Virus record (IMG/VR): IMGVR_UViG_3300004155_000002
Length of the DNA: 42,401 nucleotides
Reading direction: 5' to 3' (one strand)
Source: a virus
The notes below the pieces were generated by a model. That model searched no databases and was not told the origin of the DNA. It saw nothing but the letters and a program-made list of their open reading frames with translations. A program made the position numbers and the translations under genes. Numbering within the stretch: position 1 is the stretch's first letter; every line of letters starts with the position of its first letter. This document shows, in pieces, positions 1 through 42,401 of this stretch.

Positions 1-7004: not shown

Positions 7005-8914
7005 AAGCAGTTGAGGCCGCCCTTATGGCAAAAGCACGGGCGCTGGGGCCGAGACAAAAACAGCTTCGCCTCCCGCCTCCCCCGGCCGTGAAAATCCCGG
7101 TGGAATTGGAACGCCAATACTATAAAGATCTGCGAGCCGAGGTTGTGGCCCGCCTCGGCAGAATCACCGAGCGCATTCTCGTGCCCGCCCTCCCTTCCCT
7201 TCTCAGGGGAGCGCGGGAGGATCTGCCCACGGTTGACTCGGCGGACGCCCGGCGGCTTGACTCATACACTCGTGAGCTTGATGTGCTTATGAATGGGATG
7301 AGGATTGCCTACGCCACGGAATTGACGCCCGATGAAATCGAAGCCCTTGCAAGAAAATATGCGATCAGGGGCGAGAATTGGAACAAAACCGATCTCGCAA
7401 AATCCCTGCAGCGCGTCCTCGGGATCAACCCGCTTGTCGCCGAGCCTTATTTGCCGGCAGTCATGCGCCAGTTTATTGACGAGAACACTAACCTCATTCG
7501 CTCAATTGGTTCGGAATTCTTTGGAAAGATCCAGCAAGACACCTATAAATATATTCAAGAAGGCGTTTACAACAAGGAATACGCGAAGCAAATTAGCGCG
7601 GAATTCTCTGAGGAATTCAAGCGCCAATATGAGCGGGGCATTCTGAAGCGCCGGGTGACAAATGCCGACGCAAGGGCTCGCCTCATAGCTCGGGATCAGA
7701 TCTCAAAATACAACGGACAGTTGAACCAAACGCGGCAAACTGCACTCGGGATCACAAAATACCGTTGGGTGACCGTTGGGGATGATCGCGTCCGAGAATC
7801 ACACCGCTCAAAAAACGGCAAGATCTACTCATGGAACGATCCACCCGCCGATACGGGGCATCCGGGGGATGACTACCAATGTTTTCCGGCTGACACTTCA
7901 GTTGACCTTTGTTTTGATGCAATGAAAGGTTTCCGCCGTTGGTATGACGGAAAATTGGCCTTTATCGTCACGGATTCTGGTGAATCGGTCAGATGCACAC
8001 CTAATCACCCATTTCTCACCAACCGAGGATGGATTGCCGCAAAGGATCTCAAGGAAGGAGACTATCTCTTCAAGATTTCCCAAAAAACACTCGTCCCGTT
8101 GGAAGTCAATATTTACAAATGCAAAACCACGATTGACCACAAATTCAGACTTCTTGAAAAATTTGGGATTGGTCAAACGGCTAGCGGCACGCTTAGAGAC
8201 TTCCACGGCGATGGAACCGAAAACGAGATCGATGTTGTATCGGCCCAACGCAACCTGGTGGGAGGAATGAATTCCCTTCAAAGCCAGGGCCGCCATCAAT
8301 TCGGATTCTCCGAACCCGACTCTCCGGGAGCGGCTCGCAGCAATCTTTTCAACGGTCTCATTGCTCTTCTTTTTCCCTTTGCTCGCCTTGTGTGCCTTAT
8401 CAGTCAAGCTCATTCTTTCTTCCTTGGAAAGCCGAGCCATCCTGATAAAACCCGCCTCGCTTATGTCCCTAATAGTGACTCCATTACGCCGCAAAATTCT
8501 TCTAATCGGAGTCCTAGAAACCCCTACCTCGATACTGATCGCCAATTCGCTGACGCCAGCCTGATACATCGAAACGATCTTGGCCTGGTCGAGTTTGAGG
8601 GGGGAGCAATCCCTTCGGAATTTATTGATCCCAGGATTGATCCCGAATTCTCTCAGTTTCTCGCTCAGATTGCTGTAACAGACTCCCAACTTCTCGGCGA
8701 CTTCCTTCAGAGTAAGCCCTTCGGATATGAGCTTTGCCGCATATCTGAGGTTAGTTTCCGTGAATTTTCCGGCCATGTTTACAACCTCGAAACGAAAAAA
8801 GGATGGTTCATTGCCCAGGACTTTATCACGAAAAACTGTCGCTGTACATCCGTTGCCGTTTTCGACGAGGGAGTGACAGAAAACCCGACACTATTGGGCT
8901 TATTGAATTCGTGA
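7001..8914 (+). CDS. MuF / SPP1 gp7-type head morphogenesis protein, interrupted by an in-frame intein (7880-8836)
   Basis: ATG 7001 overlaps the portal stop (ATGA). MuF hallmarks WVTVGDDRVRESHRSKNGKIY...GHPGDDYQ are followed only after 319 inserted codons by the conserved CRCT. The track ORF begins at 6968. Confidence 0.85.
   Translation: MKAVEAALMAKARALGPRQKQLRLPPPPAVKIPVELERQYYKDLRAEVVARLGRITERILVPALPSLLRGAREDLPTVDSADARRLDSYTRELDVLMNGMRIAYATELTPDEIEALARKYAIRGENWNKTDLAKSLQRVLGINPLVAEPYLPAVMRQFIDENTNLIRSIGSEFFGKIQQDTYKYIQEGVYNKEYAKQISAEFSEEFKRQYERGILKRRVTNADARARLIARDQISKYNGQLNQTRQTALGITKYRWVTVGDDRVRESHRSKNGKIYSWNDPPADTGHPGDDYQCFPADTSVDLCFDAMKGFRRWYDGKLAFIVTDSGESVRCTPNHPFLTNRGWIAAKDLKEGDYLFKISQKTLVPLEVNIYKCKTTIDHKFRLLEKFGIGQTASGTLRDFHGDGTENEIDVVSAQRNLVGGMNSLQSQGRHQFGFSEPDSPGAARSNLFNGLIALLFPFARLVCLISQAHSFFLGKPSHPDKTRLAYVPNSDSITPQNSSNRSPRNPYLDTDRQFADASLIHRNDLGLVEFEGGAIPSEFIDPRIDPEFSQFLAQIAVTDSQLLGDFLQSKPFGYELCRISEVSFREFSGHVYNLETKKGWFIAQDFITKNCRCTSVAVFDEGVTENPTLLGLLNS
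7880..8836 (+). mobile_element. Intein (Hint-type, 319 codons) in the MuF gene
   Basis: N-terminal Cys1 block CFPADTSV, block B CTPNHPF (TxxH). C-terminal block GHVYNLETKKGWFIAQDFITKN is followed by the +1 Cys of CRC. Removal restores GHPGDDYQ-CRCT. Confidence 0.8.
7898..8776 (-). CDS. Homing-endonuclease-like protein (HTH + NUMOD3-like + DUF559/Vsr-like PD-(D/E)xK motifs), antisense and fully nested in the intein
   Basis: GAGG lies 8 nt upstream of the ATG. HTH-like LTLKEVAEKLGVCYSNLSEKL and GVSELAISIEVGVSRTPIRRILRRNG. NUMOD3-like KGKKKSNETVEKIAASRS. Nuclease-core-like GESELMAALALKGIHSSHQVALGRYNIDLVFGSIAVEV. Confidence 0.65.
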   Translation of the reverse strand: MAGKFTETNLRYAAKLISEGLTLKEVAEKLGVCYSNLSEKLREFGINPGINKFRRDCSPLKLDQAKIVSMYQAGVSELAISIEVGVSRTPIRRILRRNGVTIRDISEAGFIRMARLSKEERMSLTDKAHKASKGKKKSNETVEKIAASRSRRVGFGESELMAALALKGIHSSHQVALGRYNIDLVFGSIAVEVSKRAASRLTNPKFFKKSEFVVNRGFAFVNIDFQRDECFLGNLEEIVSFLEILCGNPSSVGEKWVIRCASDRFTRIRDDKGQFSVIPTAETFHCIKTKVN

Positions 8915-8940
8915 TAGGGTTGCCCTAGAATTAGTCTAGG

Positions 8941-10095
8941 GTGACAATCATGCGAAGAATACGTTTTGACAACGGCGAAATGGCGAGGCCAGAAAAGACC
9001 CTGCAAGGGTTTCTTCGGGCACCCTGTTTCGCAACGCGATCGGGTATTTTTATTTACAAAAATGATGACGGCAGCACGCGCCGGGAGCTTCGCCCTCCCG
9101 AGGAAGTGTTCTCCCCCGAAAGCCTGGCAACGCTCGCGGGCGTTCCCGTGACCGACGAACACCCGCCCGTTGCGGTGGACGCTTCCAATGCTCGGGAGTT
9201 TGCCCGAGGGTTCACAGGTGAAAGCGTCGAAGGCGAGAACAATTTCGTGAAAACCTCGGTGACAATCACCGATGCCGATTTGATTAAAGCGATAGAAAAC
9301 CGCGAAAAGGTTGAAACCTCGTGTGGGTATTCCTGCGATCTTGATGAGTCGCCGGGCGAATGGAACGGCGAGCGGTATGATGCAATACAAAAAAACATTC
9401 GATACAATCACCTTGCAGTTGTTTCGAGGGGCCGCGCTGGCCCGGCCGTTAGAATCCGTTTGGATGCCGGCGCTGCCGTGCAGACCGAGCAAAATCAGGA
9501 AGGGGTGTTTTGCATGACAAAGATCCGTGTTGATGGGATTGAATTGGAGGTGAGCGAGCCGGTTGCTTTGGCGCTCACTGCAAAATTCAAAAAGGACGAG
9601 GAAATGGGCACGGCTTCAGGTTCGAAAATGGCCGAGCTTCAAGCTGAAATTGACAACCTCAAGGGCATGCTCGCGTCAAAAGATATCGAAATGGACGCTT
9701 GCAAGAAGGATATTGAAGGCGTTAAAGCCGAAGCCGAAGCGAACAAAATGGACTCGGCAAAAATCCATTCACTCGTGATCGCCCGCGCCGACCTTTGCAA
9801 AAAAGCCGAGAAGTTTGTTGACACCGCAAAGGTGAAACTCGACGGCTTGACCGAGCGCGAAATCAAGGTCGAGACAATCAAGGCCAAGATGAATGACTTT
9901 GACGCAAAGGATCGCACGGACGCTTATATCGACGGACTGTTTGAAGGCATCGTTTCCGTGGCCCCCGCCGCGCGCAATGATGCATTGGCAACCACCGTGG
10001 CAGCCGTGAAAACAGACGGGGCCGCCCCGACTGCAGCCGACGCCCGCAAGCGATCAATGGAAGCCGACAGAAACGCCTACAAAGCAACCAAGTAA
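8941..10095 (+). CDS. Head scaffolding / prohead protease-like protein (DUF2213-like N-terminal domain plus coiled-coil C-terminal half)
   Basis: Position between MuF and capsid genes. N-terminal half resembles DUF2213 (RELRPPEEVF...VPVTDEHP...YNHLAVV). C-terminal half is K/E/A-rich coiled coil. Alternative ATG start at 8950. Confidence 0.6.
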   Translation: MTIMRRIRFDNGEMARPEKTLQGFLRAPCFATRSGIFIYKNDDGSTRRELRPPEEVFSPESLATLAGVPVTDEHPPVAVDASNAREFARGFTGESVEGENNFVKTSVTITDADLIKAIENREKVETSCGYSCDLDESPGEWNGERYDAIQKNIRYNHLAVVSRGRAGPAVRIRLDAGAAVQTEQNQEGVFCMTKIRVDGIELEVSEPVALALTAKFKKDEEMGTASGSKMAELQAEIDNLKGMLASKDIEMDACKKDIEGVKAEAEANKMDSAKIHSLVIARADLCKKAEKFVDTAKVKLDGLTEREIKVETIKAKMNDFDAKDRTDAYIDGLFEGIVSVAPAARNDALATTVAAVKTDGAAPTAADARKRSMEADRNAYKATK

Positions 10096-10139
10096 CACCT
10101 CACCCGGATGACCCTGGTGATTTTTAGAAGGGGATTTTT

Positions 10140-11159
10140 ATGCAGACCGGATACAGCCTGACTCAGGGAATTGCGGCCGAGGGTTCGCTCGGTGATCTGG
10201 ACAAACCATATGTGCGCTCGCACGTCAACGGCACCAGCGTCAAAAAGCGCTATACCATTTCGGTTGACGCCGCCGCCGACGAGGAATTGACCCTCACCCT
10301 TACCAGCCCTGCCGGCGTGGTGACAACGGTTGCCTATAATGAAGGTGCCGTGGGCACCGTGACCACAAAGCGAAACGGCCTCATTGCCGCTGTCAATGCT
10401 TCGGTTGCTCGCCTTTATTGCCGCGCGTCCGTCAAGGATGCCGATGAGCTTTACATCGAAAGCCTCGTGGCCGGCCAGGATTTCACGGTTGCCGAGGCCG
10501 AGGGGAACCTCACACTGACAAACGACACCGCCCTGGTTTCCAATTCCACCGTTGGCTTTGGCTTGGCCGTAGCTCAGGGGACACAGGATAACGAGTGCCG
10601 CTTGCTCGCCGCCACAACCGACCGCGTGATCGGTGTGACCCTGTTCTCTCATGCCGACAATATCAACAACGGTGTGGCCGGATATGCCGCACAATCCGCT
10701 GTGAATGTCCTTCGCCGTGGCACCGTTTGGGTTCGCCCCGAGACTTCCGTTGCCGCTGGCGATCCCGTGTTCGTTCGCGCCGTGGCCGCTGGTGCCGAGC
10801 GCGCTGGTGCATTCCGCAACGCCGTTGATAGCACCGATTGCATTGCTCTCGGCGCGTCGAAATTCCTCACTAGCGCTTCCGCTGGCGGGCTGGCGCTGGT
10901 CGAAATCAACCTTGCTCAGGCCCCCATGACGACCATTGCGCCCCTCGGTGCAACCGCTGCATTCACCCTCACCGCCCCCGTGGCCGTTGCGCTCAATGCC
11001 GCATTTTCGGATGTTGAGGTTGAGGCCGGATTCCTGGCGAAGGCTGATCAGGCTGCCGTGTCAACCCTCATGGGATTGATTGAGGGAAGAATGGACGGGG
11101 CCGAAGGAAAGATCGATGCAATTATTGCGGCCCTTCGCACGGCCGGACTGATGAACTGA
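10140..11159 (+). CDS. Head decoration / cement-like protein
   Basis: Lies immediately upstream of the capsid gene. The segment GTVWVRPETSVAAGDPVFVR...AGGLALVEINL resembles DUF2190-type decoration proteins, from memory. Confidence 0.45.
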   Translation: MQTGYSLTQGIAAEGSLGDLDKPYVRSHVNGTSVKKRYTISVDAAADEELTLTLTSPAGVVTTVAYNEGAVGTVTTKRNGLIAAVNASVARLYCRASVKDADELYIESLVAGQDFTVAEAEGNLTLTNDTALVSNSTVGFGLAVAQGTQDNECRLLAATTDRVIGVTLFSHADNINNGVAGYAAQSAVNVLRRGTVWVRPETSVAAGDPVFVRAVAAGAERAGAFRNAVDSTDCIALGASKFLTSASAGGLALVEINLAQAPMTTIAPLGATAAFTLTAPVAVALNAAFSDVEVEAGFLAKADQAAVSTLMGLIEGRMDGAEGKIDAIIAALRTAGLMN

Positions 11160-11160
11160 T

Positions 11161-11189
11161 ACCGGGGTTGTCCCGGTGTCTTCTTGTTT
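11161..11189 (+). terminator. Weak intrinsic-terminator-like hairpin after the decoration-like gene
   Basis: ACCGGG-gttgt-CCCGGT stem-loop followed by the U-rich gtcttcttgttt. Confidence 0.3.
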
Positions 11190-11205
11190 AGAAGGGAGCT
11201 TTTTT

Positions 11206-12126
11206 ATGCCTGGTCATTTGCATCTTGATGCCGCAGAAACCGCATTTTTCACCAGGGAGCTTGAGTCGATCAAGGCCAAAACCTATGACGTCAAGTATCC
11301 AGAACTGAAGGCCCGCCGCCTTTTCCCCGTTTCTTTCGAGGCCGGCCCCGGTGCCGAATCCATTGTGTATCAGCAATATGATCAAGTCGGAATGGCGAAG
11401 ATCATTGCATCCTACGCCGATGATCTCCCCCGCGCCGATATTGTTGGCCGCGAGTTTACCGCCCGGATCAAGTCTCTGGGATCGAGTTTCGGATACAACG
11501 TGCAAGAAATCCGCAACGCTCGCCAGGCCGGCAAGCCCCTGCAGGCTCGGAAGGCCAGCGCTGCAAAGCGAGCCATCATGCAGTTGGAAAACCGGATCGC
11601 ATATTTCGGCGACAATGCTACTGGCCTAGTTGGGTTCCTCACGAATCCCAACGTGACCCGTACCACGGCAGCCGTTGGCGTGGGCGCTTCGACTACGTTT
11701 GCACTCAAGACACCCGACGAGATCCTGAGCGACCTCAACGCGGCCGCTAATTTCGTGGTGGAAAGCACCAACGGCGTGGAAATTCCCGACACGCTTTTGC
11801 TGCCCCTTGAGCAATTCAACCACATCAATGACACCCCTCGGTCGGCTCAGTCGGACACCACAATTCTTCAGCACTTCCTCAAAAACAACCAGTACATCAA
11901 AACGGTGGAATGGGTGAATGAGCTTGACGCTGCCGGCACTGGCGGGGCCGATGTGATGATTGCTTATCGCCGCGATCCCGATGCCCTCACTCTCGAAATT
12001 CCGCAGGATTTTGAGCAATTCCCCGAGGAAGCACGCGGGTTGGAATTCATTGTCGCATGCCACCAGCGTATCGGCGGCGTGTTGATTTATTATCCCATGA
12101 GCGTCAATATTGTCGAAGGCATCTAA
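11206..12126 (+). CDS. Major capsid protein (DUF2184-like)
   Basis: ATG 11206 has GAAGGGAG upstream. 306 aa, positioned after scaffold and decoration genes. The N-terminal FFTRELESIKAKTYDVKYPELKARRLFPV is typical of this capsid family, from memory. Confidence 0.78.
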   Translation: MPGHLHLDAAETAFFTRELESIKAKTYDVKYPELKARRLFPVSFEAGPGAESIVYQQYDQVGMAKIIASYADDLPRADIVGREFTARIKSLGSSFGYNVQEIRNARQAGKPLQARKASAAKRAIMQLENRIAYFGDNATGLVGFLTNPNVTRTTAAVGVGASTTFALKTPDEILSDLNAAANFVVESTNGVEIPDTLLLPLEQFNHINDTPRSAQSDTTILQHFLKNNQYIKTVEWVNELDAAGTGGADVMIAYRRDPDALTLEIPQDFEQFPEEARGLEFIVACHQRIGGVLIYYPMSVNIVEGI

Positions 12127-12133
12127 TTAAAAA

Positions 12134-12149
12134 GGGGGCACTCGCCCCC
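12134..12149 (+). terminator. GC hairpin just after the capsid gene (no clear U-tract)
   Basis: GGGGGC-actc-GCCCCC lies 8 nt after the capsid stop. Confidence 0.25.
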
Positions 12150-12180
12150 GTCCGTTCCTCCACAAAAAAGGATTTAAAAA

Positions 12181-12570
12181 ATGATCTACGTCGAGAATAC
12201 CACAACCAGAGTCATGGGAATGGGAAACTGCCTCGTGCCGGGCGCAAAATTCCCGAAAGTCGTGCGGCTCATGCCTGGTGTCAATAAGGTTGAGCGGAAA
12301 TATTGGGATGTGATGGCCAAGAATCCCATGATTCAAAAGCAGATCGAAGCGGGATATTTGAAGGTCGCCCTTGACGGGGAAGCGGCCGACAAGGTTGCCG
12401 AGGACGACAACCTTCTGTCCCTTCCTTCAAAGGAGGCGCTTAAATTGGTGAGCGGTACATATGACAGAAGTATTCTCACCGCGTGGCACAATTCAGAAAC
12501 CCGGCCCGTTGTTATCAAGGCAATCGCTGCACAACTCAAAAGCACGGACGTGAAAGGCGATGAAAAATGA
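12181..12570 (+). CDS. Hypothetical head/neck-module protein (129 aa)
   Basis: AAAGGA-type RBS. Position is within the structural module. No family recognised. Confidence 0.55.
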   Translation: MIYVENTTTRVMGMGNCLVPGAKFPKVVRLMPGVNKVERKYWDVMAKNPMIQKQIEAGYLKVALDGEAADKVAEDDNLLSLPSKEALKLVSGTYDRSILTAWHNSETRPVVIKAIAAQLKSTDVKGDEK

Positions 12571-12911
12571 CAACGCCCGCACAATTCAAAACGCGGTTCC
12601 CGGAATTCGCCACGGTCGCGGATGATCGCGTTCAGATGTTTTTGGATGACGCGGCGCTTTCGGTGAATGAAAGGGTGTGGAACACTAAGTATGATCTCGG
12701 TGTTGCCTACCTCGCCGCGCACTTGCTTGCGAGCGCGAACCGTGGCAGCGCTGGCGCTTCCGGCCCGGTTACATCGGAAAAGGTCGGGGATTTGCAGCGC
12801 TCTTATGCAACCTCGGCGTCAACTGTTGACGCAACATATTCGACAACCGGATACGGAATTGAGTTCATTCGACTTCGGAAATCAATATTCACTTCCCCCA
12901 TTGTGACTTGA
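12567..12911 (+). CDS. Head-tail connector/adaptor protein (DUF4054-like)
   Basis: ATGA overlap with the upstream gene. The segment FKTRFPEFATV...DDRVQMFLDDA...YLAAHLL matches the DUF4054 pattern, from memory. Confidence 0.55.
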   Translation: MTTPAQFKTRFPEFATVADDRVQMFLDDAALSVNERVWNTKYDLGVAYLAAHLLASANRGSAGASGPVTSEKVGDLQRSYATSASTVDATYSTTGYGIEFIRLRKSIFTSPIVT

Positions 12912-12916
12912 GGTGA

Positions 12917-13444
12917 ATGATGGCGAAAACCTCAATTTCAGATCGGGATCTCGGGCTCAAAAAGATCTTGAGAGAAATGAAAAAGGTTGAGGCAAAGCCA
13001 TCGGTCAAAATCGGTGTTCAGGGTTCCGACGCTACCGCGCGAAAGCGTTCCTCAACTCCCGTGGGAGAGGACACACTCCCGATAACGGTTGTCGAGATCG
13101 CAACATTCCACGAGTATGGCCTTGGCAACAACCCTGAACGCTCTTTTCTTCGGGCCACGCTTGACAAAAATCGGTCCAAGTATTTCGCAATTGCGAAGGA
13201 ATTGAAAAAGGAAATATTCAAGGGAAACCTTGAAGCATATGTGGCACTCGGATTGCTCGGTGAGAAAATAAAAACCGATTGCGTCATGAGGATCACCGAA
13301 GGCATCCCGCCCCCGCTCACGCCCGAGCGCATTGAACAGAAGACAATCAACGGGAAGGCGGGGCAAGTCGCCCTTATCGACACCGGGCAATTGCGACAGT
13401 CGATCACTTGGGTGTTACAGGAACGCGAGGAAAAAGCATCATGA
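12917..13444 (+). CDS. HK97 gp10-like neck / head-closure protein
   Basis: The motif IATFHEYGLGNNPERSFLRATLD matches the hEfG...P.R.Fl pattern of the gp10 family. Confidence 0.55.
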   Translation: MMAKTSISDRDLGLKKILREMKKVEAKPSVKIGVQGSDATARKRSSTPVGEDTLPITVVEIATFHEYGLGNNPERSFLRATLDKNRSKYFAIAKELKKEIFKGNLEAYVALGLLGEKIKTDCVMRITEGIPPPLTPERIEQKTINGKAGQVALIDTGQLRQSITWVLQEREEKAS

Positions 13445-13803
13445 GCATTGCAAACGCGGCCGCCCTTATCGCCAGTTTCTCCGAGCCAATCACGGTCACG
13501 CGATTGGCGACCGGGAGTTATTCAAGCGGGGTTTTTGTGGGAGGGGCCACGACAACCATCGCCACAACTGGCAGCGTGCAACCGCTCAACGGACGGGAGC
13601 ACGCGAACCTCCCCGAACTGCAGCGGTCAAGCGAAACGCTCAAAATCTACACGGTGACTGAGCTTCGCGCGGCCGACGAGGCAATCCGGCAGCCGGCCGA
13701 TATGGTCACGCTTCGCGGGCGCACATATCAGGTGCATCGCGTTGAGCCGTGGGAATACGATCTTTCGTTTTTTAAATGCTACCTCACGAGGGTTGAAACA
13801 TGA
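13441..13803 (+). CDS. Hypothetical neck protein (120 aa)
   Basis: ATG 13441 overlaps the upstream stop (ATGA). Trimmed from track ORF 13408-13803. Confidence 0.5.
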   Translation: MSIANAAALIASFSEPITVTRLATGSYSSGVFVGGATTTIATTGSVQPLNGREHANLPELQRSSETLKIYTVTELRAADEAIRQPADMVTLRGRTYQVHRVEPWEYDLSFFKCYLTRVET

Positions 13804-14330
13804 ATCTGAGCACACTTAGGGCGGCATGGTATGCATGGGCCGCTGCCAATTCTCAAGGGGCTCAGGTTGTGTGGGCAGATCAAGCGGCCCCTCATCCCGC
13901 CAGGCCGTTTGTCACCCTGAAACTCAACGGCCCATTTCGGGATATGGGCGCGGACGAGCTTCGCCACACCGCAACCGAGGGCGCTTTTGAATTGTGCGGG
14001 CACCGCCGCTTCGTTCTTTCAGTGCAAGTGCTAGGGACGGATGCCCCGAGCGCGCACGCGCTTGCCATTGCGCTCAATTCCTCCCTCGGCAAGCCCTCGG
14101 CACTCGCCACGCTTCGCCTTTCGGGGATCTCGGTTTCGGATGAGGGCGACATTCAAAACCTGACAACCTTTATGGCTACCCAATTCGAAGGGCGGTTCGC
14201 ATTTGACGCTACCTTTTTGGCAACCGAATCCTTGAGTGATACGCTGGGATCAGTTCGAACGGTGCAAATAATGGGGATGAACGACACGGCGTTGATTGGC
14301 GACCCGTTGCCGCCTCCCGAGGGGGATTGA
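13800..14330 (+). CDS. Tail terminator / completion-like protein
   Basis: ATGA overlap. Lies shortly upstream of the sheath gene. The N-terminus LRAAWYAWAAAN...RPFVTLKL resembles neck terminator proteins. Confidence 0.4.
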   Translation: MNLSTLRAAWYAWAAANSQGAQVVWADQAAPHPARPFVTLKLNGPFRDMGADELRHTATEGAFELCGHRRFVLSVQVLGTDAPSAHALAIALNSSLGKPSALATLRLSGISVSDEGDIQNLTTFMATQFEGRFAFDATFLATESLSDTLGSVRTVQIMGMNDTALIGDPLPPPEGD

Positions 14331-14331
14331 A

Positions 14332-14997
14332 ATGGAGCTTTTGCTTCGCGAGCCATTGCCGGCTGAATACGATCCAACCGAGTTTATTCATTGGTTTGAA
14401 CGCTCCTCGCGTTTGAAAAGCCCGGCCGTAGGGGACAACCTTATTGAGCAGGGATTTATCAAGGCGTGCGCGGGCACTGGAATGAATCCATTTGTGATTG
14501 CAATAATTGCATCCGTCCGAACGAAATGGTTTGTGGGCATCACCAGCGAAACTGATATTTTTGGGTTCGGGTTCGGCGGCTCGATCCGGGATCAGGCAAT
14601 AAATGCAATGCCTCGATTCGCAGAATTTTTGACGGTTGAATCCCTGCCGGTATTGACGGAAGCGCAAAAATGGCAGGTGACTGAGCTTTACAGAAAATTT
14701 GTGGAGTACGCCGAGCGCTTCCCCGAGGGGCCGGCCCCAATGCCTGAGCCCCCGCCGCCGCCTCCCCCGCCTCGGCCGGTGCCGACTCCCGTTGAACGGC
14801 CGAAGCCAACGCCGATCCCGCTTCCACCGCCAGCGGTTGAACCGAAAAAACCGTTTCCCTGGAAGGGGACGATTAGTGTTGTCCTTGCTATCATGGGAGC
14901 AGCAGGTTGGGCCGTAAAAATGTTTGCACCGGGTTGGGTTGGTCCGATCTGGGATTTTATTTTGGCAATTCTCAAGGCCATTCCCGGCCTCGTTTGA
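14332..14997 (+). CDS. Hypothetical protein with a poly-proline linker and hydrophobic C-terminal anchor
   Basis: ATG 14332 has GGGGGA upstream. PEPPPPPPPPRPVPTPVERPKPTPIPLPPP is followed by VVLAIMGAAGWAVKMFAPGWVGPIWDFILAIL. Confidence 0.55.
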   Translation: MELLLREPLPAEYDPTEFIHWFERSSRLKSPAVGDNLIEQGFIKACAGTGMNPFVIAIIASVRTKWFVGITSETDIFGFGFGGSIRDQAINAMPRFAEFLTVESLPVLTEAQKWQVTELYRKFVEYAERFPEGPAPMPEPPPPPPPPRPVPTPVERPKPTPIPLPPPAVEPKKPFPWKGTISVVLAIMGAAGWAVKMFAPGWVGPIWDFILAILKAIPGLV

Positions 14998-15018
14998 GTG
15001 AACCGAAGGGAGAATTTT

Positions 15019-16320
15019 ATGGGTATTTCAAATGTAGTGGACGTGCAGATCACGAGGGCAACACGGGTAGTCACTCAAGCGGGCTTTGGCACGATGCTCA
15101 TTGCCGGCACGAATGGGACTTTCCCTGAGCGAATCCGTTTCTATACCGATATTGACGGCGTAGCGGATGATTTCGCAACGTCCGACGCCGAATATAAGGC
15201 AGCGTCTGCAGCGTTTTCTCAGACTCCGAGCCCCACGAGGATCGCCATTGGCCGCCTCGATGCCAATACGCCGGCAGAGTACGTTCTCGATTTCAACCAA
15301 GACATGGCAGGTGCCGACTCGGTTTCTGTCACGGTCAATGGGACGGTCTGCACGGCGACTACATACGCCGCGCTCAAAACCGCAATCGAAGCCGTTGACG
15401 GAGTGGCATCGGCGACGCTGGTGGGAACCCCGACTTTCACGATCACCATTCTCGCGGAAGCCGACCGCACTTTGACGGTGTCCACCCTGGCGATCACATC
15501 GGTTGTGGGCCTAACGGGAATTCTTACGAATCCTACCCCTGGCGTGACCGTGCAGGACGGCCTCACCGAAATTCAGGCCGAATCCGACGACTGGTATGCA
15601 CTGGTGCTAACCGCTAAGACTTTTGCTATTCAATTCGAGGCCGCCCTGTGGATTGAAGCGCGCCGAAAGATCTTTGTGGCCCGGTCTTCCGATGCCAATA
15701 TTCTGGTTGGAAGCGCAACAAGCGACATCGCTTATGTGCTCAAAAACGCGGGACACGACCGCACGGCAGTCATTTACCACGCCCCCGTTACCGATGATTA
15801 TATCGACGCGGCCATTCTCGGGAAAATGCTTCCCGAAGATCCTGGCTCGGCCACATTCAAATTCAAAACCCTCGCGGCCGTTTCTGCCGATGTGCTCACC
15901 GCTTCCCAGGAAACTGCAGCGCTCGCCAAGAATGCCAACAACTATCAAACCGTTGGCGGCGTCAATATGTTTGCCGAGGGCAAGGTTGCCTCGGGTGAAT
16001 TTATCGACATCATTATTGGCGTCGATTGGCTTGAAGCGCGGATTCAGGAGCGGGTGTTTTCGAAGCTGGTGAATGCCAAGAAGGTGCCATACACCGATGC
16101 CGGCGCTGGCATTATCGAGAATGAAGTGCGCGCCCAATTGACTGAGGGTGTGCGCGTTGGCCTTCTGGCTGCCGATCCTGAATTCACGGTGACGGTTCCA
16201 AAGGTTGCCGACCAAAGCCCGACTGACAAGGGGAACCGCTATATGCCGGGCATTTCATTCGATGCCCCATTGGCTGGTGCCGTGCATAAAACTCGAATCA
16301 CTGGAACGGTTTCTATCTAA
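15019..16320 (+). CDS. Tail sheath protein (DUF3383-like)
   Basis: ATG 15019 has GGGAGAA upstream. 433 aa, immediately upstream of the tube gene. The N-terminus MGISNVVDVQITRATR is typical of DUF3383 sheaths, from memory. Confidence 0.75.
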   Translation: MGISNVVDVQITRATRVVTQAGFGTMLIAGTNGTFPERIRFYTDIDGVADDFATSDAEYKAASAAFSQTPSPTRIAIGRLDANTPAEYVLDFNQDMAGADSVSVTVNGTVCTATTYAALKTAIEAVDGVASATLVGTPTFTITILAEADRTLTVSTLAITSVVGLTGILTNPTPGVTVQDGLTEIQAESDDWYALVLTAKTFAIQFEAALWIEARRKIFVARSSDANILVGSATSDIAYVLKNAGHDRTAVIYHAPVTDDYIDAAILGKMLPEDPGSATFKFKTLAAVSADVLTASQETAALAKNANNYQTVGGVNMFAEGKVASGEFIDIIIGVDWLEARIQERVFSKLVNAKKVPYTDAGAGIIENEVRAQLTEGVRVGLLAADPEFTVTVPKVADQSPTDKGNRYMPGISFDAPLAGAVHKTRITGTVSI

Positions 16321-16335
16321 GAAAGGGTGTGAAAA

Positions 16336-16758
16336 ATGGCCGCAAAGACTTATGATCCTTCTCAGGTTGCCATCATTGTAGGCGGTTTTCAGGTGACTGG
16401 TTTCGCCGATGGCACGTTTCTGACGGTTGAGCGCAATGCCGACAATTTCGCCCTGTATATCGGCACCGATGGCGAGGGAACCCGCGCCAAGTCAAACAAC
16501 AAAAGCGGGCGAATGACTTTCACTCTGGCACAATCTTCCGATGCCAACGCTTTTTTGTCGGCCCTCGTGACTGCCGATGAGCTTTCAAACTCGGGCATTG
16601 TTCCCGTGCTGGTAAAGGATAACTCGGGTTCCTCGCTTTATTCTGCAGAAACCGCTTGGATCGTGAAACACCCCCCTGCAGAATTCGGGCGGGAAATCGG
16701 CACCAGGGAATGGATTCTTGAAACTGACAACCTCGCCGTGTTCACTGGCGGAAACTGA
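16336..16758 (+). CDS. Tail tube protein (DUF3277-like)
   Basis: 140 aa following the sheath gene. YDPSQVAIIVGGFQVTGFADGTFLTVERN matches the DUF3277 pattern, from memory. Confidence 0.75.
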   Translation: MAAKTYDPSQVAIIVGGFQVTGFADGTFLTVERNADNFALYIGTDGEGTRAKSNNKSGRMTFTLAQSSDANAFLSALVTADELSNSGIVPVLVKDNSGSSLYSAETAWIVKHPPAEFGREIGTREWILETDNLAVFTGGN

Positions 16759-16796
16759 TACAACGCCTCCCCGAATGGGGTTTGTGGAGACATAAC

Positions 16797-16825
16797 GGCG
16801 GGGCCTTCGCGGTTCCCGCCTTTTC
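16797..16825 (+). terminator. Intrinsic-terminator-like hairpin after the sheath/tube genes
   Basis: GGCGGG...CCCGCC stem (16797-16802 / 16815-16820) followed by TTTTC. It lies upstream of the preferred chaperone start. Confidence 0.45.
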
Positions 16826-16838
16826 ATTGGAGACACAT

Positions 16839-17243
16839 ATGCAGCACACACAAGAGAAAATTATCGACAATGTGAAATACACCACGACACAATTCCCGGC
16901 CACGAAAGGCATCAAGATGATGCATCGGCTGGGCAAGTTTATTTCTAACCCCATTGCCAAACTCGCCGGCATGGTCAAGCCCGGATCGAAGGCCCTTGAT
17001 TCCGAGGTGAGCGCCGAGGTTTTGGGCCAGGCCGTGCAGGCATTTTTCGAGTCATGCGATGAGGCGACCCTTGAATTGACCGTCAAGGAATTGCTCACGT
17101 CCACAACCAGGGACGGCAAGCCTATCGTTTTCGACATGGATTTTTGTGGGCAAATGGGGCATCTGTTCAAAGTTTTGGCGTTCGTCCTTGAGGTGAATTT
17201 CAAGGATTTTTTCTCAGGCATCGCCGCCCTCAAAAAATCATAG
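16839..17243 (+). CDS. Tail assembly chaperone (short, G-like product)
   Basis: ATG 16839 has GGAGA upstream. Position between tube and tape measure. Ends ...CTC AAA AAA TCA TAG. Confidence 0.65.
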   Translation: MQHTQEKIIDNVKYTTTQFPATKGIKMMHRLGKFISNPIAKLAGMVKPGSKALDSEVSAEVLGQAVQAFFESCDEATLELTVKELLTSTTRDGKPIVFDMDFCGQMGHLFKVLAFVLEVNFKDFFSGIAALKKS

Positions 17244-17446
17244 GTGACGGCTGTTACCAGCCGGGCCGGGCCAATGTAGAATGGGCGGTGTGGCGGGTGG
17301 TTTTGGCCGGTGCCGGCAGTTTGAGGGATATTGAAAGCCATTGGAGCATTGACGATCTGGCGGACGCAAACGAAGCGCTAGACATTCGGGACGAGGCCGA
17401 GGACGCAGCGCGAAAAAGACAAGAACGCGCAAGCAAAACGAGGTGA
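17232..17446 (+). other. Candidate -1 programmed frameshift site (AAAAAA at 17232-17237) and its -1 frame extension (GT-like chaperone product)
   Basis: The -1 frame is open from the A6 run to TGA 17444-17446. It encodes ...SLRDIESHWSIDDLADANEALDIRDEAEDAARKRQERASKTR and ends 3 nt before the tape-measure ATG. Confidence 0.55.
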
Positions 17447-17449
17447 TAA

Positions 17450-19480
17450 ATGGCCACAGTTCGGGAATTGGTTGTCAGTTTTGGTTTCGATGTGGACGAT
17501 GCCCCGCTACAAAAAATGGAGCGGGGACTTGAGGAAATCAAAACCGGATTGCTTGCCATTGGCGCGGCGGCAGTAGGTGCGGCGGCGAGCCTTTTTGGGA
17601 TTGCGAAAAGCACAGCTGACGCTGCCGCTGCCATAAAAAACACCTCAATTGCTCTCGGCGTCAACTATGACTCCCTGCAGCGCTTAGGGTACGCCGCTCA
17701 AATGAGTGGGGCCAGCCAGGAAATGCTGGCCGATGGCTTGCGCTTTTTGTCTCGTGCTGCCATGGATACCGCCGATTCAAACTCGGAAGCGTCAAAGGCG
17801 TTTCGGGCGCTCGGGATTTCCGCCAGGGACGCAAGCGGCAAGCTACGAGCCCCCGATGCATTGCTCGTGTCCATGGCCGACGCTTTCAAAAAGCTACCGC
17901 CAGGGGCCGAAAAGAGCGCCATGGCAATGCAGTTTTTTGGCCGCTCGGGCAATCAACTGGTGCAATTTCTGAACCAGGGATCGGACGGAATAAGAGCGCT
18001 CGGGGCCGAGGCCGAATCGCTCGGGTTCATCATGGACGAGGCAGCCGTTGAGGCGGGGGCCGCTTTTAACGATGAGCTTGATAGGCTTTCAGGCGTGGCG
18101 AAAGGCATCGCGCGAAGCATCGGCACGGGACTCATTCCCGTTATAATGGATCTCATGGTGGCCGTCCGGCAATGGATTTTGTCTAACAGGGAAATTCTGA
18201 AATCAAGAATTCAAGCATTTGTCGAAGTGTTGAGCAAATTCCTGCAGCAATTATGGCGCGTGTCCATGGCTGTTTGGCAGGTATTCCGCGCGCTGGTGAT
18301 CGCCATTGACTCGGTTGCGAAATCGGTGGGCGGGTTTACAACCGTGTTATCCGTCCTTGCCGGCGTTATGGGACTCTTCGCCCTCGGGCGTTTGGGCATG
18401 GCAATTTTCGACGTGGCGAAGGGTTTCATTGCCATTGGGCGCGCGGCCGTTATGGCCTGGCGCTCGGCATTGCTCGGGCCAGTTTTGATTGGGGCCGCCA
18501 TCGTAGCGGCGTTTTTGGTGATCGAAGATTTCATCGCATTCCTTGACGGCCGCCCCTCGGTGTTGGGTTTCCTTCTTAAAAACAAGGATCAGATTCTCGA
18601 AAAACTTTTTCGTTGGTTCGAACGCGCGAAAGAGATCGGATACAAAGCCATCCGCGCCCTCACCGTGGGCTTCCTCGAATTATTTGGCATTCCTCGCCAG
18701 GAAGCCGAGCGGGCGTTTGACTCGTTTGCTAATGCCGTTGATGGAGCGGTAGATCTCGCAATCGCCGCATTGGTGCCGCTGGGAGAGTTTCTTTTGGCCG
18801 GTATAGGGCAAGCGCTTGACGGGCTCATTTTGCTCGCTCAGGGCGTGGCTGAGGCGTTTGTGGCCATCGCCACAGATCCCCGCCAGGCGCTCACGGATTT
18901 CGCTGCAACAATAGGCGATGTGGTCAGGGGAGCCTTTCTTTCGCTCTTTGATGTGGCGGTCGCCCTCAAGGATCGGCTCATGGGGGCGCTCGCTGGAATT
19001 GGGGAGGCGATCCTTGGGGCGTTTTCCAAAATCAAGGATGTGCTCGCGGGCGCGGTGCAAGCCGTGGCCGATTCATTTTTGAGCATGCTCGGGGCCATCG
19101 GGGAGAAAATCCGGGGGGCCATAATCGATCCCGTGAAGGGTGCCGTTGCGGACGCTTTCGGTTTCCTTCGGGGGAAATTCGGAACCCTCGCGGCCCGCCT
19201 CGGGATCGATCTCGGCTCGCCCGAGGCCGACGCGCAAACAGCGCTCGCTCAGGTTGCCAGCGTTGCGAGCTCGCCCTTCCCTGGAATCACACCGGCCGCC
19301 ACGGTCGGCCCCTCCCCTGCAGGCGGGGCGGTGACAATGGAGTCAACGATCAACGTGACCGTTCCCCCCGGTACCGACGCGGCGGGAGTGGGCGAAGCGG
19401 TGCGGCAGGCAGCGGCCGAGGAATTCCAAAAAATCCTGCGACCGGCAGCGCGGGCCACGGTTCCCGGCGTATTCTATTAG
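17450..19480 (+). CDS. Tail tape measure protein
   Basis: 676 aa, Ala/Gly/Leu-rich with hydrophobic central segments. TP901-type core LGYAAQMSGASQEMLADGLRFL...FGRSGNQLVQFL. Confidence 0.88.
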   Translation: MATVRELVVSFGFDVDDAPLQKMERGLEEIKTGLLAIGAAAVGAAASLFGIAKSTADAAAAIKNTSIALGVNYDSLQRLGYAAQMSGASQEMLADGLRFLSRAAMDTADSNSEASKAFRALGISARDASGKLRAPDALLVSMADAFKKLPPGAEKSAMAMQFFGRSGNQLVQFLNQGSDGIRALGAEAESLGFIMDEAAVEAGAAFNDELDRLSGVAKGIARSIGTGLIPVIMDLMVAVRQWILSNREILKSRIQAFVEVLSKFLQQLWRVSMAVWQVFRALVIAIDSVAKSVGGFTTVLSVLAGVMGLFALGRLGMAIFDVAKGFIAIGRAAVMAWRSALLGPVLIGAAIVAAFLVIEDFIAFLDGRPSVLGFLLKNKDQILEKLFRWFERAKEIGYKAIRALTVGFLELFGIPRQEAERAFDSFANAVDGAVDLAIAALVPLGEFLLAGIGQALDGLILLAQGVAEAFVAIATDPRQALTDFAATIGDVVRGAFLSLFDVAVALKDRLMGALAGIGEAILGAFSKIKDVLAGAVQAVADSFLSMLGAIGEKIRGAIIDPVKGAVADAFGFLRGKFGTLAARLGIDLGSPEADAQTALAQVASVASSPFPGITPAATVGPSPAGGAVTMESTINVTVPPGTDAAGVGEAVRQAAAEEFQKILRPAARATVPGVFY

Positions 19481-19491
19481 AGGGGTGAGCG

Positions 19492-20058
19492 ATGAGCCTT
19501 TTGAGCCTAGTCTATGGCACGAAAAGAAAACTGCAGATCGCAACAATCGAGGTTGACGTTGCGATCACTGAAAGCCACGAAACCGACTGTGATGTGACCG
19601 AGAATCCCGTTGAGGACGGGGCGAATATCACCGATCATGTTCAGGTGAAACCCGCGAAACTGACAATCGAAGGGTTGGTTTCCGACACTCCAATCAAATT
19701 CCTGCAGGGCTTGCGAAGTCTGTTTGATGATAACCGGAGCCGCAAAACATATGAGGAATTGCTCGCCATTCAGCAAGCCAGGGAACCAATAAGTGTGATC
19801 ACTGGCCTGAAGCAATACGAGAATATGATCCTCAAAACCCTAACCATTCCTCGCTCGGTTGACACTGGCCGGGCGCTTCGATTCAGCGCTCTATTTCAGG
19901 AAGTGCGAATTGTGGAAAGCCGAACTATTGCCATTAGCTCAGATCCACAGTTTCAAAACAAATCTTCGCTCGGAAAAGCGAGTCCCCAGACACCCGCGCA
20001 AAAGGTGCAAACGGACTCGGGATCACTTCTCTCACGCTTAACCGGGTTGAGGGGTTAA
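19492..20058 (+). CDS. Baseplate/tail hub-proximal protein (Dit-like)
   Basis: First gene after the tape measure. IATIEVDVAITESHETDCDVTENPVEDGANITDHV resembles the Dit-like N-terminal domain, from memory. Confidence 0.45.
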   Translation: MSLLSLVYGTKRKLQIATIEVDVAITESHETDCDVTENPVEDGANITDHVQVKPAKLTIEGLVSDTPIKFLQGLRSLFDDNRSRKTYEELLAIQQAREPISVITGLKQYENMILKTLTIPRSVDTGRALRFSALFQEVRIVESRTIAISSDPQFQNKSSLGKASPQTPAQKVQTDSGSLLSRLTGLRG

Positions 20059-20059
20059 C

Positions 20060-20383
20060 ATGGCCACGATACAAATCCCGCTCAGAAATGATCTCGACGC
20101 TTTTGATTTCAATGTGGCACTTGAGGGTCGCACCTTCAATTTCGAGGTGCAATGGAACACCCGCGCGGAGCAATGGAGTCTGATAGTCCGCAATGACTCT
20201 CAGGTTGAACTAGTGGGCGGCGTTCCCCTGGTTGTCAATTCAGATCTTCTCGGGCGATTTGTCAATGTTGCCCTCCCTCCCGGCGTGCTCATTTTGTTCG
20301 ACACTTCTGGACTCAATGCAGAGTGTGCAAAGGCGGATCTCGGAGTGCGGTGTGTCATGCTATATCAGGAGTCGGAAGCATGA
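20060..20383 (+). CDS. Baseplate plug-like protein
   Basis: 107 aa. FDFNVALEGRTFNFEVQWNTRAEQWSLIVRNDS resembles small plug proteins of simple myovirus baseplates, from memory. Confidence 0.45.
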   Translation: MATIQIPLRNDLDAFDFNVALEGRTFNFEVQWNTRAEQWSLIVRNDSQVELVGGVPLVVNSDLLGRFVNVALPPGVLILFDTSGLNAECAKADLGVRCVMLYQESEA

Positions 20384-21225
20384 GGCAATACATACGGGCG
20401 TGCCGGCTTCGAATCGGCTCAACTGGCATGCTAGAAAAAGAGTATCTTGGTTTTCGCGTTACCTTCAAGGTGGAAAAAAACCTTGAATCAAACCCAAACA
20501 CGGCGGCCATTTCCATCTACAATTTGAGCGACACTTCCCGCGCGAGAATTGAAATGAAGGATGCCATTTGTTCCCTTGATGTAGGGTACGGCGATGAGTT
20601 CGAACAGATCTTTTTTGGAACGATTGCGAAGGCATTCACCAAAAAGGTAGGGCCGGATCTCATAACAGAAATCGAATGTGGGGACGGGGAAAAGGCATAC
20701 CAGCAAGCGAAAATAGATCTCTCATTTCCTCCCGGCGCAACCATTCAGCAAGTATTGGATAAGGTGACTGCCAGCATGCGCGAAGTCACGAGCGGCGGTG
20801 TCACCTCGGTAAAAACCTTCCTTCTCAATCAATTCAAATCATTCGGCACGGGCGCGGTTTTTTCTGGATCTGCGAAGGACACGCTTGACTCCCTCACAAA
20901 AAGCGTTGGCCTTGAGTGGTCAATTCAGGATGGTGAAATCCAATTCCTGGAAACAAATACCGGCACGCAGGAAGAGCAATTTGTGGTCAATTCAAACACT
21001 GGCCTGATCGGATCGCCAGGAAAAATCAAGGCGGCGGCGGCCTCGGGCGACACCAACGGGATCACTTTTGATATGTTACTGCAGCCGAAACTCAGGCCGG
21101 GCCGACTCATTCAAATCGAGTCAGCGAATATTGCGGGAACCTACCGCGTGACTAAAATCAGTCACGAGGGAGACAATTTCGGTGGCACTTGGCTTACAAA
21201 ATGTGAGGGGTATCTGCCGCAATGA
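20380..21225 (+). CDS. Baseplate hub protein
   Basis: ATG 20380 overlaps the upstream stop (ATGA). Position and RVTFKVEKNLESNPNTAAISIYNLS motif. Trimmed from track ORF 20323-21225. Confidence 0.5.
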   Translation: MRQYIRACRLRIGSTGMLEKEYLGFRVTFKVEKNLESNPNTAAISIYNLSDTSRARIEMKDAICSLDVGYGDEFEQIFFGTIAKAFTKKVGPDLITEIECGDGEKAYQQAKIDLSFPPGATIQQVLDKVTASMREVTSGGVTSVKTFLLNQFKSFGTGAVFSGSAKDTLDSLTKSVGLEWSIQDGEIQFLETNTGTQEEQFVVNSNTGLIGSPGKIKAAAASGDTNGITFDMLLQPKLRPGRLIQIESANIAGTYRVTKISHEGDNFGGTWLTKCEGYLPQ

Positions 21226-21968
21226 CAACGGAAAACCCGACACTTCAGGCACTTCTGAAAAACGCAATCGAGGCGCGCTTAACCGATCTACATGTGGCAC
21301 TACCCGGCATTGTGCAAACCTATGACGCGGCGAAACAGACGGCCGACGTTCAACCAGCGCTACAAAAAAAGTACGCCGATAGCGCGGTGACAAATCTCCC
21401 CCTCATTTCCAACGTGCCGGTCTGCTTCCCGCGCTCGGGCGTGGGTTTCCTGCACTTCCCTTTGAAGCGTGGCGATCAGGTTTTGCTCGTGTTTGTCGAA
21501 CGCAGTGTTGATATTTTCCGGCAGCGTGGCGGCGTGGTTGATCCGGATGATTTCCGAAAGCATCATTTGTCAGATGCCATTGCCCTCCCTGGATTCTATC
21601 CGGACGCTGGCGCATTCGCTGGTGTGGACGGGCAAGCGGATCTGGTGAACGGTGCCGCAAAATTGACGCTCAAGGAAAGCGGGGAAATTCTCATGGGCGG
21701 GGCAACCAGCACGCCCGCCGAGAACGTGGTGCTAGGCAAAATCCTGCAGCAATACCTCAAGGATATTCACACACAATTGGCCGCAATCCTTGACGTGCTC
21801 ATTGCAGGCGATCATGTGATTGTCACCTCGCCCGGCAATCCTACGGCCCCGAATCCAGCCAAGGCATTGCTTTTGACCAACGCGAAGGTAGCGCTTGAAG
21901 CACTCAAGGCCAGTCCCATTAGTGACAGCGGGATTCTGTCTGATATTCTATTCACAGAAAAGGGGTGA
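21222..21968 (+). CDS. Baseplate central spike protein (Gp138 N-terminal / gpV-like)
   Basis: ATGA overlap. LPGIVQTYDAAKQTADVQPAL...VPVCFPRSG...GDQVLLVF matches the Gp138-like OB-fold pattern. Confidence 0.6.
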   Translation: MTTENPTLQALLKNAIEARLTDLHVALPGIVQTYDAAKQTADVQPALQKKYADSAVTNLPLISNVPVCFPRSGVGFLHFPLKRGDQVLLVFVERSVDIFRQRGGVVDPDDFRKHHLSDAIALPGFYPDAGAFAGVDGQADLVNGAAKLTLKESGEILMGGATSTPAENVVLGKILQQYLKDIHTQLAAILDVLIAGDHVIVTSPGNPTAPNPAKALLLTNAKVALEALKASPISDSGILSDILFTEKG

Positions 21969-21972
21969 GAAA

Positions 21973-22194
21973 ATGGCAATGACGGGCGCTGGCCTTTTTG
22001 CAGCGGTCAAAACGAAACTCGGGACGGCCCAAGACAGTGCCATTCAGGAGGCCGCTTTGAAGCCCATTTGTGAGGCGATCGTTGAATACATCACGGGGAA
22101 TGCAGCGGTGAGCGTATCGGTTCCCGCCGCAGGAATTCTAGCGCCGAACGGGCCATGTACGGGCTCGGCTTCGGGCACCGGCACCGTGGCTTAG
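21973..22194 (+). CDS. Hypothetical small baseplate-module protein (73 aa)
   Basis: ATG 21973 has GGGGTGAGAA upstream. Trimmed from track ORF 21895-22194. Confidence 0.45.
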   Translation: MAMTGAGLFAAVKTKLGTAQDSAIQEAALKPICEAIVEYITGNAAVSVSVPAAGILAPNGPCTGSASGTGTVA

Positions 22195-22202
22195 GAGGGC
22201 GC

Positions 22203-22559
22203 ATGGATCTGAAACTGGATTCTGTCACAAAAGATATTCAGATTGTGGACGGCGAGCCCGCTTTGACATCGGGAATTGACGCCATTCGCCAGCATTTACA
22301 AATGAGACTGAGCACATTTCGCGGAGAGTGGTTTATTGATCCCACGGTTGGCGTGCCATATTTTGACGATGTGTTCAAGAAAAACCCGGATCTCACGATC
22401 CTGAACGCTGTATTTACAAAGGCAATACTCGACACTCCGGGGGTGCTTTCTTTAAATACACTTTCATTTGACCTTCAGACAGACCGATCTCTTGTGGTCA
22501 CATTCCAGGCGACCACTACCGACGGCGTGTTGTCGTATTCTGGCCTGGTGGGAGTTTAA
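22203..22559 (+). CDS. Baseplate wedge protein (gpW/gp25-like)
   Basis: ATG 22203 has GGAGGG upstream. AIRQHLQMRLSTFRGEWFIDPTVGVPYF matches the W/gp25-type pattern. Confidence 0.6.
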   Translation: MDLKLDSVTKDIQIVDGEPALTSGIDAIRQHLQMRLSTFRGEWFIDPTVGVPYFDDVFKKNPDLTILNAVFTKAILDTPGVLSLNTLSFDLQTDRSLVVTFQATTTDGVLSYSGLVGV

Positions 22560-22561
22560 GC

Positions 22562-24058
22562 ATGACAGCATACGGGTTAACAGATACCGGCTTCATAAAG
22601 AAACGACAGCCAGAAATCAAAGCCGAACTAGAAATATCCTTCCGAACCCTTTTCGGCGCGGGTGTCAACCTTCTCCCAACGTCTATTTTCGGGCAAATTG
22701 TTGGAATATTTTCCGAGCGGGAAGCGCTACTCTGGGAACTTTTGGAAGACCTGTACAATTCCAATTTTCCCGATACCGCCAGCGGTGCGAGCCTTGACAA
22801 CGCCGTTGCCCTCACGGGAACCTCCCGCCTTCCTGCCACGTTTTCCTCGGTCACGGCTCGGGTGTTTGGAACCCTCGGCACACTCATACCAGCCAACTCG
22901 ATTTTTTCCGTGGTAGGCGTGCCCGCCAACCGCTTTGTTGCGCTGCAGTCGGGCACGGTTCACGCTGGTATCAATGAGGTTCAAACAATTTCATTCTCGG
23001 CAACGCCCGCCTCGGGCGCATGGCAGATCACGTTCGACGGCCAGGCCACGGCCTCCCTAGCATTCAACGCGAGCAACGGCACGATACAAACGGCGCTCAA
23101 TGCCTTGAGCAATTTGAGCGGCGTGGTTGTCTCGGGCTCATATTCTGGCGGCATTGTCTTAACCTTCGCAGGATCGGACGGCGAACAGGATCAGCCCCTT
23201 GTGACCATTTCGGCGAACACCCTGCAGGACGGTGGATCGGCCGCAATCACGGTAACGCCAGCGGAAACCCAAAAGGGATTCCTTCCGCATATCGATCTGG
23301 AATGCCGCGCGGAAACCACGGGGGCCGTAGCTGCAGCGGCGGGAACCTTGACCGTCATTGAAACCCCGCTTTTTGGCCTTGACAGCGTGACAAATTTGCT
23401 TGACGCGGTTGTGGGCAGGAATCGCGAAACGGACGCCGAGCTTCGCTTGCGACGGCTTGAATCCCTGCAGCGTGCGGGAACCTCAACGGTCAACGGGATC
23501 GTGACAACCATTCGACAGCTAACTGGCGTCGATACGGCGTTTGTTTTCGAGAACAACACCGATGTAACGGACGGTGACGGACGCCCGCCACACAGCTATG
23601 AAGTGTTCGTACAGGGCGGCACAAATCAAGAAATATTCGAGACAATATGGGAAACAAAACCCGCCGGAATTCAGACGTTCGGAAACCTCACCGGCAGCGT
23701 GATTGACTCTCAGGGATTTTCTCAGACGGTGAAATTCTCGCGGCCGAACGAGGTTTTGATCTACCTCGGAATTGAACTGGTAGTGAATACCGATCCGAGC
23801 GAACCGGGCGGCGTATATCCGACGAATGGTGACGATCTGGTGCGCGATGCCATTCTCGCATATGGCGCTGGTTTTGAAATCGGACAGGACGTGGTTTTGC
23901 CGCGTTTCTTCACGCCGATAAACACAATCCCCGGCATTGTCGAGATCGTCATAAAGGCGGACACCACACCAGCCCCCTCGGCCACATCAAACATTTCCAT
24001 TGACGGCACCGAGTACGCTCGGTTTGATGCCTCGCGGACAACGGTGGTGAGCGTATGA
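22562..24058 (+). CDS. Baseplate J-like protein
   Basis: 498 aa following the gpW-like gene. The N-terminus GFIKKRQPEIKAELEISFRTLFG...SIFGQIVGIFSEREALLWE is typical of gpJ/gp47 family proteins. Confidence 0.75.
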   Translation: MTAYGLTDTGFIKKRQPEIKAELEISFRTLFGAGVNLLPTSIFGQIVGIFSEREALLWELLEDLYNSNFPDTASGASLDNAVALTGTSRLPATFSSVTARVFGTLGTLIPANSIFSVVGVPANRFVALQSGTVHAGINEVQTISFSATPASGAWQITFDGQATASLAFNASNGTIQTALNALSNLSGVVVSGSYSGGIVLTFAGSDGEQDQPLVTISANTLQDGGSAAITVTPAETQKGFLPHIDLECRAETTGAVAAAAGTLTVIETPLFGLDSVTNLLDAVVGRNRETDAELRLRRLESLQRAGTSTVNGIVTTIRQLTGVDTAFVFENNTDVTDGDGRPPHSYEVFVQGGTNQEIFETIWETKPAGIQTFGNLTGSVIDSQGFSQTVKFSRPNEVLIYLGIELVVNTDPSEPGGVYPTNGDDLVRDAILAYGAGFEIGQDVVLPRFFTPINTIPGIVEIVIKADTTPAPSATSNISIDGTEYARFDASRTTVVSV

Positions 24059-24642
24059 CAATCACAAAAATCACCACACACCTCACCGATGCCATTGGGC
24101 GCATGTTGTATCAATTCCGGGGCCTCGCAGGGGCCGAGGGATTGGTTGGGATGCATGGAACGCAAGCTCAGGATGTAGAGGACGCGGGTTTTGATTTCCT
24201 CGCGAAACTACCGCTTCAGACCGCAACCGGGGCCGTGCTGGATCGTTGGGGCATAGTTCTTGATGAGCCCCGCAACGGCGCAACGGATGCCAACTATAGG
24301 GCGCTTTTGTTTTTCAAAGTCTCGAAAAATATTTCGAATGGAACGCCCGAGGAATTGATTTCGATCCTTCAGCAGTTGATGCAAGGAGACGCGGTTGAAT
24401 TTGTTGAGGACTTCCCCGCCGCGCTGCACATGACAATCATCAATCCGACGAACCCGGCAGATCCCGCCCTCATATTTTCGCAAATGCAACAAATGTGTCC
24501 GGCTGGTGTTCGGCTCAACTACCTCGCGGCCGGGTATTCGGATCACCCGTTCGCGTTTCTCGGCAATCCCAACCCGCAAGCATTAGGTTTCAGTTCGGCA
24601 CCAGGGGCCGATGATGGCGGCCAATTTGTTTCAATCCTATGA
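24055..24642 (+). CDS. Baseplate wedge / tail protein (DUF2612, gpI-like)
   Basis: ATGA overlap with the J-like gene. LDRWGIVLDEPRNGATDANYRALLFFKV matches the DUF2612 pattern, from memory. Confidence 0.55.
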   Translation: MTITKITTHLTDAIGRMLYQFRGLAGAEGLVGMHGTQAQDVEDAGFDFLAKLPLQTATGAVLDRWGIVLDEPRNGATDANYRALLFFKVSKNISNGTPEELISILQQLMQGDAVEFVEDFPAALHMTIINPTNPADPALIFSQMQQMCPAGVRLNYLAAGYSDHPFAFLGNPNPQALGFSSAPGADDGGQFVSIL

Positions 24643-24650
24643 GGTGAATC

Positions 24651-27263
24651 ATGACGGAAATTGCGAAACCAGCGGAACGCCCACGGTGGGCATCGGATGT
24701 CTCGGCGGACGTGATAACACCTTCGAGTGGAAAGCAGGATACGGGCTGGGTTCAAGAATATCCACCCCTCCAATATTTCAATTGGCTCGGAAAATACACC
24801 CATGAATGGCTCAACTACCTCGAAAGAAATACCGATGCCAGTCTCGGCGGCGGCGGTCCGATTGCGGGCGTGGCAATCAATGTGGGCGTCATTCTCCCCA
24901 CTACGGGTATCACGCCAGTTGACACCGAAGGGCTGGCGGCGACGGACGATCTTGCCGCAATCAATCCTTCGAACCTCGCCGAAGGTCGGATCTGTCTCAT
25001 TCATTCGGTCAATGCGGCGCGAGTTATCACTGTCAAACACATGAGCGGTGCGATCACGGGCCAGATCAACCTTCGCCTCGGTGCCGATATTGTGTTGGAC
25101 GATCCCAAAAAAGTGCTAGTGCTGGTGCGAAACGGCACACAATGGGATGAGCTTTTCGGGTTCCTCGGCAGCGATCCCGCGCCTTATTTGTCGGCTGATC
25201 TCGACGTACAGACGAAGAAAATCACCACGACTACGGTTGACGGGGACGTGATCATTGAACCCAACGGCACGGGTTCACTCTCGCCCCTCACCACAGGCAA
25301 GGCCCTCGGAAAATCAGCGCAACGGTGGAATGCCTTTTTGTCGGGCGCAAACGTGGCTGGCGATATTTCCGCCGAGGCGGACGGCACCAGGGATCTCGGT
25401 GCAACGGGGACGCGCTGGCGCGCGCTGTACACCGACAAGGTTTATGCAACGGATTGGGTTCATACGGGATACCTCGACTGCGAAACGCTTGGGGACACCC
25501 TGAATATCGGCGCAACAAACGCCTCGCTTATAAACATCGGGCGAACCGGCGCAACCATTGCGCTGTATGGCTCGATCACCGAGGTTCACACAACCAACAC
25601 ATATGTGACCGACAAACTTCTCACCCTCAATGATGGCGGTCTCGCCACCAGCGGCGACGGCGCGGGCATCGAAATCGAAGAAGGCGGATCGGCAACCGCG
25701 TATATCAAGGTTTCCTCCAATCGAAACAAATGGAGTTTCAAGGCCCCCAATGACGCGGCCGTGGTCAGCATTGGGTCCGAGGCGGCGGTTGTCGGTGATA
25801 TCGGTTTGGTATCTTCCGTTTTAACCTTTATGAGTACGGGATTCTCTTTCAAAAATTCAGCGGGTACGGTGATTGCTAGCGCCGTTGACGCGGGAGGCTG
25901 GACATTTGGCCCGAGCGGATATGCCGGTGCCCACACGATCCGTGGAAAAAATATGGAGGCGGCGAACGCTTTTGATGCCGCTTTAATTGTGACCGGCCAG
26001 GGAACGGGAACCATTCCGGGAGTCATTAGGTTTGGGTTCAATGAGACAACGGGACGAGGCGTAATCCGTGGCTACCGAAATGCCACGGCTGCAGGTGGTT
26101 GCGAGTTTCATTCGGGCACTGCTAACGTGGGTTTTCATGATGAAAACGGCGCATGGACGTGGGGGCCTCCCTCAAATACTCCATACACCACATATCACAC
26201 TGTATCAAAAAGCATTTTTGCACAAACCTCGGCGACCGCAAATGACTCTGACGGTGCCATAAGAATTGGAGCAAATACCTACCATGCATCGGGGGCACCG
26301 AGCCGGAAAACCGGGATAGGCGGCGCGAGTATTGGATTTTTTCCGCGAACGACAGACACGGCAAACAGCCTTATATTCTACAATAACTTGGCGGCGGACG
26401 GGGATGTAGCGGCGGGCGTAAACGGATCTGTCACGCAGGTAGGATCTTGGATTCTTGGGGCAATCAACTCATATGGGTTCCATATGACACCCGGTGATTG
26501 CCCGAATCAGATCACGGCAGTTCTAGCAAACTGCCGTCCTTCTGGCGGTGCCGATGGCCGTAGCTTTTCAACAAGGGCTGGCGGAGGTATTTTATGCCTT
26601 GCCGCGCTTACAAATAGCGCAAATTGTATAGAATTCCACGCCAATCAGGACGATGATGGGGTTGATACCGACGCGGATTTAATCGGGTTCGCTTTGCCAA
26701 CAGGAGCGTTTACCTTCGGGCCGTCTGCCGGTGCCGATGTGCAACATGTGTTTTTCTCAAGCAAAGCGGGCACGGGCATCGGCGATGCATTTGTCAACCT
26801 CAGATCTACTGGATCAGCGTCTAATCAGAAGTATTTGCAGTTTCAGCATAGTTCAACTACGGCAGCCGGTGGCATTCAGAGAAATGGCACGGGTTCGGAT
26901 TGGGTTGCATTTAGCGGTTCGGATAGGCGAATCAAAAAAGAAATCACCCCGCTTGAGTCCCAATGGAATAAGGTCAAAAGCATCAAGCTGTGTCGGTATC
27001 AGTTCAAGTATGGCGGCGAAGGTATCGGCCCAATTGCTCAGGAATTGAACGAGATCTACCCTGAAAAGGTGAACAAGTACGATGATGGCGCTGGCGAGGA
27101 CGTTCCTAAAGGCGTGCAGCCGTGGGAAATCACGCACGGTTGGTCATATGAAACGCTATCCGTTGTTCAAGAGTTAATGGGAAGGTGTGAGAATTATGAT
27201 TCAACAATTCGTTCCCTTCAGAGCACGGTGTCAAATCTAATGGCAAGGCTAGGTGCGTGTTAG
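24651..27263 (+). CDS. Tail fibre protein with a C-terminal intramolecular chaperone auto-processing (Peptidase S74-like) domain
   Basis: 870 aa, Gly/Thr/Ala/Asn-rich. From about 26919: SDRRIKKEITPLESQWNKVKSIKLCRYQFKY...GIGPIAQELNEIYPEKV, then a coiled-coil tail. Confidence 0.8.
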   Translation: MTEIAKPAERPRWASDVSADVITPSSGKQDTGWVQEYPPLQYFNWLGKYTHEWLNYLERNTDASLGGGGPIAGVAINVGVILPTTGITPVDTEGLAATDDLAAINPSNLAEGRICLIHSVNAARVITVKHMSGAITGQINLRLGADIVLDDPKKVLVLVRNGTQWDELFGFLGSDPAPYLSADLDVQTKKITTTTVDGDVIIEPNGTGSLSPLTTGKALGKSAQRWNAFLSGANVAGDISAEADGTRDLGATGTRWRALYTDKVYATDWVHTGYLDCETLGDTLNIGATNASLINIGRTGATIALYGSITEVHTTNTYVTDKLLTLNDGGLATSGDGAGIEIEEGGSATAYIKVSSNRNKWSFKAPNDAAVVSIGSEAAVVGDIGLVSSVLTFMSTGFSFKNSAGTVIASAVDAGGWTFGPSGYAGAHTIRGKNMEAANAFDAALIVTGQGTGTIPGVIRFGFNETTGRGVIRGYRNATAAGGCEFHSGTANVGFHDENGAWTWGPPSNTPYTTYHTVSKSIFAQTSATANDSDGAIRIGANTYHASGAPSRKTGIGGASIGFFPRTTDTANSLIFYNNLAADGDVAAGVNGSVTQVGSWILGAINSYGFHMTPGDCPNQITAVLANCRPSGGADGRSFSTRAGGGILCLAALTNSANCIEFHANQDDDGVDTDADLIGFALPTGAFTFGPSAGADVQHVFFSSKAGTGIGDAFVNLRSTGSASNQKYLQFQHSSTTAAGGIQRNGTGSDWVAFSGSDRRIKKEITPLESQWNKVKSIKLCRYQFKYGGEGIGPIAQELNEIYPEKVNKYDDGAGEDVPKGVQPWEITHGWSYETLSVVQELMGRCENYDSTIRSLQSTVSNLMARLGAC

Positions 27264-27335
27264 AATGTTTTGCAAAGCGGTTTGATTCATTATATAGTGC
27301 AGAAACAACTGTCAACCACCGAAAGGAACCGAAAA

Positions 27336-27722
27336 ATGATCAAGATCTCCACAGTCAAAAACCCTCAGTTCGCAGTGTCGTTTTCGAAACTCATGAGCGC
27401 CCCCCTCAAAGGCAAAACGATGTTTGCCCTTCGCCGGATGTCTAAGGCATTCGAAAATGGTGTTTCGATATTCGAGGAAACCCGAAAGGCGATTTGTGAG
27501 AATGCTTCGCTCAAAGACGAGGAAGGGAAAGCCATCATTGCCGAGGGGAAATATGCGATCCCCGAGGAGGCGATGGCAGGTGTCACAAATTTGATTGCCG
27601 AGGCGGCAGAATCAACCGTAGAAATCGGCAACCCCATACCGTTTTCCGATGTGGAAGATGCTAAACTGACCACAATAGATCTGATCGTACTCGAAGCGAT
27701 CATTGAGGAACCTACCGAATGA
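27336..27722 (+). CDS. Hypothetical protein (128 aa) between the fibre and lysis genes
   Basis: ATG 27336 has AGGAA upstream. Helical, acidic C-terminus. Trimmed from track ORF 27270-27722. Confidence 0.5.
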   Translation: MIKISTVKNPQFAVSFSKLMSAPLKGKTMFALRRMSKAFENGVSIFEETRKAICENASLKDEEGKAIIAEGKYAIPEEAMAGVTNLIAEAAESTVEIGNPIPFSDVEDAKLTTIDLIVLEAIIEEPTE

Positions 27723-27732
27723 GGTTTTGACC

Positions 27733-27981
27733 ATGACGGGAAAAGATTTGCTTACCGCTGCAGATATTGCCGTTCAATATTCGCAACCGGCCCTAGTGGT
27801 TGTGACTGGCGCGCTTTGTAGTTTGATATGGTGGGGAGCAAATCGGCTCGTTGATAGGTTGGATTCTATTGAGGCGGCTTTTCAGGCCGCCCAATTGTCA
27901 ACGCAAGTCACCCTCACCGAGCATGGTGTTAAGATTGTTTCCATTGAAGATCTAATAAAACAACATATTTCTGCAAACTAA
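27733..27981 (+). CDS. Holin candidate (82 aa, one clear hydrophobic segment)
   Basis: ATG 27733 has GAGG upstream. TM-like PALVVVTGALCSLIWWGA. Lies immediately upstream of the endolysin. Confidence 0.45.
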   Translation: MTGKDLLTAADIAVQYSQPALVVVTGALCSLIWWGANRLVDRLDSIEAAFQAAQLSTQVTLTEHGVKIVSIEDLIKQHISAN

Positions 27982-27994
27982 AGCGGGGAACACA

Positions 27995-29590
27995 ATGCCA
28001 ACAAATGAAGCCTCTAAGGCGCACTTATGTGACCTATTTAATTCGGTCGCGGTGCGCGAATCCAGAAAATCAGAAGTGAAATACTACACGGACAAGTGCA
28101 TTGAAAACCGCGCAAAATACGAGGCATCGGGCGCGCCCCTCGGGGTTCCCTGGTATGTGGTTGGCATCATTGACGCGCTTGAAAATACGTTCGGCAATGG
28201 CTGGCTTGCGAATGGTGATCCCTTGACCGGCCCCACGGTGCGGGTTCCAATTGGCCTCGGGCGTGGGGAGAATTTCCCGATCTCGTGGGCGCGTGGTGCC
28301 GAGCTTTCAATGAAAAAAGACAACCTGCACGAGATCGCCGATTGGAGTCTCGGCAATCTTTTGTGGAGGGTAATGCTTTACAATGGCGACGGGTACATCG
28401 CGCGGGGCGTGGAAACTCCCTACCTTTGGTCATTTTGCACTCACTACACCAAGGGGAAATACGTCAAGGACGGCCCCGAAGGCTGGGATGCAAATGCCGT
28501 TTCTGAGCAATGTGGGGCCGCTGTTATCCTCTGGGAAATGGAACGGCGGGGCGTGATTGCGATCCCTCGTTCGCCAGGGGCAACGCCCGCGCGGTCGCCC
28601 GAGAATGTCGGCTGGCACAAATTGCAATTGATTGTAAACAACGTGCCCGAAACCATCCCGGCCGGGTTTCCCAAAATTGAAATCGGATTTATTGCAAAAC
28701 TTGCGGGCACAAATGACGACTACCGGCGCGCTCGTGTTGAGCTTCCCTCCGAATTCGTCAAGGCGTGGTTTTCTCAGTTTCCCAACGCGCACGACATCCG
28801 ATTCACCGATGAGCAAACGAAATGGCCCGGCGACCTGGCGGGAGGGGACGCGCCCCCGGCCCCCGAGATCCCGTTGCCAATGCGCCAGGGCGCGGCCGGC
28901 GCGGGTGTTTCCCGCTTGCAGGTTGAACTCAACCGAGCCATGGGAACCGGCATAGCGGTTGACGGTGATTTTGGCCCGGAAACGCTCGGCAGCGTGCGCG
29001 CCGTGCAAGCCCGCCTCGGCCTTCCGGCTACGGGCGTTGTGGATCTCCCAACGTGGGACGGGCTCAAAAAACTGCCCACGGCCGAAGCAACGGGGTTCTC
29101 GCGCTCCCGGCTGGCGGCAATTATGCAAGCCGAAGCCAACCAGGAAAATACCTGGAACGGAAACGGGCGGGCCAAAAAATACACCAAAAAATTTGAAGGC
29201 GTTTTTGGGAGCGCCCGATTTGCCTGGTGTGCCGCGTGTGTCACTTGGTGTTGCGAGCAAGCGGGGGCCAGGATGCCGGTGAGCGCACCTGGAACCGGGT
29301 ACACTTTTGCATTGGTGGAAGCATGGCAGCAATGGGCAATCGCTCGCGGATTTTGGCATGACGGCACGGCCGGCATTGCTCGCGGTGACATCGTGATTTT
29401 TGACTGGGACGGGGCCGACTATCCCGACCGGGATCAGGAAGATCACATCGGCGTTGCGCTCGCGGGCGAATCGGGCGGCTCGGTGTTGTGTGGGGAGGGC
29501 AATGTGTCCGACTCGACTGCTACGAAAACCCGCGCGAAGTCTCTCATTCAAGGCTACGTTCGTTTACCGGACGGGTTTCCTGGAGCCTGA
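27995..29590 (+). CDS. Endolysin: lysozyme-family (COG5526-like) N-domain + PG_binding_1 + CHAP
   Basis: N-domain GVPWYVVGIIDALENTF...LANGDPLTGPT...YNGDGY...PYLWS. Middle LQVELNRAMGTGIAVDGDFGPETLGSVRAVQARLGLPATGVVD. C-terminal CHAP-like FAWCAACVTWC ... DHIGVAL. Confidence 0.85.
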   Translation: MPTNEASKAHLCDLFNSVAVRESRKSEVKYYTDKCIENRAKYEASGAPLGVPWYVVGIIDALENTFGNGWLANGDPLTGPTVRVPIGLGRGENFPISWARGAELSMKKDNLHEIADWSLGNLLWRVMLYNGDGYIARGVETPYLWSFCTHYTKGKYVKDGPEGWDANAVSEQCGAAVILWEMERRGVIAIPRSPGATPARSPENVGWHKLQLIVNNVPETIPAGFPKIEIGFIAKLAGTNDDYRRARVELPSEFVKAWFSQFPNAHDIRFTDEQTKWPGDLAGGDAPPAPEIPLPMRQGAAGAGVSRLQVELNRAMGTGIAVDGDFGPETLGSVRAVQARLGLPATGVVDLPTWDGLKKLPTAEATGFSRSRLAAIMQAEANQENTWNGNGRAKKYTKKFEGVFGSARFAWCAACVTWCCEQAGARMPVSAPGTGYTFALVEAWQQWAIARGFWHDGTAGIARGDIVIFDWDGADYPDRDQEDHIGVALAGESGGSVLCGEGNVSDSTATKTRAKSLIQGYVRLPDGFPGA

Positions 29591-29785
29591 TTATTCCTTG
29601 AGGGCGGCCATAATGCGGGGAGCTTCCTCGGTCGCAACCTGAACGATGAGTGCCACGCCTTCGGTGACATCGATGTCCCGAGCCTCGGCCATGATGGCCC
29701 CAGCCTTCTTTGCGAGCTTGATGCCATCGCACACAATTCCAACGGCCGAGTGAATTCCTGCTTTCAAATTGTCAATTCCAATCAT
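29591..29785 (-). CDS. Hypothetical 64-aa protein, convergent with the endolysin and divergent from the 29.9-33.2 kb module
   Basis: GAGGTG lies 4 nt upstream of the ATG. Its stop abuts the endolysin stop with zero spacer. No family recognised. Confidence 0.5.
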   Translation of the reverse strand: MIGIDNLKAGIHSAVGIVCDGIKLAKKAGAIMAEARDIDVTEGVALIVQVATEEAPRIMAALKE

Positions 29786-29890
29786 GTATCACCTCGTGAG
29801 TGTTGCGTGCCAGACACCTGCCATGGACACGGCGCGGTGAGCGCACTACTATCATATCTGAAGCGCAACAAAAACCGCAAGGGGAAACAC

Positions 29891-30163
29891 ATGCCATCCC
29901 TCACCGTCAACCTTACCGACACATTCAAAAAAATCATCGAATTCAAAAACTATTCTGTCCTTTATTTCAACCTGGAGGTGGAAAACTTTGAAGGCCCATT
30001 TTTGGAGTTCACTTTTGGAAACCCAAACGAGGGAGCAGGGATTGAATTAAGGGTTCCTAATCAGTGTTCCCTCACCCGAGACGGACGGCCGTTAGCGGGT
30101 GTTTTGTGGGGGCGTTGCCAAACCCCTGGCAGTACCGCTGTCATTCAACTCATGATATGGTGA
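29891..30163 (+). CDS. Unknown-function module protein A (90 aa, beta-rich)
   Basis: ATG 29891 has GGGGAA upstream. Trimmed from track ORF 29750-30163. Confidence 0.55.
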   Translation: MPSLTVNLTDTFKKIIEFKNYSVLYFNLEVENFEGPFLEFTFGNPNEGAGIELRVPNQCSLTRDGRPLAGVLWGRCQTPGSTAVIQLMIW

Positions 30164-30167
30164 TGCC

Positions 30168-30665
30168 ATGAGTTCAATAACGACCAGGAAAACTACAGCC
30201 AGTGTCGCGGTTACGGACGCCGATGTTATTCTAATCGACGATCACGGCCATCGGGTCGAGATCACCGAATCCGGATCTCTGAAGGTAGCCGGAGAATTCA
30301 CGGCAACTTCCGAACCGGGAACCGTTCGGAATATTTTCGGAGAAGCGTTATCCGTTTTGGATGGGATTGAAACTACCGTTTTGCAGTTCGTGGTTTCTGC
30401 CGACACGGAATTGGCGCTTTTGCGAATTGAAACGGGAGGTGATAAGATCGCCAGGTATAGCGTGTTAATAGACAGTGTCTTGGTTGCTCGTCAGAGAACG
30501 TGGTTTAATGGATCTGGGTTGGTTGCGTGTTTTGATTTCTCGGCTCAGGATAAACGAGGTTTCGTTATTTCAGCAGGCCAAGAAGTCAAGGTAAATGTGC
30601 TTCATTCTAGATCCGGACATGGTGATTTTGAGGCAAGGGTTATCGCAATTCAAAAGGATTTATAA
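30168..30665 (+). CDS. Unknown-function module protein B (165 aa, beta-sandwich-like)
   Basis: Tightly packed after A. Alternating hydrophobic pattern. Tail ...GQEVKVNVLHSRSGHGDFEARVIAIQ resembles the C-terminus of protein D. Confidence 0.6.
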   Translation: MSSITTRKTTASVAVTDADVILIDDHGHRVEITESGSLKVAGEFTATSEPGTVRNIFGEALSVLDGIETTVLQFVVSADTELALLRIETGGDKIARYSVLIDSVLVARQRTWFNGSGLVACFDFSAQDKRGFVISAGQEVKVNVLHSRSGHGDFEARVIAIQKDL

Positions 30666-30666
30666 C

Positions 30667-30882
30667 ATGAGTTTAGCTAGTAACTTGGAGATCAAACGAA
30701 AGCAAGTAACGCTTTCGCGTTTGCAGGCCGGCGCAATGGAGATCGAGCTTTCCATTGATGAGGCTATGGCAAATATTGAAAGACTCGAGAAAAATATCAG
30801 TACAAATAAAGAAAAACAAATCGAAATAGCAGCAGAAATCGAAGCGTTGAAAAATGGCACACTTGTGCCTATCGGCCAGTAA
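30667..30882 (+). CDS. Unknown-function module protein C (71 aa, coiled coil)
   Basis: ATG 30667 lies 2 nt after the B stop. Heptad-like IELSIDEAMANIERLEKNISTNKEKQIEIAAEIEALK. Confidence 0.55.
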   Translation: MSLASNLEIKRKQVTLSRLQAGAMEIELSIDEAMANIERLEKNISTNKEKQIEIAAEIEALKNGTLVPIGQ

Positions 30883-30906
30883 CACTATTTTTGGGGGGAG
30901 AGAATC

Positions 30907-31665
30907 ATGGGAGTTGATTATCCTAGCAGTTTGCCCGTTCGCACCGAAATCGACGCGGATGAAAGGATACAGTCAAAAACCGTTGACTATACCAATCCTA
31001 CGCAAGGCATGACCGTTGATACCGATGGAAATGCACATTCCGAAGTCCATGGTAACAACCCTGCCGGAAGCGATGAAGTACTCGCGCTGTCGGAATTGGG
31101 TCGCGTGAATTCTGACGGTGTGTATGATGCTACCAATAACACCAAGCCCGCGCACGCTGGCCTCATTGGCCATACTCGCGGCGCTACTCCGGTGGACGCC
31201 GATTGTGGAAAGCGGATCACTGCTATCACATCGGGCACCGTGCATGCATTGGATGTCGCAATTAGGGACGAGGATGGCAACGCCTACTCGAATTCTAATC
31301 CCCTTCCTGTGGCACCTGGCCCCATTGCCGGCACCCGTATCCATGACTACGACACGGAAGCCGACGCCGAAAAAGACACGCCGTCGAACCATGACTACAC
31401 CGTGGCCGGGACTGCGCTAGATCTGTATAAGATCGAAGCATCCTGCTCAGGAAAGGCGAAATTTGTGCTGCAGATTTCCCTTGACGGCACATCATTCTTG
31501 CCGGTGGGCGTGAAATTCAACTCGACCGCCAACCCTAATGTGTCGTGGGATTTCGGCGAGGTGCCAATATCGGTGCCCGTGGCCGGCGTTGTTCGCCTTA
31601 TCAGGACTAACAAGGACAACGGCGACAGCGACCTGTACAGCACTATCATTGGCGTCAAGGCATAA
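30907..31665 (+). CDS. Unknown-function module protein D (252 aa, beta-rich)
   Basis: Strong RBS GGGGGAGAG. Repeated D-x-DGN motifs (VDTDGNAHSEV, IRDEDGNAYSN). The C-terminal domain is similar in pattern to B. Confidence 0.65.
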   Translation: MGVDYPSSLPVRTEIDADERIQSKTVDYTNPTQGMTVDTDGNAHSEVHGNNPAGSDEVLALSELGRVNSDGVYDATNNTKPAHAGLIGHTRGATPVDADCGKRITAITSGTVHALDVAIRDEDGNAYSNSNPLPVAPGPIAGTRIHDYDTEADAEKDTPSNHDYTVAGTALDLYKIEASCSGKAKFVLQISLDGTSFLPVGVKFNSTANPNVSWDFGEVPISVPVAGVVRLIRTNKDNGDSDLYSTIIGVKA

Positions 31666-31701
31666 GCCAACAATGCCGCAACCGCAAAGTACGCGGCGGG
31701 C

Positions 31702-31732
31702 CGCCAGGGGATTCCCTTGGCGTTTTTTTTTT
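31702..31732 (+). terminator. Strong intrinsic terminator inside the unknown-function module
   Basis: 9-bp stem CGCCAGGGG/CCCTTGGCG (one G-U pair), 3-nt loop, then a run of 10 T (31723-31732). Confidence 0.7.
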
Positions 31733-31743
31733 CAGGGGGAACC

Positions 31744-32142
31744 ATGGGGGATCTAGGTCAATTGGAGGCCGCTGAATTCGTGGCGGTCGTGGGATCGGAC
31801 TCGGTTGGAAATGAAACCAACCCGGTCAATGCCACATCGAAAGGTGAAATCAGATCGGCAGAAATGCTAAGATCTGGGGGCAGCCAGGCGTCAAAATCAA
31901 TGCTTGCAAACACCCCAATTCGCGCGGCCGTGGGATCAAGTAACCTTCCCGGTCGGAAATTCCTCACCGTGTTTGCCGAAACTGGAAAGGTATTTTGGGG
32001 GTTCACTTCTGCAGTGACCGTATCCACCGGGTTTCCAATCGAAAAGGATGCCCCGGCAAGCGTGTTTGCTTCAGGCGATGACTGTGATATTTGGTTGGTA
32101 TCGTCCGCAACCGCAACGGTGAGAATTGGGGAGTCACCATGA
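31744..32142 (+). CDS. Unknown-function module protein E (132 aa, beta-rich)
   Basis: ATG 31744 has GGGGGAA upstream. Trimmed from track ORF 31717-32142, whose first codons lie in the terminator T-run. Confidence 0.55.
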   Translation: MGDLGQLEAAEFVAVVGSDSVGNETNPVNATSKGEIRSAEMLRSGGSQASKSMLANTPIRAAVGSSNLPGRKFLTVFAETGKVFWGFTSAVTVSTGFPIEKDAPASVFASGDDCDIWLVSSATATVRIGESP

Positions 32143-32627
32143 ACCTTGTTCAACAATTCCAAGTTGCTCAATCGGTGCCGTTTGAATCGGCAGGCTTTGC
32201 CTCCCAAAATGTACGCGATGCCATTGTTGAGGCAAGGAATACTGCCGAGGGAAAGCCACGTTTCACCCTCGGCTTATCCAATAATGGAACGGTGGGAAAT
32301 GGCGCATGGATCGGATTCTCGGAATTGCTTTCGAGCCCGAGAATCCTTTTCCCACTCCCGGCAACAATCAAGGAATTTTCTTTTGTCAATTCCAATGTGA
32401 ACCTCGGCGCGTTTAATTTCGAATTCTACAAAAACGGACAACTTGCGGGCAACCTCATTGCAACCTATGTAGCGCCAGCCGGGGATCGCACTGCCGGATA
32501 CGGTTTTTTTGTTTTTTCTAGTCCGCTTTCCTTCGCTGCCGGTGATAGCATTTTTATAAAAAATGTGCGGCCATCCGGTACGGCACTATCAGATCTTGCG
32601 CTGACTTTGTATGCACAATCTAATTGA
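32139..32627 (+). CDS. Unknown-function module protein F (162 aa, jelly-roll-like pattern)
   Basis: ATGA overlap with E. FSFVNSNVNLGAFNFEFYKNGQLAGNLIATYVAP...GDSIFIKNVRPSG. Confidence 0.6.
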   Translation: MNLVQQFQVAQSVPFESAGFASQNVRDAIVEARNTAEGKPRFTLGLSNNGTVGNGAWIGFSELLSSPRILFPLPATIKEFSFVNSNVNLGAFNFEFYKNGQLAGNLIATYVAPAGDRTAGYGFFVFSSPLSFAAGDSIFIKNVRPSGTALSDLALTLYAQSN

Positions 32628-32637
32628 GGGGAAAACT

Positions 32638-33243
32638 ATGAACGTAGCGGCTCAGATTCAAAACCAAGTCAAGGTGCTTATGAGTGACTTGAACGAGCTA
32701 AATAATGCGGCTCAACAAACACAAAAATCATATTGGGCAACCGATGCTAATGTGAAGGTCGCCGCCGTGGCCGATTCCGCAACCCCGGTAACAGTTTCAA
32801 GCCGACTCACTAAGGCCCAATTTCTAGCAGGCGTAGGGCTTTGCGAACAGATTGGTAAATTTTTCGCGAACCAGGCAACAAGCCAGGCCGACAATTGCGC
32901 GACCATGCTGTCACTGCATATAGGAAACGACGCGGCATCTGCCGTGCTTTCCGAAGCTACCGAACACGTTGGCAATAACATGGTCAATCTTTGCGAGACT
33001 CTTATATCAATTCATAAGAAGTCCAGAGAATTGATTGCAGTCTATTGGGGGGCCGAATTGGGCGCGGCCGTTGCCGCTATTTCCGATTCTACGATTGTTT
33101 TTGGGGGCAATGTTACAAAATCTCAGATTTTGTCTGCGGTAACACTCATGGATAACCTGAATAAATTTTGTGAAAACTCACAGGCTGCCACGGCAGACTA
33201 TGGCGCAACCATTGCAAAATGGGCGATTGTCCCGCTAGTTTGA
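32638..33243 (+). CDS. Unknown-function module protein G (201 aa, helical, internally duplicated)
   Basis: ATG 32638 has GAGGGG upstream. Two related halves each start YW... and contain (L/V)TK(A/S)Q(F/I)L ... (GK/NK)F(F/C)(A/E)N. Confidence 0.6.
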   Translation: MNVAAQIQNQVKVLMSDLNELNNAAQQTQKSYWATDANVKVAAVADSATPVTVSSRLTKAQFLAGVGLCEQIGKFFANQATSQADNCATMLSLHIGNDAASAVLSEATEHVGNNMVNLCETLISIHKKSRELIAVYWGAELGAAVAAISDSTIVFGGNVTKSQILSAVTLMDNLNKFCENSQAATADYGATIAKWAIVPLV

Positions 33244-33251
33244 TGTGTGAA

Positions 33252-33578
33252 TCAGAGTGAATCATTCTCGAAATCAATCGCGCGGATCAAGGCATCATCG
33301 ATCTTGATTTCCACCAGAGCATCCCTCCCCCTGGCGAGTGGGGGGAGAATCTTTTTCAGAAAATGCGGGGGCAGTTTGATAAGCCGTTTTTTGCTTGCGG
33401 CGTGCCCACCAGTTTCATCGAAATCATCCCGGTGGGCCTTGAGTTTCACTTTGCCGCCGCTCACCGAATCAACCTCGTCGATCAGGCATGCGTGTTGCGT
33501 CCGCTTGCCGGCGCGTGGGTCGGAATAGATCACCACGCCCACATTGTCACCGCGTTTCAGTTTTGGTTTTTTGGCCAT
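33252..33578 (-). CDS. Hypothetical protein (108 aa)
   Basis: ATG 33578 has GGGAGGG 4 nt upstream. Trimmed from track ORF 33252-33752. Lys-rich N-terminus, then a beta-like KRGDNVGVVIYSDPRAGKRTQHACLIDEVD. Confidence 0.5.
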   Translation of the reverse strand: MAKKPKLKRGDNVGVVIYSDPRAGKRTQHACLIDEVDSVSGGKVKLKAHRDDFDETGGHAASKKRLIKLPPHFLKKILPPLARGRDALVEIKIDDALIRAIDFENDSL

Positions 33579-33784
33579 GTCGCCCTCCCGAGGGGATGCT
33601 CGGCGGTGAGAAGCAACGATCGGAGTTTGTTGTGAACGCCTATTTGCCCGCCGAGCCCCTACATTATGCCCGTCCTGGCAGTCTGGCGTCAACCCGGTTG
33701 ATTTTCTGTCGTGGTCAGTGCAGGCTTCCCCAGTGAATGGACGCACTTCCAAATCACACGCGAGACATGGTTTTGTCGCAGTCT

Positions 33785-33814
33785 GCCGAGCCCCCCGTGG
33801 GTTCGGCTTTTTTT
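33785..33814 (+). terminator. Strong + strand intrinsic terminator in an otherwise gene-free 355-bp gap
   Basis: 9-bp stem GCCGAGCCC/GGGTTCGGC (one G-U pair), 5-nt loop, then 7 T (33808-33814). Confidence 0.65.
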
Positions 33815-33934
33815 GTCCTCAAGTTTTTCTTGAATCAGCCGATACCTATTGTTAGGGGCAGGAAGCCCCTCCGGGTCGGCGCGCTATCCCGCCGCCCCGG
33901 CTTCATTTTCAGGATAGTGGGAGGATAGGCGACA

Positions 33935-34030
33935 ATGACCAATCAAACAAAGGATTTTCTGATCTGGCTGGCGGTGTGTTCCCCCCTGATCATTTTGTCT
34001 CTGGCCATTGCGGGAGGAATTCCCCTATGA
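33935..34030 (+). CDS. 31-aa hydrophobic peptide (MTNQTKDFLIWLAVCSPLIILSLAIAGGIPL); below the ORF-track cutoff
   Basis: My own translation. GGGAGGA lies 7 nt upstream. The stop overlaps the next ATG (ATGA at 34027-34030). Confidence 0.45.
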   Translation: MTNQTKDFLIWLAVCSPLIILSLAIAGGIPL

Positions 34031-34236
34031 TCTGCCATCGATACTATCTCGGGTCGGGTATCTGGGGCCTTTTTGTTGAGGGGATCAGCGGCCCCGTTTG
34101 CACCTCGGGGGACGGTGCCCGACTTGACGATATGATCTCACGCCTTGAGCGGCCGGGGCTTGTGGGAGAGTCGGAAGGGGCACAACTCACCAGGGAGGCC
34201 GAACACTCCCCCGGTCTCGGTTGGAGGCTCAAATAA
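34027..34236 (+). CDS. Hypothetical protein (69 aa)
   Basis: ATGA coupling to the upstream peptide, with GGGAGGA 9 nt upstream. Trimmed from track ORF 33976-34236. Confidence 0.4.
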   Translation: MICHRYYLGSGIWGLFVEGISGPVCTSGDGARLDDMISRLERPGLVGESEGAQLTREAEHSPGLGWRLK

Positions 34237-34556
34237 TGTACATCGTGAGGTGGTATAACCGAAACCGCTTTATGTATTCTGAAAAAGCGTTTTCATCATT
34301 GACCGAGGCGTGGTCGGAGTTTTCTAGGCGCATTGCCGGAATGCAAAAAAACGGTGTTTGCAATATCTGCACGATTGAAAACCAGGAAACCAGCGGCAAT
34401 GTGCATATTCATATCCCTGAAATGACTTGGTGGATCGGCGGATCAACTCCGAATTCGTGGGCAGATCCCGCAAGCGACGGCGTGGAAATGATGAAACATA
34501 TGATCAAATATGGCTTGTTTTTGGGTGAATTCATCCCGCGATATTTTCGAAAGTGA
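34236..34556 (+). CDS. Hypothetical protein (106 aa)
   Basis: ATG 34236 overlaps the upstream TAA (TAATG), with GGAGG 9 nt upstream. Trimmed from track ORF 34221-34556. Confidence 0.5.
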   Translation: MYIVRWYNRNRFMYSEKAFSSLTEAWSEFSRRIAGMQKNGVCNICTIENQETSGNVHIHIPEMTWWIGGSTPNSWADPASDGVEMMKHMIKYGLFLGEFIPRYFRK

Positions 34557-34611
34557 CAACCCGCCGCGTTGCGTCCGCGAACCACGGCGGGCCGTCCGGC
34601 ACCATGCCGAA

Positions 34612-34752
34612 TCAATCGCTTTCAACCCCACATTCATCATCGCCGCACTCGGGACTGCCACATACCGGGCACCCGTGATTTTCGCAATGGTTGCATGGTG
34701 CCGACAAAAAGCAGGTACACCCCTCACATTCGAAGCCACATGTAACGCTCAT
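34612..34752 (-). CDS. 46-aa cysteine-rich peptide (10 Cys); below the ORF-track cutoff
   Basis: My own translation: MSVTCGFECEGCTCFLSAPCNHCENHGCPVCGSPECGDDECGVESD. GGGAGGTGAGAA lies upstream. ATGA coupling to the 34749-35078 gene. Confidence 0.55.
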   Translation of the reverse strand: MSVTCGFECEGCTCFLSAPCNHCENHGCPVCGSPECGDDECGVESD

Positions 34753-35078
34753 TTCTCACCTCCCACATGCATCTTTGCCAGTCGAGCAATATTCATGGAA
34801 TTGGTACGCCAAACGTCGGAAACCTCGCCCCAATTTTCGAGGCCGCTGATCAATTTCAGCATGATCATTTTTCTCTCGTGAGCGCGGGCCGCCATGCGCT
34901 GCCAATGATCGAAAAAGAATCCCGATCTCATTCCGTCGATATGAAATTTGCACGCCCCTTCCGGGCACCTCACGAGGTTTCCCTCGTGCGATATTCGCCA
35001 TTCCGCTTGCCGAAAACAAATGGGACAATCGAACGGCTCGGGCAATTCCCGGCCGTGAACGTCAAGCACTTTACTCAT
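34749..35078 (-). CDS. Zinc-ribbon protein, weakly Lar-like (109 aa)
   Basis: CPICFRQAEWRISHEGNLVRCPEGACKFHIDG...FDHWQRM follows the CPFCG...C..C...WN.R layout loosely. Confidence 0.5.
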   Translation of the reverse strand: MSKVLDVHGRELPEPFDCPICFRQAEWRISHEGNLVRCPEGACKFHIDGMRSGFFFDHWQRMAARAHERKMIMLKLISGLENWGEVSDVWRTNSMNIARLAKMHVGGEK

Positions 35079-35280
35079 ATCCGCCCCCTGTCACCCAAAA
35101 CCCGCACGGGTATTTTTTTCGCTCGTAAACCGCCAGGGGCCACAGGATCGTTGTGAGAATGCATCCCGTGAGCATTCCCAGAAACCCGATCTGGTAGCGC
35201 CGGATCGGCGGGATTGCCAGCCAAGATCCTCCCCAAAACCCGGCCCCGAATATGAGCCATGCCCAACAAAAATCAGTCAT
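35071..35280 (-). CDS. Small membrane protein (69 aa, two hydrophobic segments)
   Basis: ATG 35280 overlaps the upstream stop (ATGA). FCWAWLIFGAGFWGGSWLAI and IGFLGMLTGCILTTILWPLAV. Trimmed from track ORF 35071-35355. Confidence 0.5.
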   Translation of the reverse strand: MTDFCWAWLIFGAGFWGGSWLAIPPIRRYQIGFLGMLTGCILTTILWPLAVYERKKYPCGFWVTGGGYE

Positions 35281-35537
35281 ACCGCCCCCGCGTGCCGCAT
35301 GATTTTCGCGTATGCTTGCCGACTCGGGGAGTGGCCGCAATTGATCCACAGGCATAGCGCCGTTTTTGAAACGCCGATTTGCTCGGCCAGTTTGCGTTGC
35401 GTTGTCTCGCCTAGCATTTTTCGCAGCACCGCCCTCGCTTCCCGCGCCTCGTGTTCGGATACAAAACGGCTTTGCCCGTTCATTGTTTGCGGCCCCAAGA
35501 CACTCTTTTTTCTATAATTGTACATGGCGCACTCCAT
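35277..35537 (-). CDS. XRE/Cro-type HTH transcriptional regulator
   Basis: TQRKLAEQIGVSKTALCLWING is a classic HTH. Alternative start at the MYNYRKK methionine (35525). Confidence 0.65.
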   Translation of the reverse strand: MECAMYNYRKKSVLGPQTMNGQSRFVSEHEAREARAVLRKMLGETTQRKLAEQIGVSKTALCLWINCGHSPSRQAYAKIMRHAGAV

Positions 35538-35548
35538 TGTATTGGTTG

Positions 35549-35830
35549 TTAGCTCGGCATGAATTCGGCTAGTTTTCTCTCACTATCTGCTAGTTGTCTG
35601 TTCGCGTGTTGGAATATTTCGAGGAAAACAATCCCAAACAATTCCTTGTTTTCGTTTGCCTCAATTCTGATCGAATTCCTAGAATTCCCCGAATCGCAGA
35701 TCACAAATGATAGGCGCTCATGATCAACATCTGACAAGATCTGCACTTGCCTTTTCAATTCGCTGGCGTCTCTCACGGCTTCCAAAAGTTTGTTGGCGGT
35801 GTCAATGTCTTCTCGTTTCATTTGTCGCAC
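35549..35830 (-). CDS. Hypothetical protein (93 aa)
   Basis: Protein-like composition within the minus-strand operon. No family recognised. Confidence 0.5.
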   Translation of the reverse strand: MRQMKREDIDTANKLLEAVRDASELKRQVQILSDVDHERLSFVICDSGNSRNSIRIEANENKELFGIVFLEIFQHANRQLADSERKLAEFMPS

Positions 35831-35863
35831 TCCAATATTGCGGCACCGTGCCGCGTTGAAAAA

Positions 35864-36157
35864 TCAATAAAATGTTTTGTTCAATTGCTCGCAATCATCG
35901 GATTCAAGCGCCCGTCGAGCCCCGCGTTCGAAAGCGCTTCCATTGTCGAGATATTGCCCGGTAGCATACGGGCTCGCCGCATATTCCACATATTCGCTGC
36001 AGCCGATTTCGGCGGCCTCGGTCACGCGGGGCCATTGCGCCGTGCCATCGCTGGCCGTTACCGGCGCGTTTCTATGGCAATAAATTTCGCCCTCGCGCTT
36101 GCGGTGATGAGCACATGAGAAACATTCGGTGTGGGCCGGATCGGGTATTTGTTGCAT
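35864..36157 (-). CDS. Hypothetical protein (97 aa)
   Basis: Within the minus-strand operon. CFSCAHH...YCH cysteine/histidine cluster. No family recognised. Confidence 0.5.
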   Translation of the reverse strand: MQQIPDPAHTECFSCAHHRKREGEIYCHRNAPVTASDGTAQWPRVTEAAEIGCSEYVEYAASPYATGQYLDNGSAFERGARRALESDDCEQLNKTFY

Positions 36158-36169
36158 GGGTTATGCCTT

Positions 36170-37300
36170 TCAAAATGGTACTCGTGTGCAACCGCTTTCG
36201 CGGATCTTTTTCCTCAAGGCGTTACCCTCGCGGCGACTTTTCGTAACGCGATCTGCCATATCATCTGGGTTAATTCCCGATTCAAAATATGCGCGAAGCG
36301 CGTCAAAATTGCTCAAAATGGTATTCAGTCCGTGCACGGTTCGCACCTCAAATGCTCGCCTGGAAGTCGGATACCACGCTAGAAACTCGATCACATATTC
36401 GCGATCCGCGACATCCAAAAGCTGTTTGATATAGACGTTGTTCATTTTCCCGCGTGTGGGAGGTTTCCCATAGGTATGCTCCCATGCCTTAGCATAGGCG
36501 TTCCATGGCTCATTTGTGGGCGCTTCTTTTTTCGATGCTTCCTTTTGTGGCGGTGGTTGCTTTTGGCTCTTTTCCGCCCGCTGGCGATTTTTGGAAGGTC
36601 GTTTGGTGCCGGTGTCGCCTCCCTCCCCGTTTGATTCAACCTCGGGGCTCTTTCCCCCATTTTCCCCCGGTGCGAATGCGCCGGGGAGATCCGCCGCCGA
36701 AGGCGCGGCCGAGTGCGAGTGCGGATCGGGAAATGTATTTGAATTATTCTTATACATTTGATCTGATATTAATATGGACGGTTTTCGGGCGTCCCCCGAG
36801 ACGTCCCCCGAGACGTCCCCAGAGACGTCCCCAGAGACGTCCCCCGAGGCGTCCCCAGAGACGTCCCCCGAGGCGTCCCCCGAGACGTCCCCCGAGACGT
36901 CCCCCGAGGCGTCCCCCGAGACGTCCCCCGAGACGTCCTTGTTTTTCTTTTTTCTGAATTTCTCTTTTCTTTTCAGAGTTCTTTCGTGAGTGGCGAGACA
37001 CTTCCCGGTGTGTTCAAACCAGTCATGAATCACCATTTGCCCGGCCTCGTTCAGCACGATCCAGCCCCGCGAAATTAGTACCGCGAGAAATTTCTCGGGC
37101 TCGCCTTCCCAACGGGCGGCGTCCGCAATGTCGAGTGCCTCGGCTTCGGCTAGCACTCCGTCTGGTGCGTTCGTCCATGCCCACGCCCACAGCGAGGCGA
37201 GGTGTCCTACGAAATGCACCCCAGCGAGCCCCAGATCTCGGGCCGCTTTCCGTGTTTTCAGATTCCCAAAAATTTCGGTATTCACTTGCGCGTATGCCAT
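36170..37300 (-). CDS. Replisome-organiser / replication-initiator-like protein with a (GDVS/GDAS)n linker
   Basis: N-terminal domain HFVGHLASLWAWAWTNAPDGVL...FLAVLISRGWIVLNEAGQMVIHDWFEHTG resembles phage replisome-organiser N-domains, from memory. The central linker is encoded by the 12-bp tandem array. Confidence 0.55.
   Translation of the reverse strand: MAYAQVNTEIFGNLKTRKAARDLGLAGVHFVGHLASLWAWAWTNAPDGVLAEAEALDIADAARWEGEPEKFLAVLISRGWIVLNEAGQMVIHDWFEHTGKCLATHERTLKRKEKFRKKKNKDVSGDVSGDASGDVSGDVSGDASGDVSGDASGDVSGDVSGDVSGDVSGDARKPSILISDQMYKNNSNTFPDPHSHSAAPSAADLPGAFAPGENGGKSPEVESNGEGGDTGTKRPSKNRQRAEKSQKQPPPQKEASKKEAPTNEPWNAYAKAWEHTYGKPPTRGKMNNVYIKQLLDVADREYVIEFLAWYPTSRRAFEVRTVHGLNTILSNFDALRAYFESGINPDDMADRVTKSRREGNALRKKIRESGCTRVPF
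36788..36938. repeat. Tandem array of 12.6 copies of the 12-bp unit G(A/G)CGTCCCC(C/A)GA; iteron-like, candidate origin core
   Basis: Units counted base by base from 36788. Most units contain the palindrome GACGTC. Flanked by AT-rich 36733-36787 and T-rich 36939-36985. Confidence 0.9.
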
Positions 37301-37309
37301 TGGGGGGCC

Positions 37310-37498
37310 TCACTTTCCCTCGGCAGCAAGTTTTGCGCGCGCGGCTTCAATTCTCAATAAAGAAATACGGCTCGGGCTGTATTTCCCCATTGACCATCCT
37401 TTGACTGTTTCAAGATGCACATCGATCTTAGCTGCCAATTCAGCGTGAGTTTTCGCACAAAACTCACGCTTCAATGCCTGAAATGCTTTTTTGTCCAT
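37310..37498 (-). CDS. Small HTH protein (62 aa), Cro-like
   Basis: ATG 37498 has GAGGA 5 nt upstream. THAELAAKIDVHLETVKGWSMG is HTH-like. Confidence 0.55.
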   Translation of the reverse strand: MDKKAFQALKREFCAKTHAELAAKIDVHLETVKGWSMGKYSPSRISLLRIEAARAKLAAEGK

Positions 37499-37504
37499 TG
37501 TGAT

Positions 37505-37554
37505 CCTCACTGAAAATGTGAGGGTAGGTTAAGCGGCCAAACAGCGTAAGTCAA
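37505..37554 (-). promoter_or_regulatory. Candidate internal promoter (TTGACT-N17-TAACCT) plus an inverted repeat CCTCAC-N7-GTGAGG covering the RBS
   Basis: On the minus strand: TTGACT 37554-37549, TAACCT 37531-37526, inverted repeat 37505-37523 including GAGGA. This assumes a sigma70-like host consensus. Confidence 0.3.
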
Positions 37555-37584
37555 GCCGACCAGCAAGAAAATAGATCCCCGGTT

Positions 37585-38232
37585 TCAAAACCCAGGATCG
37601 AAAATGGAAAGCGTGAGATCTGCACTTCCGGGCGTCAATACCTCGAAGACGCCGGGGGCGCGTTCGACTACGGCGTTGCGGTTGTTCAGATCTATAGATC
37701 GTGGGGCGGGGATCGGCTCGGGGGGAGGATCTGAAAACAGATCGCTTAGGACAACCATAGTGGCCAGGGCCTCAACCAGGGGGCAGGACGCTGCCGCCTC
37801 GGGCACGCTCGCGGGCGCGTCTGTTTCTATAGGGCGCTCACCGACTGCGACCGCTTCCCGGGTATTGTTTTCCGCTTCCAGGCGCGCGGGCACGGCTTCG
37901 GGGGCCGCTTCCACCACGGGCACCGGCACCATTCCCCCGACTCGGGTATTCCAGGCTTGCCGCGCCAGGGCCGCCGACGAGAAAAGCCCCAGGCGGGCAT
38001 CGCACGCGAAGCACCGGGGAACAAATTGTTGCCGCCCCCGCTCCCGGATTTCGCATTTTTCGCTGCCGCAAAACGGGCAATCAACCAGATCCCGGCCCGG
38101 CCTGGGACTCGCCATTGCCGGGGTTTCCAGGGCCGCCGCTTCCGCTTTTGCCCTGGCCTTCGCCTCGGCCGCCGCCAATTTCTCGGCCTCGCTTTTCCGG
38201 GGCCGCCCCCGGCCGCGTTTCACTTCGCTCAT
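37585..38232 (-). CDS. Lar-family (restriction alleviation) zinc-ribbon domain protein with an AT-hook-like N-terminus and long C-terminal extension
   Basis: RGRGRPRK at the N-terminus. CPFCGSEKCEIRERGRQQFVPRCFACDARLGLFSSAALARQAWNTRV matches the Lar pattern CPFCG...C..C...A...WN.R. Confidence 0.7.
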   Translation of the reverse strand: MSEVKRGRGRPRKSEAEKLAAAEAKARAKAEAAALETPAMASPRPGRDLVDCPFCGSEKCEIRERGRQQFVPRCFACDARLGLFSSAALARQAWNTRVGGMVPVPVVEAAPEAVPARLEAENNTREAVAVGERPIETDAPASVPEAAASCPLVEALATMVVLSDLFSDPPPEPIPAPRSIDLNNRNAVVERAPGVFEVLTPGSADLTLSIFDPGF

Positions 38233-38459
38233 GGCAGATTCTCCACAGCTTCGGCGATCTCGAACTCACGGAAAAGGATCGGCAGGTATGCTCGGCCATT
38301 GTGATCTTGCGCCACAAAAACCGCCATATCGCCCGCCACAGGGCACCGCACCGATCCCATGTATTCCGATCTAAGTTTCTGATAGCCGAAAGACACAAGG
38401 TAGAATTTTCGCAATTCAAGATCCGATACCTTGCTAGGTTTTTTTCTCACGTTTCCCAT
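38229..38459 (-). CDS. Hypothetical protein (76 aa)
   Basis: ATGA overlap with the downstream Lar-like gene. No family recognised. Confidence 0.45.
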   Translation of the reverse strand: MGNVRKKPSKVSDLELRKFYLVSFGYQKLRSEYMGSVRCPVAGDMAVFVAQDHNGRAYLPILFREFEIAEAVENLP

Positions 38460-38676
38460 TCCTCACCGCCTCGCTTAAAATAACGCTCGCCATTTTCGCA
38501 CTCGGGAAAGCCCGCCCGTTGAACCATTGCCGCACGCTGGATCGGTCAACCCCGAGCGCCAGCGCCAGGGCGGACTTGGTTTTGTGACGCGCAATCAAAA
38601 CCCCGAGGGCCGCGATTGCTCGCGCCCTCGTTTCCGGGTCGGCCCTCGGGCCGGGGTGTTTATTGTCGCTATTCAT
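38434..38676 (-). CDS. HTH protein (80 aa)
   Basis: Start moved to the MNSDNKH methionine. KSALALALGVDRSSVRQWFNG is HTH-like. Confidence 0.5.
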   Translation of the reverse strand: MNSDNKHPGPRADPETRARAIAALGVLIARHKTKSALALALGVDRSSVRQWFNGRAFPSAKMASVILSEAVRNGKREKKT

Positions 38677-38800
38677 CTTCGCATATTTCCGAGGTGTGCC
38701 CGCACATCGGGCAGGCGCGTTGCACCTCACCCGTGGGCCGGGCGTGCGAGTCAAGGACTTGTTGAATTTCCATTTCGAAATAGCAATGCGGGCAATTCAT
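38669..38800 (-). CDS. 43-aa zinc-ribbon peptide (MNCPHCYFEME...CPMCGHTSEICEDE); below the ORF-track cutoff
   Basis: My own translation. ATGA coupling to the RecT stop. Two CxxC pairs. The 3' end overlaps the next start by 8 nt. Confidence 0.5.
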   Translation of the reverse strand: MNCPHCYFEMEIQQVLDSHARPTGEVQRACPMCGHTSEICEDE

Positions 38801-39741
38801 TCCGCGCCCCCTTCCTCAGATCCCTCGGTTGGGAAATCCCCCGCCTCGGCTTCCAGGGTGAGCAAGGGCGGCAGATCCCCGCCTCCCTGGCCTGCCGATT
38901 GGCTCAGTTGGTTGGCGATATTGACGTGGGCCGCGTGGCTTTCAACGTCGATTGTGTCGCCGTCCTCATGGTCGGACTCGATTGCTCGGGCCATTTCTGT
39001 GCTCACGGGGAGCATTTTGCAAAGCCTTTTGACAACGGTTTTCCTGGCCATTTCGTCATAACTAGTTGTCCAGGGGGAGTCGGGTTTTCCGGCCGATTGG
39101 GAGCGGGATTTAATAGCGTCAACTTGGCTTCGGCTCATAACTTCCAACTGTGTGCCGCCGTCTTTCAAATGCGCCACGGCGTAAACAAGTCGCAATTCCC
39201 CACGGCTTTCCGCGTCGAAATTGGGGACGTGTCGCAAGCGCGTGTCAAGCCCTAGTTCGCATTCAAATAGATCATTTGTATATACGCAGTGGGCGGCAAG
39301 GCTTTTGATCTCGCCAGAGCGGCGGGAAAGATCCACGAGCCCCCGATAGCCGATCTGAAATTGCACTTCATAGCCGCCCTTGCCGTTGTTCAATCTGCGA
39401 TTGAAATACGGTATCAGCCAAGCGTGCTGCAGCGGGGTATTGGGTTCCAAGCCCACGGCCGCCGATTCAAGCGAGGCGCGAAGCAATGACACGGGCGAGC
39501 ATTCTAACAGTTTGGGCGTGCGGGAAACGGCAATCAAAGCGATCCTGATCATGCGCTCGGGGTCAAGATGCTTTGGCATGATTTGAGAAAATTTCTCTTT
39601 TTGTGACTCAAAAAGAGATCGCAAGTTTTGCTCTGGCGACTTCGCCACGGCCTGTGATCCGTTCGCTGCAGGGGCCAGCGTGGTTGTAGGCGTGGTGATC
39701 GTGGGGGACTTTTTGGTTTCCTGGATTGTGGTGGCGTTCAT
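38797..39741 (-). CDS. recT: RecT-family single-strand annealing protein
   Basis: RMIRIALIAVSRTPKLLECSPVSLLRASLESAAVGLEP ... FQIGYRGLVDL ... DEMARKTVVKRL follow the RecT family pattern. Paired with an upstream exonuclease. Confidence 0.85.
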   Translation of the reverse strand: MNATTIQETKKSPTITTPTTTLAPAANGSQAVAKSPEQNLRSLFESQKEKFSQIMPKHLDPERMIRIALIAVSRTPKLLECSPVSLLRASLESAAVGLEPNTPLQHAWLIPYFNRRLNNGKGGYEVQFQIGYRGLVDLSRRSGEIKSLAAHCVYTNDLFECELGLDTRLRHVPNFDAESRGELRLVYAVAHLKDGGTQLEVMSRSQVDAIKSRSQSAGKPDSPWTTSYDEMARKTVVKRLCKMLPVSTEMARAIESDHEDGDTIDVESHAAHVNIANQLSQSAGQGGGDLPPLLTLEAEAGDFPTEGSEEGGAE

Positions 39742-40629
39742 TTAAAATCCCTTTCGTGGGTTGGTGAGCGGAAGCAATTCGGTCGGGTATCCGGGCCATT
39801 CCCCGGACAGTGTACACTCGGCATAAGTTTGCACGTTTTTAAGGTAGTGAGCACGGCCTACGTTCAGAAACTCGGGATCGGCAACGTATGCCGCCACGAG
39901 GTAGGGCGGCTCTTTCTCAACCGCGATGAATATGAATGCATCGGTTTTCTCCGCGCTGGCATCGGCGAGGCCATCGGAATAGCTCGCGGCCTGCACATGG
40001 TAGCGGTATTGATAGTAGCTCTTTTTCGGAAAATCTAACGGGTCGGCCGAAAGCGCGGTTTTCAGATCGACTATGATCCGCCCCCCATTGGGAGGGAAAA
40101 CGAGGCGATCCATGCGCCCTTTACAAAGCACGGGCGGGGTTTTGGGATCGATCTGGCTTGTCCACAGGGCGGTCAATTCCGCGTGCCCCGGCCATTCCCA
40201 AAACAACTGCCGGGCAAGCGGGTGTCTCCAAAGGGCCTCCCGCATGCGCTCAATTTGCTCATAGTCCTCACGGTTCAATGGCGTTGCGTTTCCTTTATTT
40301 TCCTCCCATTCTTTTTTCTTGGCCTTGCTCCCCTTGCCTTCGAACGTGGGGGCCACGCAAAAATCAACCTTGAATTCCTCGGGCGTGAGAATCGCGGAAT
40401 GGATTGCCCGGCCGAAGGTGAGGGCGCTTGTTTCCTCCCGATCCTCGGGGTGATCTTTCAGCCAGCGATATTTGGCCGGGGCCTCGTTTATTTTGTCGCA
40501 GTCGGACTTTGAAAGCCGACGCAAGGCGCGGTAGTCTGGATCGGGTAGATCTTCGACCACGCCAAAGAGCAAGCGGTCAAGCGGGTTGGGTGGGTGATAA
40601 TCCGGGATCACTAACATATGATCCTCCAT
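39742..40629 (-). CDS. PD-(D/E)xK exonuclease (RecE/Cas4-like fold), partner of RecT
   Basis: FGRAIHSAIL ... GRMDRLVF...IIVDLKT ... YRYHVQAASY gives a D..(D)LK + QxxxY arrangement. GGAGGA RBS. Confidence 0.75.
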   Translation of the reverse strand: MEDHMLVIPDYHPPNPLDRLLFGVVEDLPDPDYRALRRLSKSDCDKINEAPAKYRWLKDHPEDREETSALTFGRAIHSAILTPEEFKVDFCVAPTFEGKGSKAKKKEWEENKGNATPLNREDYEQIERMREALWRHPLARQLFWEWPGHAELTALWTSQIDPKTPPVLCKGRMDRLVFPPNGGRIIVDLKTALSADPLDFPKKSYYQYRYHVQAASYSDGLADASAEKTDAFIFIAVEKEPPYLVAAYVADPEFLNVGRAHYLKNVQTYAECTLSGEWPGYPTELLPLTNPRKGF

Positions 40630-40660
40630 TCAAGGGTTGTTGGGACGCACTTCCAGGGTC

Positions 40661-40690
40661 ACGGTAGCGGTGTCAAAGCCCGGTGTCAAA
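40661..40690 (-). promoter_or_regulatory. Candidate leftward early promoter; duplicated GGTGTCAAA boxes (each carries TTGACA on the minus strand)
   Basis: GGTGTCAAA occurs at 40669-40677 and 40682-40690. On the minus strand, TTGACA (40689-40684)-N17-TACCGT (40666-40661) lies upstream of the exonuclease ATG 40629. Confidence 0.3.
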
Positions 40691-40745
40691 CGGGGCGGGC
40701 GGAAAGATCGAACGTGGGCGGGTTGTGCATATTCGGCGCGGCCGC

Positions 40746-40775
40746 TTGACAATGACCGCTTGGTCAAGGAATGAT
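40746..40775 (+). promoter_or_regulatory. Candidate rightward promoter with a palindromic operator-like site
   Basis: Perfect TTGACA (40746-40751)-N18-AATGAT (40770-40775). The palindrome TGACCgcttGGTCA (40753-40766) sits in the spacer. Confidence 0.3.
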
Positions 40776-40799
40776 CAACAAAACCGAGGAATGACACCG

Positions 40800-41174
40800 A
40801 TGCAAAGCCACATCATAAAGATCGACGGCAACCCCGACGCGGGGGATCTTCGCACCGCCCTATCATCGCAAGCGCCCACGCCTCCATGCTCGGGGCCGAT
40901 CTCGTGTGCAATTCGGATCGGTATTTCCCGCGCACAAGCGGCCGCGTACCACGACCGCCGCTTCCCGGTCGGACAACCCGACGCGCTTGCTCTCGTGACT
41001 CGCGCCCTCGATGCCGCCACGGGCATCCTGTGGCGCTCACGGGCTCAGGTTGTGTCGTGCGATTTTGCGCGACACTATACCGCGTGCCCGTACATCGAAT
41101 TCGATTTTTATGAAATATGCACGCCCGAGGAAAATCACCACGCGCCCACCACAATTGCCAGGGGGCGAACGTGA
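40800..41174 (+). CDS. Hypothetical protein; distant RusA-like layout lacking the catalytic acidic residues
   Basis: ATG 40800 has GAGGA 9 nt upstream. QPDALALVTRALDAATGILWRSRAQVV aligns by eye to RusA [26 protein letters not shown], but DxDN and DD are not conserved. Confidence 0.45.
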   Translation: MQSHIIKIDGNPDAGDLRTALSSQAPTPPCSGPISCAIRIGISRAQAAAYHDRRFPVGQPDALALVTRALDAATGILWRSRAQVVSCDFARHYTACPYIEFDFYEICTPEENHHAPTTIARGRT

Positions 41175-41482
41175 GCGAAGCGGCCCCGGAAAACATCGGT
41201 CCGTGTTGTTGCGGTGCGAACGTCGAACCCGTTGGGGCAAAACACTGGTGGGCGCTCAAATGCCCCGCGTGCGGCTATTCCACGCCCCGGTTTTTCACGA
41301 GGGGGCAGGCGGTCAAGGCGCATGGGGAGCACATCGCACACACGGCCGCGCTACGGGCGGAAATCGCCCGACTGCAGGCATGGCTTGATTTGGGAAGCAC
41401 TAGGGCCGAAACCCTGTTCGGGCGAGGCCTGGAAGCGGCGGAATGTGCCAAAGCGCGAGCGGGCGGGAGGATAGGGAAATGA
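41171..41482 (+). CDS. Zinc-ribbon protein (103 aa), weakly Lar-like
   Basis: GTG 41171 overlaps the upstream stop (GTGA), with GGGGG upstream. CCCG...WWALKCPACGYSTPRFFTRGQAVKAH. The track offers ATG 41117 instead. Confidence 0.45.
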   Translation: MSEAAPENIGPCCCGANVEPVGAKHWWALKCPACGYSTPRFFTRGQAVKAHGEHIAHTAALRAEIARLQAWLDLGSTRAETLFGRGLEAAECAKARAGGRIGK

Positions 41483-42009
41483 AATTTTCAGCCGAGGGAT
41501 TGCGAGCTATAGCAGAATTTTGCCTCTGGTTAGCAGACCGAGAGGACACACCCTCTCAGGAATGCGAGCCCGAGGCAGAAACCGAAGCCGAGGGGGAAGC
41601 CGTGGAACCGCCGCCCCCCGAGGCCGAGGAATATAAGCCCGAGGAACCCGAGGAAATCCCCCCGCCCCGCGTTTGGCGCGCCCCCGACCTTCCGCCCGAG
41701 CCCGAGGAAATCCCCGCGCCAGGAAACCCCGGCGTGCCGGAATTTCGCCCGGAGATCGTCAACCGGAAACGCAAGATCCGGGCCGATGAGCGGCGGGATC
41801 TGCCGGAAATATTCGCCACACTCCCGCCAGGTCGGCTCATGACCGCCCGCGAAATGACAAAAAAACTCGGGTTAGACGGGCAAGCCGTGTGGGCATATAT
41901 CGCACGAATGCGAATAAGAGCGGCACAAAAGGACGCGCTTGGCACTAACCAATACTCAACCGACGCCATCCTTTCCCTCACGCAACAAAAACTTGCGAGG
42001 GCAAAATGA
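41479..42009 (+). CDS. Hypothetical acidic, Pro/Glu-rich protein with an HTH-like C-terminus
   Basis: ATG 41479 overlaps the upstream stop (ATGA). EPEAETEAEGEAVEPPPPEAEEYKPEEPEEIPPP, then LMTAREMTKKLGLDGQAVWAYIARM. Confidence 0.5.
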   Translation: MKFSAEGLRAIAEFCLWLADREDTPSQECEPEAETEAEGEAVEPPPPEAEEYKPEEPEEIPPPRVWRAPDLPPEPEEIPAPGNPGVPEFRPEIVNRKRKIRADERRDLPEIFATLPPGRLMTAREMTKKLGLDGQAVWAYIARMRIRAAQKDALGTNQYSTDAILSLTQQKLARAK

Positions 42010-42239
42010 AGCCGAAAGACCGCACGGGCAAGCGGTATGGCCGACTAGTTGCCGTCGAATATCGCGGATCAGTTTTGGTGGGAGTTTGCAAGTCGGCCGC
42101 GTGGTTTTGCGAATGTGATTGCGGAGGTAGCGGTGTATTTTCCGCGTATATGCTGCAAAAGGGCCATCGGAAATCCTGCGGATGCATCCGATTTACTGGC
42201 GCAAAAGGGGGCAATGATGGCACTCGTGATCACTCGTAA
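42006..42239 (+). CDS. Small zinc-binding phage protein (GKRYGRLVAV...WFCECDCGG...SCGC motif)
   Basis: ATGA overlap. The G.R.GRL.v...W.C.CDCG...SCGC pattern recurs in many phage/plasmid small proteins, from memory. Confidence 0.55.
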   Translation: MKPKDRTGKRYGRLVAVEYRGSVLVGVCKSAAWFCECDCGGSGVFSAYMLQKGHRKSCGCIRFTGAKGGNDGTRDHS

Positions 42240-42401
42240 AGAGGGGCAGGCTTTCGAGATCTATATTGGCGATCAGAAGATCAATATCAAAATATCCAAA
42301 ATCGAAAGCGGACGGCAAGCCCGCCTCGCCATCGAAGCCCCGAAGGAAATGCGAATCATACGGATCGATGAGGTGCCGAATGGCCACGCGAAACAAAACC
42401 C
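42214..42401 (+). CDS. csrA: CsrA-like RNA-binding translational regulator (63 aa); the ORF crosses the contig junction and stops at TGA 62-64
   Basis: My own translation: MMALVITRKEGQAFEIYIGDQKINIKISKIESGRQARLAIEAPKEMRIIRIDEVPNGHAKQNP. AAAGGGGG RBS. Follows the CsrA pattern L.LTR+.GE...IGD...v.v..i.G.qvRlgI.APKEv.i.R.E. Not in the ORF track because no stop occurs before the window end. Confidence 0.8.
   Translation, partial: MMALVITRKEGQAFEIYIGDQKINIKISKIESGRQARLAIEAPKEMRIIRIDEVPNGHAKQN
42342..42401. repeat. Right copy of the 60-bp terminal direct repeat
   Basis: Identical to bases 1-60. Confidence 0.95.

Follow-up and report, generated by a model that had tools for sequence, protein, structure and literature searches.

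MuF-like minor capsid proteins may carry full inteins with a VSR-like endonuclease on the antisense strand, as described by Gosselin, Arsenault, and Gogarten (bioRxiv 10.1101/2025.01.02.630785). Their supplement assigns the class "minor capsid, MuF-like, VSR -1 ORF" to Gordonia phages, Vivi2 and Malisha included, and also lists Angelicage, Fosterous, and Affeca as "VSR -1 ORF" members. The VSR-like endonuclease of these systems shows an HHpred match to 3R3P, and its nested position is proposed to result from a rare, recent invasion of the intein by a free-standing endonuclease gene (10.1101/2025.01.02.630785). Endonucleases encoded antisense to inteins are older in principle: LAGLIDADG endonucleases of this orientation are cited for the inteins of Synechocystis DnaX and of the SpoVR-like protein of Chloroflexus (Gorbalenya 1998, Gogarten 2002), which places the principle, as far as these citations go, in the literature since 1998. 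In "fractured genes," host gene and intein form two ORFs, and a free-standing Vsr-like or GIY-YIG endonuclease gene lies between the halves of the split intein (Dassa 2009, PMC2677866). I-Bth0305I, of the EDxHD homing endonuclease family (PDB 3r3p), bears a Vsr-like PD-(D/E)xK catalytic domain and is encoded on the sense strand within a group I intron (Taylor 2011, PMC3239194). Finally, a MuF (Mu gp30) intein of a Mu-like prophage of Methylococcus capsulatus, nearest to archaeal IF-2 inteins, was described as being without recognizable endonuclease sequence (Ward 2004, PMC517821).

The locus analyzed here lies in the virus record IMGVR_UViG_3300004155_000002, whose whole stretch of 42,401 nucleotides is referred to as the window. 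It shares with the actinobacteriophage "VSR -1 ORF" inteins the host protein, the N|CRC insertion motif, the class-1 intein, and a putative Vsr-like endonuclease gene that occupies the -1 frame on the opposite strand of an uninterrupted intein; the preprint also describes a middle section that is in frame but unstructured, along with indications that transfer is ongoing. In tblastn searches, the minus-strand protein of the window is 31% identical to Vivi2 (gp14; aa 11–291, E 2e-26) and 29% identical to Malisha (gp5; aa 1–284, E 2e-19). The original prediction, made from the letters of the window, regarded the arrangement as undescribed; with the MuF VSR type of the preprint and the antisense LAGLIDADG inteins, this view has to be given up. 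Unlike the listed actinophages, the window is not an actinophage. In contrast to the published description, the type is common here, with more than 556 hits in IMG/VR and a minus-protein family of 986 clusters (E ≤ 1e-30), and ~115 codons of the ORF are shared with the N-terminal splicing lobe. The antisense LAGLIDADG inteins, as they are cited, resemble the locus in that the endonuclease is opposite in strand to a contiguous intein, but belong to another endonuclease family, other host proteins, and other organisms. Fractured genes likewise link a Vsr-like endonuclease gene to intein halves in phage-like DNA; unlike them, the intein frame is continuous here in 120/120 loci, and the endonuclease uses the same codons on the opposite strand. 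The intein of M. capsulatus resides in the same F/MuF head protein, and the intein of the window matches PRK14845, an IF-2 model that contains an intein. In the following, sequence comparison is used to show the anatomy and homology of the locus, the constraint on both its strands, and, among its relatives, a sporadic distribution and a transfer of the intein as a block. Taken as a whole, the locus is probably a composite selfish element—an intein and an antisense homing endonuclease within MuF—whose features are listed in Table 1.

Table 1. Features of the MuF locus in the window (coordinates on the + strand of the window; aa, residues of the encoded protein).
Feature	Position	Strand	Remarks
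MuF (SPP1 gp7/Mu F type) minor head protein precursor	6968–8914	+	648 aa; intein in frame
N-extein	6968–7879	+	ends ...HPGDDYQ; Pfam MuF match ends at the junction
Class-1 intein, 319 aa	7880–8836	+	Cys1, TPNH (block B), GHVYNLE (block F), KN, then Cys+1
Intein splicing (HINT) domain, N-terminal lobe	7880–8242	+	includes the conserved DFHGDG..EIDVV
Central "filler," 158 aa	8249–8722	+	at the usual endonuclease-domain position of inteins
Splicing domain, C-terminal lobe, blocks F and G	8723–8836	+	AF2 pLDDT block means 86–96
C-extein, 25 aa (CRCTSVAVF...), and stop codon	8837–8914	+	
Putative homing endonuclease gene, nested antisense	7898–8776	-	292 aa, ATG start
Endonuclease translation start signals	8774–8788	-	embedded in intein block F
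First helix-turn-helix domain, aa 7–43	8648–8758	-	AF2: three helices
Second helix-turn-helix domain, aa 64–97	8486–8587	-	Pfam HTH_23, 30.0 bits (cut-off 24.6)
Helical linker, aa 107–151	8324–8458	-	includes the basic stretch once called NUMOD3-like
Predicted nuclease core, PD-(D/E)xK/Vsr-like type, aa 157–247	8036–8308	-	AF2 fold
C-terminal β-hairpin, aa 255–291	7904–8014	-	antisense to intein blocks A and B
Inferred homing site, left half	7865–7879	.	right half 8837–8851

The MuF gene has the genes for the portal and the head protease as its neighbors and is open throughout, without an internal stop. Its precursor matches Pfam Phage_Mu_F (E 2.2e-18, aa 187–305), TIGR01641 phageSPP1_gp7, and phrog_15127 "head protein" (E 6e-86, aa 90–639). 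Splicing in silico raises the Pfam MuF score from 67.5 to 81.3 bits and extends the profile coverage from 2–107 to 2–110 of 112. The CRC of the C-extein hereby completes the conserved MuF motif ...N|CRC, whose halves are contiguous in intein-less MuF alleles. The intein itself starts with the Cys at 7880 and ends with the Asn at 8834–8836, directly before this CRC. Cys1, the TxxH of block B, the terminal Asn, and Cys as the +1 nucleophile assign it to class 1 as judged from its sequence, and C16, T55, N57, H58, N334, and C335 (numbering of the 359-aa query 7835–8911) are invariant in 20 homologues, which also conserve FSGHVYNLET..HN|C in the C-terminal lobe. Before the terminal Asn, the window has a Lys (Lys–Asn end), where most relatives have the usual His (His–Asn). 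TIGR01445 intein_Nterm is matched with 24.7 bits at a cut-off of 24.5; Pfam Intein_splicing (cut-off 35.8) is reached with 41.4 bits when the central filler is removed, and the score falls below the cut-off, to 33.6, when it is present. For the AF2 model of the intein, all of the top 50 Foldseek matches in the PDB are inteins or Hedgehog HINT domains, at weak E-values. The pLDDT block means of the N-terminal lobe are mostly 78–95, with 50–79 at its 3′ end, and the filler stays below 50 throughout (25–43). Length and sequence of the filler vary freely among the 20 homologues. Its low pLDDT and a mean BLOSUM62 of about 0 among relatives in the + frame agree with the earlier view of the central + translation as filler. 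By sequence and model, the + strand insert is a contiguous class-1 intein in the most conserved MuF motif.

The minus-strand ORF lies wholly inside this intein, leaving 18 nt of intein sequence on the 5′ side and 60 nt on the 3′ side. An ORF and sequence check returned the ORF, the intein coordinates, the GAGG spacing, and the codon alignment exactly as first proposed. The codons of both strands coincide, the + codon TCA at 7898–7900 being the minus stop, and for the window as for all nested relatives, the frame aligned with the minus ORF on the opposite strand is that of MuF. The roughly 50 Leu/Ser codons of the first description are 23 Leu and 27 Ser codons, with not a single TTA, CTA, or TCA. 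From the codon usage of the window (9230 codons), 6.5 antisense stops would be expected, and the probability of finding none is 9e-4. Nevertheless, openness in this single genome is weak evidence, because codon-aligned antisense open runs of 233–377 codons occur in other window genes as well—a caveat already attached to the original prediction. Three such ORFs of the window, used as controls, gave no Pfam hit.

The start signals of the minus ORF are embedded in conserved intein sequence. Its ATG reads as CAT, the His codon of block F, on the + strand (8774–8776), and the GAGG 8 nt upstream is the antisense of the CCTC within the Asn–Leu codons (+ strand 8785–8788). Among the loci with a recognized block F, the His codon is CAT in 97 and CAC in 3, and a GGAG/GAGG/AAGG motif is found 8 nt upstream of the ATG in almost all. 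A consensus scan of 7600–9300 gave no sigma-70-like promoter on the minus strand; all neighboring genes of the window are on the + strand.

The 292-aa minus protein is modeled by AF2 with a mean pLDDT of 77.7 (from a 5-sequence alignment) and putatively consists of two helix-turn-helix domains, a linker, and a Vsr-like nuclease domain. Of the two helix-turn-helix segments proposed initially, the second exceeds the Pfam HTH_23 cut-off (Table 1) and matches the PAI subdomain of Sleeping Beauty at the profile level (E 2.7e-4), and the first is seen by several Pfam HTH families below threshold (e.g., RWP-RK with 27.9 bits, aa 21–46). The NUMOD3-like motif could not be substantiated: no Pfam NUMOD3 hit occurs at E up to 1, and the stretch is modeled as part of a helical linker (helices 107–114, 118–134, and 139–151; pLDDT block means 57–70).

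The nuclease core is modeled as alpha-beta-beta-beta-alpha-beta-alpha (H157–166, E172–177, E180–186, E189–195, H204–215, E219–225). Foldseek superimposes the protein on the endonuclease-like protein 3hrl with a target-normalized TM score of 0.72 and an rmsd of 3.2 Å (E ~1e-2). In profile searches against the PDB, the matches to 3hrl (E 0.018) and 3r3p (E 0.7, aa 160–233) are both weak. Predicted fold and profile matches thus point in the direction of the Vsr-like core of the original prediction, and the structure prediction suggested there as a check gives a PD-(D/E)xK-type fold together with HTH domains. E157, Q174, D183, and E192 are invariant in a 6-sequence alignment (A1); two positions beyond E192, the residue varies (K, S, T, Y, H, or others), and the Lys of an E-x-K motif is hence not conserved. 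A Vsr-like PD-(D/E)xK catalytic domain would be a likeness to I-Bth0305I, whereas the 3r3p match is not significant and no conserved EDxHD His is evident: neither A1 nor a second alignment (A2) contains an invariant His in the nuclease region. Curated nuclease families of Pfam, NCBIfam, and PADLOC gave no match to the minus protein. In the C-terminal hairpin, the endonuclease motif WVIRC is the antisense of the intein TPNHP.

Among relatives, both frames are open in 120/120 related loci and none is split; a + frame broken in relatives, which would have made this an ordinary split intein, was thus not encountered in a set collected via intein block B and F patterns, where endonuclease-less or split variants may be missed. 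Over 90 of the 97 non-redundant copies, ~516 antisense stops are expected and 0 observed (summed log10 P -261, with a crude relatedness control of <70% identity). Chance alone would leave high-GC relatives without an antisense stop with a probability of 0.1–0.7. This absence of stops makes the openness of the minus ORF more than chance and shows selection for read-through of the + frame. The free-standing homologue of phage BUCT629, on the contrary, has 12 antisense stops, with 12.7 expected.

The strand under constraint switches along the element. With the minus protein as guide for the codon alignments, the first minus codon position is better conserved than the third over endonuclease aa 11–175, where the mean BLOSUM62 amounts to 0.4–1.4 in the minus frame; over intein block B, the codon-position pattern is reversed. 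Synonymous resampling confirms this switch, with minus-frame z-scores of 18–94, and points to dual-strand constraint at aa 176–290. There, the + frame conservation of the N-terminal lobe is well above the expectation from minus-strand constraint alone, and the minus-frame similarity of the C-terminal hairpin is ~0.5 BLOSUM62 units above that from + constraint alone. The nuclease-core codons GTC GCC GTG GAA (FHGD on the + strand) are fixed in phages of 42–68% GC and show synonymous-site differences in the free-standing copy. By this measure, the central ~475 nt are constrained on the minus strand only, the ends of the element are constrained as intein, and ~115 codons appear to be constrained on both strands. 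The comparison of substitution patterns on both strands, suggested with the original prediction, thus separates minus-frame constraint in the center from intein constraint at the ends. It also refines the picture of a nested gene: the ORF does lie inside the intein, but not simply in the linker, as ~115 codons at its C-terminal end run antisense to the folded N-terminal intein lobe. The codon-position and resampling results show purifying selection on the minus frame. With its HTH domains, its predicted fold, its large family, and a free-standing relative, the minus ORF is a real gene.

Homologues of the minus ORF with 26–36% identity are found antisense inside the MuF genes of 117 phage records; the closest relative of the window's own copy is 46% identical. 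The relatives of the window belong to phages of Proteobacteria and many other phyla. A search for alleles, as had been proposed, found intein-less beside intein-bearing MuF genes at ~93% extein identity in Jerseyvirus and Kagunavirus phages: the intein-less phages XY1 and K1H are contiguous at HPN|C when compared with the intein-bearing PK1, and the junction is precise. Two IMG/VR contigs (L107 and L120) share an intein block of 91–99% identity between flanks of 61–84% identity, with sharp borders, which indicates a recent transfer. These relatives, rather than the window's copy, indicate that the element is sporadically distributed and transferred independently of its flanks. From the precise alleles of Jerseyvirus and Kagunavirus phages and the flanks in the window, we infer an intein-less allele in which 7865–7879 is joined to 8837–8851, GGGGATGACTACCAA|TGTCGCTGTACATCC.

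Acinetobacter phages BUCT629 and IME285 carry the same endonuclease family at full length, C-terminal hairpin included, and, as in the window, on the strand opposite to MuF. Unlike the window's gene, this homologue is not nested, its MuF is intein-less, and its antisense is not a reading frame. It lies ~50 nt from the same MuF site (CKCR); free-standing homing endonuclease genes typically adjoin their target site. Overall, the antisense endonuclease-in-MuF-intein arrangement is, on the comparative evidence, real, under selection, and widespread.

A minus protein that is functional but not, or no longer, a homing enzyme would be the most serious alternative. Domestication might have turned it into, for example, a regulator that binds DNA or a nuclease directed against competitor phages, and the intein would merely tolerate it. 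The ORF is intact in all 120 loci without a decayed copy, which is unusual for homing endonuclease genes, whose decay is to be expected after fixation; intein/endonuclease identity is largely correlated with extein identity (r = 0.76), which fits much vertical inheritance, and both the two HTH domains and the variable E-x-K lysine would suit such a role. Close relatives that differ precisely in having or lacking the element, the transfer of exactly the intein unit between diverged flanks, and the free-standing Acinetobacter homologue next to the same MuF site speak against it, as do the invariant acidic residues E157, D183, and E192 and the lack of a PADLOC hit. We therefore consider domestication improbable.

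Considerably less probable still is a + frame that does not encode a working contiguous intein, with MuF being made in pieces as in a functionally split or "fractured" gene, being produced by another route, or simply tolerating the insert. Such a reading could draw on the penultimate Lys of the window, on the 158-aa low-confidence insert parting the lobes, and on the known split inteins with free-standing Vsr-like endonuclease genes (Dassa 2009, PMC2677866). A split arrangement, however, would not need the read-through that is maintained over 90 non-redundant lineages; moreover, the splicing residues Cys1, TxxH, terminal Asn, and Cys+1 are conserved, both splicing lobes are modeled with high confidence, and the insertion is situated in the most conserved MuF motif. 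That the minus ORF is a non-coding by-product, open by chance and conserved as a mirror of the intein, is effectively refuted by the comparative data: the long aligned antisense runs of other window genes, the appreciable no-stop chance in high-GC relatives, and WVIRC-type motifs mirroring block B are outweighed by an HTH above the Pfam cut-off and a confidently predicted fold where the control ORFs have no domain hits, by a minus frame conserved precisely where the + frame is not, by the resampling z-scores, by the conserved ATG and Shine–Dalgarno motif, by the size of the family, and by a free-standing homologue without an open antisense frame.

For the composite selfish element, the following mechanism can be proposed. 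The two splicing lobes are separated by the ~158-aa unstructured insert, which the ribosome has to read through, and the intein would then excise itself to yield functional MuF. The minus gene would be transcribed and translated antisense, and its product would, in co-infected cells, cut intein-less MuF site-specifically at or close to the insertion site. Through recombinational repair, the cut allele would receive a copy of the complete intein together with the nested endonuclease gene; the phage encodes RecT-like and exonuclease VIII-like proteins, which could serve the repair of this break. Two selective forces explain the pattern: the endonuclease frame is kept intact by its own purifying selection, and TTA, CTA, and TCA are excluded from the gene because they would be stops in the intein frame and the phage needs spliced MuF. 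It has also been speculated that the arrangement is an intermediate between contiguous and split inteins.

In the ~115 codons of roughly 7904–8245, one strand specifies the folded N-terminal splicing lobe, and its complement specifies the C-terminal half of the nuclease. Intein and endonuclease might hence be co-encoded and co-evolving, forming an old, obligately two-stranded mobile element in the MuF genes of phages of many bacterial phyla—a reading to which we give an even chance. If true, the arrangement would not be the rare, recent invasion by a free-standing endonuclease gene that the preprint proposes (10.1101/2025.01.02.630785). In that case, the free-standing copy of Acinetobacter phages, in which the overlapped C-terminal part is retained, would have escaped from the element, and overprinting of one of the two proteins may have given rise to part of its partner.

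The window is a segment of a tailed-phage genome that also encodes a tape measure protein and an endolysin. Within its MuF ORF, which encodes a minor head protein, the Pfam Phage_Mu_F match covers aa 187–305 and ends exactly at a Cys. The 319-aa intein starts with CFPADT, includes TPNHP and closes with GHVYNLE...ITKN, followed by CRC. It passes the TIGR01445 cut-off and reaches 41.4 bits against Pfam Intein_splicing (cut-off 35.8) once its middle is removed; with the intein excised in silico, MuF scores 81.3 bits instead of 67.5. In an AF2 model of the intein (20 homologues), the block-mean pLDDT is 78–95 over most of the N-terminal lobe of the splicing domain and 86–96 in the C-terminal lobe, but below 50 across 158 residues—8249–8722, which coincides exactly with the part constrained on the minus strand only. 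The top 50 Foldseek matches of this model are inteins or Hedgehog HINT domains throughout. Hence, from the confidence pattern and the HINT matches, the plus-strand protein is predicted to be a mini-intein that carries an unstructured insert where inteins usually have their endonuclease. The neighboring portal protein bears a C-terminal extension of ~200 aa past its family match, whose end part (aa 543–635) corresponds to phrog_2859, of unknown function.

Features of the window and of related loci (L numbers denote loci retrieved as relatives)
Feature	Position	Strand	Remark
Large terminase	3627-5069		window
Portal	5073-7004	+	overlaps MuF ORF by 37 nt
Antisense ORFs in portal, protease and capsid-region genes	5580-6500, 8779-9492, 10077-10694	-	205-306 aa; no Pfam match
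MuF ORF	6968-8914	+	648 aa; between portal and protease genes
Intein	7880-8836	+	class 1, in MuF ORF
Putative homing endonuclease gene (minus ORF)	7898-8776	-	292 aa
Head protease	8941-10095		window
Replication initiator	36170-37300	-	
RecT-like annealing protein and exonuclease VIII-like protein pair	38797-39741 and 39742-40629	-	
Convergent endonuclease-homologue/MuF pair in L019	3001-3894 and 3888-4664	+ and -	7-nt overlap at MuF 3' end
Small endonuclease-oriented genes downstream of MuF	L005 2187-3881; L001 497-2357; L004 445-975		

The coordinates in the original prediction are all correct: the intein fully encloses the minus ORF, with margins of 18 nt and 60 nt, the codons of both strands are aligned, and a GAGG stands 8 nt before the ATG of the ORF. 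The two helix-turn-helix (HTH) segments read from the sequence were likewise recovered, one as Pfam HTH_23 above cut-off at aa 62–97 and the other at aa 7–43. An AF2 model built from a five-sequence alignment only (mean pLDDT 77.7) displays two HTH domains of three helices each, followed by a helical linker, a core of alpha-beta-beta-beta-alpha-beta-alpha topology and, at the C-terminus, a beta-hairpin. The proposed Vsr-like core agrees with this predicted fold and with a Foldseek match to the endonuclease-like protein 3hrl (TM 0.72, rmsd 3.2 Å), yet no curated nuclease family matches it; the NUMOD3-like motif is not supported, with no match in family searches of the minus protein. As Foldseek E-values were weak for both the endonuclease and the intein model because of multi-domain or low-confidence regions, they served as supporting evidence only. 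Profile alignments of the core region gave E 0.018 for 3hrl and E 0.7 for I-Bth0305I (PDB 3r3p), and E157, Q174, D183 and E192 are invariant in a six-sequence endonuclease alignment (A1). A profile search of 1.84 billion representative proteins returned 986 clusters at E<=1e-30, mostly of 280–300 aa. The minus ORF encodes a real protein. A nuclease of a defence system was considered and set aside, with no PADLOC match for the minus protein.

The family varies in length. Some members (P0031, P0072, P0095, P0104) have 390–440 aa or are matched by the profile in two or three stretches; in L036 and L047 the HTH region is matched twice, which suggests an extra HTH repeat, and in other over-long members the start codons were probably called too far upstream. 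A shorter one-HTH form is present in Pseudomonas and Salmonella phages.

In the window alone, the openness of the minus ORF exceeds chance only weakly, and it is content and comparison that decide. Given the codon usage of the window, the minus ORF should contain 6.5 codon-aligned antisense stops, and the probability of none is 9e-4. Aligned antisense open runs of 233–377 codons occur in several ordinary genes of the window, which bears out the caveat that openness in one genome is weak evidence. The three long antisense ORFs elsewhere in the window had no match in Pfam and therefore look like by-products of scarce TTA, CTA and TCA codons.

By tblastn, full-length homologues of the minus protein at 26–36% identity were found in 117 phage records; they lie antisense within the annotated MuF or head gene in Edwardsiella phage MSW-3, Aaphi23, Gordonia phages Vivi2 and Malisha, and in Klebsiella, Vibrio, Idiomarinaceae, Pseudomonas and Salmonella Jerseyvirus phages. 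Scans seeded solely with conserved intein peptides recovered 26 loci in genomes of many bacterial phyla, and the same seeding in IMG/VR gave more than 556 matches, of which 80 were taken. All 120 complete loci carry one intact antisense endonuclease ORF together with an open MuF frame. With local codon usage as the reference, the intein frame should hold ~516 stops across 90 of the 97 non-redundant copies (<70% identity); it holds 0 (summed log10 P −261). An ordinary split intein was considered and rejected, as the plus frame is continuous in each of these loci. The nested arrangement is neither restricted to actinophages nor rare: its carriers include well-studied phages, prophage-like regions of many phyla and hundreds of viral contigs. 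The best relative of the window's copy among the intein-seeded IMG/VR matches shows 46% identity; the minus protein as a single query against IMG/VR found no close relative, and no phage genome was matched in a megablast search with 25 kb of the window.

Copies that appear decayed in Salmonella phages GE_vB_M5 (L128) and GE_vB_HIL were not counted as evidence of decay. Their MuF–intein region matches in three to four BLAST pieces, with only an endonuclease fragment in GE_vB_M5. These could be decaying copies; sequencing errors are as likely, since the unannotated record of GE_vB_M5 carries the label UNVERIFIED.

Annotations of carrier genomes hardly ever include the antisense gene; Salmonella phage PK1 (L021) annotates both genes. 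In metagenomic contigs L005, L007, L011 and L020 the antisense endonuclease ORF was called and the much longer MuF–intein ORF missed, which leaves an apparent gap beside the portal gene—the opposite of most GenBank phage records.

Selection on the two strands was separated in a codon alignment of nested copies that was guided by the minus protein and in which relatedness was handled by the 70% identity filter only. Over endonuclease aa 11–175 (window ~8250–8746), conservation at codon position 1 surpasses that at position 3, a signature of minus-strand coding, and the mean BLOSUM62 score is 0.4–1.4 in the minus frame versus ~0 in the plus frame. This signature flips over intein blocks A and B (7919–8053), and around the nuclease core (8189–8233) both frames are equally conserved. 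When synonymous codons were redrawn with the protein of one strand held fixed, the minus frame lay above the expectation from plus-strand constraint alone everywhere (z = 18–94), whereas the plus frame lay clearly above the expectation from minus-strand constraint alone only where the intein lobes are encoded. The excess of the plus frame in the central stretch is 0.07–0.17 BLOSUM62 units; with its score of ~0 and pLDDT <50, the description of this translation as antisense filler stands. At aa 176–196 each frame exceeds expectation by ~1.3 units, and at aa 237–290 the minus frame is still ~0.5 units above. The core codons GTC GCC GTG GAA (VAVE on the minus and FHGD on the plus strand) are fixed across phages of 42–68% GC; a free-standing copy uses other synonymous codons there.

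The plus-strand motif DFHGDG..(E/D)(I/V)DVV (8201–8242, and the same columns in relatives) is almost invariant, yet lies partly at pLDDT <50. On the minus strand it mirrors the active-site strands of the nuclease (NIDL..AVE), and an ATCGAT within it codes for Ile-Asp on both strands.

The start and stop signals of the endonuclease gene are written into the intein as well. Its ATG lies opposite the His codon of GHVYNLE in block F (CAT in 97 and CAC in 3 of the loci with a recognised block F), the GGAG/GAGG/AAGG motif 8 nt upstream lies opposite the Asn-Leu codons, and its stop usually falls opposite a Ser or Leu codon at intein position 6–7. Both ends of the gene are hence internal to the intein in the loci checked. 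A minus-strand promoter scan of 7600–9300 with a crude sigma-70 consensus, which may not be that of the host, found no site. In MSW-3, L005 and Klebsiella phage KpTDp1, genes just downstream of MuF share the orientation of the endonuclease and converge on MuF. Such genes might be the source of a transcript in relatives; the window has none just downstream of MuF.

Acinetobacter phages BUCT629 and IME285 (L019, L016) carry a full-length endonuclease homologue that is free-standing. The adjacent MuF gene (258 aa) has no intein, and its CKCR codons, the intein site of other phages, lie ~50 nt from the homologue. This homologue provides a natural control: its antisense frame contains 12 stops versus 12.7 expected. 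Antisense similarity is an automatic consequence of protein similarity and, thus, has no bearing on whether the nested or the free-standing form came first.

With the spliced MuF of PK1 as query, intein-less alleles were found at ~93% identity in E. coli phages XY1 and K1H and Salmonella phage ER10, beside intein-bearing ones in phages PK1, LPSE1 and L223, the junction being precise at HPN|C. The allele of XY1 and K1H reads ...CCCATCCGAAC|TGCCGGTCG... at the junction. Between the related contigs L107 and L120, the intein block shares 91–99% nucleotide identity and the flanks 61–84%, with sharp borders at the intein ends; this shows block transfer among relatives. Overall, the identities of endonuclease and exteins are correlated (r = 0.76), and much of the inheritance is therefore vertical. 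The best-supported reading of the locus is a composite selfish element, its anatomy, dual-strand constraint and homology being evident from sequence comparison. In such an element, the minus protein would be made and would cut an intein-less MuF gene near ...GATGACTACCAA|TGTCGCTGT..., the break would be repaired by copying the intein into the allele, and splicing would rescue MuF, with a ligated junction of YQ-CRC in the window and HPN-CRS in PK1. The RecT/exonuclease VIII-like pair of the phage could be the repairer of this break.

Parts of this picture exist in the literature. Of an intein in phage protein F, the Methylococcus genome paper (PMC517821) notes that it "lacks a recognizable endonuclease sequence"; the single genome scan carried out here did not recover this M. 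capsulatus MuF intein. Split inteins accompanied by free-standing Vsr-like endonuclease genes are described in the fractured-genes paper (PMC2677866), which makes no mention of antisense coding. Antisense LAGLIDADG endonucleases in inteins go back to Gorbalenya 1998 and Gogarten 2002, as they are cited in the preprint of Gosselin, Arsenault and Gogarten (bioRxiv 10.1101/2025.01.02.630785). According to this preprint, all minor-capsid-protein inteins have non-canonical endonucleases and an unstructured in-frame middle, and the typical place of such ORFs is outside the splicing domain. Those entered in its supplement as "minor capsid, MuF-like, class 1, VSR -1 ORF" include Malisha gp5, Vivi2 gp14, Angelicage, Affeca and Fosterous—homologues of the window's minus ORF that were found here independently by tblastn. 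Since the same homologues are listed there, the arrangement and this very family are already described, and the window contributes a member that is not an actinophage. The original prediction, which took the arrangement to be undescribed, hence holds for the biology and not for the novelty: antisense VSR -1 ORFs in MuF inteins are in 10.1101/2025.01.02.630785. Several points go beyond the preprint, without a claim that they are established: how broad and apparently constant the association is, the quantified stop-codon avoidance, the embedding of start signals in block F, a free-standing relative beside an intein-less MuF gene, and an overlap of ~115 codons with a folded splicing lobe, in contrast to the preprint's ORFs, which are typically outside the splicing domain.

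In the MuF intein and its endonuclease, nature provides a clean case of long antisense dual coding in which the selective reason is clear for each strand, and gene finders and methods for the detection of overlapping genes could be tested on it. The family also offers candidate site-specific nucleases as well as contiguous inteins that tolerate an unstructured insert of ~160 aa. The deep overlap with the splicing domain, if real, poses the question of how the same codons came to encode two folded domains.

Follow-up and report, generated by a model that had tools for sequence, protein, structure and literature searches.

The segment at positions 7880-8836 is very probably a mobile intein in the gene for a MuF head-morphogenesis protein, with its homing endonuclease encoded on the opposite strand. 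It was found in the window, the whole stretch of viral DNA analysed here (42,401 nucleotides). Codon-position comparisons between homologous loci showed that the sense frame of the insert is selected at both ends, which belong to the Hint splicing domain, and the antisense frame in the middle.

The MuF gene and its intein

The MuF precursor gene overlaps the end of the portal gene by 37 nt. Its insert measures 957 nt (319 codons), is in frame and lies exactly at HPGDDYQ/CRC (the slash marks the junction), within the most conserved motif of MuF proteins. The initial annotation had proposed an intein at the HPxxxxCRC motif of MuF, bounded by DTGHPGDDYQ/CFPADTSVD and FIAQDFITKN/CRCTSVAV and 319 codons long. 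These boundaries and this length were confirmed in the ORF, and the intein itself was borne out by its motifs, by Hint profiles and by an intein-like predicted fold. Cys1 is encoded by tgt at 7880-7882, Asn319 by aac at 8834-8836, and the +1 Cys by tgt at 8837-8839. The hallmarks listed at first (Cys1, block B TPNH and the +1 Cys) are thus all present, together with the terminal Asn. The sense frame of the insert contains no stop codon, and the remaining two sense frames contain 4 and 27.

According to the same annotation, removal of the insert would recreate the HPxxxxCRC signature. In agreement with this, the Pfam Phage_Mu_F score rose from 67.5 bits for the unspliced protein to 81.3 bits after in-silico splicing, and the match then crossed the junction and reached profile position 110 of 112. 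In intein-free MuF homologues, GHPGDD(I/Y)QCRC was aligned without a gap; the two exteins are contiguous there, with nothing equivalent at the position of the insert. The earlier hand counts of G+C (53 + 55 of 240 within the insert, 62/120 upstream) were exact, and the modestly higher A+T content they suggested extends to the whole intein (47.9% G+C vs 54.9% in the N-extein). The view of MuF as a less familiar intein host did not hold, as a 2025 preprint (bioRxiv 10.1101/2025.01.02.630785) lists inteins in MuF proteins whose VSR-like endonuclease is encoded antisense, and GenBank record PQ141284 already carries the annotation 'minor head protein with inserted intein'. A self-splicing intron was rejected as well: no Rfam family reached its gathering score in the whole window, and the host frame is uninterrupted.

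Features of the MuF gene, its intein and the antisense ORF (positions in the window)
Feature	Position	Strand	Remarks
MuF/SPP1-gp7 head-morphogenesis precursor CDS	6968..8914	+	648 aa, putative start codon; Pfam Phage_Mu_F E 2e-18, TIGR01641 E 7e-17
N-extein, ends ...GHPGDDYQ	6968..7879	+	contiguous with C-extein in intein-free homologues
Intein, 319 codons, class 1 type (Cys1 ... Asn319, +1 Cys)	7880..8836	+	motifs, profiles, fold
N-terminal Hint region, residues 1-70 (block A CFPADTSV, block B TPNHP, N4 KEGDYLF)	7880..8089	+	AF2 pLDDT 76-92; sense-frame selection
Transition zone, sense residues 71-127, including DFHGDG..IDVV	8090..8260	+	no clear coding-strand preference; AF2 pLDDT ~41-83 per 10-residue block
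Sense-frame linker, residues 128-282	8261..8725	+	stop-free, predicted disordered; antisense-frame selection
C-terminal Hint region, residues 283-319 (block F GHVYNLET, block G ..ITKN)	8726..8836	+	AF2 pLDDT 79-92; sense-frame selection
C-extein CRCTSVAV...LLNS and stop codon	8837..8914	+	
Antisense ORF, 292 aa, putative homing endonuclease	7898..8776	-	stop at 7898-7900; codon-for-codon '-1' register
Antisense ATG start	8774..8776	-	complement of the His299 CAT codon in block F
Shine-Dalgarno-like GAGG	8785..8788	-	8 nt upstream of the antisense ATG; complement of block-F Asn-Leu codons aac ctc
First helix-turn-helix, aa 7-43	8648..8758	-	helices 7-18, 23-30, 34-43; Cbp1-like profile matches
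Second helix-turn-helix, aa 64-97	8486..8587	-	Pfam HTH_23 E 4e-7, HTH_7; Sleeping Beauty PAI subdomain profile E 5e-4
Vsr/EDxHD-like nuclease core, aa 154-250	8027..8317	-	alpha-beta-beta-beta-alpha-beta topology (AF2)

A search with Hint profiles matched both ends of the insert: PF14890 (Intein_splicing) over residues 20-316 with 36.4 bits (cut-off 35.8), and TIGR01445 (intein_Nterm) with 26.6 bits (cut-off 24.5). The scores of these profiles lie at or barely above their curated cut-offs. The AF2 models were built from shallow input alignments of 5-6 sequences. That of the intein is confident at residues 1-70 and 281-319, and its best 50 Foldseek matches are all inteins or Hedgehog Hint domains (best E 1e-3). 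In the sense linker, pLDDT is 22-36 at residues 131-250 and below 50 throughout 128-255. Opposite the transition zone, the other strand encodes the catalytic core of the antisense nuclease.

Six intein residues (C1, T40, H43, H299, N302 and N319) are invariant in the family alignment. Cys1, TxxH, the terminal Asn and the +1 Cys are kept across divergent members, a few of which have Ser or Thr at +1. The penultimate His is missing from the window intein, which has Lys318, and K, H, R or S is found at that position across the family; block F reads VYNLE, with an Asn invariant in the family, instead of the usual Asp (VYDL). A penultimate His and a block-F Asp are common in inteins and not a universal requirement, and efficient natural inteins without the penultimate His exist, such as DnaE. 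Given the lack of this His and the Asn in block F, splicing competence is deduced here from conservation, according to which the window intein would splice by way of Cys1, the +1 Cys and Asn319.

The antisense gene

The antisense ORF lies wholly inside the insert, starting within block F and ending opposite block A, and the antisense register of the insert contains one stop codon. Both frames are open in 13/13 homologous loci and in 76/76 complete IMG/VR members, all of which have a complete antisense ORF (154-355 aa, median 290). For genomes without a high G+C content, the chance of both frames being open was estimated at ~1e-3 to 1e-7 per locus; multiplied over the 13 loci, it comes to ~1e-40.

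The position of nucleotide changes within codons depends on the region of the insert. Across the 13 loci, wobble falls on sense codon position 3 at residues 1-60 (p = 4e-6) and 284-319 (p = 0.002), and on sense position 1 (antisense position 3) at residues 114-283 (p = 8e-10); at residues 61-113, codon positions 1 and 3 vary equally (p = 0.8), and both strands may have a function in the zone of residues 61-127. The same strand-by-region pattern was found at shallow divergence among five Jerseyvirus copies with 78-96% identity, where, in the linker, the sense residue is altered in 81/89 variable codons and the antisense residue in only 36. The antisense protein was modelled by AF2 with a mean pLDDT of 77.7, whereas the same DNA translated in the sense frame reached only 22-36. 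The codon-position tests at both depths and this model indicate that the antisense product is under protein-level selection. The 319 codons had at first been taken as a single in-frame protein; the insert is indeed in frame and open, but at residues ~114-283 it is the opposite strand that is under selection.

The antisense ATG occupies an identical position in 13/13 loci. The block-F His codon, whose complement provides it, is CAT in 82 of 95 members (86%) vs 43% for other His codons (p = 2.5e-17). The block-F Leu codon is CTY, which gives RAGG on the other strand, in 48/64 members vs 44% elsewhere (p = 1.4e-6); the enrichment is clear only for CTY, the codon CTC by itself being weakly enriched (35% vs 24%, p = 0.03). 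Taken together, the CAT bias and the CTY enrichment suggest that the start signal of the antisense gene is under selection. When 7700-9200 was scanned for the sigma-70 consensus, no promoter was found on the minus strand near 8776-9200, a result that is not evidence of absence. Any antisense transcript would oppose transcription of the late operon.

The antisense ORF encodes a protein with two helix-turn-helix motifs and a Vsr/EDxHD-like nuclease, which is most likely the homing endonuclease. The nuclease assignment is based on a profile of nine members, on the fold and on invariant acidic residues. E157, Q174, D183 and E192 are invariant in nine divergent antisense proteins, that of the window included. 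The nine-member profile matched 3r3p (I-Bth0305I) with E 0.0022 and 3hrl with E 0.003, and Foldseek placed the AF2 model next to 3hrl (TM 0.72, E 1e-2). In the 3r3p match, E157 and the VAVEI strand are aligned; no conserved H-D pair of the EDxHD signature is visible among the nine aligned members. Six of the nine members matched Pfam MTES_1575, the window protein not being among them; searched alone, this protein matched no nuclease family in Pfam or NCBIfam and gave only helix-turn-helix-level matches in the PDB. Conservation does not extend to the Lys of the classical (D/E)xK motif; the window protein reads VEVSKR.

Relatives, proposed mechanism and alternative readings

Four homologues of the antisense protein have 33-36% identity to it (E down to 6e-33). 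A tblastn search with the antisense ORF returned 117 GenBank phage records, each with the match beneath a head or MuF gene, and in the five inspected closely the ORF is antisense to the MuF CDS. The carriers include phages of Salmonella, Klebsiella, Pseudomonas, Aggregatibacter, Edwardsiella and others; cultured examples are Salmonella phage LSPA1, Klebsiella phage KpTDp1, Edwardsiella phage MSW-3 and Gordonia phage Vivi2. Among 1.84 billion representatives, 986 clusters (50% identity, E<=1e-30) were found, mostly of 270-305 aa and matching from residue 1, and the architecture is present in at least 139 IMG/VR contigs. Judged by these sequence searches, the architecture appears to be common in phages. 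Metagenomes and phages of Gram-negative bacteria supplied the nearest relatives of the window antisense ORF.

There is also evidence of mobility. A query with the spliced LSPA1 junction matched 410 Guernseyvirinae records, most of them contiguous and hence intein-free, and a minority with an insert of ~816 nt at the same site. In Salmonella Jerseyviruses, the element is present or absent at one same site, and the same intein with its endonuclease also interrupts portal-MuF fusions and a UDG-PolA fusion. The window had no nucleotide match in the phage collection, the species genomes yielded one distant, intein-free MuF relative, and no close relative of the window antisense protein was found in IMG/VR. 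With no close relative of the window phage, with or without intein, in the phage collection, the species genomes or IMG/VR, recent homing is not demonstrable for the window copy.

According to the mechanism we propose, MuF would be translated as a 648-aa precursor, in which the ends of the insert (residues ~1-70 and 283-319) would fold into a Hint domain and the ~150-residue sense middle would form a disordered loop, its sole requirement being that no stop codon arises. Splicing by way of Cys1 and the +1 Cys, with Asn319 undergoing cyclisation, would then yield a 329-aa MuF protein with HPGDDYQ-CRC restored. The antisense ORF, if expressed, would take its start codon from the complement of the block-F His codon and its GAGG from that of the Asn-Leu codons. 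Its protein would cut intein-free MuF alleles in co-infection, and recombinational repair would copy the whole element, which amounts to homing.

A wider reading, which we consider nearly as likely as not, is that the intein and the antisense endonuclease gene form a genetically inseparable unit. The ATG and RAGG would be written in the complement of block F (G-H-V-Y-N-L-E) and kept there by synonymous-codon selection; the nuclease core would lie opposite structured parts of Hint, and ~150 sense codons would be merely stop-free. With ~1000 clusters at 50% identity, the unit would be abundant and not rare; its carriers would be proteobacterial and actinobacterial phages, and its hosts MuF, portal-MuF and UDG-PolA genes. 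None of these points was found in the 2025 preprint or in the other literature searched.

Several alternatives were weighed against a mobile intein with an antisense endonuclease. The antisense ORF could be a mere shadow, arisen by chance, of a genuine domain in the sense frame; the insert would then be a canonical intein with a novel in-frame endonuclease or linker domain, as the initial annotation implied. The open sense frame speaks for this, as do PHROG 15127 ('head protein'), which covers the whole sense insert with E 1e-46, the conserved sense motif DFHGDG..IDVV, and the annotations of cultured phages, which call only the sense gene. However, this motif and the antisense YNIDL..VAVEV are exactly complementary, the sense middle is predicted to be disordered and matches no family except its own copies, and the antisense protein matches independent helix-turn-helix families and a nuclease fold. 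The bias of the block-F His codon toward giving ATG and the Jerseyvirus changes, which alter the sense residue far more often than the antisense one, also argue against a shadow, and the codon-position tests, above all the antisense wobble at residues 114-283, led us to reject this highly improbable explanation. Still more remote is a fractured gene, in which a split intein flanks a free-standing endonuclease gene between MuF halves (Dassa et al. 2009). Vsr-like endonucleases occur in those loci too, but the one here lies on the opposite strand and fully within the intein coding sequence, and the sense frame is stop-free from 6968 to 8914, likewise in all homologues; this reading was rejected because of that continuity.

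Two further alternatives accept the architecture and question its activity. The Hint domain may no longer splice, so that the insert would persist as a tolerated surface loop in mature MuF with the endonuclease gene as a free-rider, as was proposed for ShiLan; there, an insertion that is in frame but does not splice, and that contains an HNH gene in another frame, provides a precedent (PMC11855218). The departures from the usual penultimate His and block-F Asp, and a PF14890 score barely over the cut-off, fit such a loss. On the other side stand the splicing residues kept across divergent members, purifying selection on both Hint ends in the sense frame, the interruption of the most conserved MuF motif, a predicted fold that matches inteins, and the efficient natural inteins that do without the penultimate His; a loss of splicing is therefore quite unlikely. 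It is also unlikely that the antisense protein is an inactive relic here or has been co-opted into another role, such as regulation by DNA binding through its two helix-turn-helix motifs. The (D/E)xK Lys that is not conserved, the lack of a direct nuclease family match for the window protein and of an intein-free close relative of the window phage, and the vertical inheritance noted for some VSR-type groups in the preprint (bioRxiv 10.1101/2025.01.02.630785) would be compatible with it. Yet the four invariant residues persist in the window protein, a relic would gain stop codons fast and the ORF is full-length here and intact in all complete members, presence and absence alternate at one Jerseyvirus site, and the element has moved between host genes. 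A mobile intein with its endonuclease on the opposite strand is the reading we keep.

Significance and known systems

Antisense overlaps of ~290 codons that must stay open on both strands rank with the longest known from phages, and the many independent copies of this family allow the study of how such overlaps arise and persist. In the '-1' register only TTA, CTA and TCA are barred from the antisense gene, which explains how a free-standing endonuclease gene could settle backward within an intein without breaking the host gene; settling in this way is an alternative to the fractured-gene or split-intein route. Gene callers treat these loci unevenly: in GenBank phages only MuF is called and the endonuclease missed, and in metagenome catalogues the endonuclease ORF is called and MuF dropped. 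Calling genes on a single strand therefore leaves either an essential head gene or a mobile-element gene missing from the annotation. The family is a possible source of compact inteins with tolerance for a large disordered insert, and of Vsr-like endonucleases with a known expected target, the coding site of MuF HPxxxxN/CRC.

In the fractured genes of Dassa et al. 2009 (PMC2677866), split inteins contain a free-standing Vsr-like or GIY-YIG endonuclease gene between their halves. They resemble the window locus in the endonuclease located between N- and C-terminal splicing blocks, in its Vsr-like type, in the phage setting, and in the idea that a free-standing endonuclease gene invades an intein. 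However, their endonuclease gene has the same orientation as the host gene, which it splits, and trans-splicing is needed, whereas here the host frame is continuous and the endonuclease gene antisense and fully overlapped. The nuclease core shows weak, consistent similarity in profile and fold to I-Bth0305I (Taylor et al. 2011, PMC3239194; 3r3p) and to 3hrl/MTES_1575; E157 and the VAVE(I/V) strand provide the acidic residues aligned with I-Bth0305I and Vsr-DUF559-like nucleases. Unlike the window ORF, I-Bth0305I is encoded in a group I intron, and the similarity is marginal (E ~2e-3). The ShiLan insertion (Arsenault et al. 2025, PMC11855218) is an in-frame insert in phage DNA methylases that hides an out-of-frame HNH gene. 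As in the window, the host frame stays open over an overlapping endonuclease gene, but there is no splicing domain, and the HNH gene lies on the same strand in a different frame.

Antisense endonuclease genes in inteins have been known from Synechocystis DnaX and a Chloroflexus SpoVR-like protein (Gorbalenya 1998, Gogarten 2002, as cited in bioRxiv 10.1101/2025.01.02.630785). Going by the descriptions of them cited there, these inteins also have an endonuclease on the strand opposite a continuous intein frame; by description they are set apart through their LAGLIDADG endonucleases, as against the Vsr/EDxHD-like nuclease with helix-turn-helix motifs here, and through their host genes. The closest known system is that of Gosselin, Arsenault and Gogarten (bioRxiv 10.1101/2025.01.02.630785), who gave the first description of inteins with this architecture, an antisense VSR-like endonuclease ('VSR -1 ORF') in MuF-like proteins of actinophages, from a survey of PhagesDB only, and called it rare. 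The text of the preprint does not mention a start codon, ribosome-binding site or promoter. The MuF inteins of Vivi2, Angelicage, Fosterous and Malisha are tabulated there as 'VSR -1 ORF', and tblastn with the window antisense ORF found all four beneath the MuF gene (Vivi2 E 2e-26, Fosterous 5e-25, Angelicage 5e-20, Malisha 2e-19); direct matches to Vivi2 gp14, Angelicage, Fosterous, Affeca and Malisha have 29-31% identity. The window intein shares with them the MuF host (IPR006528 / SPP1 gp7), the class 1 type, the -1 register and a Vsr-like endonuclease with a long helical N-terminal part. In contrast to the actinophage members, the window phage is unrelated at the nucleotide level to any phage in the collection. 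As the actinophage MuF inteins are homologues, the window intein represents a further case of a known architecture, from a phage that is not an actinophage.

Intein in the MuF gene and its genomic surroundings

The MuF ORF encodes a 648-aa protein, recognised at residues 187-305 by Pfam Phage_Mu_F (E 2e-18) and by TIGR01641 phageSPP1_gp7. It carries a 957-nt in-frame insert, which starts with tgt (Cys1, 7880), ends with aac (Asn319, 8834-8836) and is directly followed by the +1 Cys codon (8837-8839). The initial annotation read this insert as an intein at the MuF site, and the analysis bears this out. The insert alone matched PF14890 Intein_splicing at residues 20 to 316 (36.4 bits, cut-off 35.8) and TIGR01445 intein_Nterm (26.6 bits, cut-off 24.5). 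With the insert removed in silico, MuF scored 81.3 bits on Phage_Mu_F instead of 67.5, and the match now crossed the junction. When the spliced C-terminal MuF half was used as tblastn query, 876 phage records matched, and two aligned intein-free examples are contiguous at the junction (GHPGDDIQCRC, PGTDYRCRC). The AF2 model of the insert is confident at residues 1-70 and 281-319, and all 50 of its 50 best Foldseek matches in PDB are intein or Hedgehog Hint domains; no Rfam family was found in the window. Together, these results support the intein reading. The penultimate His is absent, and block F has Asn where Asp is usual. The extein junction had been transcribed exactly in that annotation, and its hand counts of G+C were also exact (53 + 55 of 240 nt in the insert, 62 of 120 nt upstream).

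The window is a segment of a tailed-phage genome, in which no tRNA genes were found; no close relative of the source phage was found in the phage collection, species genomes or IMG/VR. The 643-aa portal ORF overlaps the start of the MuF ORF by 37 nt, and its Phage_portal_3 match is limited to residues 45-395, followed by about 250 residues with a proline run (PPPPVDLPPPPPP) and a C-terminal domain matching no family. Just 3' of the MuF stop codon, an inverted repeat overlaps the GTG (8941) that opens the next ORF, the real start of which may be the ATG at 8950, preceded by AGGGTGA. A tandem repeat lies within minus-strand ORF 36170-37300 and would encode a repeated tetrapeptide.

Features of the window
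Feature	Coordinates	Strand	Remark
Large terminase	3627-5069		
Portal	5073-7004		
MuF with intein	6968-8914	+	
Intein	7880-8836	+	319 codons
Antisense ORF	7898-8776	-	292 codons
Antisense ATG	8776-8774	-	
GAGG motif	8788-8785	-	
Inverted repeat	8923-8941		7 bp, CCCTAGA-attag-TCTAGGG
DUF2213 scaffold-like protein	8941-10095		
Cement protein	10140-11159		
Possibly tape-measure protein	17450-19480		weak PhageMin_Tail (minor-tail-protein family) match, below Pfam cut-off
Tail fibre with S74 chaperone domain	24651-27263		
Endolysin	27995-29590		
Tandem repeat	36790-36938		12-nt unit (CGTCCCCCGAGA), 12.4 copies, 92% match
PD-(D/E)XK exonuclease	39742-40629		

Antisense ORF and selection on the two strands

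A minus-strand ORF, overlooked in the initial annotation, is wholly contained in the insert and lies codon-for-codon against the sense frame, position 2 opposite position 2 and its third position opposite the sense first. Over the 957 nt, the sense frame has no stop and the antisense codon register has one, the ORF's own; the other frames have 4 and 27 (sense) and 14 and 24 (antisense). Four homologues of the antisense protein align over 85-96% of it at 33-36% identity (lowest E 6e-33). In their contigs, the antisense gene lies between portal and scaffold-like gene on the opposite strand, which is the expected MuF position; gene callers chose it rather than MuF, while a MuF-like ORF runs unbroken through it on the other strand, with the same intein junctions (...N|CF(P/T)G... 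and ...N|CRC). The DNA of the conserved sense motif DFHGDG..IDVV encodes, on its exact complement, antisense YNIDL..VAVEV, and opposite block B TPNHP lies antisense WVIRC. In metagenome loci L001 (4890-6731), L003 (4884-6599) and L009 (1819-3636), the antisense endonuclease ORF is called and MuF omitted, leaving a gap beside the portal gene in public gene calls; GenBank phage loci L011-L015 show the opposite error, with MuF alone annotated and the antisense ORF never.

In this register, only an antisense TTA, CTA or TCA codon places a stop in the sense frame, and expected stops were computed from the Leu and Ser content of each antisense protein and local codon usage. Outside G+C-rich genomes, each locus would be expected to contain 6-12 sense stops and to be free of them with a probability of 1e-3 to 1e-7 (product over 13 loci ~1e-40). 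The antisense ORF is also intact in all three loci found via the sense protein alone. A search of IMG/VR with the block F DNA pattern gave 88 stretches, 85 of which have an antisense ORF matching the endonuclease profile; it is complete in 76 (154-355 aa, median 290), and none of these 76 has a sense stop across it. At L017 (ERZ28656000 scaffold_729), the stop-avoidance test is uninformative because about 1090 background codons include no TTA, CTA or TCA, for which very high G+C may be the cause. The block F DNA pattern also occurs in a distinct intein of canonical appearance (..HVYNLEVE..GILVHN|CHH), present in L116, L119, L121 and L122 (914-aa ORFs), L109 and L125; its antisense ORF spans just 37-63 codons without an endonuclease-profile match, and these loci could provide a natural contrast.

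Nucleotide identity was compared by sense codon position in a codon alignment of 13 inteins (the window, nine loci found via the antisense protein and three via the sense intein). The selected strand switches along the insert, and the same switch is seen in five Jerseyvirus copies (78-96% nucleotide identity).

Nucleotide identity by sense codon position in 13 inteins
Intein residues	Position 1	Position 3	p	Strand selected
1-60	0.52	0.35	4e-6	sense
61-113	0.40	0.39	0.8	no preference
114-283	0.32	0.44	8e-10	antisense
284-319	0.53	0.41	0.002	sense

Variable sites in five Jerseyvirus copies
Region	Positions 1, 2, 3	Variable codons	Altering sense residue	Altering antisense residue
Hint-N (columns 1-60)	17, 6, 26	35	17	26
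Columns 61-110	20, 5, 17	29	23	19
Middle (columns 111-236)	78, 15, 36	89	81	36
Hint-C (last 36 columns)	5, 2, 15	19	7	16

AF2 confidence agrees with this result, as far as models built on shallow alignments can be read: mean pLDDT of the antisense protein is 77.7 from only five sequences, and the sense translation is below 50 throughout residues 128-255 (22-36 at 131-250). At 8001-9000, G+C skew is negative (-0.094) and A+T skew drops to near 0, while the kilobases on either side have positive A+T skew and the following one also positive G+C skew; this shift is a strand-composition trace of the antisense gene.

Start signal and identity of the antisense protein

In all 13 loci, the His codon of block F (G-H-V-Y-N-L-E) provides the antisense ATG on its complementary strand, and about 7-14 nt upstream of that ATG the Asn/Thr-Leu codons provide GAGG, GGAG or AAGG in the same way. 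Among distinct IMG/VR ORFs, this His is CAT in 82 of 95, compared with 43% of other His codons in the same ORFs (p=2.5e-17) and 20% of block B His (p=1e-18); the remainder are CAC, which gives GTG on the antisense strand. For block F Leu, 48 of 64 members use CTC or CTT, versus 44% elsewhere (p=1.4e-6). Such synonymous-codon selection is difficult to account for if translation of the antisense ORF does not begin at the block F start. A sigma-70 consensus scan of 7700-9200 found no minus-strand promoter.

The antisense protein matches HTH_23 (E 4e-7), HTH_7 and Cbp1-like, which are HTH families unrelated to MuF or inteins. Its AF2 model shows a pair of three-helix HTH units, a helical linker and a core of alpha-beta-beta-beta-alpha-beta topology; Foldseek matched the model to the tandem-HTH protein Cbp1 (2lvs) and the core to the endonuclease-like protein NGO0050 (3hrl; TM 0.72 normalised to target). 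The window protein alone matches no nuclease family, and a nine-member profile matches 3hrl (E 0.003) and, in its catalytic domain, the homing endonuclease I-Bth0305I (3r3p, E 0.0022). The restriction-endonuclease-like Pfam family MTES_1575 is matched by six of the nine members, and E157, Q174, D183 and E192 are invariant in their alignment. According to these weak similarities, the protein is a putative Vsr/EDxHD-like nuclease with sequence-reading HTH modules, a make-up that would be expected of a homing endonuclease. We infer that the intein splices, that the antisense ORF is transcribed and translated, and that its product acts in cleavage and homing. A short form of about 230-250 aa with a single HTH occurs in Pseudomonas, Salmonella and metagenome loci (L015 2480-3178, L016-L018, L110; inteins of 266-272 aa) and longer forms of up to 355 aa in IMG/VR, so the number of DNA-binding modules varies within the family.

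Distribution and comparison with described inteins

The antisense protein matched 117 GenBank phage records by tblastn, from phages of Salmonella (63), Pseudomonas (15), Gordonia (11), Klebsiella (8), and also Acinetobacter, Edwardsiella, Aggregatibacter/Haemophilus, Vibrio, Cronobacter and Pantoea. Among the matches listed, wherever the underlying CDS has a functional name, it denotes a protein of head morphogenesis or of the minor capsid; the rest are 'hypothetical protein' or fall in unannotated records, besides one labelled ADP-ribosyltransferase. In all five loci examined in detail, the match is antisense within the underlying CDS. An exhaustive profile search gave 986 clusters at 50% identity (E<=1e-30), mostly of 270-305 aa and matching from residue 1. 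The spliced MuF junction of Salmonella phage LSPA1 matches 410 Guernseyvirinae records, most of which (Jersey, SETP3, SS3e, K1ind1) align in one piece and are thus intein-free, while a minority (LSPA1, UPWr_S3, S55, nctD30) has an insert of ~816 nt at the same site; either homing or repeated precise loss would give such sporadic presence. The same intein and endonuclease were also found in portal-MuF fusion proteins of >1000 aa (L040 3002-6205, L058 2373-5417) and in the uracil-DNA-glycosylase (UDG) domain of UDG-PolA fusions (L060 2275-5658, L084 4869-8378; junction ..SN|CCRP..).

Vsr-like endonuclease genes were reported between split-intein halves by Dassa et al. 2009 (PMC2677866), in the same orientation and with the gene broken. 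A preprint first posted in January 2025 (version October 2025) describes inteins with endonucleases encoded outside the intein frame, and traces LAGLIDADG genes that lie antisense within inteins back to Gorbalenya 1998 and Gogarten 2002 (Gosselin, Arsenault and Gogarten, bioRxiv 10.1101/2025.01.02.630785). In its table, Vivi2 gp14, Angelicage, Affeca, Fosterous and Malisha appear as 'minor capsid, MuF-like, class 1, VSR -1 ORF'. These phages are tblastn matches of the window antisense ORF, and the window element therefore belongs to this recently described kind, a MuF intein with an antisense VSR-like endonuclease. Neither a start codon nor a ribosome-binding site or promoter is mentioned in the available preprint text. 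Beyond that text, what appears to be new is the abundance of the family outside actinophages, the codon-position evidence that the selected strand switches along the insert, the start signal embedded in block F under synonymous-codon selection, and the open sense frame in every complete member examined.

Follow-up and report, generated by a model that had tools for sequence, protein, structure and literature searches.

Behind the lysin gene of the window, the whole stretch of 42,401 nucleotides analysed here, lie seven ORFs on the + strand (A to G) and a short ORF on the - strand (ORF X). They had been listed in an earlier note on this DNA, and all of them were found at the coordinates given there (Table 1). 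The stop codon of ORF X directly adjoins that of the lysin, and a purine-rich Shine-Dalgarno-like sequence precedes every start, so that the claims of an ORF abutting the endolysin and of good ribosome-binding sites both hold.

Table 1. Positions in the window of the ORFs of the block, the hairpin and the lysin gene.
Feature	Position	Strand	Description
Lysin	27995-29590		531 aa; PG_binding_1+CHAP
ORF X	29591-29785	-	64 aa; coding status plausible; outside conserved module
Gene A	29891-30163	+	90 aa, beta-rich; apparently lineage-specific, in front of cassette
Gene B	30168-30665	+	165 aa; single jelly-roll protein, paralogue of D
Gene C	30667-30882	+	71 aa; short coiled-coil protein
Gene D	30907-31665	+	252 aa; N-terminal 'shaft' unit and predicted C-terminal jelly-roll knob
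Hairpin	31702-31732	+	intrinsic-terminator-like, between D and E
Gene E	31744-32142	+	132 aa; conserved N-terminal tag and small variable C-terminal domain
Gene F	32139-32627	+	162 aa; N-terminal peptide and helix, then predicted TNF/C1q-like jelly-roll knob
Gene G	32638-33243	+	201 aa; two ~100-aa repeats

Parts of the block had been described as AT-richer on the basis of a hand count of 52 G+C in 120 nucleotides at 30661-30780. The count is exact, and the module as a whole has 49.7% GC compared with 54.5% for the window, an atypical base composition of the kind expected of morons. GC3 is 0.43-0.53 in A, B, C, F and G versus 0.59-0.65 in typical genes; for D it is typical (0.60).

None of the ORFs had been recognised by eye, and the searches gave the same picture. 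No significant Pfam match was obtained for any of them, and C alone gives a weak PHROG match. For A, B, D, E, F and G there was no Pfam match at E<=1 and no significant PHROG match, and the Pfam matches of C were sub-threshold, with none to XhlA. An assignment to known tail-fibre or assembly families, which the earlier note had named as an alternative, found no profile match in Pfam or PHROGs; the long relatives of the cassette proteins likewise matched none of the fibre, RBP or fibre-chaperone families in these databases. No sequence relative of the cassette proteins was found among solved structures (PDB), and no cultured phage was found to carry D, long-form B, c9, F or G. As had been judged from the letters, neither signal peptides nor enzyme motifs were found in the module proteins, and there are no transmembrane segments, the Kyte-Doolittle mean reaching at most 1.34 over any 19-residue stretch, which is below a transmembrane-like level. 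Outside the module, the connector, tail, baseplate and fibre genes of the window are already complete, which makes the module genes extras. The window phage also encodes a protease or scaffold protein of its own (phrog_530), and its head module is complete.

Distribution and neighbourhood of the cassette

That the block is inherited together was borne out by synteny, the same gene order being found in L006 and in L008, L009 and L013, and all seven genes are equal in size in L006. Identity to L006 is 70-90% for the module proteins, compared with 60-72% for the baseplate, 59% for the tail fibre and 31% for the lysin. Of the neighbours the lysin is conserved least, and its domains are swapped between relatives while the cassette is stable. 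Sporadic presence, another trait of morons, was considered and rejected, as every relative of the window retains the block with its gene order unchanged.

ORF X has an RBS (GAGGTGA) and a coding-like GC phasing of 0.63/0.38/0.62. No homologue of it was found in 65 related loci, and relatives have a + strand gene of 104-113 aa in its place. Homologues of gene A (59-70% identity) were found in L006, L008, L009 and L013 only, and no kinship was detected with the small proteins at the same position in other phages. A and X thus appear, from their homologues, to be lineage-specific or unconserved.

Using D alone as the query, about 54 distinct metagenomic phage loci were collected in which B-C-D-E(-F) is conserved and collinear. 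Upstream data cover 50 distinct loci. The first labelled gene upstream of the cassette is the major capsid protein in 22 of them (within six genes), the portal and the head protease in 4 each, the sheath in 3 and the lysin in 2; the other 15 loci are unlabelled. Head genes are therefore the context in 30 of the 35 labelled loci, and the cassette is nearly always co-directional with the adjacent morphogenesis genes. Other positions are also seen: directly after tail-fibre genes (L022, L035), after sheath and tube genes (L002, L025, L029) and, in the window lineage, after the lysin. The capsid genes of the carrier phages belong to unrelated families, and the tail-sheath genes labelled in these phages represent no fewer than two distinct families. 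In other phages, the wider cassette often ends with a weakly Peptidase_C92-like (papain-like) protein.

Judged by this conservation, the core B-C-D-E(-F) appears to be an old cassette that is widely shared among unrelated uncultured phages. The moron slot in which the block had been placed is not supported by such a distribution: the core usually lies inside head-morphogenesis operons of unrelated phages, and within the window lineage it is better conserved than baseplate, fibre and lysin.

Proteins of the block and the hairpin after D

Residues 20-162 of B align with residues 117-251 of D in a clean profile-profile match (probability 97.5%, E 9e-12), and the two proteins are paralogues with a single jelly roll each. 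In the AF2 model of D, residues 143-252 form a jelly roll of about eight strands with pLDDT >93; the eight-stranded jelly roll is seen in D by model and in B by alignment to D. The beta patterns guessed for both proteins were thereby confirmed. Within the cassette, D is conserved best. It has 694 homologues; the best 120, three close relatives aside, are about 46-59% identical, and none has a Pfam domain. The Foldseek matches of D include plant-virus coat proteins, the turret of Haloferax tailed virus 1 (HFTV1), nucleoplasmin-type jelly rolls and fibre or collagen-repeat knobs. The N-terminal unit (about residues 1-140; ~110-140 residues) is conserved and extended, and has low confidence in the AF2 model. 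It can repeat in tandem in the manner of a fibre shaft: a fusion protein in L060 consists of four such units capped by the C-terminal domain of E.

B precedes C-D in nearly every locus, and its length class (118-319 aa) follows the phage lineage, the long forms having additional N-terminal segments with repeated DGSINV-like motifs. It is proposed to be a base or adaptor subunit. C was found in 53 loci, always between B and D. A single heptad register without proline runs from residue 5 to 63, with an a/d occupancy of 65% in one register versus 14% elsewhere, in agreement with the short coiled coil reported earlier. The weak match of C to phrog_1193 'hemolysin' (E = 4.7e-5) covers residues 19-64, the coiled-coil part only, and a transmembrane segment is absent since the 19-residue hydropathy maximum is 0.75.

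The hairpin behind D has a 9 bp stem with seven G-C pairs followed by U10, and is the best terminator-like site on the + strand between 27 and 35.5 kb. L006 has the identical hairpin, and L008 has a different stem with U9 in its place; each of the eight distinct loci in which D is followed by a gap of 35 nt or more has a stable hairpin there. The strong terminator sits inside the block and not around it. It is probably an attenuator that sets the expression of B-C-D above that of E-F-G. No promoter of the block's own was found; the sole candidate upstream of A is a 9/12 match, which does not exceed the expectation for shuffled sequence.

E begins with the tag MADL..Q...K.vG.d..G.E (roughly 25 residues at this position), which also begins 45 of the 52 distinct proteins encoded right after D, with bodies of up to 1044 aa. 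No relative of E was found in PDB, Pfam or PHROG, and a docked distal subunit is proposed. F starts with a conserved peptide and helix, ..PVAxSxPF...NVQxAIEEA. The beta-sandwich guessed for the remainder was supported by the AF2 model (pLDDT 85.6). The 52 homologues of F are all without annotation, and its long relatives contain Gly-rich stretches. Foldseek returned ExsFA/BxpB, 4-1BBL/CD40L/TRAIL and C1q domains (E 3.5e-4 to 6e-3, TM-score 0.35-0.54, marginal), and two phage fibres, the 7-7-1 tail fibre (9rkv, TMq 0.54) and the short-fibre CBD of A-1(L). F is modelled as a TNF/C1q-like knob resembling tail-fibre tips; the theme is consistent and the scores are marginal. In E as in F, the conserved N-terminal peptide is followed by a small domain, putatively of beta type in E, and in other phages these small domains are replaced by much longer bodies.

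The internal duplication suspected in G was confirmed (hhalign 99.4%). Its family comprises 100 cluster representatives of about 200 aa each, and no relative was found in PDB or PHROG. The gene immediately after F is G in L067, L071-73, L075 and L076, and in L066 G stands near B-C-D; the adjacency of F and G recurs in independent phages. From these gene orders, G seems to be tied to F and not to the block as a whole, and is probably a partner of F, as an assembly factor or linker. The idea of seven equal genes forming one module is not supported: A and X go with single lineages or are unconserved, G goes with F, and a conserved terminator appears to divide the block into the sub-units B-C-D and E-F-G.

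Possible role of the block and alternatives

The reading that we favour, with about even probability, is an accessory fibre or decoration complex on the virion surface, encoded by the block and carrying exchangeable adhesin tips. Among the candidate roles listed in the earlier note, the accessory fibre or receptor-binding set is favoured, and host takeover, exclusion and anti-defence found no positive support in the Pfam, PHROG, PDB and neighbourhood comparisons. The capsid or neck is slightly favoured as the attachment site, because the cassette most often adjoins capsid genes and is present in phages with capsid genes of differing families. In such a complex, B would anchor the assembly to the particle, its N-terminal part varying with the phage lineage. 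D would form an abundant shaft and knob, probably as a trimer with N-terminal arms that fold only in the oligomer, and C may assist assembly or act as a coiled-coil linker. E and F would dock via their N-terminal tags as exchangeable distal tips, with G as a chaperone or partner of F, and the terminator after D would raise the amount of B-C-D over that of E-F-G. The complex would probably serve for reversible adhesion to glycans of the host surface or the environment before the tail binds.

The fold alone does not prove a fibre, because the Foldseek matches of the models are weak (around E 1e-4 to 1e-3 and TM-score 0.3-0.54) and jelly rolls are common. An identity of about 50% for D across very different phages also appears unusual for a protein that has to fit different capsids, and might point to an enzyme or to a function directed at the host. 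Two further observations sit uneasily with a structural reading: the Peptidase_C92-like protein at the end of the cassette in other phages is left unexplained by it, and in the window the genes lie after the lysis genes with a GC3 below that of the rest of the genome.

The complex could instead be located on the baseplate or neck and not on the capsid, as side fibres, collar or whiskers. This is also a structural explanation, differing in location and in the virion protein bound by B, and is considered rather unlikely. It would suit the loci in which the cassette follows tail-fibre genes (the window lineage, L022, L035) or sheath and tube genes, as well as the best TM-score of F, that with the 7-7-1 tail fibre, and the tail-fibre proteins among the viral fold matches of D. 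However, head genes prevail in the labelled loci, and with unrelated capsid families and at least two sheath families among the carriers a common docking site on the tail is harder to picture than one on the capsid. The terminator after D also suggests a high copy number, which would be better suited to capsid decoration than to a fibre present in at most 18 copies. An improbable alternative is a set of morphogenesis factors, whether scaffold-like, chaperone or maturation proteins, with a function in assembly and no place in the finished particle. The position in head-assembly operons beside protease, scaffold and capsid genes is consistent with this, the papain-like protein at the cassette end elsewhere could process something, and G is more helper-like than structural. 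On the other hand, the window phage already has phrog_530 and a complete head module, and TNF/C1q-like knobs, bodies of variable length on a fixed tag and shaft units in tandem are typical of exposed fibres, in contrast to assembly factors.

Only a slim chance is given to a non-structural moron set that serves host takeover, superinfection exclusion or anti-defence. The location after the lysis genes in the window, the GC and GC3 below the genome average and the lack of annotation for all proteins would agree with such a set, but the core is collinear in dozens of unrelated phages, inside structural operons and co-directional with them, and the block is kept in all window relatives and is more conserved than the baseplate genes. 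Moreover, the proteins lack the transmembrane or signal sequences for exclusion at the envelope, and the promoter search gave no evidence for one belonging to the block itself. Very improbable is a lysis-associated accessory set, with C as an XhlA-like 'hemolysin', adjoining the lysin here and a papain-like amidase elsewhere. The phrog_1193 match of C, the place after the lysin in the window lineage and the weakly Peptidase_C92-like gene at the cassette end in other phages point in this direction. However, XhlA proteins carry a C-terminal transmembrane segment, which C does not have, the cassette is far from any lysis gene in most phages, and it stays stable where the lysin diverges and swaps domains. 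The favoured surface complex would consist of undescribed families that form a kind of system already known.

Comparison with known systems

Decoration proteins and head fibres such as phi29 gp8.5, T4 Hoc and lambda gpD are dispensable, are often encoded beside the major capsid gene and serve stabilisation or adhesion. The cassette resembles them in consisting of accessory genes. No homology of its proteins to gp8.5, Hoc or gpD was detected, and a search for decoration families (gpD, Soc, Hoc, Dec, turret) gave no sequence match, the sole link being a weak fold match to 8qpg. Those systems comprise one or two proteins. The cassette also occurs away from head genes. In the vertex of PRD1, the penton P31 (base) and the spike P5 (shaft and TNF-like knob) share a homologous domain. 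The likeness would lie in these general features, a paralogous jelly-roll pair of base and shaft/knob that builds a virion spike. Unlike the cassette phages, PRD1 has a membrane and a double-jelly-roll capsid but no tail.

The best Foldseek E-value of F (3.5e-4) was obtained with the Bacillus exosporium proteins ExsFA/BxpB (7r1m, 8d02, 9h3d), at 21-23% identity over about 120 columns. The title of 9h3d describes ExsF in an exosporium-anchoring complex with an N-terminal peptide of F-Anchor, and a similar docking of peptide to knob may be envisaged for the N-terminal tags of E and F. Unlike the cassette proteins, ExsFA/BxpB is a spore protein, and the similarity is at the fold level only. Among phage fibres, F with its helix and jelly-roll knob is closest by TM-score to the long tail fibre of the Agrobacterium phage 7-7-1, which ends in a 'triple jelly roll domain' (PMC12796354), and it also matches the cyanophage A-1(L) short-fibre CBD (8ke9). 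In contrast to both fibres, F has only 162 aa, no shaft of its own and no sequence kinship with annotated fibre families.

The turret of HFTV1 (PDB 8qpg) is composed of a gp30 base hexamer and a gp31 trimeric head; the small beta-rich base sits on an HK97-fold capsid, the glycan-binding head projects outwards, and a role in reversible first attachment was proposed (10.1101/2024.12.09.627619). The top PDB fold match of D is chain TD of this structure (114 aa, E 1.5e-4), although the match is weak (TM-score 0.27/0.47) and without sequence similarity. Unlike the two-protein turret, the cassette comprises five to seven proteins, including a coiled coil and tagged exchangeable tips.

The window phage and the block behind its lysin gene

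The window is a ~42-kb phage genome in which a contractile tail is encoded, as judged from PHROG matches (see the table). Its head, connector, tail and fibre gene set is complete and canonical without the cassette, by which is meant the gene order B-C-D-E(-F) within the block of genes A to G. The 339-aa structural protein is a candidate capsid accessory protein of the phage itself, a point relevant to whether the A-G block is a second decoration. No close cultured relative was found: GenBank phages gave no DNA match to the A-G block or to the first 25 kb of the window, and terminase identity reaches 46% at best. Neither tRNA genes nor Rfam families at the gathering threshold were found in positions 1-42401. 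The GC hairpin behind the major head protein gene is preceded by an A-run and not followed by a U-run; it is therefore not a canonical plus-strand terminator, and it may instead stabilise RNA or terminate transcription on the minus strand.

Features of the window and, in the last five rows, of other metagenomic phage loci (L numbers)
Feature	Position	Remark
Large terminase	3627-5069	PHROG match
Portal	5073-7004	PHROG match
Head morphogenesis protein		PHROG match
Protease or scaffold	8941-10095	PHROG match
'Virion structural protein', 339 aa	10140-11159	phrog_563; directly 5' of major head protein gene
Major head protein	11176-12126	PHROG match
GC hairpin, perfect	12127-12155	GGGGGC-ACTC-GCCCCC; directly 3' of major head protein stop
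Adaptor, Neck1, tail-terminator proteins	12567-14330	PHROG match
Sheath	14998-16320	PHROG match; plus probable tube protein
Tape measure	17450-19480	PHROG match
Baseplate	20323-24642	PHROG match
Tail fibre, 870 aa	24651-27263	PHROG match
Lysin, 531 aa	27995-29590	PG_binding_1 + CHAP
ORF X, 64 aa	29591-29785 (-)	
A	29891-30163 (+)	
B	30168-30665 (+)	
C	30667-30882 (+)	
D	30907-31665 (+)	252 aa
E	31744-32142 (+)	
F	32139-32627 (+)	
G	32638-33243 (+)	
ORF H, 166 aa	33252-33752 (-)	convergent
Terminator-like hairpins	33325-33347, 33785-33807 (+)	convergent zone around H
RecT/exonuclease pair		opposite strand
L008 lysin counterpart	7224-8570	Glucosaminidase + Amidase_2
L010 DUF7487 protein, 502 aa	10823-12331	second copy ~3149-4633
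L025 ~165-aa family member	10638-11144	
L056 ~165-aa family member	10361-10870	
L060 fusion protein, 556 aa	1620-3290	

All open reading frames listed in the earlier note were found exactly at its coordinates, and a purine-rich ribosome-binding site lies 5' of every start, as it had said. Its hand count of 52 G+C in the 120 nt of 30661-30780 is exact, and the block is indeed AT-richer (49.7% GC against 54.5% for the window); GC3 is low in A, B, C, F and G and not low in D. A membrane-compatible hydrophobic stretch is present in none of the block's proteins, in agreement with the reported lack of TM segments. The proteins had also been called unrecognisable. No Pfam matches were obtained, and nothing in Pfam or PHROGs rose above noise for the eight proteins or their long relatives, with the one exception in weight of C, which matched phrog_1193 ('hemolysin') at 4.7e-5; neither database assigned the proteins to known tail-fibre or assembly families. 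The minus-strand ORF X has coding-like GC phasing and a good ribosome-binding site. A homologue was found in none of the relatives, the closest of which carry a plus-strand gene of 104-113 aa at its position.

Two metagenomic contigs of phage size, L006 and L008 (= L013), have baseplate genes in common with the window, and the genes of the block follow their lysin gene in the same order; the genes are thus co-inherited. In L006, all seven are equal in size to those of the window, and the A-G proteins are 70-90% identical; identity falls to 60-72% in the baseplate proteins, to 59% in the part of the tail fibre that can be aligned and to 31% in the lysin. The nucleotide sequence of the block is 75% identical, and that of the fibre-lysis region does not align. 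These identities, taken together with the shared gene order, indicate that the block was inherited as a unit. The accessory (moron) slot that the earlier note had envisaged was not borne out: the block is not a variable one and is among the best-conserved parts of the late region.

The lysin undergoes fast domain swapping beside the stable cassette. In the window, an unannotated N-terminal region of ~270 aa precedes PG_binding_1 and CHAP, and other domains take their place in L008. On the far side of the block, only the C-terminal ~110 aa of ORF H are conserved in L006 and L008, so that its true start probably lies far inside the 166-aa frame. Beyond H, the relatives carry an SNF2-family helicase that is absent at that position in the window, which suggests that the early region has been exchanged.

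The gap between D and E holds the strongest plus-strand terminator-like site in the 27-35.5 kb interval, a 9-bp stem with seven G-C pairs followed by ten U, at 31702-31732. L006 has the identical hairpin; L008, with a D of only 55% identity, has another stem and a run of nine U at this position. A stable hairpin is present in all eight distinct loci with a gap of at least 35 nt after D. The putative terminator would split the block into B-C-D and E-F-G, sub-units that occur separately elsewhere, and D and its partners would be produced in excess over E, F and G.

Spread and genomic setting of the cassette

In a large protein collection, 694 homologues of D were found, of metagenomic origin. 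Leaving aside three close relatives, the best 120 of the 694 show ~46-59% identity; nearly all measure 244-263 aa, and none carries a Pfam domain or an informative name. Scans of IMG/VR with D gave 60 loci, in which ORFs were called mechanically and the gene order was read with iterated profiles. Almost all of the loci have B, C and D side by side in this order; an E-type protein comes next, and about a third have F behind E. Among these 60 loci, A and G are confined to the window lineage, and A showed no relation to the small proteins that precede B in other phages. A search with the single E sequence had four close relatives among the matches listed.

Among 185,579 species representatives of cellular genomes, D was detected in one 3.2-kb MAG contig, which indicates that its family is not a common prophage gene. 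A tblastn search of ~50,000 cultured-phage records found no D, long B, F, G or c9, a related cassette protein of 364 aa; the sole exception was a weak D match in an uncultured 595-kb phage. Sequence-profile searches of the PDB with D, E, F and G returned nothing credible, and the antibody light chains hit by the F profile were dismissed at E values above 0.01.

In many other phages, F is followed by a ~215-aa beta-rich protein (cluster c2) and then by a ~165-aa protein (clusters c12, c16 and c28). According to hhalign, the latter three clusters form one family; it has SH...CSE motifs and is weakly similar to Peptidase_C92, a permuted papain-like amidase (best E 1.6e-4, below the Pfam cut-off). 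These extensions occur in L003, L025, L027, L035, L037, L056 and others. Homologues of c2 or K are lacking in the window, and so are members of the ~165-aa papain-like family. The identification of G with the c2 protein was rejected at an hhalign probability of 0.1%. On a very large phage contig of 187 kb (L010/L011/L023), a DUF7487 protein with a weak REase_MTES_1575 match takes the place of the E-type gene after D. The second copy is a paralogue ~6 kb upstream, and the gene has the look of a selfish element of endonuclease type that inserted into the cassette.

Upstream data were available for 50 distinct D loci, the neighbours being labelled by PHROGs on cluster representatives. The nearest labelled upstream gene encodes the major head protein in 22 loci, the portal in four, the head protease in another four, the tail sheath in three and, in the window lineage, the lysin in two; the remaining 15 loci are unlabelled. 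Tail-fibre genes lie directly 5' of the cassette in L022 and L035, and likewise in the window, with lysis genes intervening. The capsid genes belong to PHROG family 264 in the window and to families 1357, 267, 212, 10 and 14242 elsewhere, and D stays near 50% identity across phages with differing capsid families. The varied neighbours indicate that the cassette is a self-contained unit in the virion-morphogenesis region without a fixed place in the assembly gene order.

Proteins B to G

The jelly-roll-like patterns seen by eye were recovered in the models of D and F and, by its relation to D, in B. Using a 51-sequence alignment, AlphaFold2 modelled D residues 143-252 as an eight-stranded jelly roll with pLDDT above 93. 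The N-terminal 140 residues are highly conserved and form a low-confidence extended region in the model; no internal repeat was found in this part. Foldseek matched D in the PDB to generic jelly rolls only, including the HFTV1 capsid turret, peptidylglycine monooxygenase and small plant-virus coat proteins; matches among predicted viral structures included tail-fibre and collagen-repeat proteins. A cupin- or monooxygenase-like enzyme was considered for D, prompted by the PHM fold matches and conserved His/Asp, and was dropped as a lead because the jelly roll has a single conserved His and the matches are generic. Using profiles from non-overlapping sequence sets, B 20-162 aligns to D 117-251 with 97.5% probability, which makes B a paralogue of D. 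The length of B ranges from 118 to 319 aa and tracks phage lineage, and the long forms have added N-terminal segments with repeated DGSINV/NPLPV-like motifs. A single heptad register runs without interruption through C, the short coiled coil of the earlier note, and the same holds for its 45 homologues.

The E-position proteins share an N-terminal tag, MADLtdxqasqxvKIvGsdxxGxE, in 45 of 52 distinct proteins. Behind the tag are unrelated bodies (total length up to 1044 aa), one of which matches discoidin (F5/8 type C) below threshold. In F, an N-terminal peptide and helix are conserved (PVAxSxPF...NVQxAIEEA), and the protein was modelled as a helix plus a jelly-roll knob (pLDDT 85.6). Foldseek placed this model near the Bacillus exosporium anchor ExsFA/BxpB, TNF-family ligands and C1q domains, and also near a cyanophage short-fibre binding domain, the best TM-score being 0.54 to the tail fibre of phage 7-7-1. 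Long F relatives contain Gly-rich stretches. The fusion protein of L060 joins four tandem D N-terminal units to an E-type C-terminal domain, and next after it comes an F-type protein of 333 aa that contains long Gly-rich stretches. The fusion shows that the D N-terminal unit behaves as a shaft element open to repetition and that parts of D and E belong together in one structure; L060 would be a natural 'long' version of the appendage.

G, the internally duplicated protein, consists of two ~100-residue repeats (hhalign, 99.4%). Its family comprises 100 cluster representatives, and it is found directly 3' of F in independent phages, some with E- and F-type genes and without B, C and D. In the myophage contigs L071-L074 (e.g., L072), several E-type genes, F and G lie in the capsid-to-sheath interval without B, C and D, so that E-F-G is able to stand apart from the jelly-roll pair.

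Nature of the cassette and comparison with known systems

Chances are judged about even that the cassette encodes an appendage on the outside of the virion, fibrous or turret-like in shape, whose distal tips can be exchanged. This reading draws on the paralogous jelly-roll proteins, the repeatable shaft unit and the short coiled coil; on the TNF/C1q-type knobs and the N-terminal tags that stay fixed where the bodies behind them differ greatly in length; and on a helper-like protein tied to one knob and residence in late structural operons. A structural role in the wider sense, tail or neck variants included, is probable. Of the roles between which the earlier note did not decide, fibre or receptor-binding proteins are therefore favoured. 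A non-structural set serving as a moron, in host takeover, in anti-defence or as a lysis accessory is suggested only by position and composition in the window genome, and is disfavoured since the conservation pattern speaks against it. A role as assembly factors is a less likely alternative, considered chiefly for G and the papain-like protein found elsewhere.

Attachment of the appendage at the capsid or neck is favoured by the adjoining capsid genes, by the different families into which the carriers' capsid genes fall and by the high copy number implied for D. Attachment at the tail is favoured by the place of the cassette after the tail fibre in the window itself and by the resemblance of F to fibre tips. 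A bolder and rather doubtful proposal sees in the cassette a portable appendage kit, complete in itself, that has passed between unrelated lineages of tailed phages. It would then be a second adsorption organelle, probably capsid-borne. B, via its lineage-specific N-terminal part, would adapt the kit to each virion, the highly conserved D would be the universal shaft and knob, and E- and F-type proteins would plug in by their short N-terminal tags as swappable adhesins. Such a kit would be widespread among environmental phages and built from single jelly rolls like those of non-tailed-virus capsid and spike proteins.

A conserved dark-matter cassette is now defined, the order of its genes persisting in phages that have unrelated capsid genes, and each of the seven hypothetical proteins gains a concrete, testable role. 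If it is a surface adhesin with exchangeable tagged tips, the prediction of host range and adsorption would be affected for many uncultured phages, and the tag plus knob would offer a natural docking scheme for protein display on phage particles.

The cassette proteins could not be placed in a curated family, as no profile matched and fold matches were marginal. Accessory fibres and decorations on phage particles are a known kind of structure; the multi-protein cassette itself is undescribed. In the Bacillus exosporium, N-terminal peptides dock onto a TNF-like anchor, and in PRD1, penton and spike are a paralogous pair; both are mechanistic analogies only. The cassette is functionally nearest to capsid turrets, head fibres and trimeric fibre tips, among which the HFTV1 turret combines a small base protein with a trimeric glycan-binding head (10.1101/2024.12.09.627619).

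Follow-up and report, generated by a model that had tools for sequence, protein, structure and literature searches.

An iteron origin located inside the gene of its own initiator is, as a kind, already textbook. In phage lambda, ori-lambda lies inside gene O, where its iterons precede an AT-rich region of 40 bp (PMC5043065); the annotated iterons occupy nt 349-433 of the gene. The number of iterons differs among the lambdoid phages (PMC7466680). In phage SPP1, oriL is situated inside gene 38, and gp38 binds direct repeats in its own gene beside an AT-rich unwinding element (PMC6316719). The origins of SaPIs contain 6-12 short iterons, which are read by a winged-helix domain and lie beside an AT-rich region (PMC9371898). 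In iteron plasmids (P1, RK2, R6K and pSC101), helix-phased initiator-binding repeats are found by an AT-rich region, and the initiator recruits the host helicase (PMC5043065, PMC4980987).

The DNA considered here, the whole stretch of 42,401 nt to which we refer as the window, derives from an uncultured phage. The assembly is complete and circular, its ends overlapping by 60 bp and its unit length being 42,341 bp. Within a gene for a 376-aa protein it carries a tandem array of short sites, adjoined by an AT-rich tract. On the basis of sequence comparison, we estimate at about 70% the probability that this array represents the initiator-binding sites (iterons) of the phage replication origin, placed within the linker-coding part of the initiator gene. 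The layout appears, with good support, to be that of an in-gene iteron origin of the lambda/SPP1 type, in a protein family unrelated to lambda O.

The late genes are located on the plus strand, from about 3 to 30 kb, and include those for a terminase, a Mu-type portal, a head protease, a major head protein, a tail sheath and a tape measure. The early block is on the minus strand (33-40.6 kb), with genes for a PDDEXK exonuclease, RecT, HTH regulators and a Lar-like protein as well as the 376-aa gene. No DNA nearly identical to the window was found in cultured phages, and a scan of genome contigs yielded no prophage relatives; the terminase shows at most 46% identity in tblastn, with matches that are spread over many unrelated hosts. 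Rfam and tRNA scans gave no matches. DnaA boxes, with one mismatch allowed, number 8 against 6 expected, and none of these is near the array. A minimum or switch in cumulative GC skew near 36.8 kb, which the initial annotation had proposed to look for, is absent: the turning points fall near 34 kb and near 39 kb, tracking gene orientation. For a genome this small, GC skew is uninformative and lends no support to an origin position.

The 376-aa gene is an ORF at 36170..37300 on the minus strand. Residues 1-143 of its product match profile positions 1-142 of phrog_9474 (E 2.4e-31), annotated as 'replication initiation protein', an annotation that itself rests on inference; weaker PHROG matches are to other initiator and replisome-organizer families. 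In an AlphaFold2 model, built on 65 sequences, aa 11-120 have a pLDDT above 90 and form helices, a beta-hairpin (81-91) and a long Lys-rich helix. This part corresponds to the N-terminal domain, aa 1-121, encoded at 36938..37300 on the minus strand, which is predicted to adopt a winged-helix-like fold with the long Lys-rich helix at its end. For most of aa 132-236, including the peptide encoded by the array, the pLDDT is below 50 and disorder is predicted, while aa 264-368 are modelled as helices of a C-terminal helical domain (aa 264-376; 36170..36511, minus strand).

In BFVD, the model is matched best by proteins of viruses that carry the names 'replisome organizer' (E 1e-7) and 'primosomal protein 1' (TMt 0.74). 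The best PDB fold matches of the model are all winged-helix (MarR, CRP, RuvB domain III), at a non-significant level (E of at least 0.5), and the PDB contains no sequence relatives of the protein. In Pfam, the N-terminal domain (aa 1-121) matches no family at E up to 1, Phage_rep_org_N and DnaD-like included, and the C-terminal domain has neither a Pfam nor a PHROG match. The phrog_9474 match and the BFVD matches support the identification of the product as a replication initiator or replisome organizer, as had been proposed from the sequence alone. The C-terminal domain may serve to recruit host replication proteins.

The iteron array (36786..36940, assigned to neither strand, like the tracts on either side) is made up of 13 units centred on ACG(T/C), at a spacing of exactly 12 bp. 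The tandem 12-bp array seen in the initial annotation is confirmed by Tandem Repeats Finder, which places it at 36790-36938 with a period of 12, 92% matches and a score of 256, which no other tandem repeat in the window approaches. The earlier count of 12.6 copies needs a small correction: the program gives 12.4 copies and there are 13 centres, the last of them, nearest the AT tract, belonging to a degenerate unit. On the plus strand the unit reads G(A/G)CGTCCCC(C/A)GA, and on the sense strand GGGGACGTCTC(G/T), with 12 good copies. The palindrome GACGTC is indeed present in most copies: it occurs nine times in the array and once in the remainder of the 42.4 kb, where it is depleted (4-9 occurrences expected), and extreme avoidance of 6-bp palindromes is found in the genome at large. 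With one mismatch allowed, the array contains 12 matches to the 10-mer GGGACGTCTC and the remaining DNA a single one, against about 2 expected by chance, and this count of 13 was reached in none of 100 shuffles. Beyond chance, there is no second cluster of the array motif elsewhere in the genome.

Read on the minus strand, the array is in frame in the ORF 36170-37300, where it corresponds to nt 363-511 of the gene, directly after the helix of the N-terminal domain, and encodes DVSG/DASG repeats. It thus encodes the linker between the N- and C-terminal domains, as the initial annotation had it, these domains being predicted ones. Where the copies differ, Val and Ala are exchanged at four places, of which three are in full GDAS units and the fourth is in the degenerate unit at the end; a further 3 changes are synonymous. 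Single-strand folding of the array region is strong (z = -6.1); this is expected of tandem palindromes and hence was not used as evidence.

The DNA on both sides of the array is unusually AT-rich, in agreement with what had been noted before. The tract at 36733..36787, a candidate DNA-unwinding element, contains the most AT-rich 40-mer of the window (start 36736, 85% AT). The 40-mer at 36945 is fifth-ranked, with 75% AT, and belongs to a tract at 36939..36985, upstream of the array, that is A-rich on the sense strand. The AT-richness of the latter tract has a coding explanation, since it encodes KRKEKFRKKKNK, the Lys-rich end of the confidently predicted N-domain helix 94-124; relatives encode K/R-rich sequence at the same position. 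An origin role of 36939-36985 is possible, but is not needed to account for its composition.

At the end of the array, and overlapping the candidate unwinding element, lies a post-array box (36755..36788), which on the sense strand reads GACGCC-GAAAACC-(G/A)TCCATATTA-...-(A/G)ATCAGATCA and is conserved in relatives. It is laid out as the last degenerate unit, then ATATTA, then the remnant of a GATC pentamer repeat, and the box is also found in the relatives L035, L036 and L038. Similarly, in these three and in L001 and L040 the array ends in a degenerate last unit, G(G/A)ACGCC, and is succeeded by ATATTA and a tract rich in GATC or in AT. The AT tract of the window furthermore contains an imperfect 29-bp palindrome at 36731-36759, with 14-nt arms that are 86% complementary. 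Its likeness to the palindrome beside the AT region of lambda was not counted, and it is without conservation in L001.

No DNA of the gene is better conserved than the array and the AT tract. In comparison with L001, which has an N-terminal domain 69% identical, the array of the window is 86% identical and the 57 columns after it 77%, as opposed to 64% for the DNA encoding the N-terminal domain (37% at third codon positions, which are saturated) and 43% further downstream. L001 is otherwise unrelated to the window, similarity being restricted to the putative exchangeable 'origin-specificity cassette' at 36747..37307 on the minus strand, which comprises the N-domain coding region, the array and most of the AT tract. 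The reverse situation is found in a sister phage, L045, a contig of 42,658 bp that encodes P0165. L045 is syntenic with the window, and its early region has 68-82% DNA identity to it, excepting 36747-37307, where there is no similarity. Similarity resumes sharply at 36746, at TAATTCAAATAC, and from there to the stop codon the DNA identity is about 89%. The N-terminal domain of L045 is 39% identical to that of the window, and its repeats are different, even though the C-terminal domain is conserved: they belong to the GTAACGCGTACA type, read GATGTAACGCGTACA and form two clusters ahead of an AT tract.

Across the family, N-terminal domains that cluster at 69% identity or more have a common repeat class within each cluster, with two distant outliers, P0021 and P0018, for which there is no simple tree-like match of N-domain identity with repeat class. 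It seems, then, that N-terminal domain, array and AT tract travel as one cassette, and that the type of repeat follows the N-terminal domain and not the C-terminal domain. This pattern suggests a link but does not settle it, since the array is situated between the domains and any crossover leaves it with one of them.

The family to which the N-terminal domain belongs is very large: an exhaustive HMMER search gave 7866 representative clusters at E<1e-3. A word-indexed search with the N-terminal domain alone found no matches, tblastn in cultured phages only 7 distant ones, and a search with the full-length protein mostly low-complexity matches and 2 true homologues. In the literature searched, no member with experimental binding or origin function was found. 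A period 10-12 array is present 40-300 nt after a conserved HDW motif in 22 of 30 non-redundant family genes, the period being 11 in fourteen of these, 12 in seven and 10 in one. With a control rate of 0.035 per 260 bp, obtained from 202 kb of flanking DNA, such arrays are about 20-fold enriched at this gene position. Copy number varies from about 2 to 14.5, and in most family members a 5-6-bp microsatellite comes directly after the array. When viral contigs were scanned for exact matches to a pair of neighbouring units, L001's own contig and three unrelated 2-copy matches were returned. The latter were dismissed as chance: those in L031 and L034 fall inside unrelated ORFs and that in L033 in the short gap separating two divergent genes.

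With a period of 12 that keeps the array in frame, the window alone cannot tell whether the repeat matters as DNA or as the peptide of a disordered linker. It could be imagined that slippage has simply expanded a low-complexity (GDVS)n linker without any role as DNA, the origin being elsewhere. Such an expansion would agree with the predicted disorder of the encoded region (pLDDT <50), with a period that is a multiple of 3, with the plain (SP)n linkers of 6-bp units in many relatives and with the instability of the copy number. The last of these had been anticipated in the initial annotation and is borne out, with 12 units in the window and 5 in L001, and with P0001 and P0165 being identical but for one extra 54-bp unit that carries two motifs. 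The DNA of eight relatives of the N-terminal domain, however, argues against the linker as the origin of the pattern. L001 carries GGGACGTCTCTC x5.2, all copies identical, with the same 10-bp core and period 12. In L035, L036 and L038, with N-terminal domains 51-55% identical, an (A/G)GAACGTTCC array is found at the same gene position with a period of 11, so that the frame shifts with each copy and the peptides (KNVP, RTFQ, ERSE) change. In L040, whose N-terminal domain is 46% identical, there are eight units, among them the 11-mer GAGACGTCCCC; this 11-mer is identical to plus-strand sequence of the window, but has the opposite orientation relative to the gene and encodes PETS. The repeat is therefore not conserved as an in-frame peptide: the DNA core persists out of frame or inverted, which identifies it as a DNA element rather than a peptide element, and a period near one helical turn that ignores the reading frame is the pattern of a binding site and not of a peptide repeat. 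Absence of the repeat from relatives with a conserved initiator had been named beforehand as evidence against an origin; relatives with this type of N-terminal domain keep an ACGT-core array at the site. In view also of the family-wide enrichment, mostly at period 11, of the strong conservation of the array as DNA, and of a complete genome that offers no other repeat-plus-AT-rich candidate, we consider a mere linker expansion unlikely.

We hold it equally improbable that the initiator binds the array for control only, by autoregulation (as a roadblock in its own gene), titration or handcuffing, with strand opening and initiation taking place elsewhere. Plasmid iterons do also act in copy control (PMC5043065), and twelve contiguous sites inside a gene could make an effective roadblock, but there is no second set of iterons to mark another origin, and the array has beside it the most AT-rich tract of the genome, which shares its conservation. 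A different DNA transaction, be it packaging (pac), partition (centromere) or a restriction-modification-related target built on GACGTC, appears more remote still. The depletion of GACGTC outside the array and the avoidance of 6-bp palindromes would suit a role of this kind. Tandem short repeats can serve as centromeres; no partition genes, however, were seen among the ORFs scanned in the window. Moreover, the array tracks the initiator N-terminal domain across otherwise unrelated phages, and its core differs between relatives (GAACGTTC, GTAACGCG), which fits a cognate binding protein and not a shared host enzyme.

Taken as an in-gene iteron origin, the locus has clustered sites that are absent elsewhere in the genome beyond chance, lie inside the putative initiator gene after its predicted DNA-binding domain and adjoin an AT tract; the repeats seem to be selected as DNA and, apart from the outliers P0021 and P0018, to change with the DNA-binding domain. 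The parallel with lambda drawn in the initial annotation stands for the layout; the proteins are not homologous. As in ori-lambda and in the lambdoid and Stx phages with 4-6 iterons, the repeats lie in the linker part of the initiator gene, after the DNA-binding N-terminal domain (nt 363-511 here versus nt 349-433 in O). Both systems have palindromic or quasi-palindromic sites, in numbers that differ among relatives, with AT-rich DNA next to them on the sense-direction side, and in both the N-terminal domain and the iterons form a specificity module apart from the C-terminal domain. Lambda, however, has four iterons of 18-19 bp, spaced 20-24 bp, whereas the sites here are twelve in number, about 10 bp long and set end to end at intervals of 12 bp (11 bp in relatives), and no gene for a lambda P-like helicase loader is located downstream. 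Homology to lambda O is not detected, hhalign giving a probability of 0.1% for the profile against lambda O; the window protein has no match to PF04492 (Phage_rep_O), which lambda O itself matches with an E-value of 5.7e-36.

In SPP1 oriL, repeats and AT-rich element likewise reside in the gene of the origin-binding protein, but SPP1 supplies its own loader and helicase (gp39, gp40) and possesses, in oriR, an additional origin. Neither feature is seen here, and a Phage_rep_org_N or DnaD-like match is absent from the N-terminal domain of the window protein. The SaPI origins are alike in their short iterons adjoining an AT-rich region, and these are recognised by a winged-helix domain, to which the N-terminal domain here bears a predicted likeness. 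The SaPI iterons, in contrast, are placed downstream of rep and flank the AT region on either side, while those of the window lie in the gene and flank the main AT tract on one side only. SaPI Rep, moreover, is a self-loading helicase, whereas the 376-aa protein is without an ATPase domain. Iteron plasmids share the helix-phased repeats beside an AT-rich region, yet their iterons measure about 17-22 bp, are bound by monomers and lie outside the rep gene, in contrast to the sites of about 10 bp inside the gene here; no Rep_3-type domain was detected in the 376-aa protein with Pfam.

If the array is indeed an origin, the winged-helix-like N-terminal domain would bind each ACGT-centred quasi-palindrome of about 10 bp, probably as a dimer. 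With one site per 12 bp, close to a single turn of the helix, some twelve occupied units would join into an unbroken protein-DNA filament with a slight twist. Strain in this filament may then help to open the adjoining tract of 75-85% AT at 36733-36787. The host helicase would be brought in by the C-terminal domain; no helicase or helicase-loader gene of the phage itself was recognised in the early-region genes scanned. Transcription of the early leftward operon would run through the origin, as it does in lambda.

Beyond this single phage, it is conceivable, and we put it forward tentatively, at rather less than even odds, that the large family of initiators, for which there is neither a Pfam model nor a solved structure, shares a hitherto undescribed design. 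In such a design, 5-15 contiguous palindromic sites at one-turn spacing (11 bp, here 12) would be embedded where the initiator gene encodes the linker. The protein would cover these sites as a continuous filament, in contrast to lambda O with its spaced iterons, and the microsatellite or AT tract would act as a dedicated element for melting or single-strand capture. In the literature searched, no description was found of family-wide iterons at one-turn spacing followed by a 5-6-bp microsatellite.

For an uncultured 42-kb phage without a close cultured relative, the locus offers a candidate pair of origin and initiator, with a geometry for origin melting that is unlike the lambda and plasmid models. 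Should the design hold, the odd repeat peptides of the family proteins would be explained by DNA that has to serve as coding sequence and as binding site at once. To annotators, this would mean that odd tandem peptides such as (GDVS)n, KNVPRTFQERSE and DVTRT may be regarded as by-products of DNA sites, and not as protein motifs or assembly artefacts. The family, which is very large and uncurated, may thereby provide thousands of natural initiator/site pairs for studies on the co-evolution of specificity.

The number of repeats in the gene of the replication initiator, within which the 12-bp tandem array of the window lies (36790-36938, in the 376-aa gene 36170-37300 on the minus strand), is polymorphic in the sister lineage. 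The initiator protein P0165, encoded by the syntenic sister phage L045 (3001-4308), and its counterpart P0001 come from different samples and are 100% identical apart from one additional 54-bp unit. This difference corresponds to a single higher-order repeat unit of 18 aa, containing two GTAACGCGTACA motifs, and it is direct evidence of the polymorphism.

A second type of repeat is widespread in the initiator family, that is, phage proteins with a similar N-domain. A microsatellite with a period of 5 or 6 bp and at least 3.5 copies occurs in 25 of the 32 genes, with units such as AGATC, AGACC, ACCTA, CCAAG and CTCCGT, the last of which codes for (SP)n. It closely follows the 10-12-bp array, on the downstream side, in loci L001, L003, L007-L010, L025, L028 and L035-L039, and also in Faecalibacterium phage Lagaffe (L043) and Paenibacillus phage Harrison (L044); in a few genes it is positioned elsewhere or the 10-12-bp array is absent. 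In the window it is reduced to a remnant, ATATTAATATCAGATCAAATG only, at 36752-36772. The microsatellite may serve in melting or in the binding of single strands, may represent a half-site array, or may simply be the outcome of slippage in the linker.

The window also contains an imperfect, AT-rich palindrome of 29 bp (36731-36759; 14-nt arms, 86% complementary). The recombination junction at 36746, which separates the N-cassette (36747-37307, comprising the N-domain coding DNA, the array and most of the AT tract) from the C-module, falls within it. Since the motif (T)CAAATAC(A/T)T at this junction is common to the window, L001 and L045, the junction may be a recombination hotspot.

Over the whole window, 6-bp palindromes are subject to extreme avoidance. 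CCGCGG, GGCGCC, GGGCCC, GGATCC and TGCGCA, and likewise AACGTT, ACCGGT, ACGCGT and CACGTG, have 0 copies each, where 9-31 are expected, while GACGTC is present in 9 copies inside the array and only 1 outside it (4-9 expected). Over-represented are GATC (330 versus 216 expected), AGATCT (26 versus about 5) and CTGCAG (30 versus 5-7). The window carries two DNA methyltransferase genes, one for a C5-cytosine methylase (PF00145, E 5e-39) and one matching phrog_799, and a Lar-like restriction-alleviation gene (27-596 (+), 867-1679 (+) and 37585-38232 (-)). Their presence is consistent with the palindrome avoidance, and the combination suggests a strong anti-restriction pressure.

The ORFs scanned at 33.2-42.3 kb include CII-like and repressor-like HTH genes, but none of them was recognised as coding for an integrase, a partition protein, a helicase or a helicase loader. 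The ends of the window are an exact 60-bp repeat (1-60 = 42342-42401), so that it represents a complete assembly, circular or circularly permuted, with a unit of 42,341 bp. Spanning the assembly junction is a CsrA-family gene of 63 aa (42214-42401, continuing at 61-66; PF02599, E 5.7e-11); the sister phage contig has a CsrA gene too. As a phage-borne global post-transcriptional regulator, CsrA may deserve attention.

Follow-up and report, generated by a model that had tools for sequence, protein, structure and literature searches.

A gene that spans the two ends of the window (the whole stretch of 42,401 nucleotides analyzed here) encodes a protein that sequence comparison identifies as a divergent and minimal (62–63 aa) member of the CsrA/RsmA family. 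The explanation that we consider likely is that this is a real, selected gene within a phage operon and that its product acts on RNA in the manner of CsrA. A phage-encoded CsrA homolog had been proposed at this position in an earlier, sequence-only reading, and the proposal is borne out by Pfam, PDB, and PHROG matches of the protein and by the phage genes that lie on the same contig.

In terms of contig topology, bases 1–60 of the window are identical to bases 42342–42401, and no other exact terminal overlap is present in the range of 10–399 bp. Merging of the ends yields a circle of 42,341 bp. The repeat thus marks the junction of a circular assembly or belongs to a terminal repeat, and the sequence is either circular (42,341 bp) or a genome with terminal redundancy, opened at an arbitrary position. 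Read through the junction from ATG 42214, the open reading frame encodes MMALVITRKEGQAFEIYIGDQKINIKISKIESGRQARLAIEAPKEMRIIRIDEVPNGHAKQNP (63 aa) and closes at TGA 62–64. The sequence-only reading had described an ORF hidden by the junction that ends at this same TGA once the 60-bp overlap is merged, and the peptide that it quoted is reproduced exactly. The merge is independently confirmed by a protein recovered in the database search, P0001, which is the window's own csrA product as called on a contig of 42,580 nt and which also has the C terminus ...AKQNP. The coordinates of the gene and of the features around it are collected in Table 1.

Table 1. Features at and around the junction-spanning csrA-like gene (window coordinates)
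Feature	Position	Strand	Basis and remarks
csrA-like gene, 5′ part (codons 1–61 + 2 nt)	42217..42401	+	Translation; Pfam PF02599, 42.6 bits; L001 has the second ATG only; alternative start ATG 42214; continues over the junction
csrA-like gene, 3′ end	1..64	+	Bases 1–60 duplicate 42342–42401; final codon CCT 59–61; TGA 62–64; P0001 C terminus agrees
Shine-Dalgarno-like AAAAGGGGG	42203..42211	+	5 nt ahead of ATG 42217; contains no GGA
Cys-rich (CxCDCG...SCGC) small protein gene, 77 aa	42006..42239	+	phrog_374, E 3e-13; 23-nt overlap of its 3′ end with csrA
DNA amino-methyltransferase gene, NPPF motif	39..596	+	phrog_799, E 5e-30; alternative start ATG 27
60-bp terminal overlap	42342..42401	.	Same as bases 1–60

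Two other contigs carry orthologs of the gene, with 76–77% identity, in the same position over the same methyltransferase gene. One of these, L001 (JGI 3300042947, 16 kb), derives from a sibling phage, the proteins of which in this region are 73–91% identical to those of the window and are encoded in the same order: a Lar-like protein, RecT, a PD-(D/E)XK nuclease, a RusA-like protein, two unknown proteins, the zinc-finger protein, CsrA, and the methyltransferase, followed by small genes and the genes for TerS, TerL, the portal, the Mu-F-like protein, a scaffold-like protein, and a capsid-associated protein. The other, L025, is a short contig in which csrA is followed by the same methyltransferase gene.

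The orthologs bear on the choice of start codon. The sequence-only reading had begun the protein at ATG 42214, for a length of 63 aa; its stop codon and peptide stand, but the second ATG, at 42217, is the more likely start, and the predicted product is then a 62-aa protein, MALVITRK...KQNP. We prefer this start because the L001 ortholog possesses only the second ATG and because the G-run AAAAGGGGG is spaced 5 nt from ATG 42217, as opposed to 2 nt from ATG 42214. The counterpart of this Shine-Dalgarno element in L001, AAAAGGGG, is followed by 5 nt and then the ATG. The longer, 90-aa protein called in P0001 from GTG 42133 was rejected, as the 27 codons that it adds fall, in another frame, within the conserved zinc-finger ORF at 42006–42239; it is further disfavored by L025, from which the upstream region is absent altogether and in which csrA is kept.

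A short ORF that is overlapped at both ends by other genes, and for which the gene caller picked a different start and a length of 90 aa, might be a spurious or decaying frame that arose from the junction or by overprinting on its neighbors and that has no function of its own. However, the protein matches the Pfam CsrA profile with an E value of 5.7e-11, and the frame is intact in three independent contigs that differ from one another at many third, synonymous codon positions. For the three pairs formed by the window, L001, and L025, dN/dS is 0.29, 0.06, and 0.15 over the 46 codons that are free of overlap with any other gene, values that point to purifying selection on the csrA-like gene itself. 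Moreover, L025 retains csrA even though the upstream zinc-finger gene is absent. An ORF that arose by chance is thus so improbable that we regard this alternative as effectively refuted by conservation. Consensus scans for a promoter or terminator belonging to csrA returned signals at background level only, and because nothing rises above background between csrA and its neighbors, the simplest description is that of an internal gene of a rightward operon.

The Pfam search that the sequence-only reading had suggested as a check returns CsrA (PF02599) well above the gathering score (42.6 bits versus a cutoff of 27), with residues 4–50 of the protein aligned to positions 2–44 of the 53-position profile, and no other Pfam family is matched at E ≤ 10. 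Two PHROG families annotated as CsrA-like regulators are also matched (phrog_9500, E 6e-6, and phrog_8397, E 3e-3), and all 11 PDB sequence matches are to CsrA, RsmE, RsmA, RsmF, or RsmN. The protein falls short of the NCBIfam equivalog cutoffs (34.1 versus 73 bits for NF002469, 28.6 versus 70.1 bits for TIGR00202, and 21.2 versus 106 bits for NF001844). These scores place it outside the equivalogs of chromosomal CsrA, and its proper name would be "CsrA family protein" rather than CsrA.

To describe the conservation of individual residues, we used an alignment of 23 sequences comprising the window protein, 20 database relatives, E. coli CsrA, and P. fluorescens RsmE. Residues A41 and R49 are invariant in this alignment, and conservation is 90% or higher at L3, R7, G18, R36, and P42. 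The RNA-binding motif on β1 (E. coli L2, L4, R6, and R7) is represented by M-A-L3-V-I5-T-R7-K8, which aligns with MLILTRR/K, and the β4–β5 motif R-x-x-I-x-APK(E/D) is present as R36-L-A-I-E-A41-P42-K43-E44 together with R49. In E. coli numbering, the corresponding positions are L2 (L3 in the window protein), L4 (I5), R6 (R7), R7 (K8), A36-P37-K38-E39 (A41–E44), and R44 (R49). The last of these, R44, is the key RNA-binding arginine according to the mutagenesis literature. The residues that match E. coli E45, E46, and I47 differ and read I-D-E. The sequence-only reading had named hallmark residues shared with E. coli CsrA, and in the alignment with E. coli CsrA and RsmE these are conserved, among them the LxITRK start, the APKE core, and the R44-equivalent arginine.

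An AlphaFold2 model of the monomer, built with the 23-sequence alignment (mean pLDDT 79), contains five predicted strands in the canonical CsrA order (residues 2–7, 12–17, 20–25, 35–40, and 46–50, all assigned E). In this moderately reliable model no C-terminal helix is predicted; residues 54–62 are disordered with pLDDT below 50, and a proline occupies position 54, directly after R49-I-D-E-V, in the tail ...EVPNGHAKQNP. Native CsrA is a strand-swapped, intertwined dimer. A Foldseek search of the monomer model against the PDB gave no significant match and did not recover CsrA, a null result that is uninformative because the native protein is a strand-swapped dimer.

As a control, we folded P0011 (109 aa), a relative with two CsrA domains in tandem, and obtained a model with a pLDDT of 88, the halves of which are superposed by Foldseek on CsrA, RsmA, and RsmE chains with rmsd values of 0.6–1.0 Å and TM scores of 0.74–0.87. 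The predicted model shows P0011 as an intramolecular CsrA-like pseudo-dimer, and divergent relatives of this kind as adopting the intertwined CsrA fold, which lends indirect support to a strand-swapped dimer of the window protein. The tandem architecture is shared by many of the distant relatives, natural proteins of 100–170 aa (P0006, P0007, P0009, P0011, P0016, P0019, P0021, P0023, P0029, P0030, and P0033). The pseudo-dimer of P0011 resembles the engineered single-chain protein Re-CsrA (PMC5864733), and a literature search with the phrase "two CsrA domains" found no paper on natural tandem CsrA proteins.

Close relatives of the window protein are few: searches of billions of proteins retrieved about four, all metagenomic. 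A word-indexed search of 5.8 billion clusters returned two proteins besides the window's own, with 77% and 75% identity, and HMMER, run in full against 1.84 billion representatives, returned 31 proteins at E ≤ 1e-3, two of them at E ≤ 1e-10. Among 50,697 GenBank phage records (tblastn, E ≤ 1), the sole match was to Vibrio phage 1.232.O, with 47% identity to a protein annotated as "global regulator protein family protein". In a scan of contigs from genome collections for a close prophage copy, none was found; the best matches, at 54% identity, are distant CsrA genes in assorted MAGs.

The contig itself, with a GC content of about 54%, is identified by its gene content as that of an uncultured tailed phage of ~42.3 kb, because genes for a terminase (TerS and TerL), portal, Mu-F-like protein, tail, endolysin-domain protein, RecT, and lambda-O-like replication initiator are present. 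It further encodes a PD-(D/E)XK nuclease, RusA-like and Lar-like proteins, and two DNA methyltransferases, and a scan of 25 ORFs revealed no integrase. The nearest homologs of TerL and RecT in cultured phages are just 42–46% identical. The top matches for these two proteins are to phages of Gammaproteobacteria (Proteus, Aggregatibacter, Stenotrophomonas, and Edwardsiella), and similar scores are reached by phages of Firmicutes, of a cyanobacterium, and of one predicted archaeal host; TerL and RecT thus point weakly to phages of Gammaproteobacteria. The Mu-F-like head protein (6968–8914, + strand, 648 aa) contains, relative to its 319-aa ortholog in L001, an insertion of ~318 aa (residues ~306–623) that matches the Pfam families Intein_splicing and PT-HINT, each just under the gathering score, and that is probably an intein.

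The rightward operon in which csrA resides runs, in order, through a RusA-like gene, two unknown genes, the small zinc-finger gene, csrA, the amino-methyltransferase gene, a C5-methyltransferase gene, small genes, and the terminase genes. The Cys-rich zinc-finger protein that precedes CsrA is similar to phage HNH endonucleases in their N-terminal region (phrog_374) but has no nuclease domain. Of the three related contigs, the window and L001 (4897–5115, 78% identity by tblastn) carry its gene, and L025 lacks it. On the other side, the 3′ end of csrA overlaps the downstream methyltransferase gene by 26 nt if the latter begins at ATG 39 or by 38 nt if it begins at ATG 27, and the 26-nt overlap is the same in the window, L001, and L025. 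An overlap of csrA with the start of an N6-methyltransferase gene had been noted in the sequence-only reading, and the phrog_799 match and NPPF motif are consistent with an amino-methyltransferase, the L001 counterpart of which (5271–5825) is 90% identical at the amino acid level.

The C5-cytosine methyltransferase gene that follows (867–1679, + strand; PF00145, E 5e-39) is replaced in L001 (5747–6826) by a gene for an HTH_8 protein and small ORFs, such that this site resembles an exchangeable cassette with conserved regions on either side. In the leftward early operon, the Lar-like restriction-alleviation protein (37585–38232, − strand) scores 27.8 bits against PF14354, for which the cutoff is 28.6, and matches phrog_599. 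Together with the two methyltransferases, this protein would provide the phage with several anti-restriction functions, as predicted from these matches.

CsrA/RsmA controls hundreds of bacterial mRNAs, including those for carbon storage, motility, biofilm formation, and virulence and, in Serratia, three CRISPR-Cas systems. Given this breadth of control, a phage could plausibly use its own copy to take over the host through translation. By analogy with the family, the csrA product would form a strand-swapped homodimer with two RNA-binding faces, would bind GGA-containing sites in single-stranded regions or hairpin loops of 5′ leaders, and would thereby change how mRNAs are translated, or how stable they are, once a cell is infected. 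The likeliest targets would be those of the host Csr/Rsm regulon (metabolism, motility and receptors, and defense such as CRISPR-Cas), possibly with a few phage messages in addition. Whether host targets, phage messages, or both would be affected, and in the direction of repression or of activation, is a matter of speculation.

We also considered that the protein binds RNA in the manner of CsrA and serves as an internal translational timer of phage genes instead of reprogramming the host, for example by damping early and middle messages or the neighboring methyltransferases before packaging. The position of csrA, embedded in a phage operon with overlapping genes on both sides and just upstream of the late packaging module, would suit such a role, as would the several GGA motifs found in a few phage start regions, e.g., upstream of 1681 and 1917. 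The distribution of GGA motifs at large argues against it. The sequence-only reading had supposed that CsrA might temper "GGAG-rich" ribosome-binding sites of the phage, a premise that is not supported: GGA occurs in the Shine-Dalgarno window (−16 to −5 of putative starts) of just 10 of the 46 putative start regions, and the ribosome-binding sites are mostly GAGGTGA or GGGGTGA. The GGA clusters ahead of 1681 and 1917, together with the GGA that precedes the methyltransferase gene, were set aside as candidate targets because L001 and L025 share them only in part or not at all, and the in silico search found no conserved GGA-site target in the phage. On this evidence we judge the timer to be unlikely.

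A scan of GGA density across the window yielded one outlier, with 13 GGA motifs in 150 nt (36792–36941, − strand), which also counts against phage targets, since it proved to be an iteron array, and the iterons of L001 at this place contain no GGA. The dense stretch (36790–36945, − strand) was accordingly rejected as a sponge RNA or CsrA target. It consists of 13 tandem 12-nt units, on the minus strand GGGGGACGTCTC, with a GACGTC palindrome at the core, and lies within the ORF at 36170–37300 (− strand) for a 376-aa replication initiator (phrog_9474), in which it encodes (DVSG)n. The array is flanked by an AT-rich stretch (36730–36790) and by an A-rich stretch. In L001, the same place is occupied by different iterons, of the GTGAACTCAC type, followed by a CAA repeat. 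The arrangement looks like an origin of the lambda-O type, with iterons inside the initiator gene, and the difference between the window and L001 suggests that initiator and origin specificity co-vary.

To return to the preferred reading, in which the protein acts on RNA as a CsrA, the predicted absence of the C-terminal helix is its most distinctive feature. In E. coli CsrA, the helix E45–Y61 is required for binding of the antagonist CesT and has been described as "pivotal" for ligand binding (PMC5864733), and C-terminal helices are the FliW-binding sites in, e.g., B. subtilis (PMC13443453, a 2026 study in NAR). As no such helix is predicted in the phage protein and the helix is needed elsewhere for binding of CesT and FliW, the helix-less phage CsrA may be insensitive to host antagonists of this kind, or it may have an altered RNA specificity. 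The regulatory specificity of CsrA is evolutionarily labile and is predicted neither by identity nor by helix length (PMC13443453), and activity on any host regulon should therefore not be assumed.

The same features could be those of an interfering mimic, which would titrate host sponges of the CsrB/RsmZ type and so free host CsrA, or which would heterodimerize with host CsrA to give a dimer with one helix-less, altered face. The dimerization strands (β1–β5) are conserved in the absence of a predicted C-terminal helix, and CsrA without its helix has been engineered to pair with the full-length protein, giving a stable heterodimer that binds RNA (PMC5864733). A search for a sponge RNA carried by the phage was negative, as no part of the window has a match in Rfam at gathering thresholds, whether to a CsrB/RsmZ-type family or to any other. 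However, identity to E. coli CsrA and RsmE is only ~26–33%, and the β2–β3 and β3–β4 hairpins contain insertions, which together make heterodimerization with a host protein uncertain; we consider interference of this kind improbable. Scarcely more probable is a broader proposal, that the clade represents a phage-specific, helix-less "minimal CsrA" that has kept the GGA-binding β core and shed the CesT/FliW surface. Such a protein would be an unregulatable mimic, poison subunit, or sponge titrator that locks the host Csr/Rsm network in one state, and its expression would be translationally coupled to that of the anti-restriction methyltransferases as one counter-defense module. If this were true, the minimal CsrA could shut down CRISPR-Cas, other defenses, or receptor expression. 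The reading that we continue to favor is the less specific one of a selected, divergent CsrA/RsmA-family gene with CsrA-like action on RNA.

Compared with chromosomal CsrA and RsmE (E. coli and P. fluorescens; PDB 1Y00, 2BTI, and 2JPP), the window protein is alike in its length of ~60 aa, in its five-strand order, and in belonging to the same Pfam family, and it shares with them the LxLTR(K/R) N terminus, the G(D) turn, the Q-x-R-hydrophobic-x-I-x-APKE core, and the arginine on β5 (R44). It differs in being about 26–33% identical to these proteins and below the equivalog cutoffs, in an insertion of 2 aa ahead of the GD turn and insertions of 1 aa in the β2–β3 and β3–β4 regions, and in a tail that contains Pro54 and for which no C-terminal helix is predicted. 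The gene is located in a phage operon and not beside alaS or tRNA genes.

CsrA paralogs carried by other mobile elements offer a second comparison. The plasmid paralog RsmQ takes over host regulation (PMC9928087). Like RsmQ of pQBR103 and CsrT of a Legionella ICE, the phage protein is a horizontally carried CsrA paralog with the potential to supplant or supplement translational control by the host. RsmQ and CsrT, on a plasmid and an ICE, respectively, have been put to experimental test and lie nearer to the host's own Rsm proteins, whereas the window protein is known from sequence and models.

Phage-borne csrA is already documented. Sobrero and Valverde (2020; PMC7366521) found csrA in 30 of 2,517 phages, including the Vibrio phage matched here, and Campa et al. 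(2021; PMC8450108), who used the Pfam model to screen GenBank and IMG/VR, suggested roles in anti-CRISPR activity or in manipulation of the host; PHROGs also includes families devoted to such regulators. In our literature search, no phage CsrA was found to have been studied experimentally. The gene described here resembles the catalogued phage csrA/rsmA genes (Vibrio phage 1.232.O gp66, Burkholderia phage DC1, and the P. aeruginosa F116/RsmM type) in size and setting, being a small gene of the CsrA family that is grouped with other small early or accessory genes in a tailed phage. For the catalogued proteins and for this one, manipulation of host post-transcriptional control is a hypothesis, with the phage function deduced from bioinformatics alone. 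A single example does not by itself change the picture of phage CsrA. In contrast to the phage copies of Campa et al., which are "highly similar" to bacterial CsrA, the window protein is not, and what sets its clade apart is a conserved overlap with a DNA methyltransferase gene. What is new relative to these known phage copies is thus a divergent, unusually short lineage conserved beside a methyltransferase gene, which offers a compact test case for separating the parts of CsrA that are needed for RNA binding from those that are needed for regulation by host antagonists.
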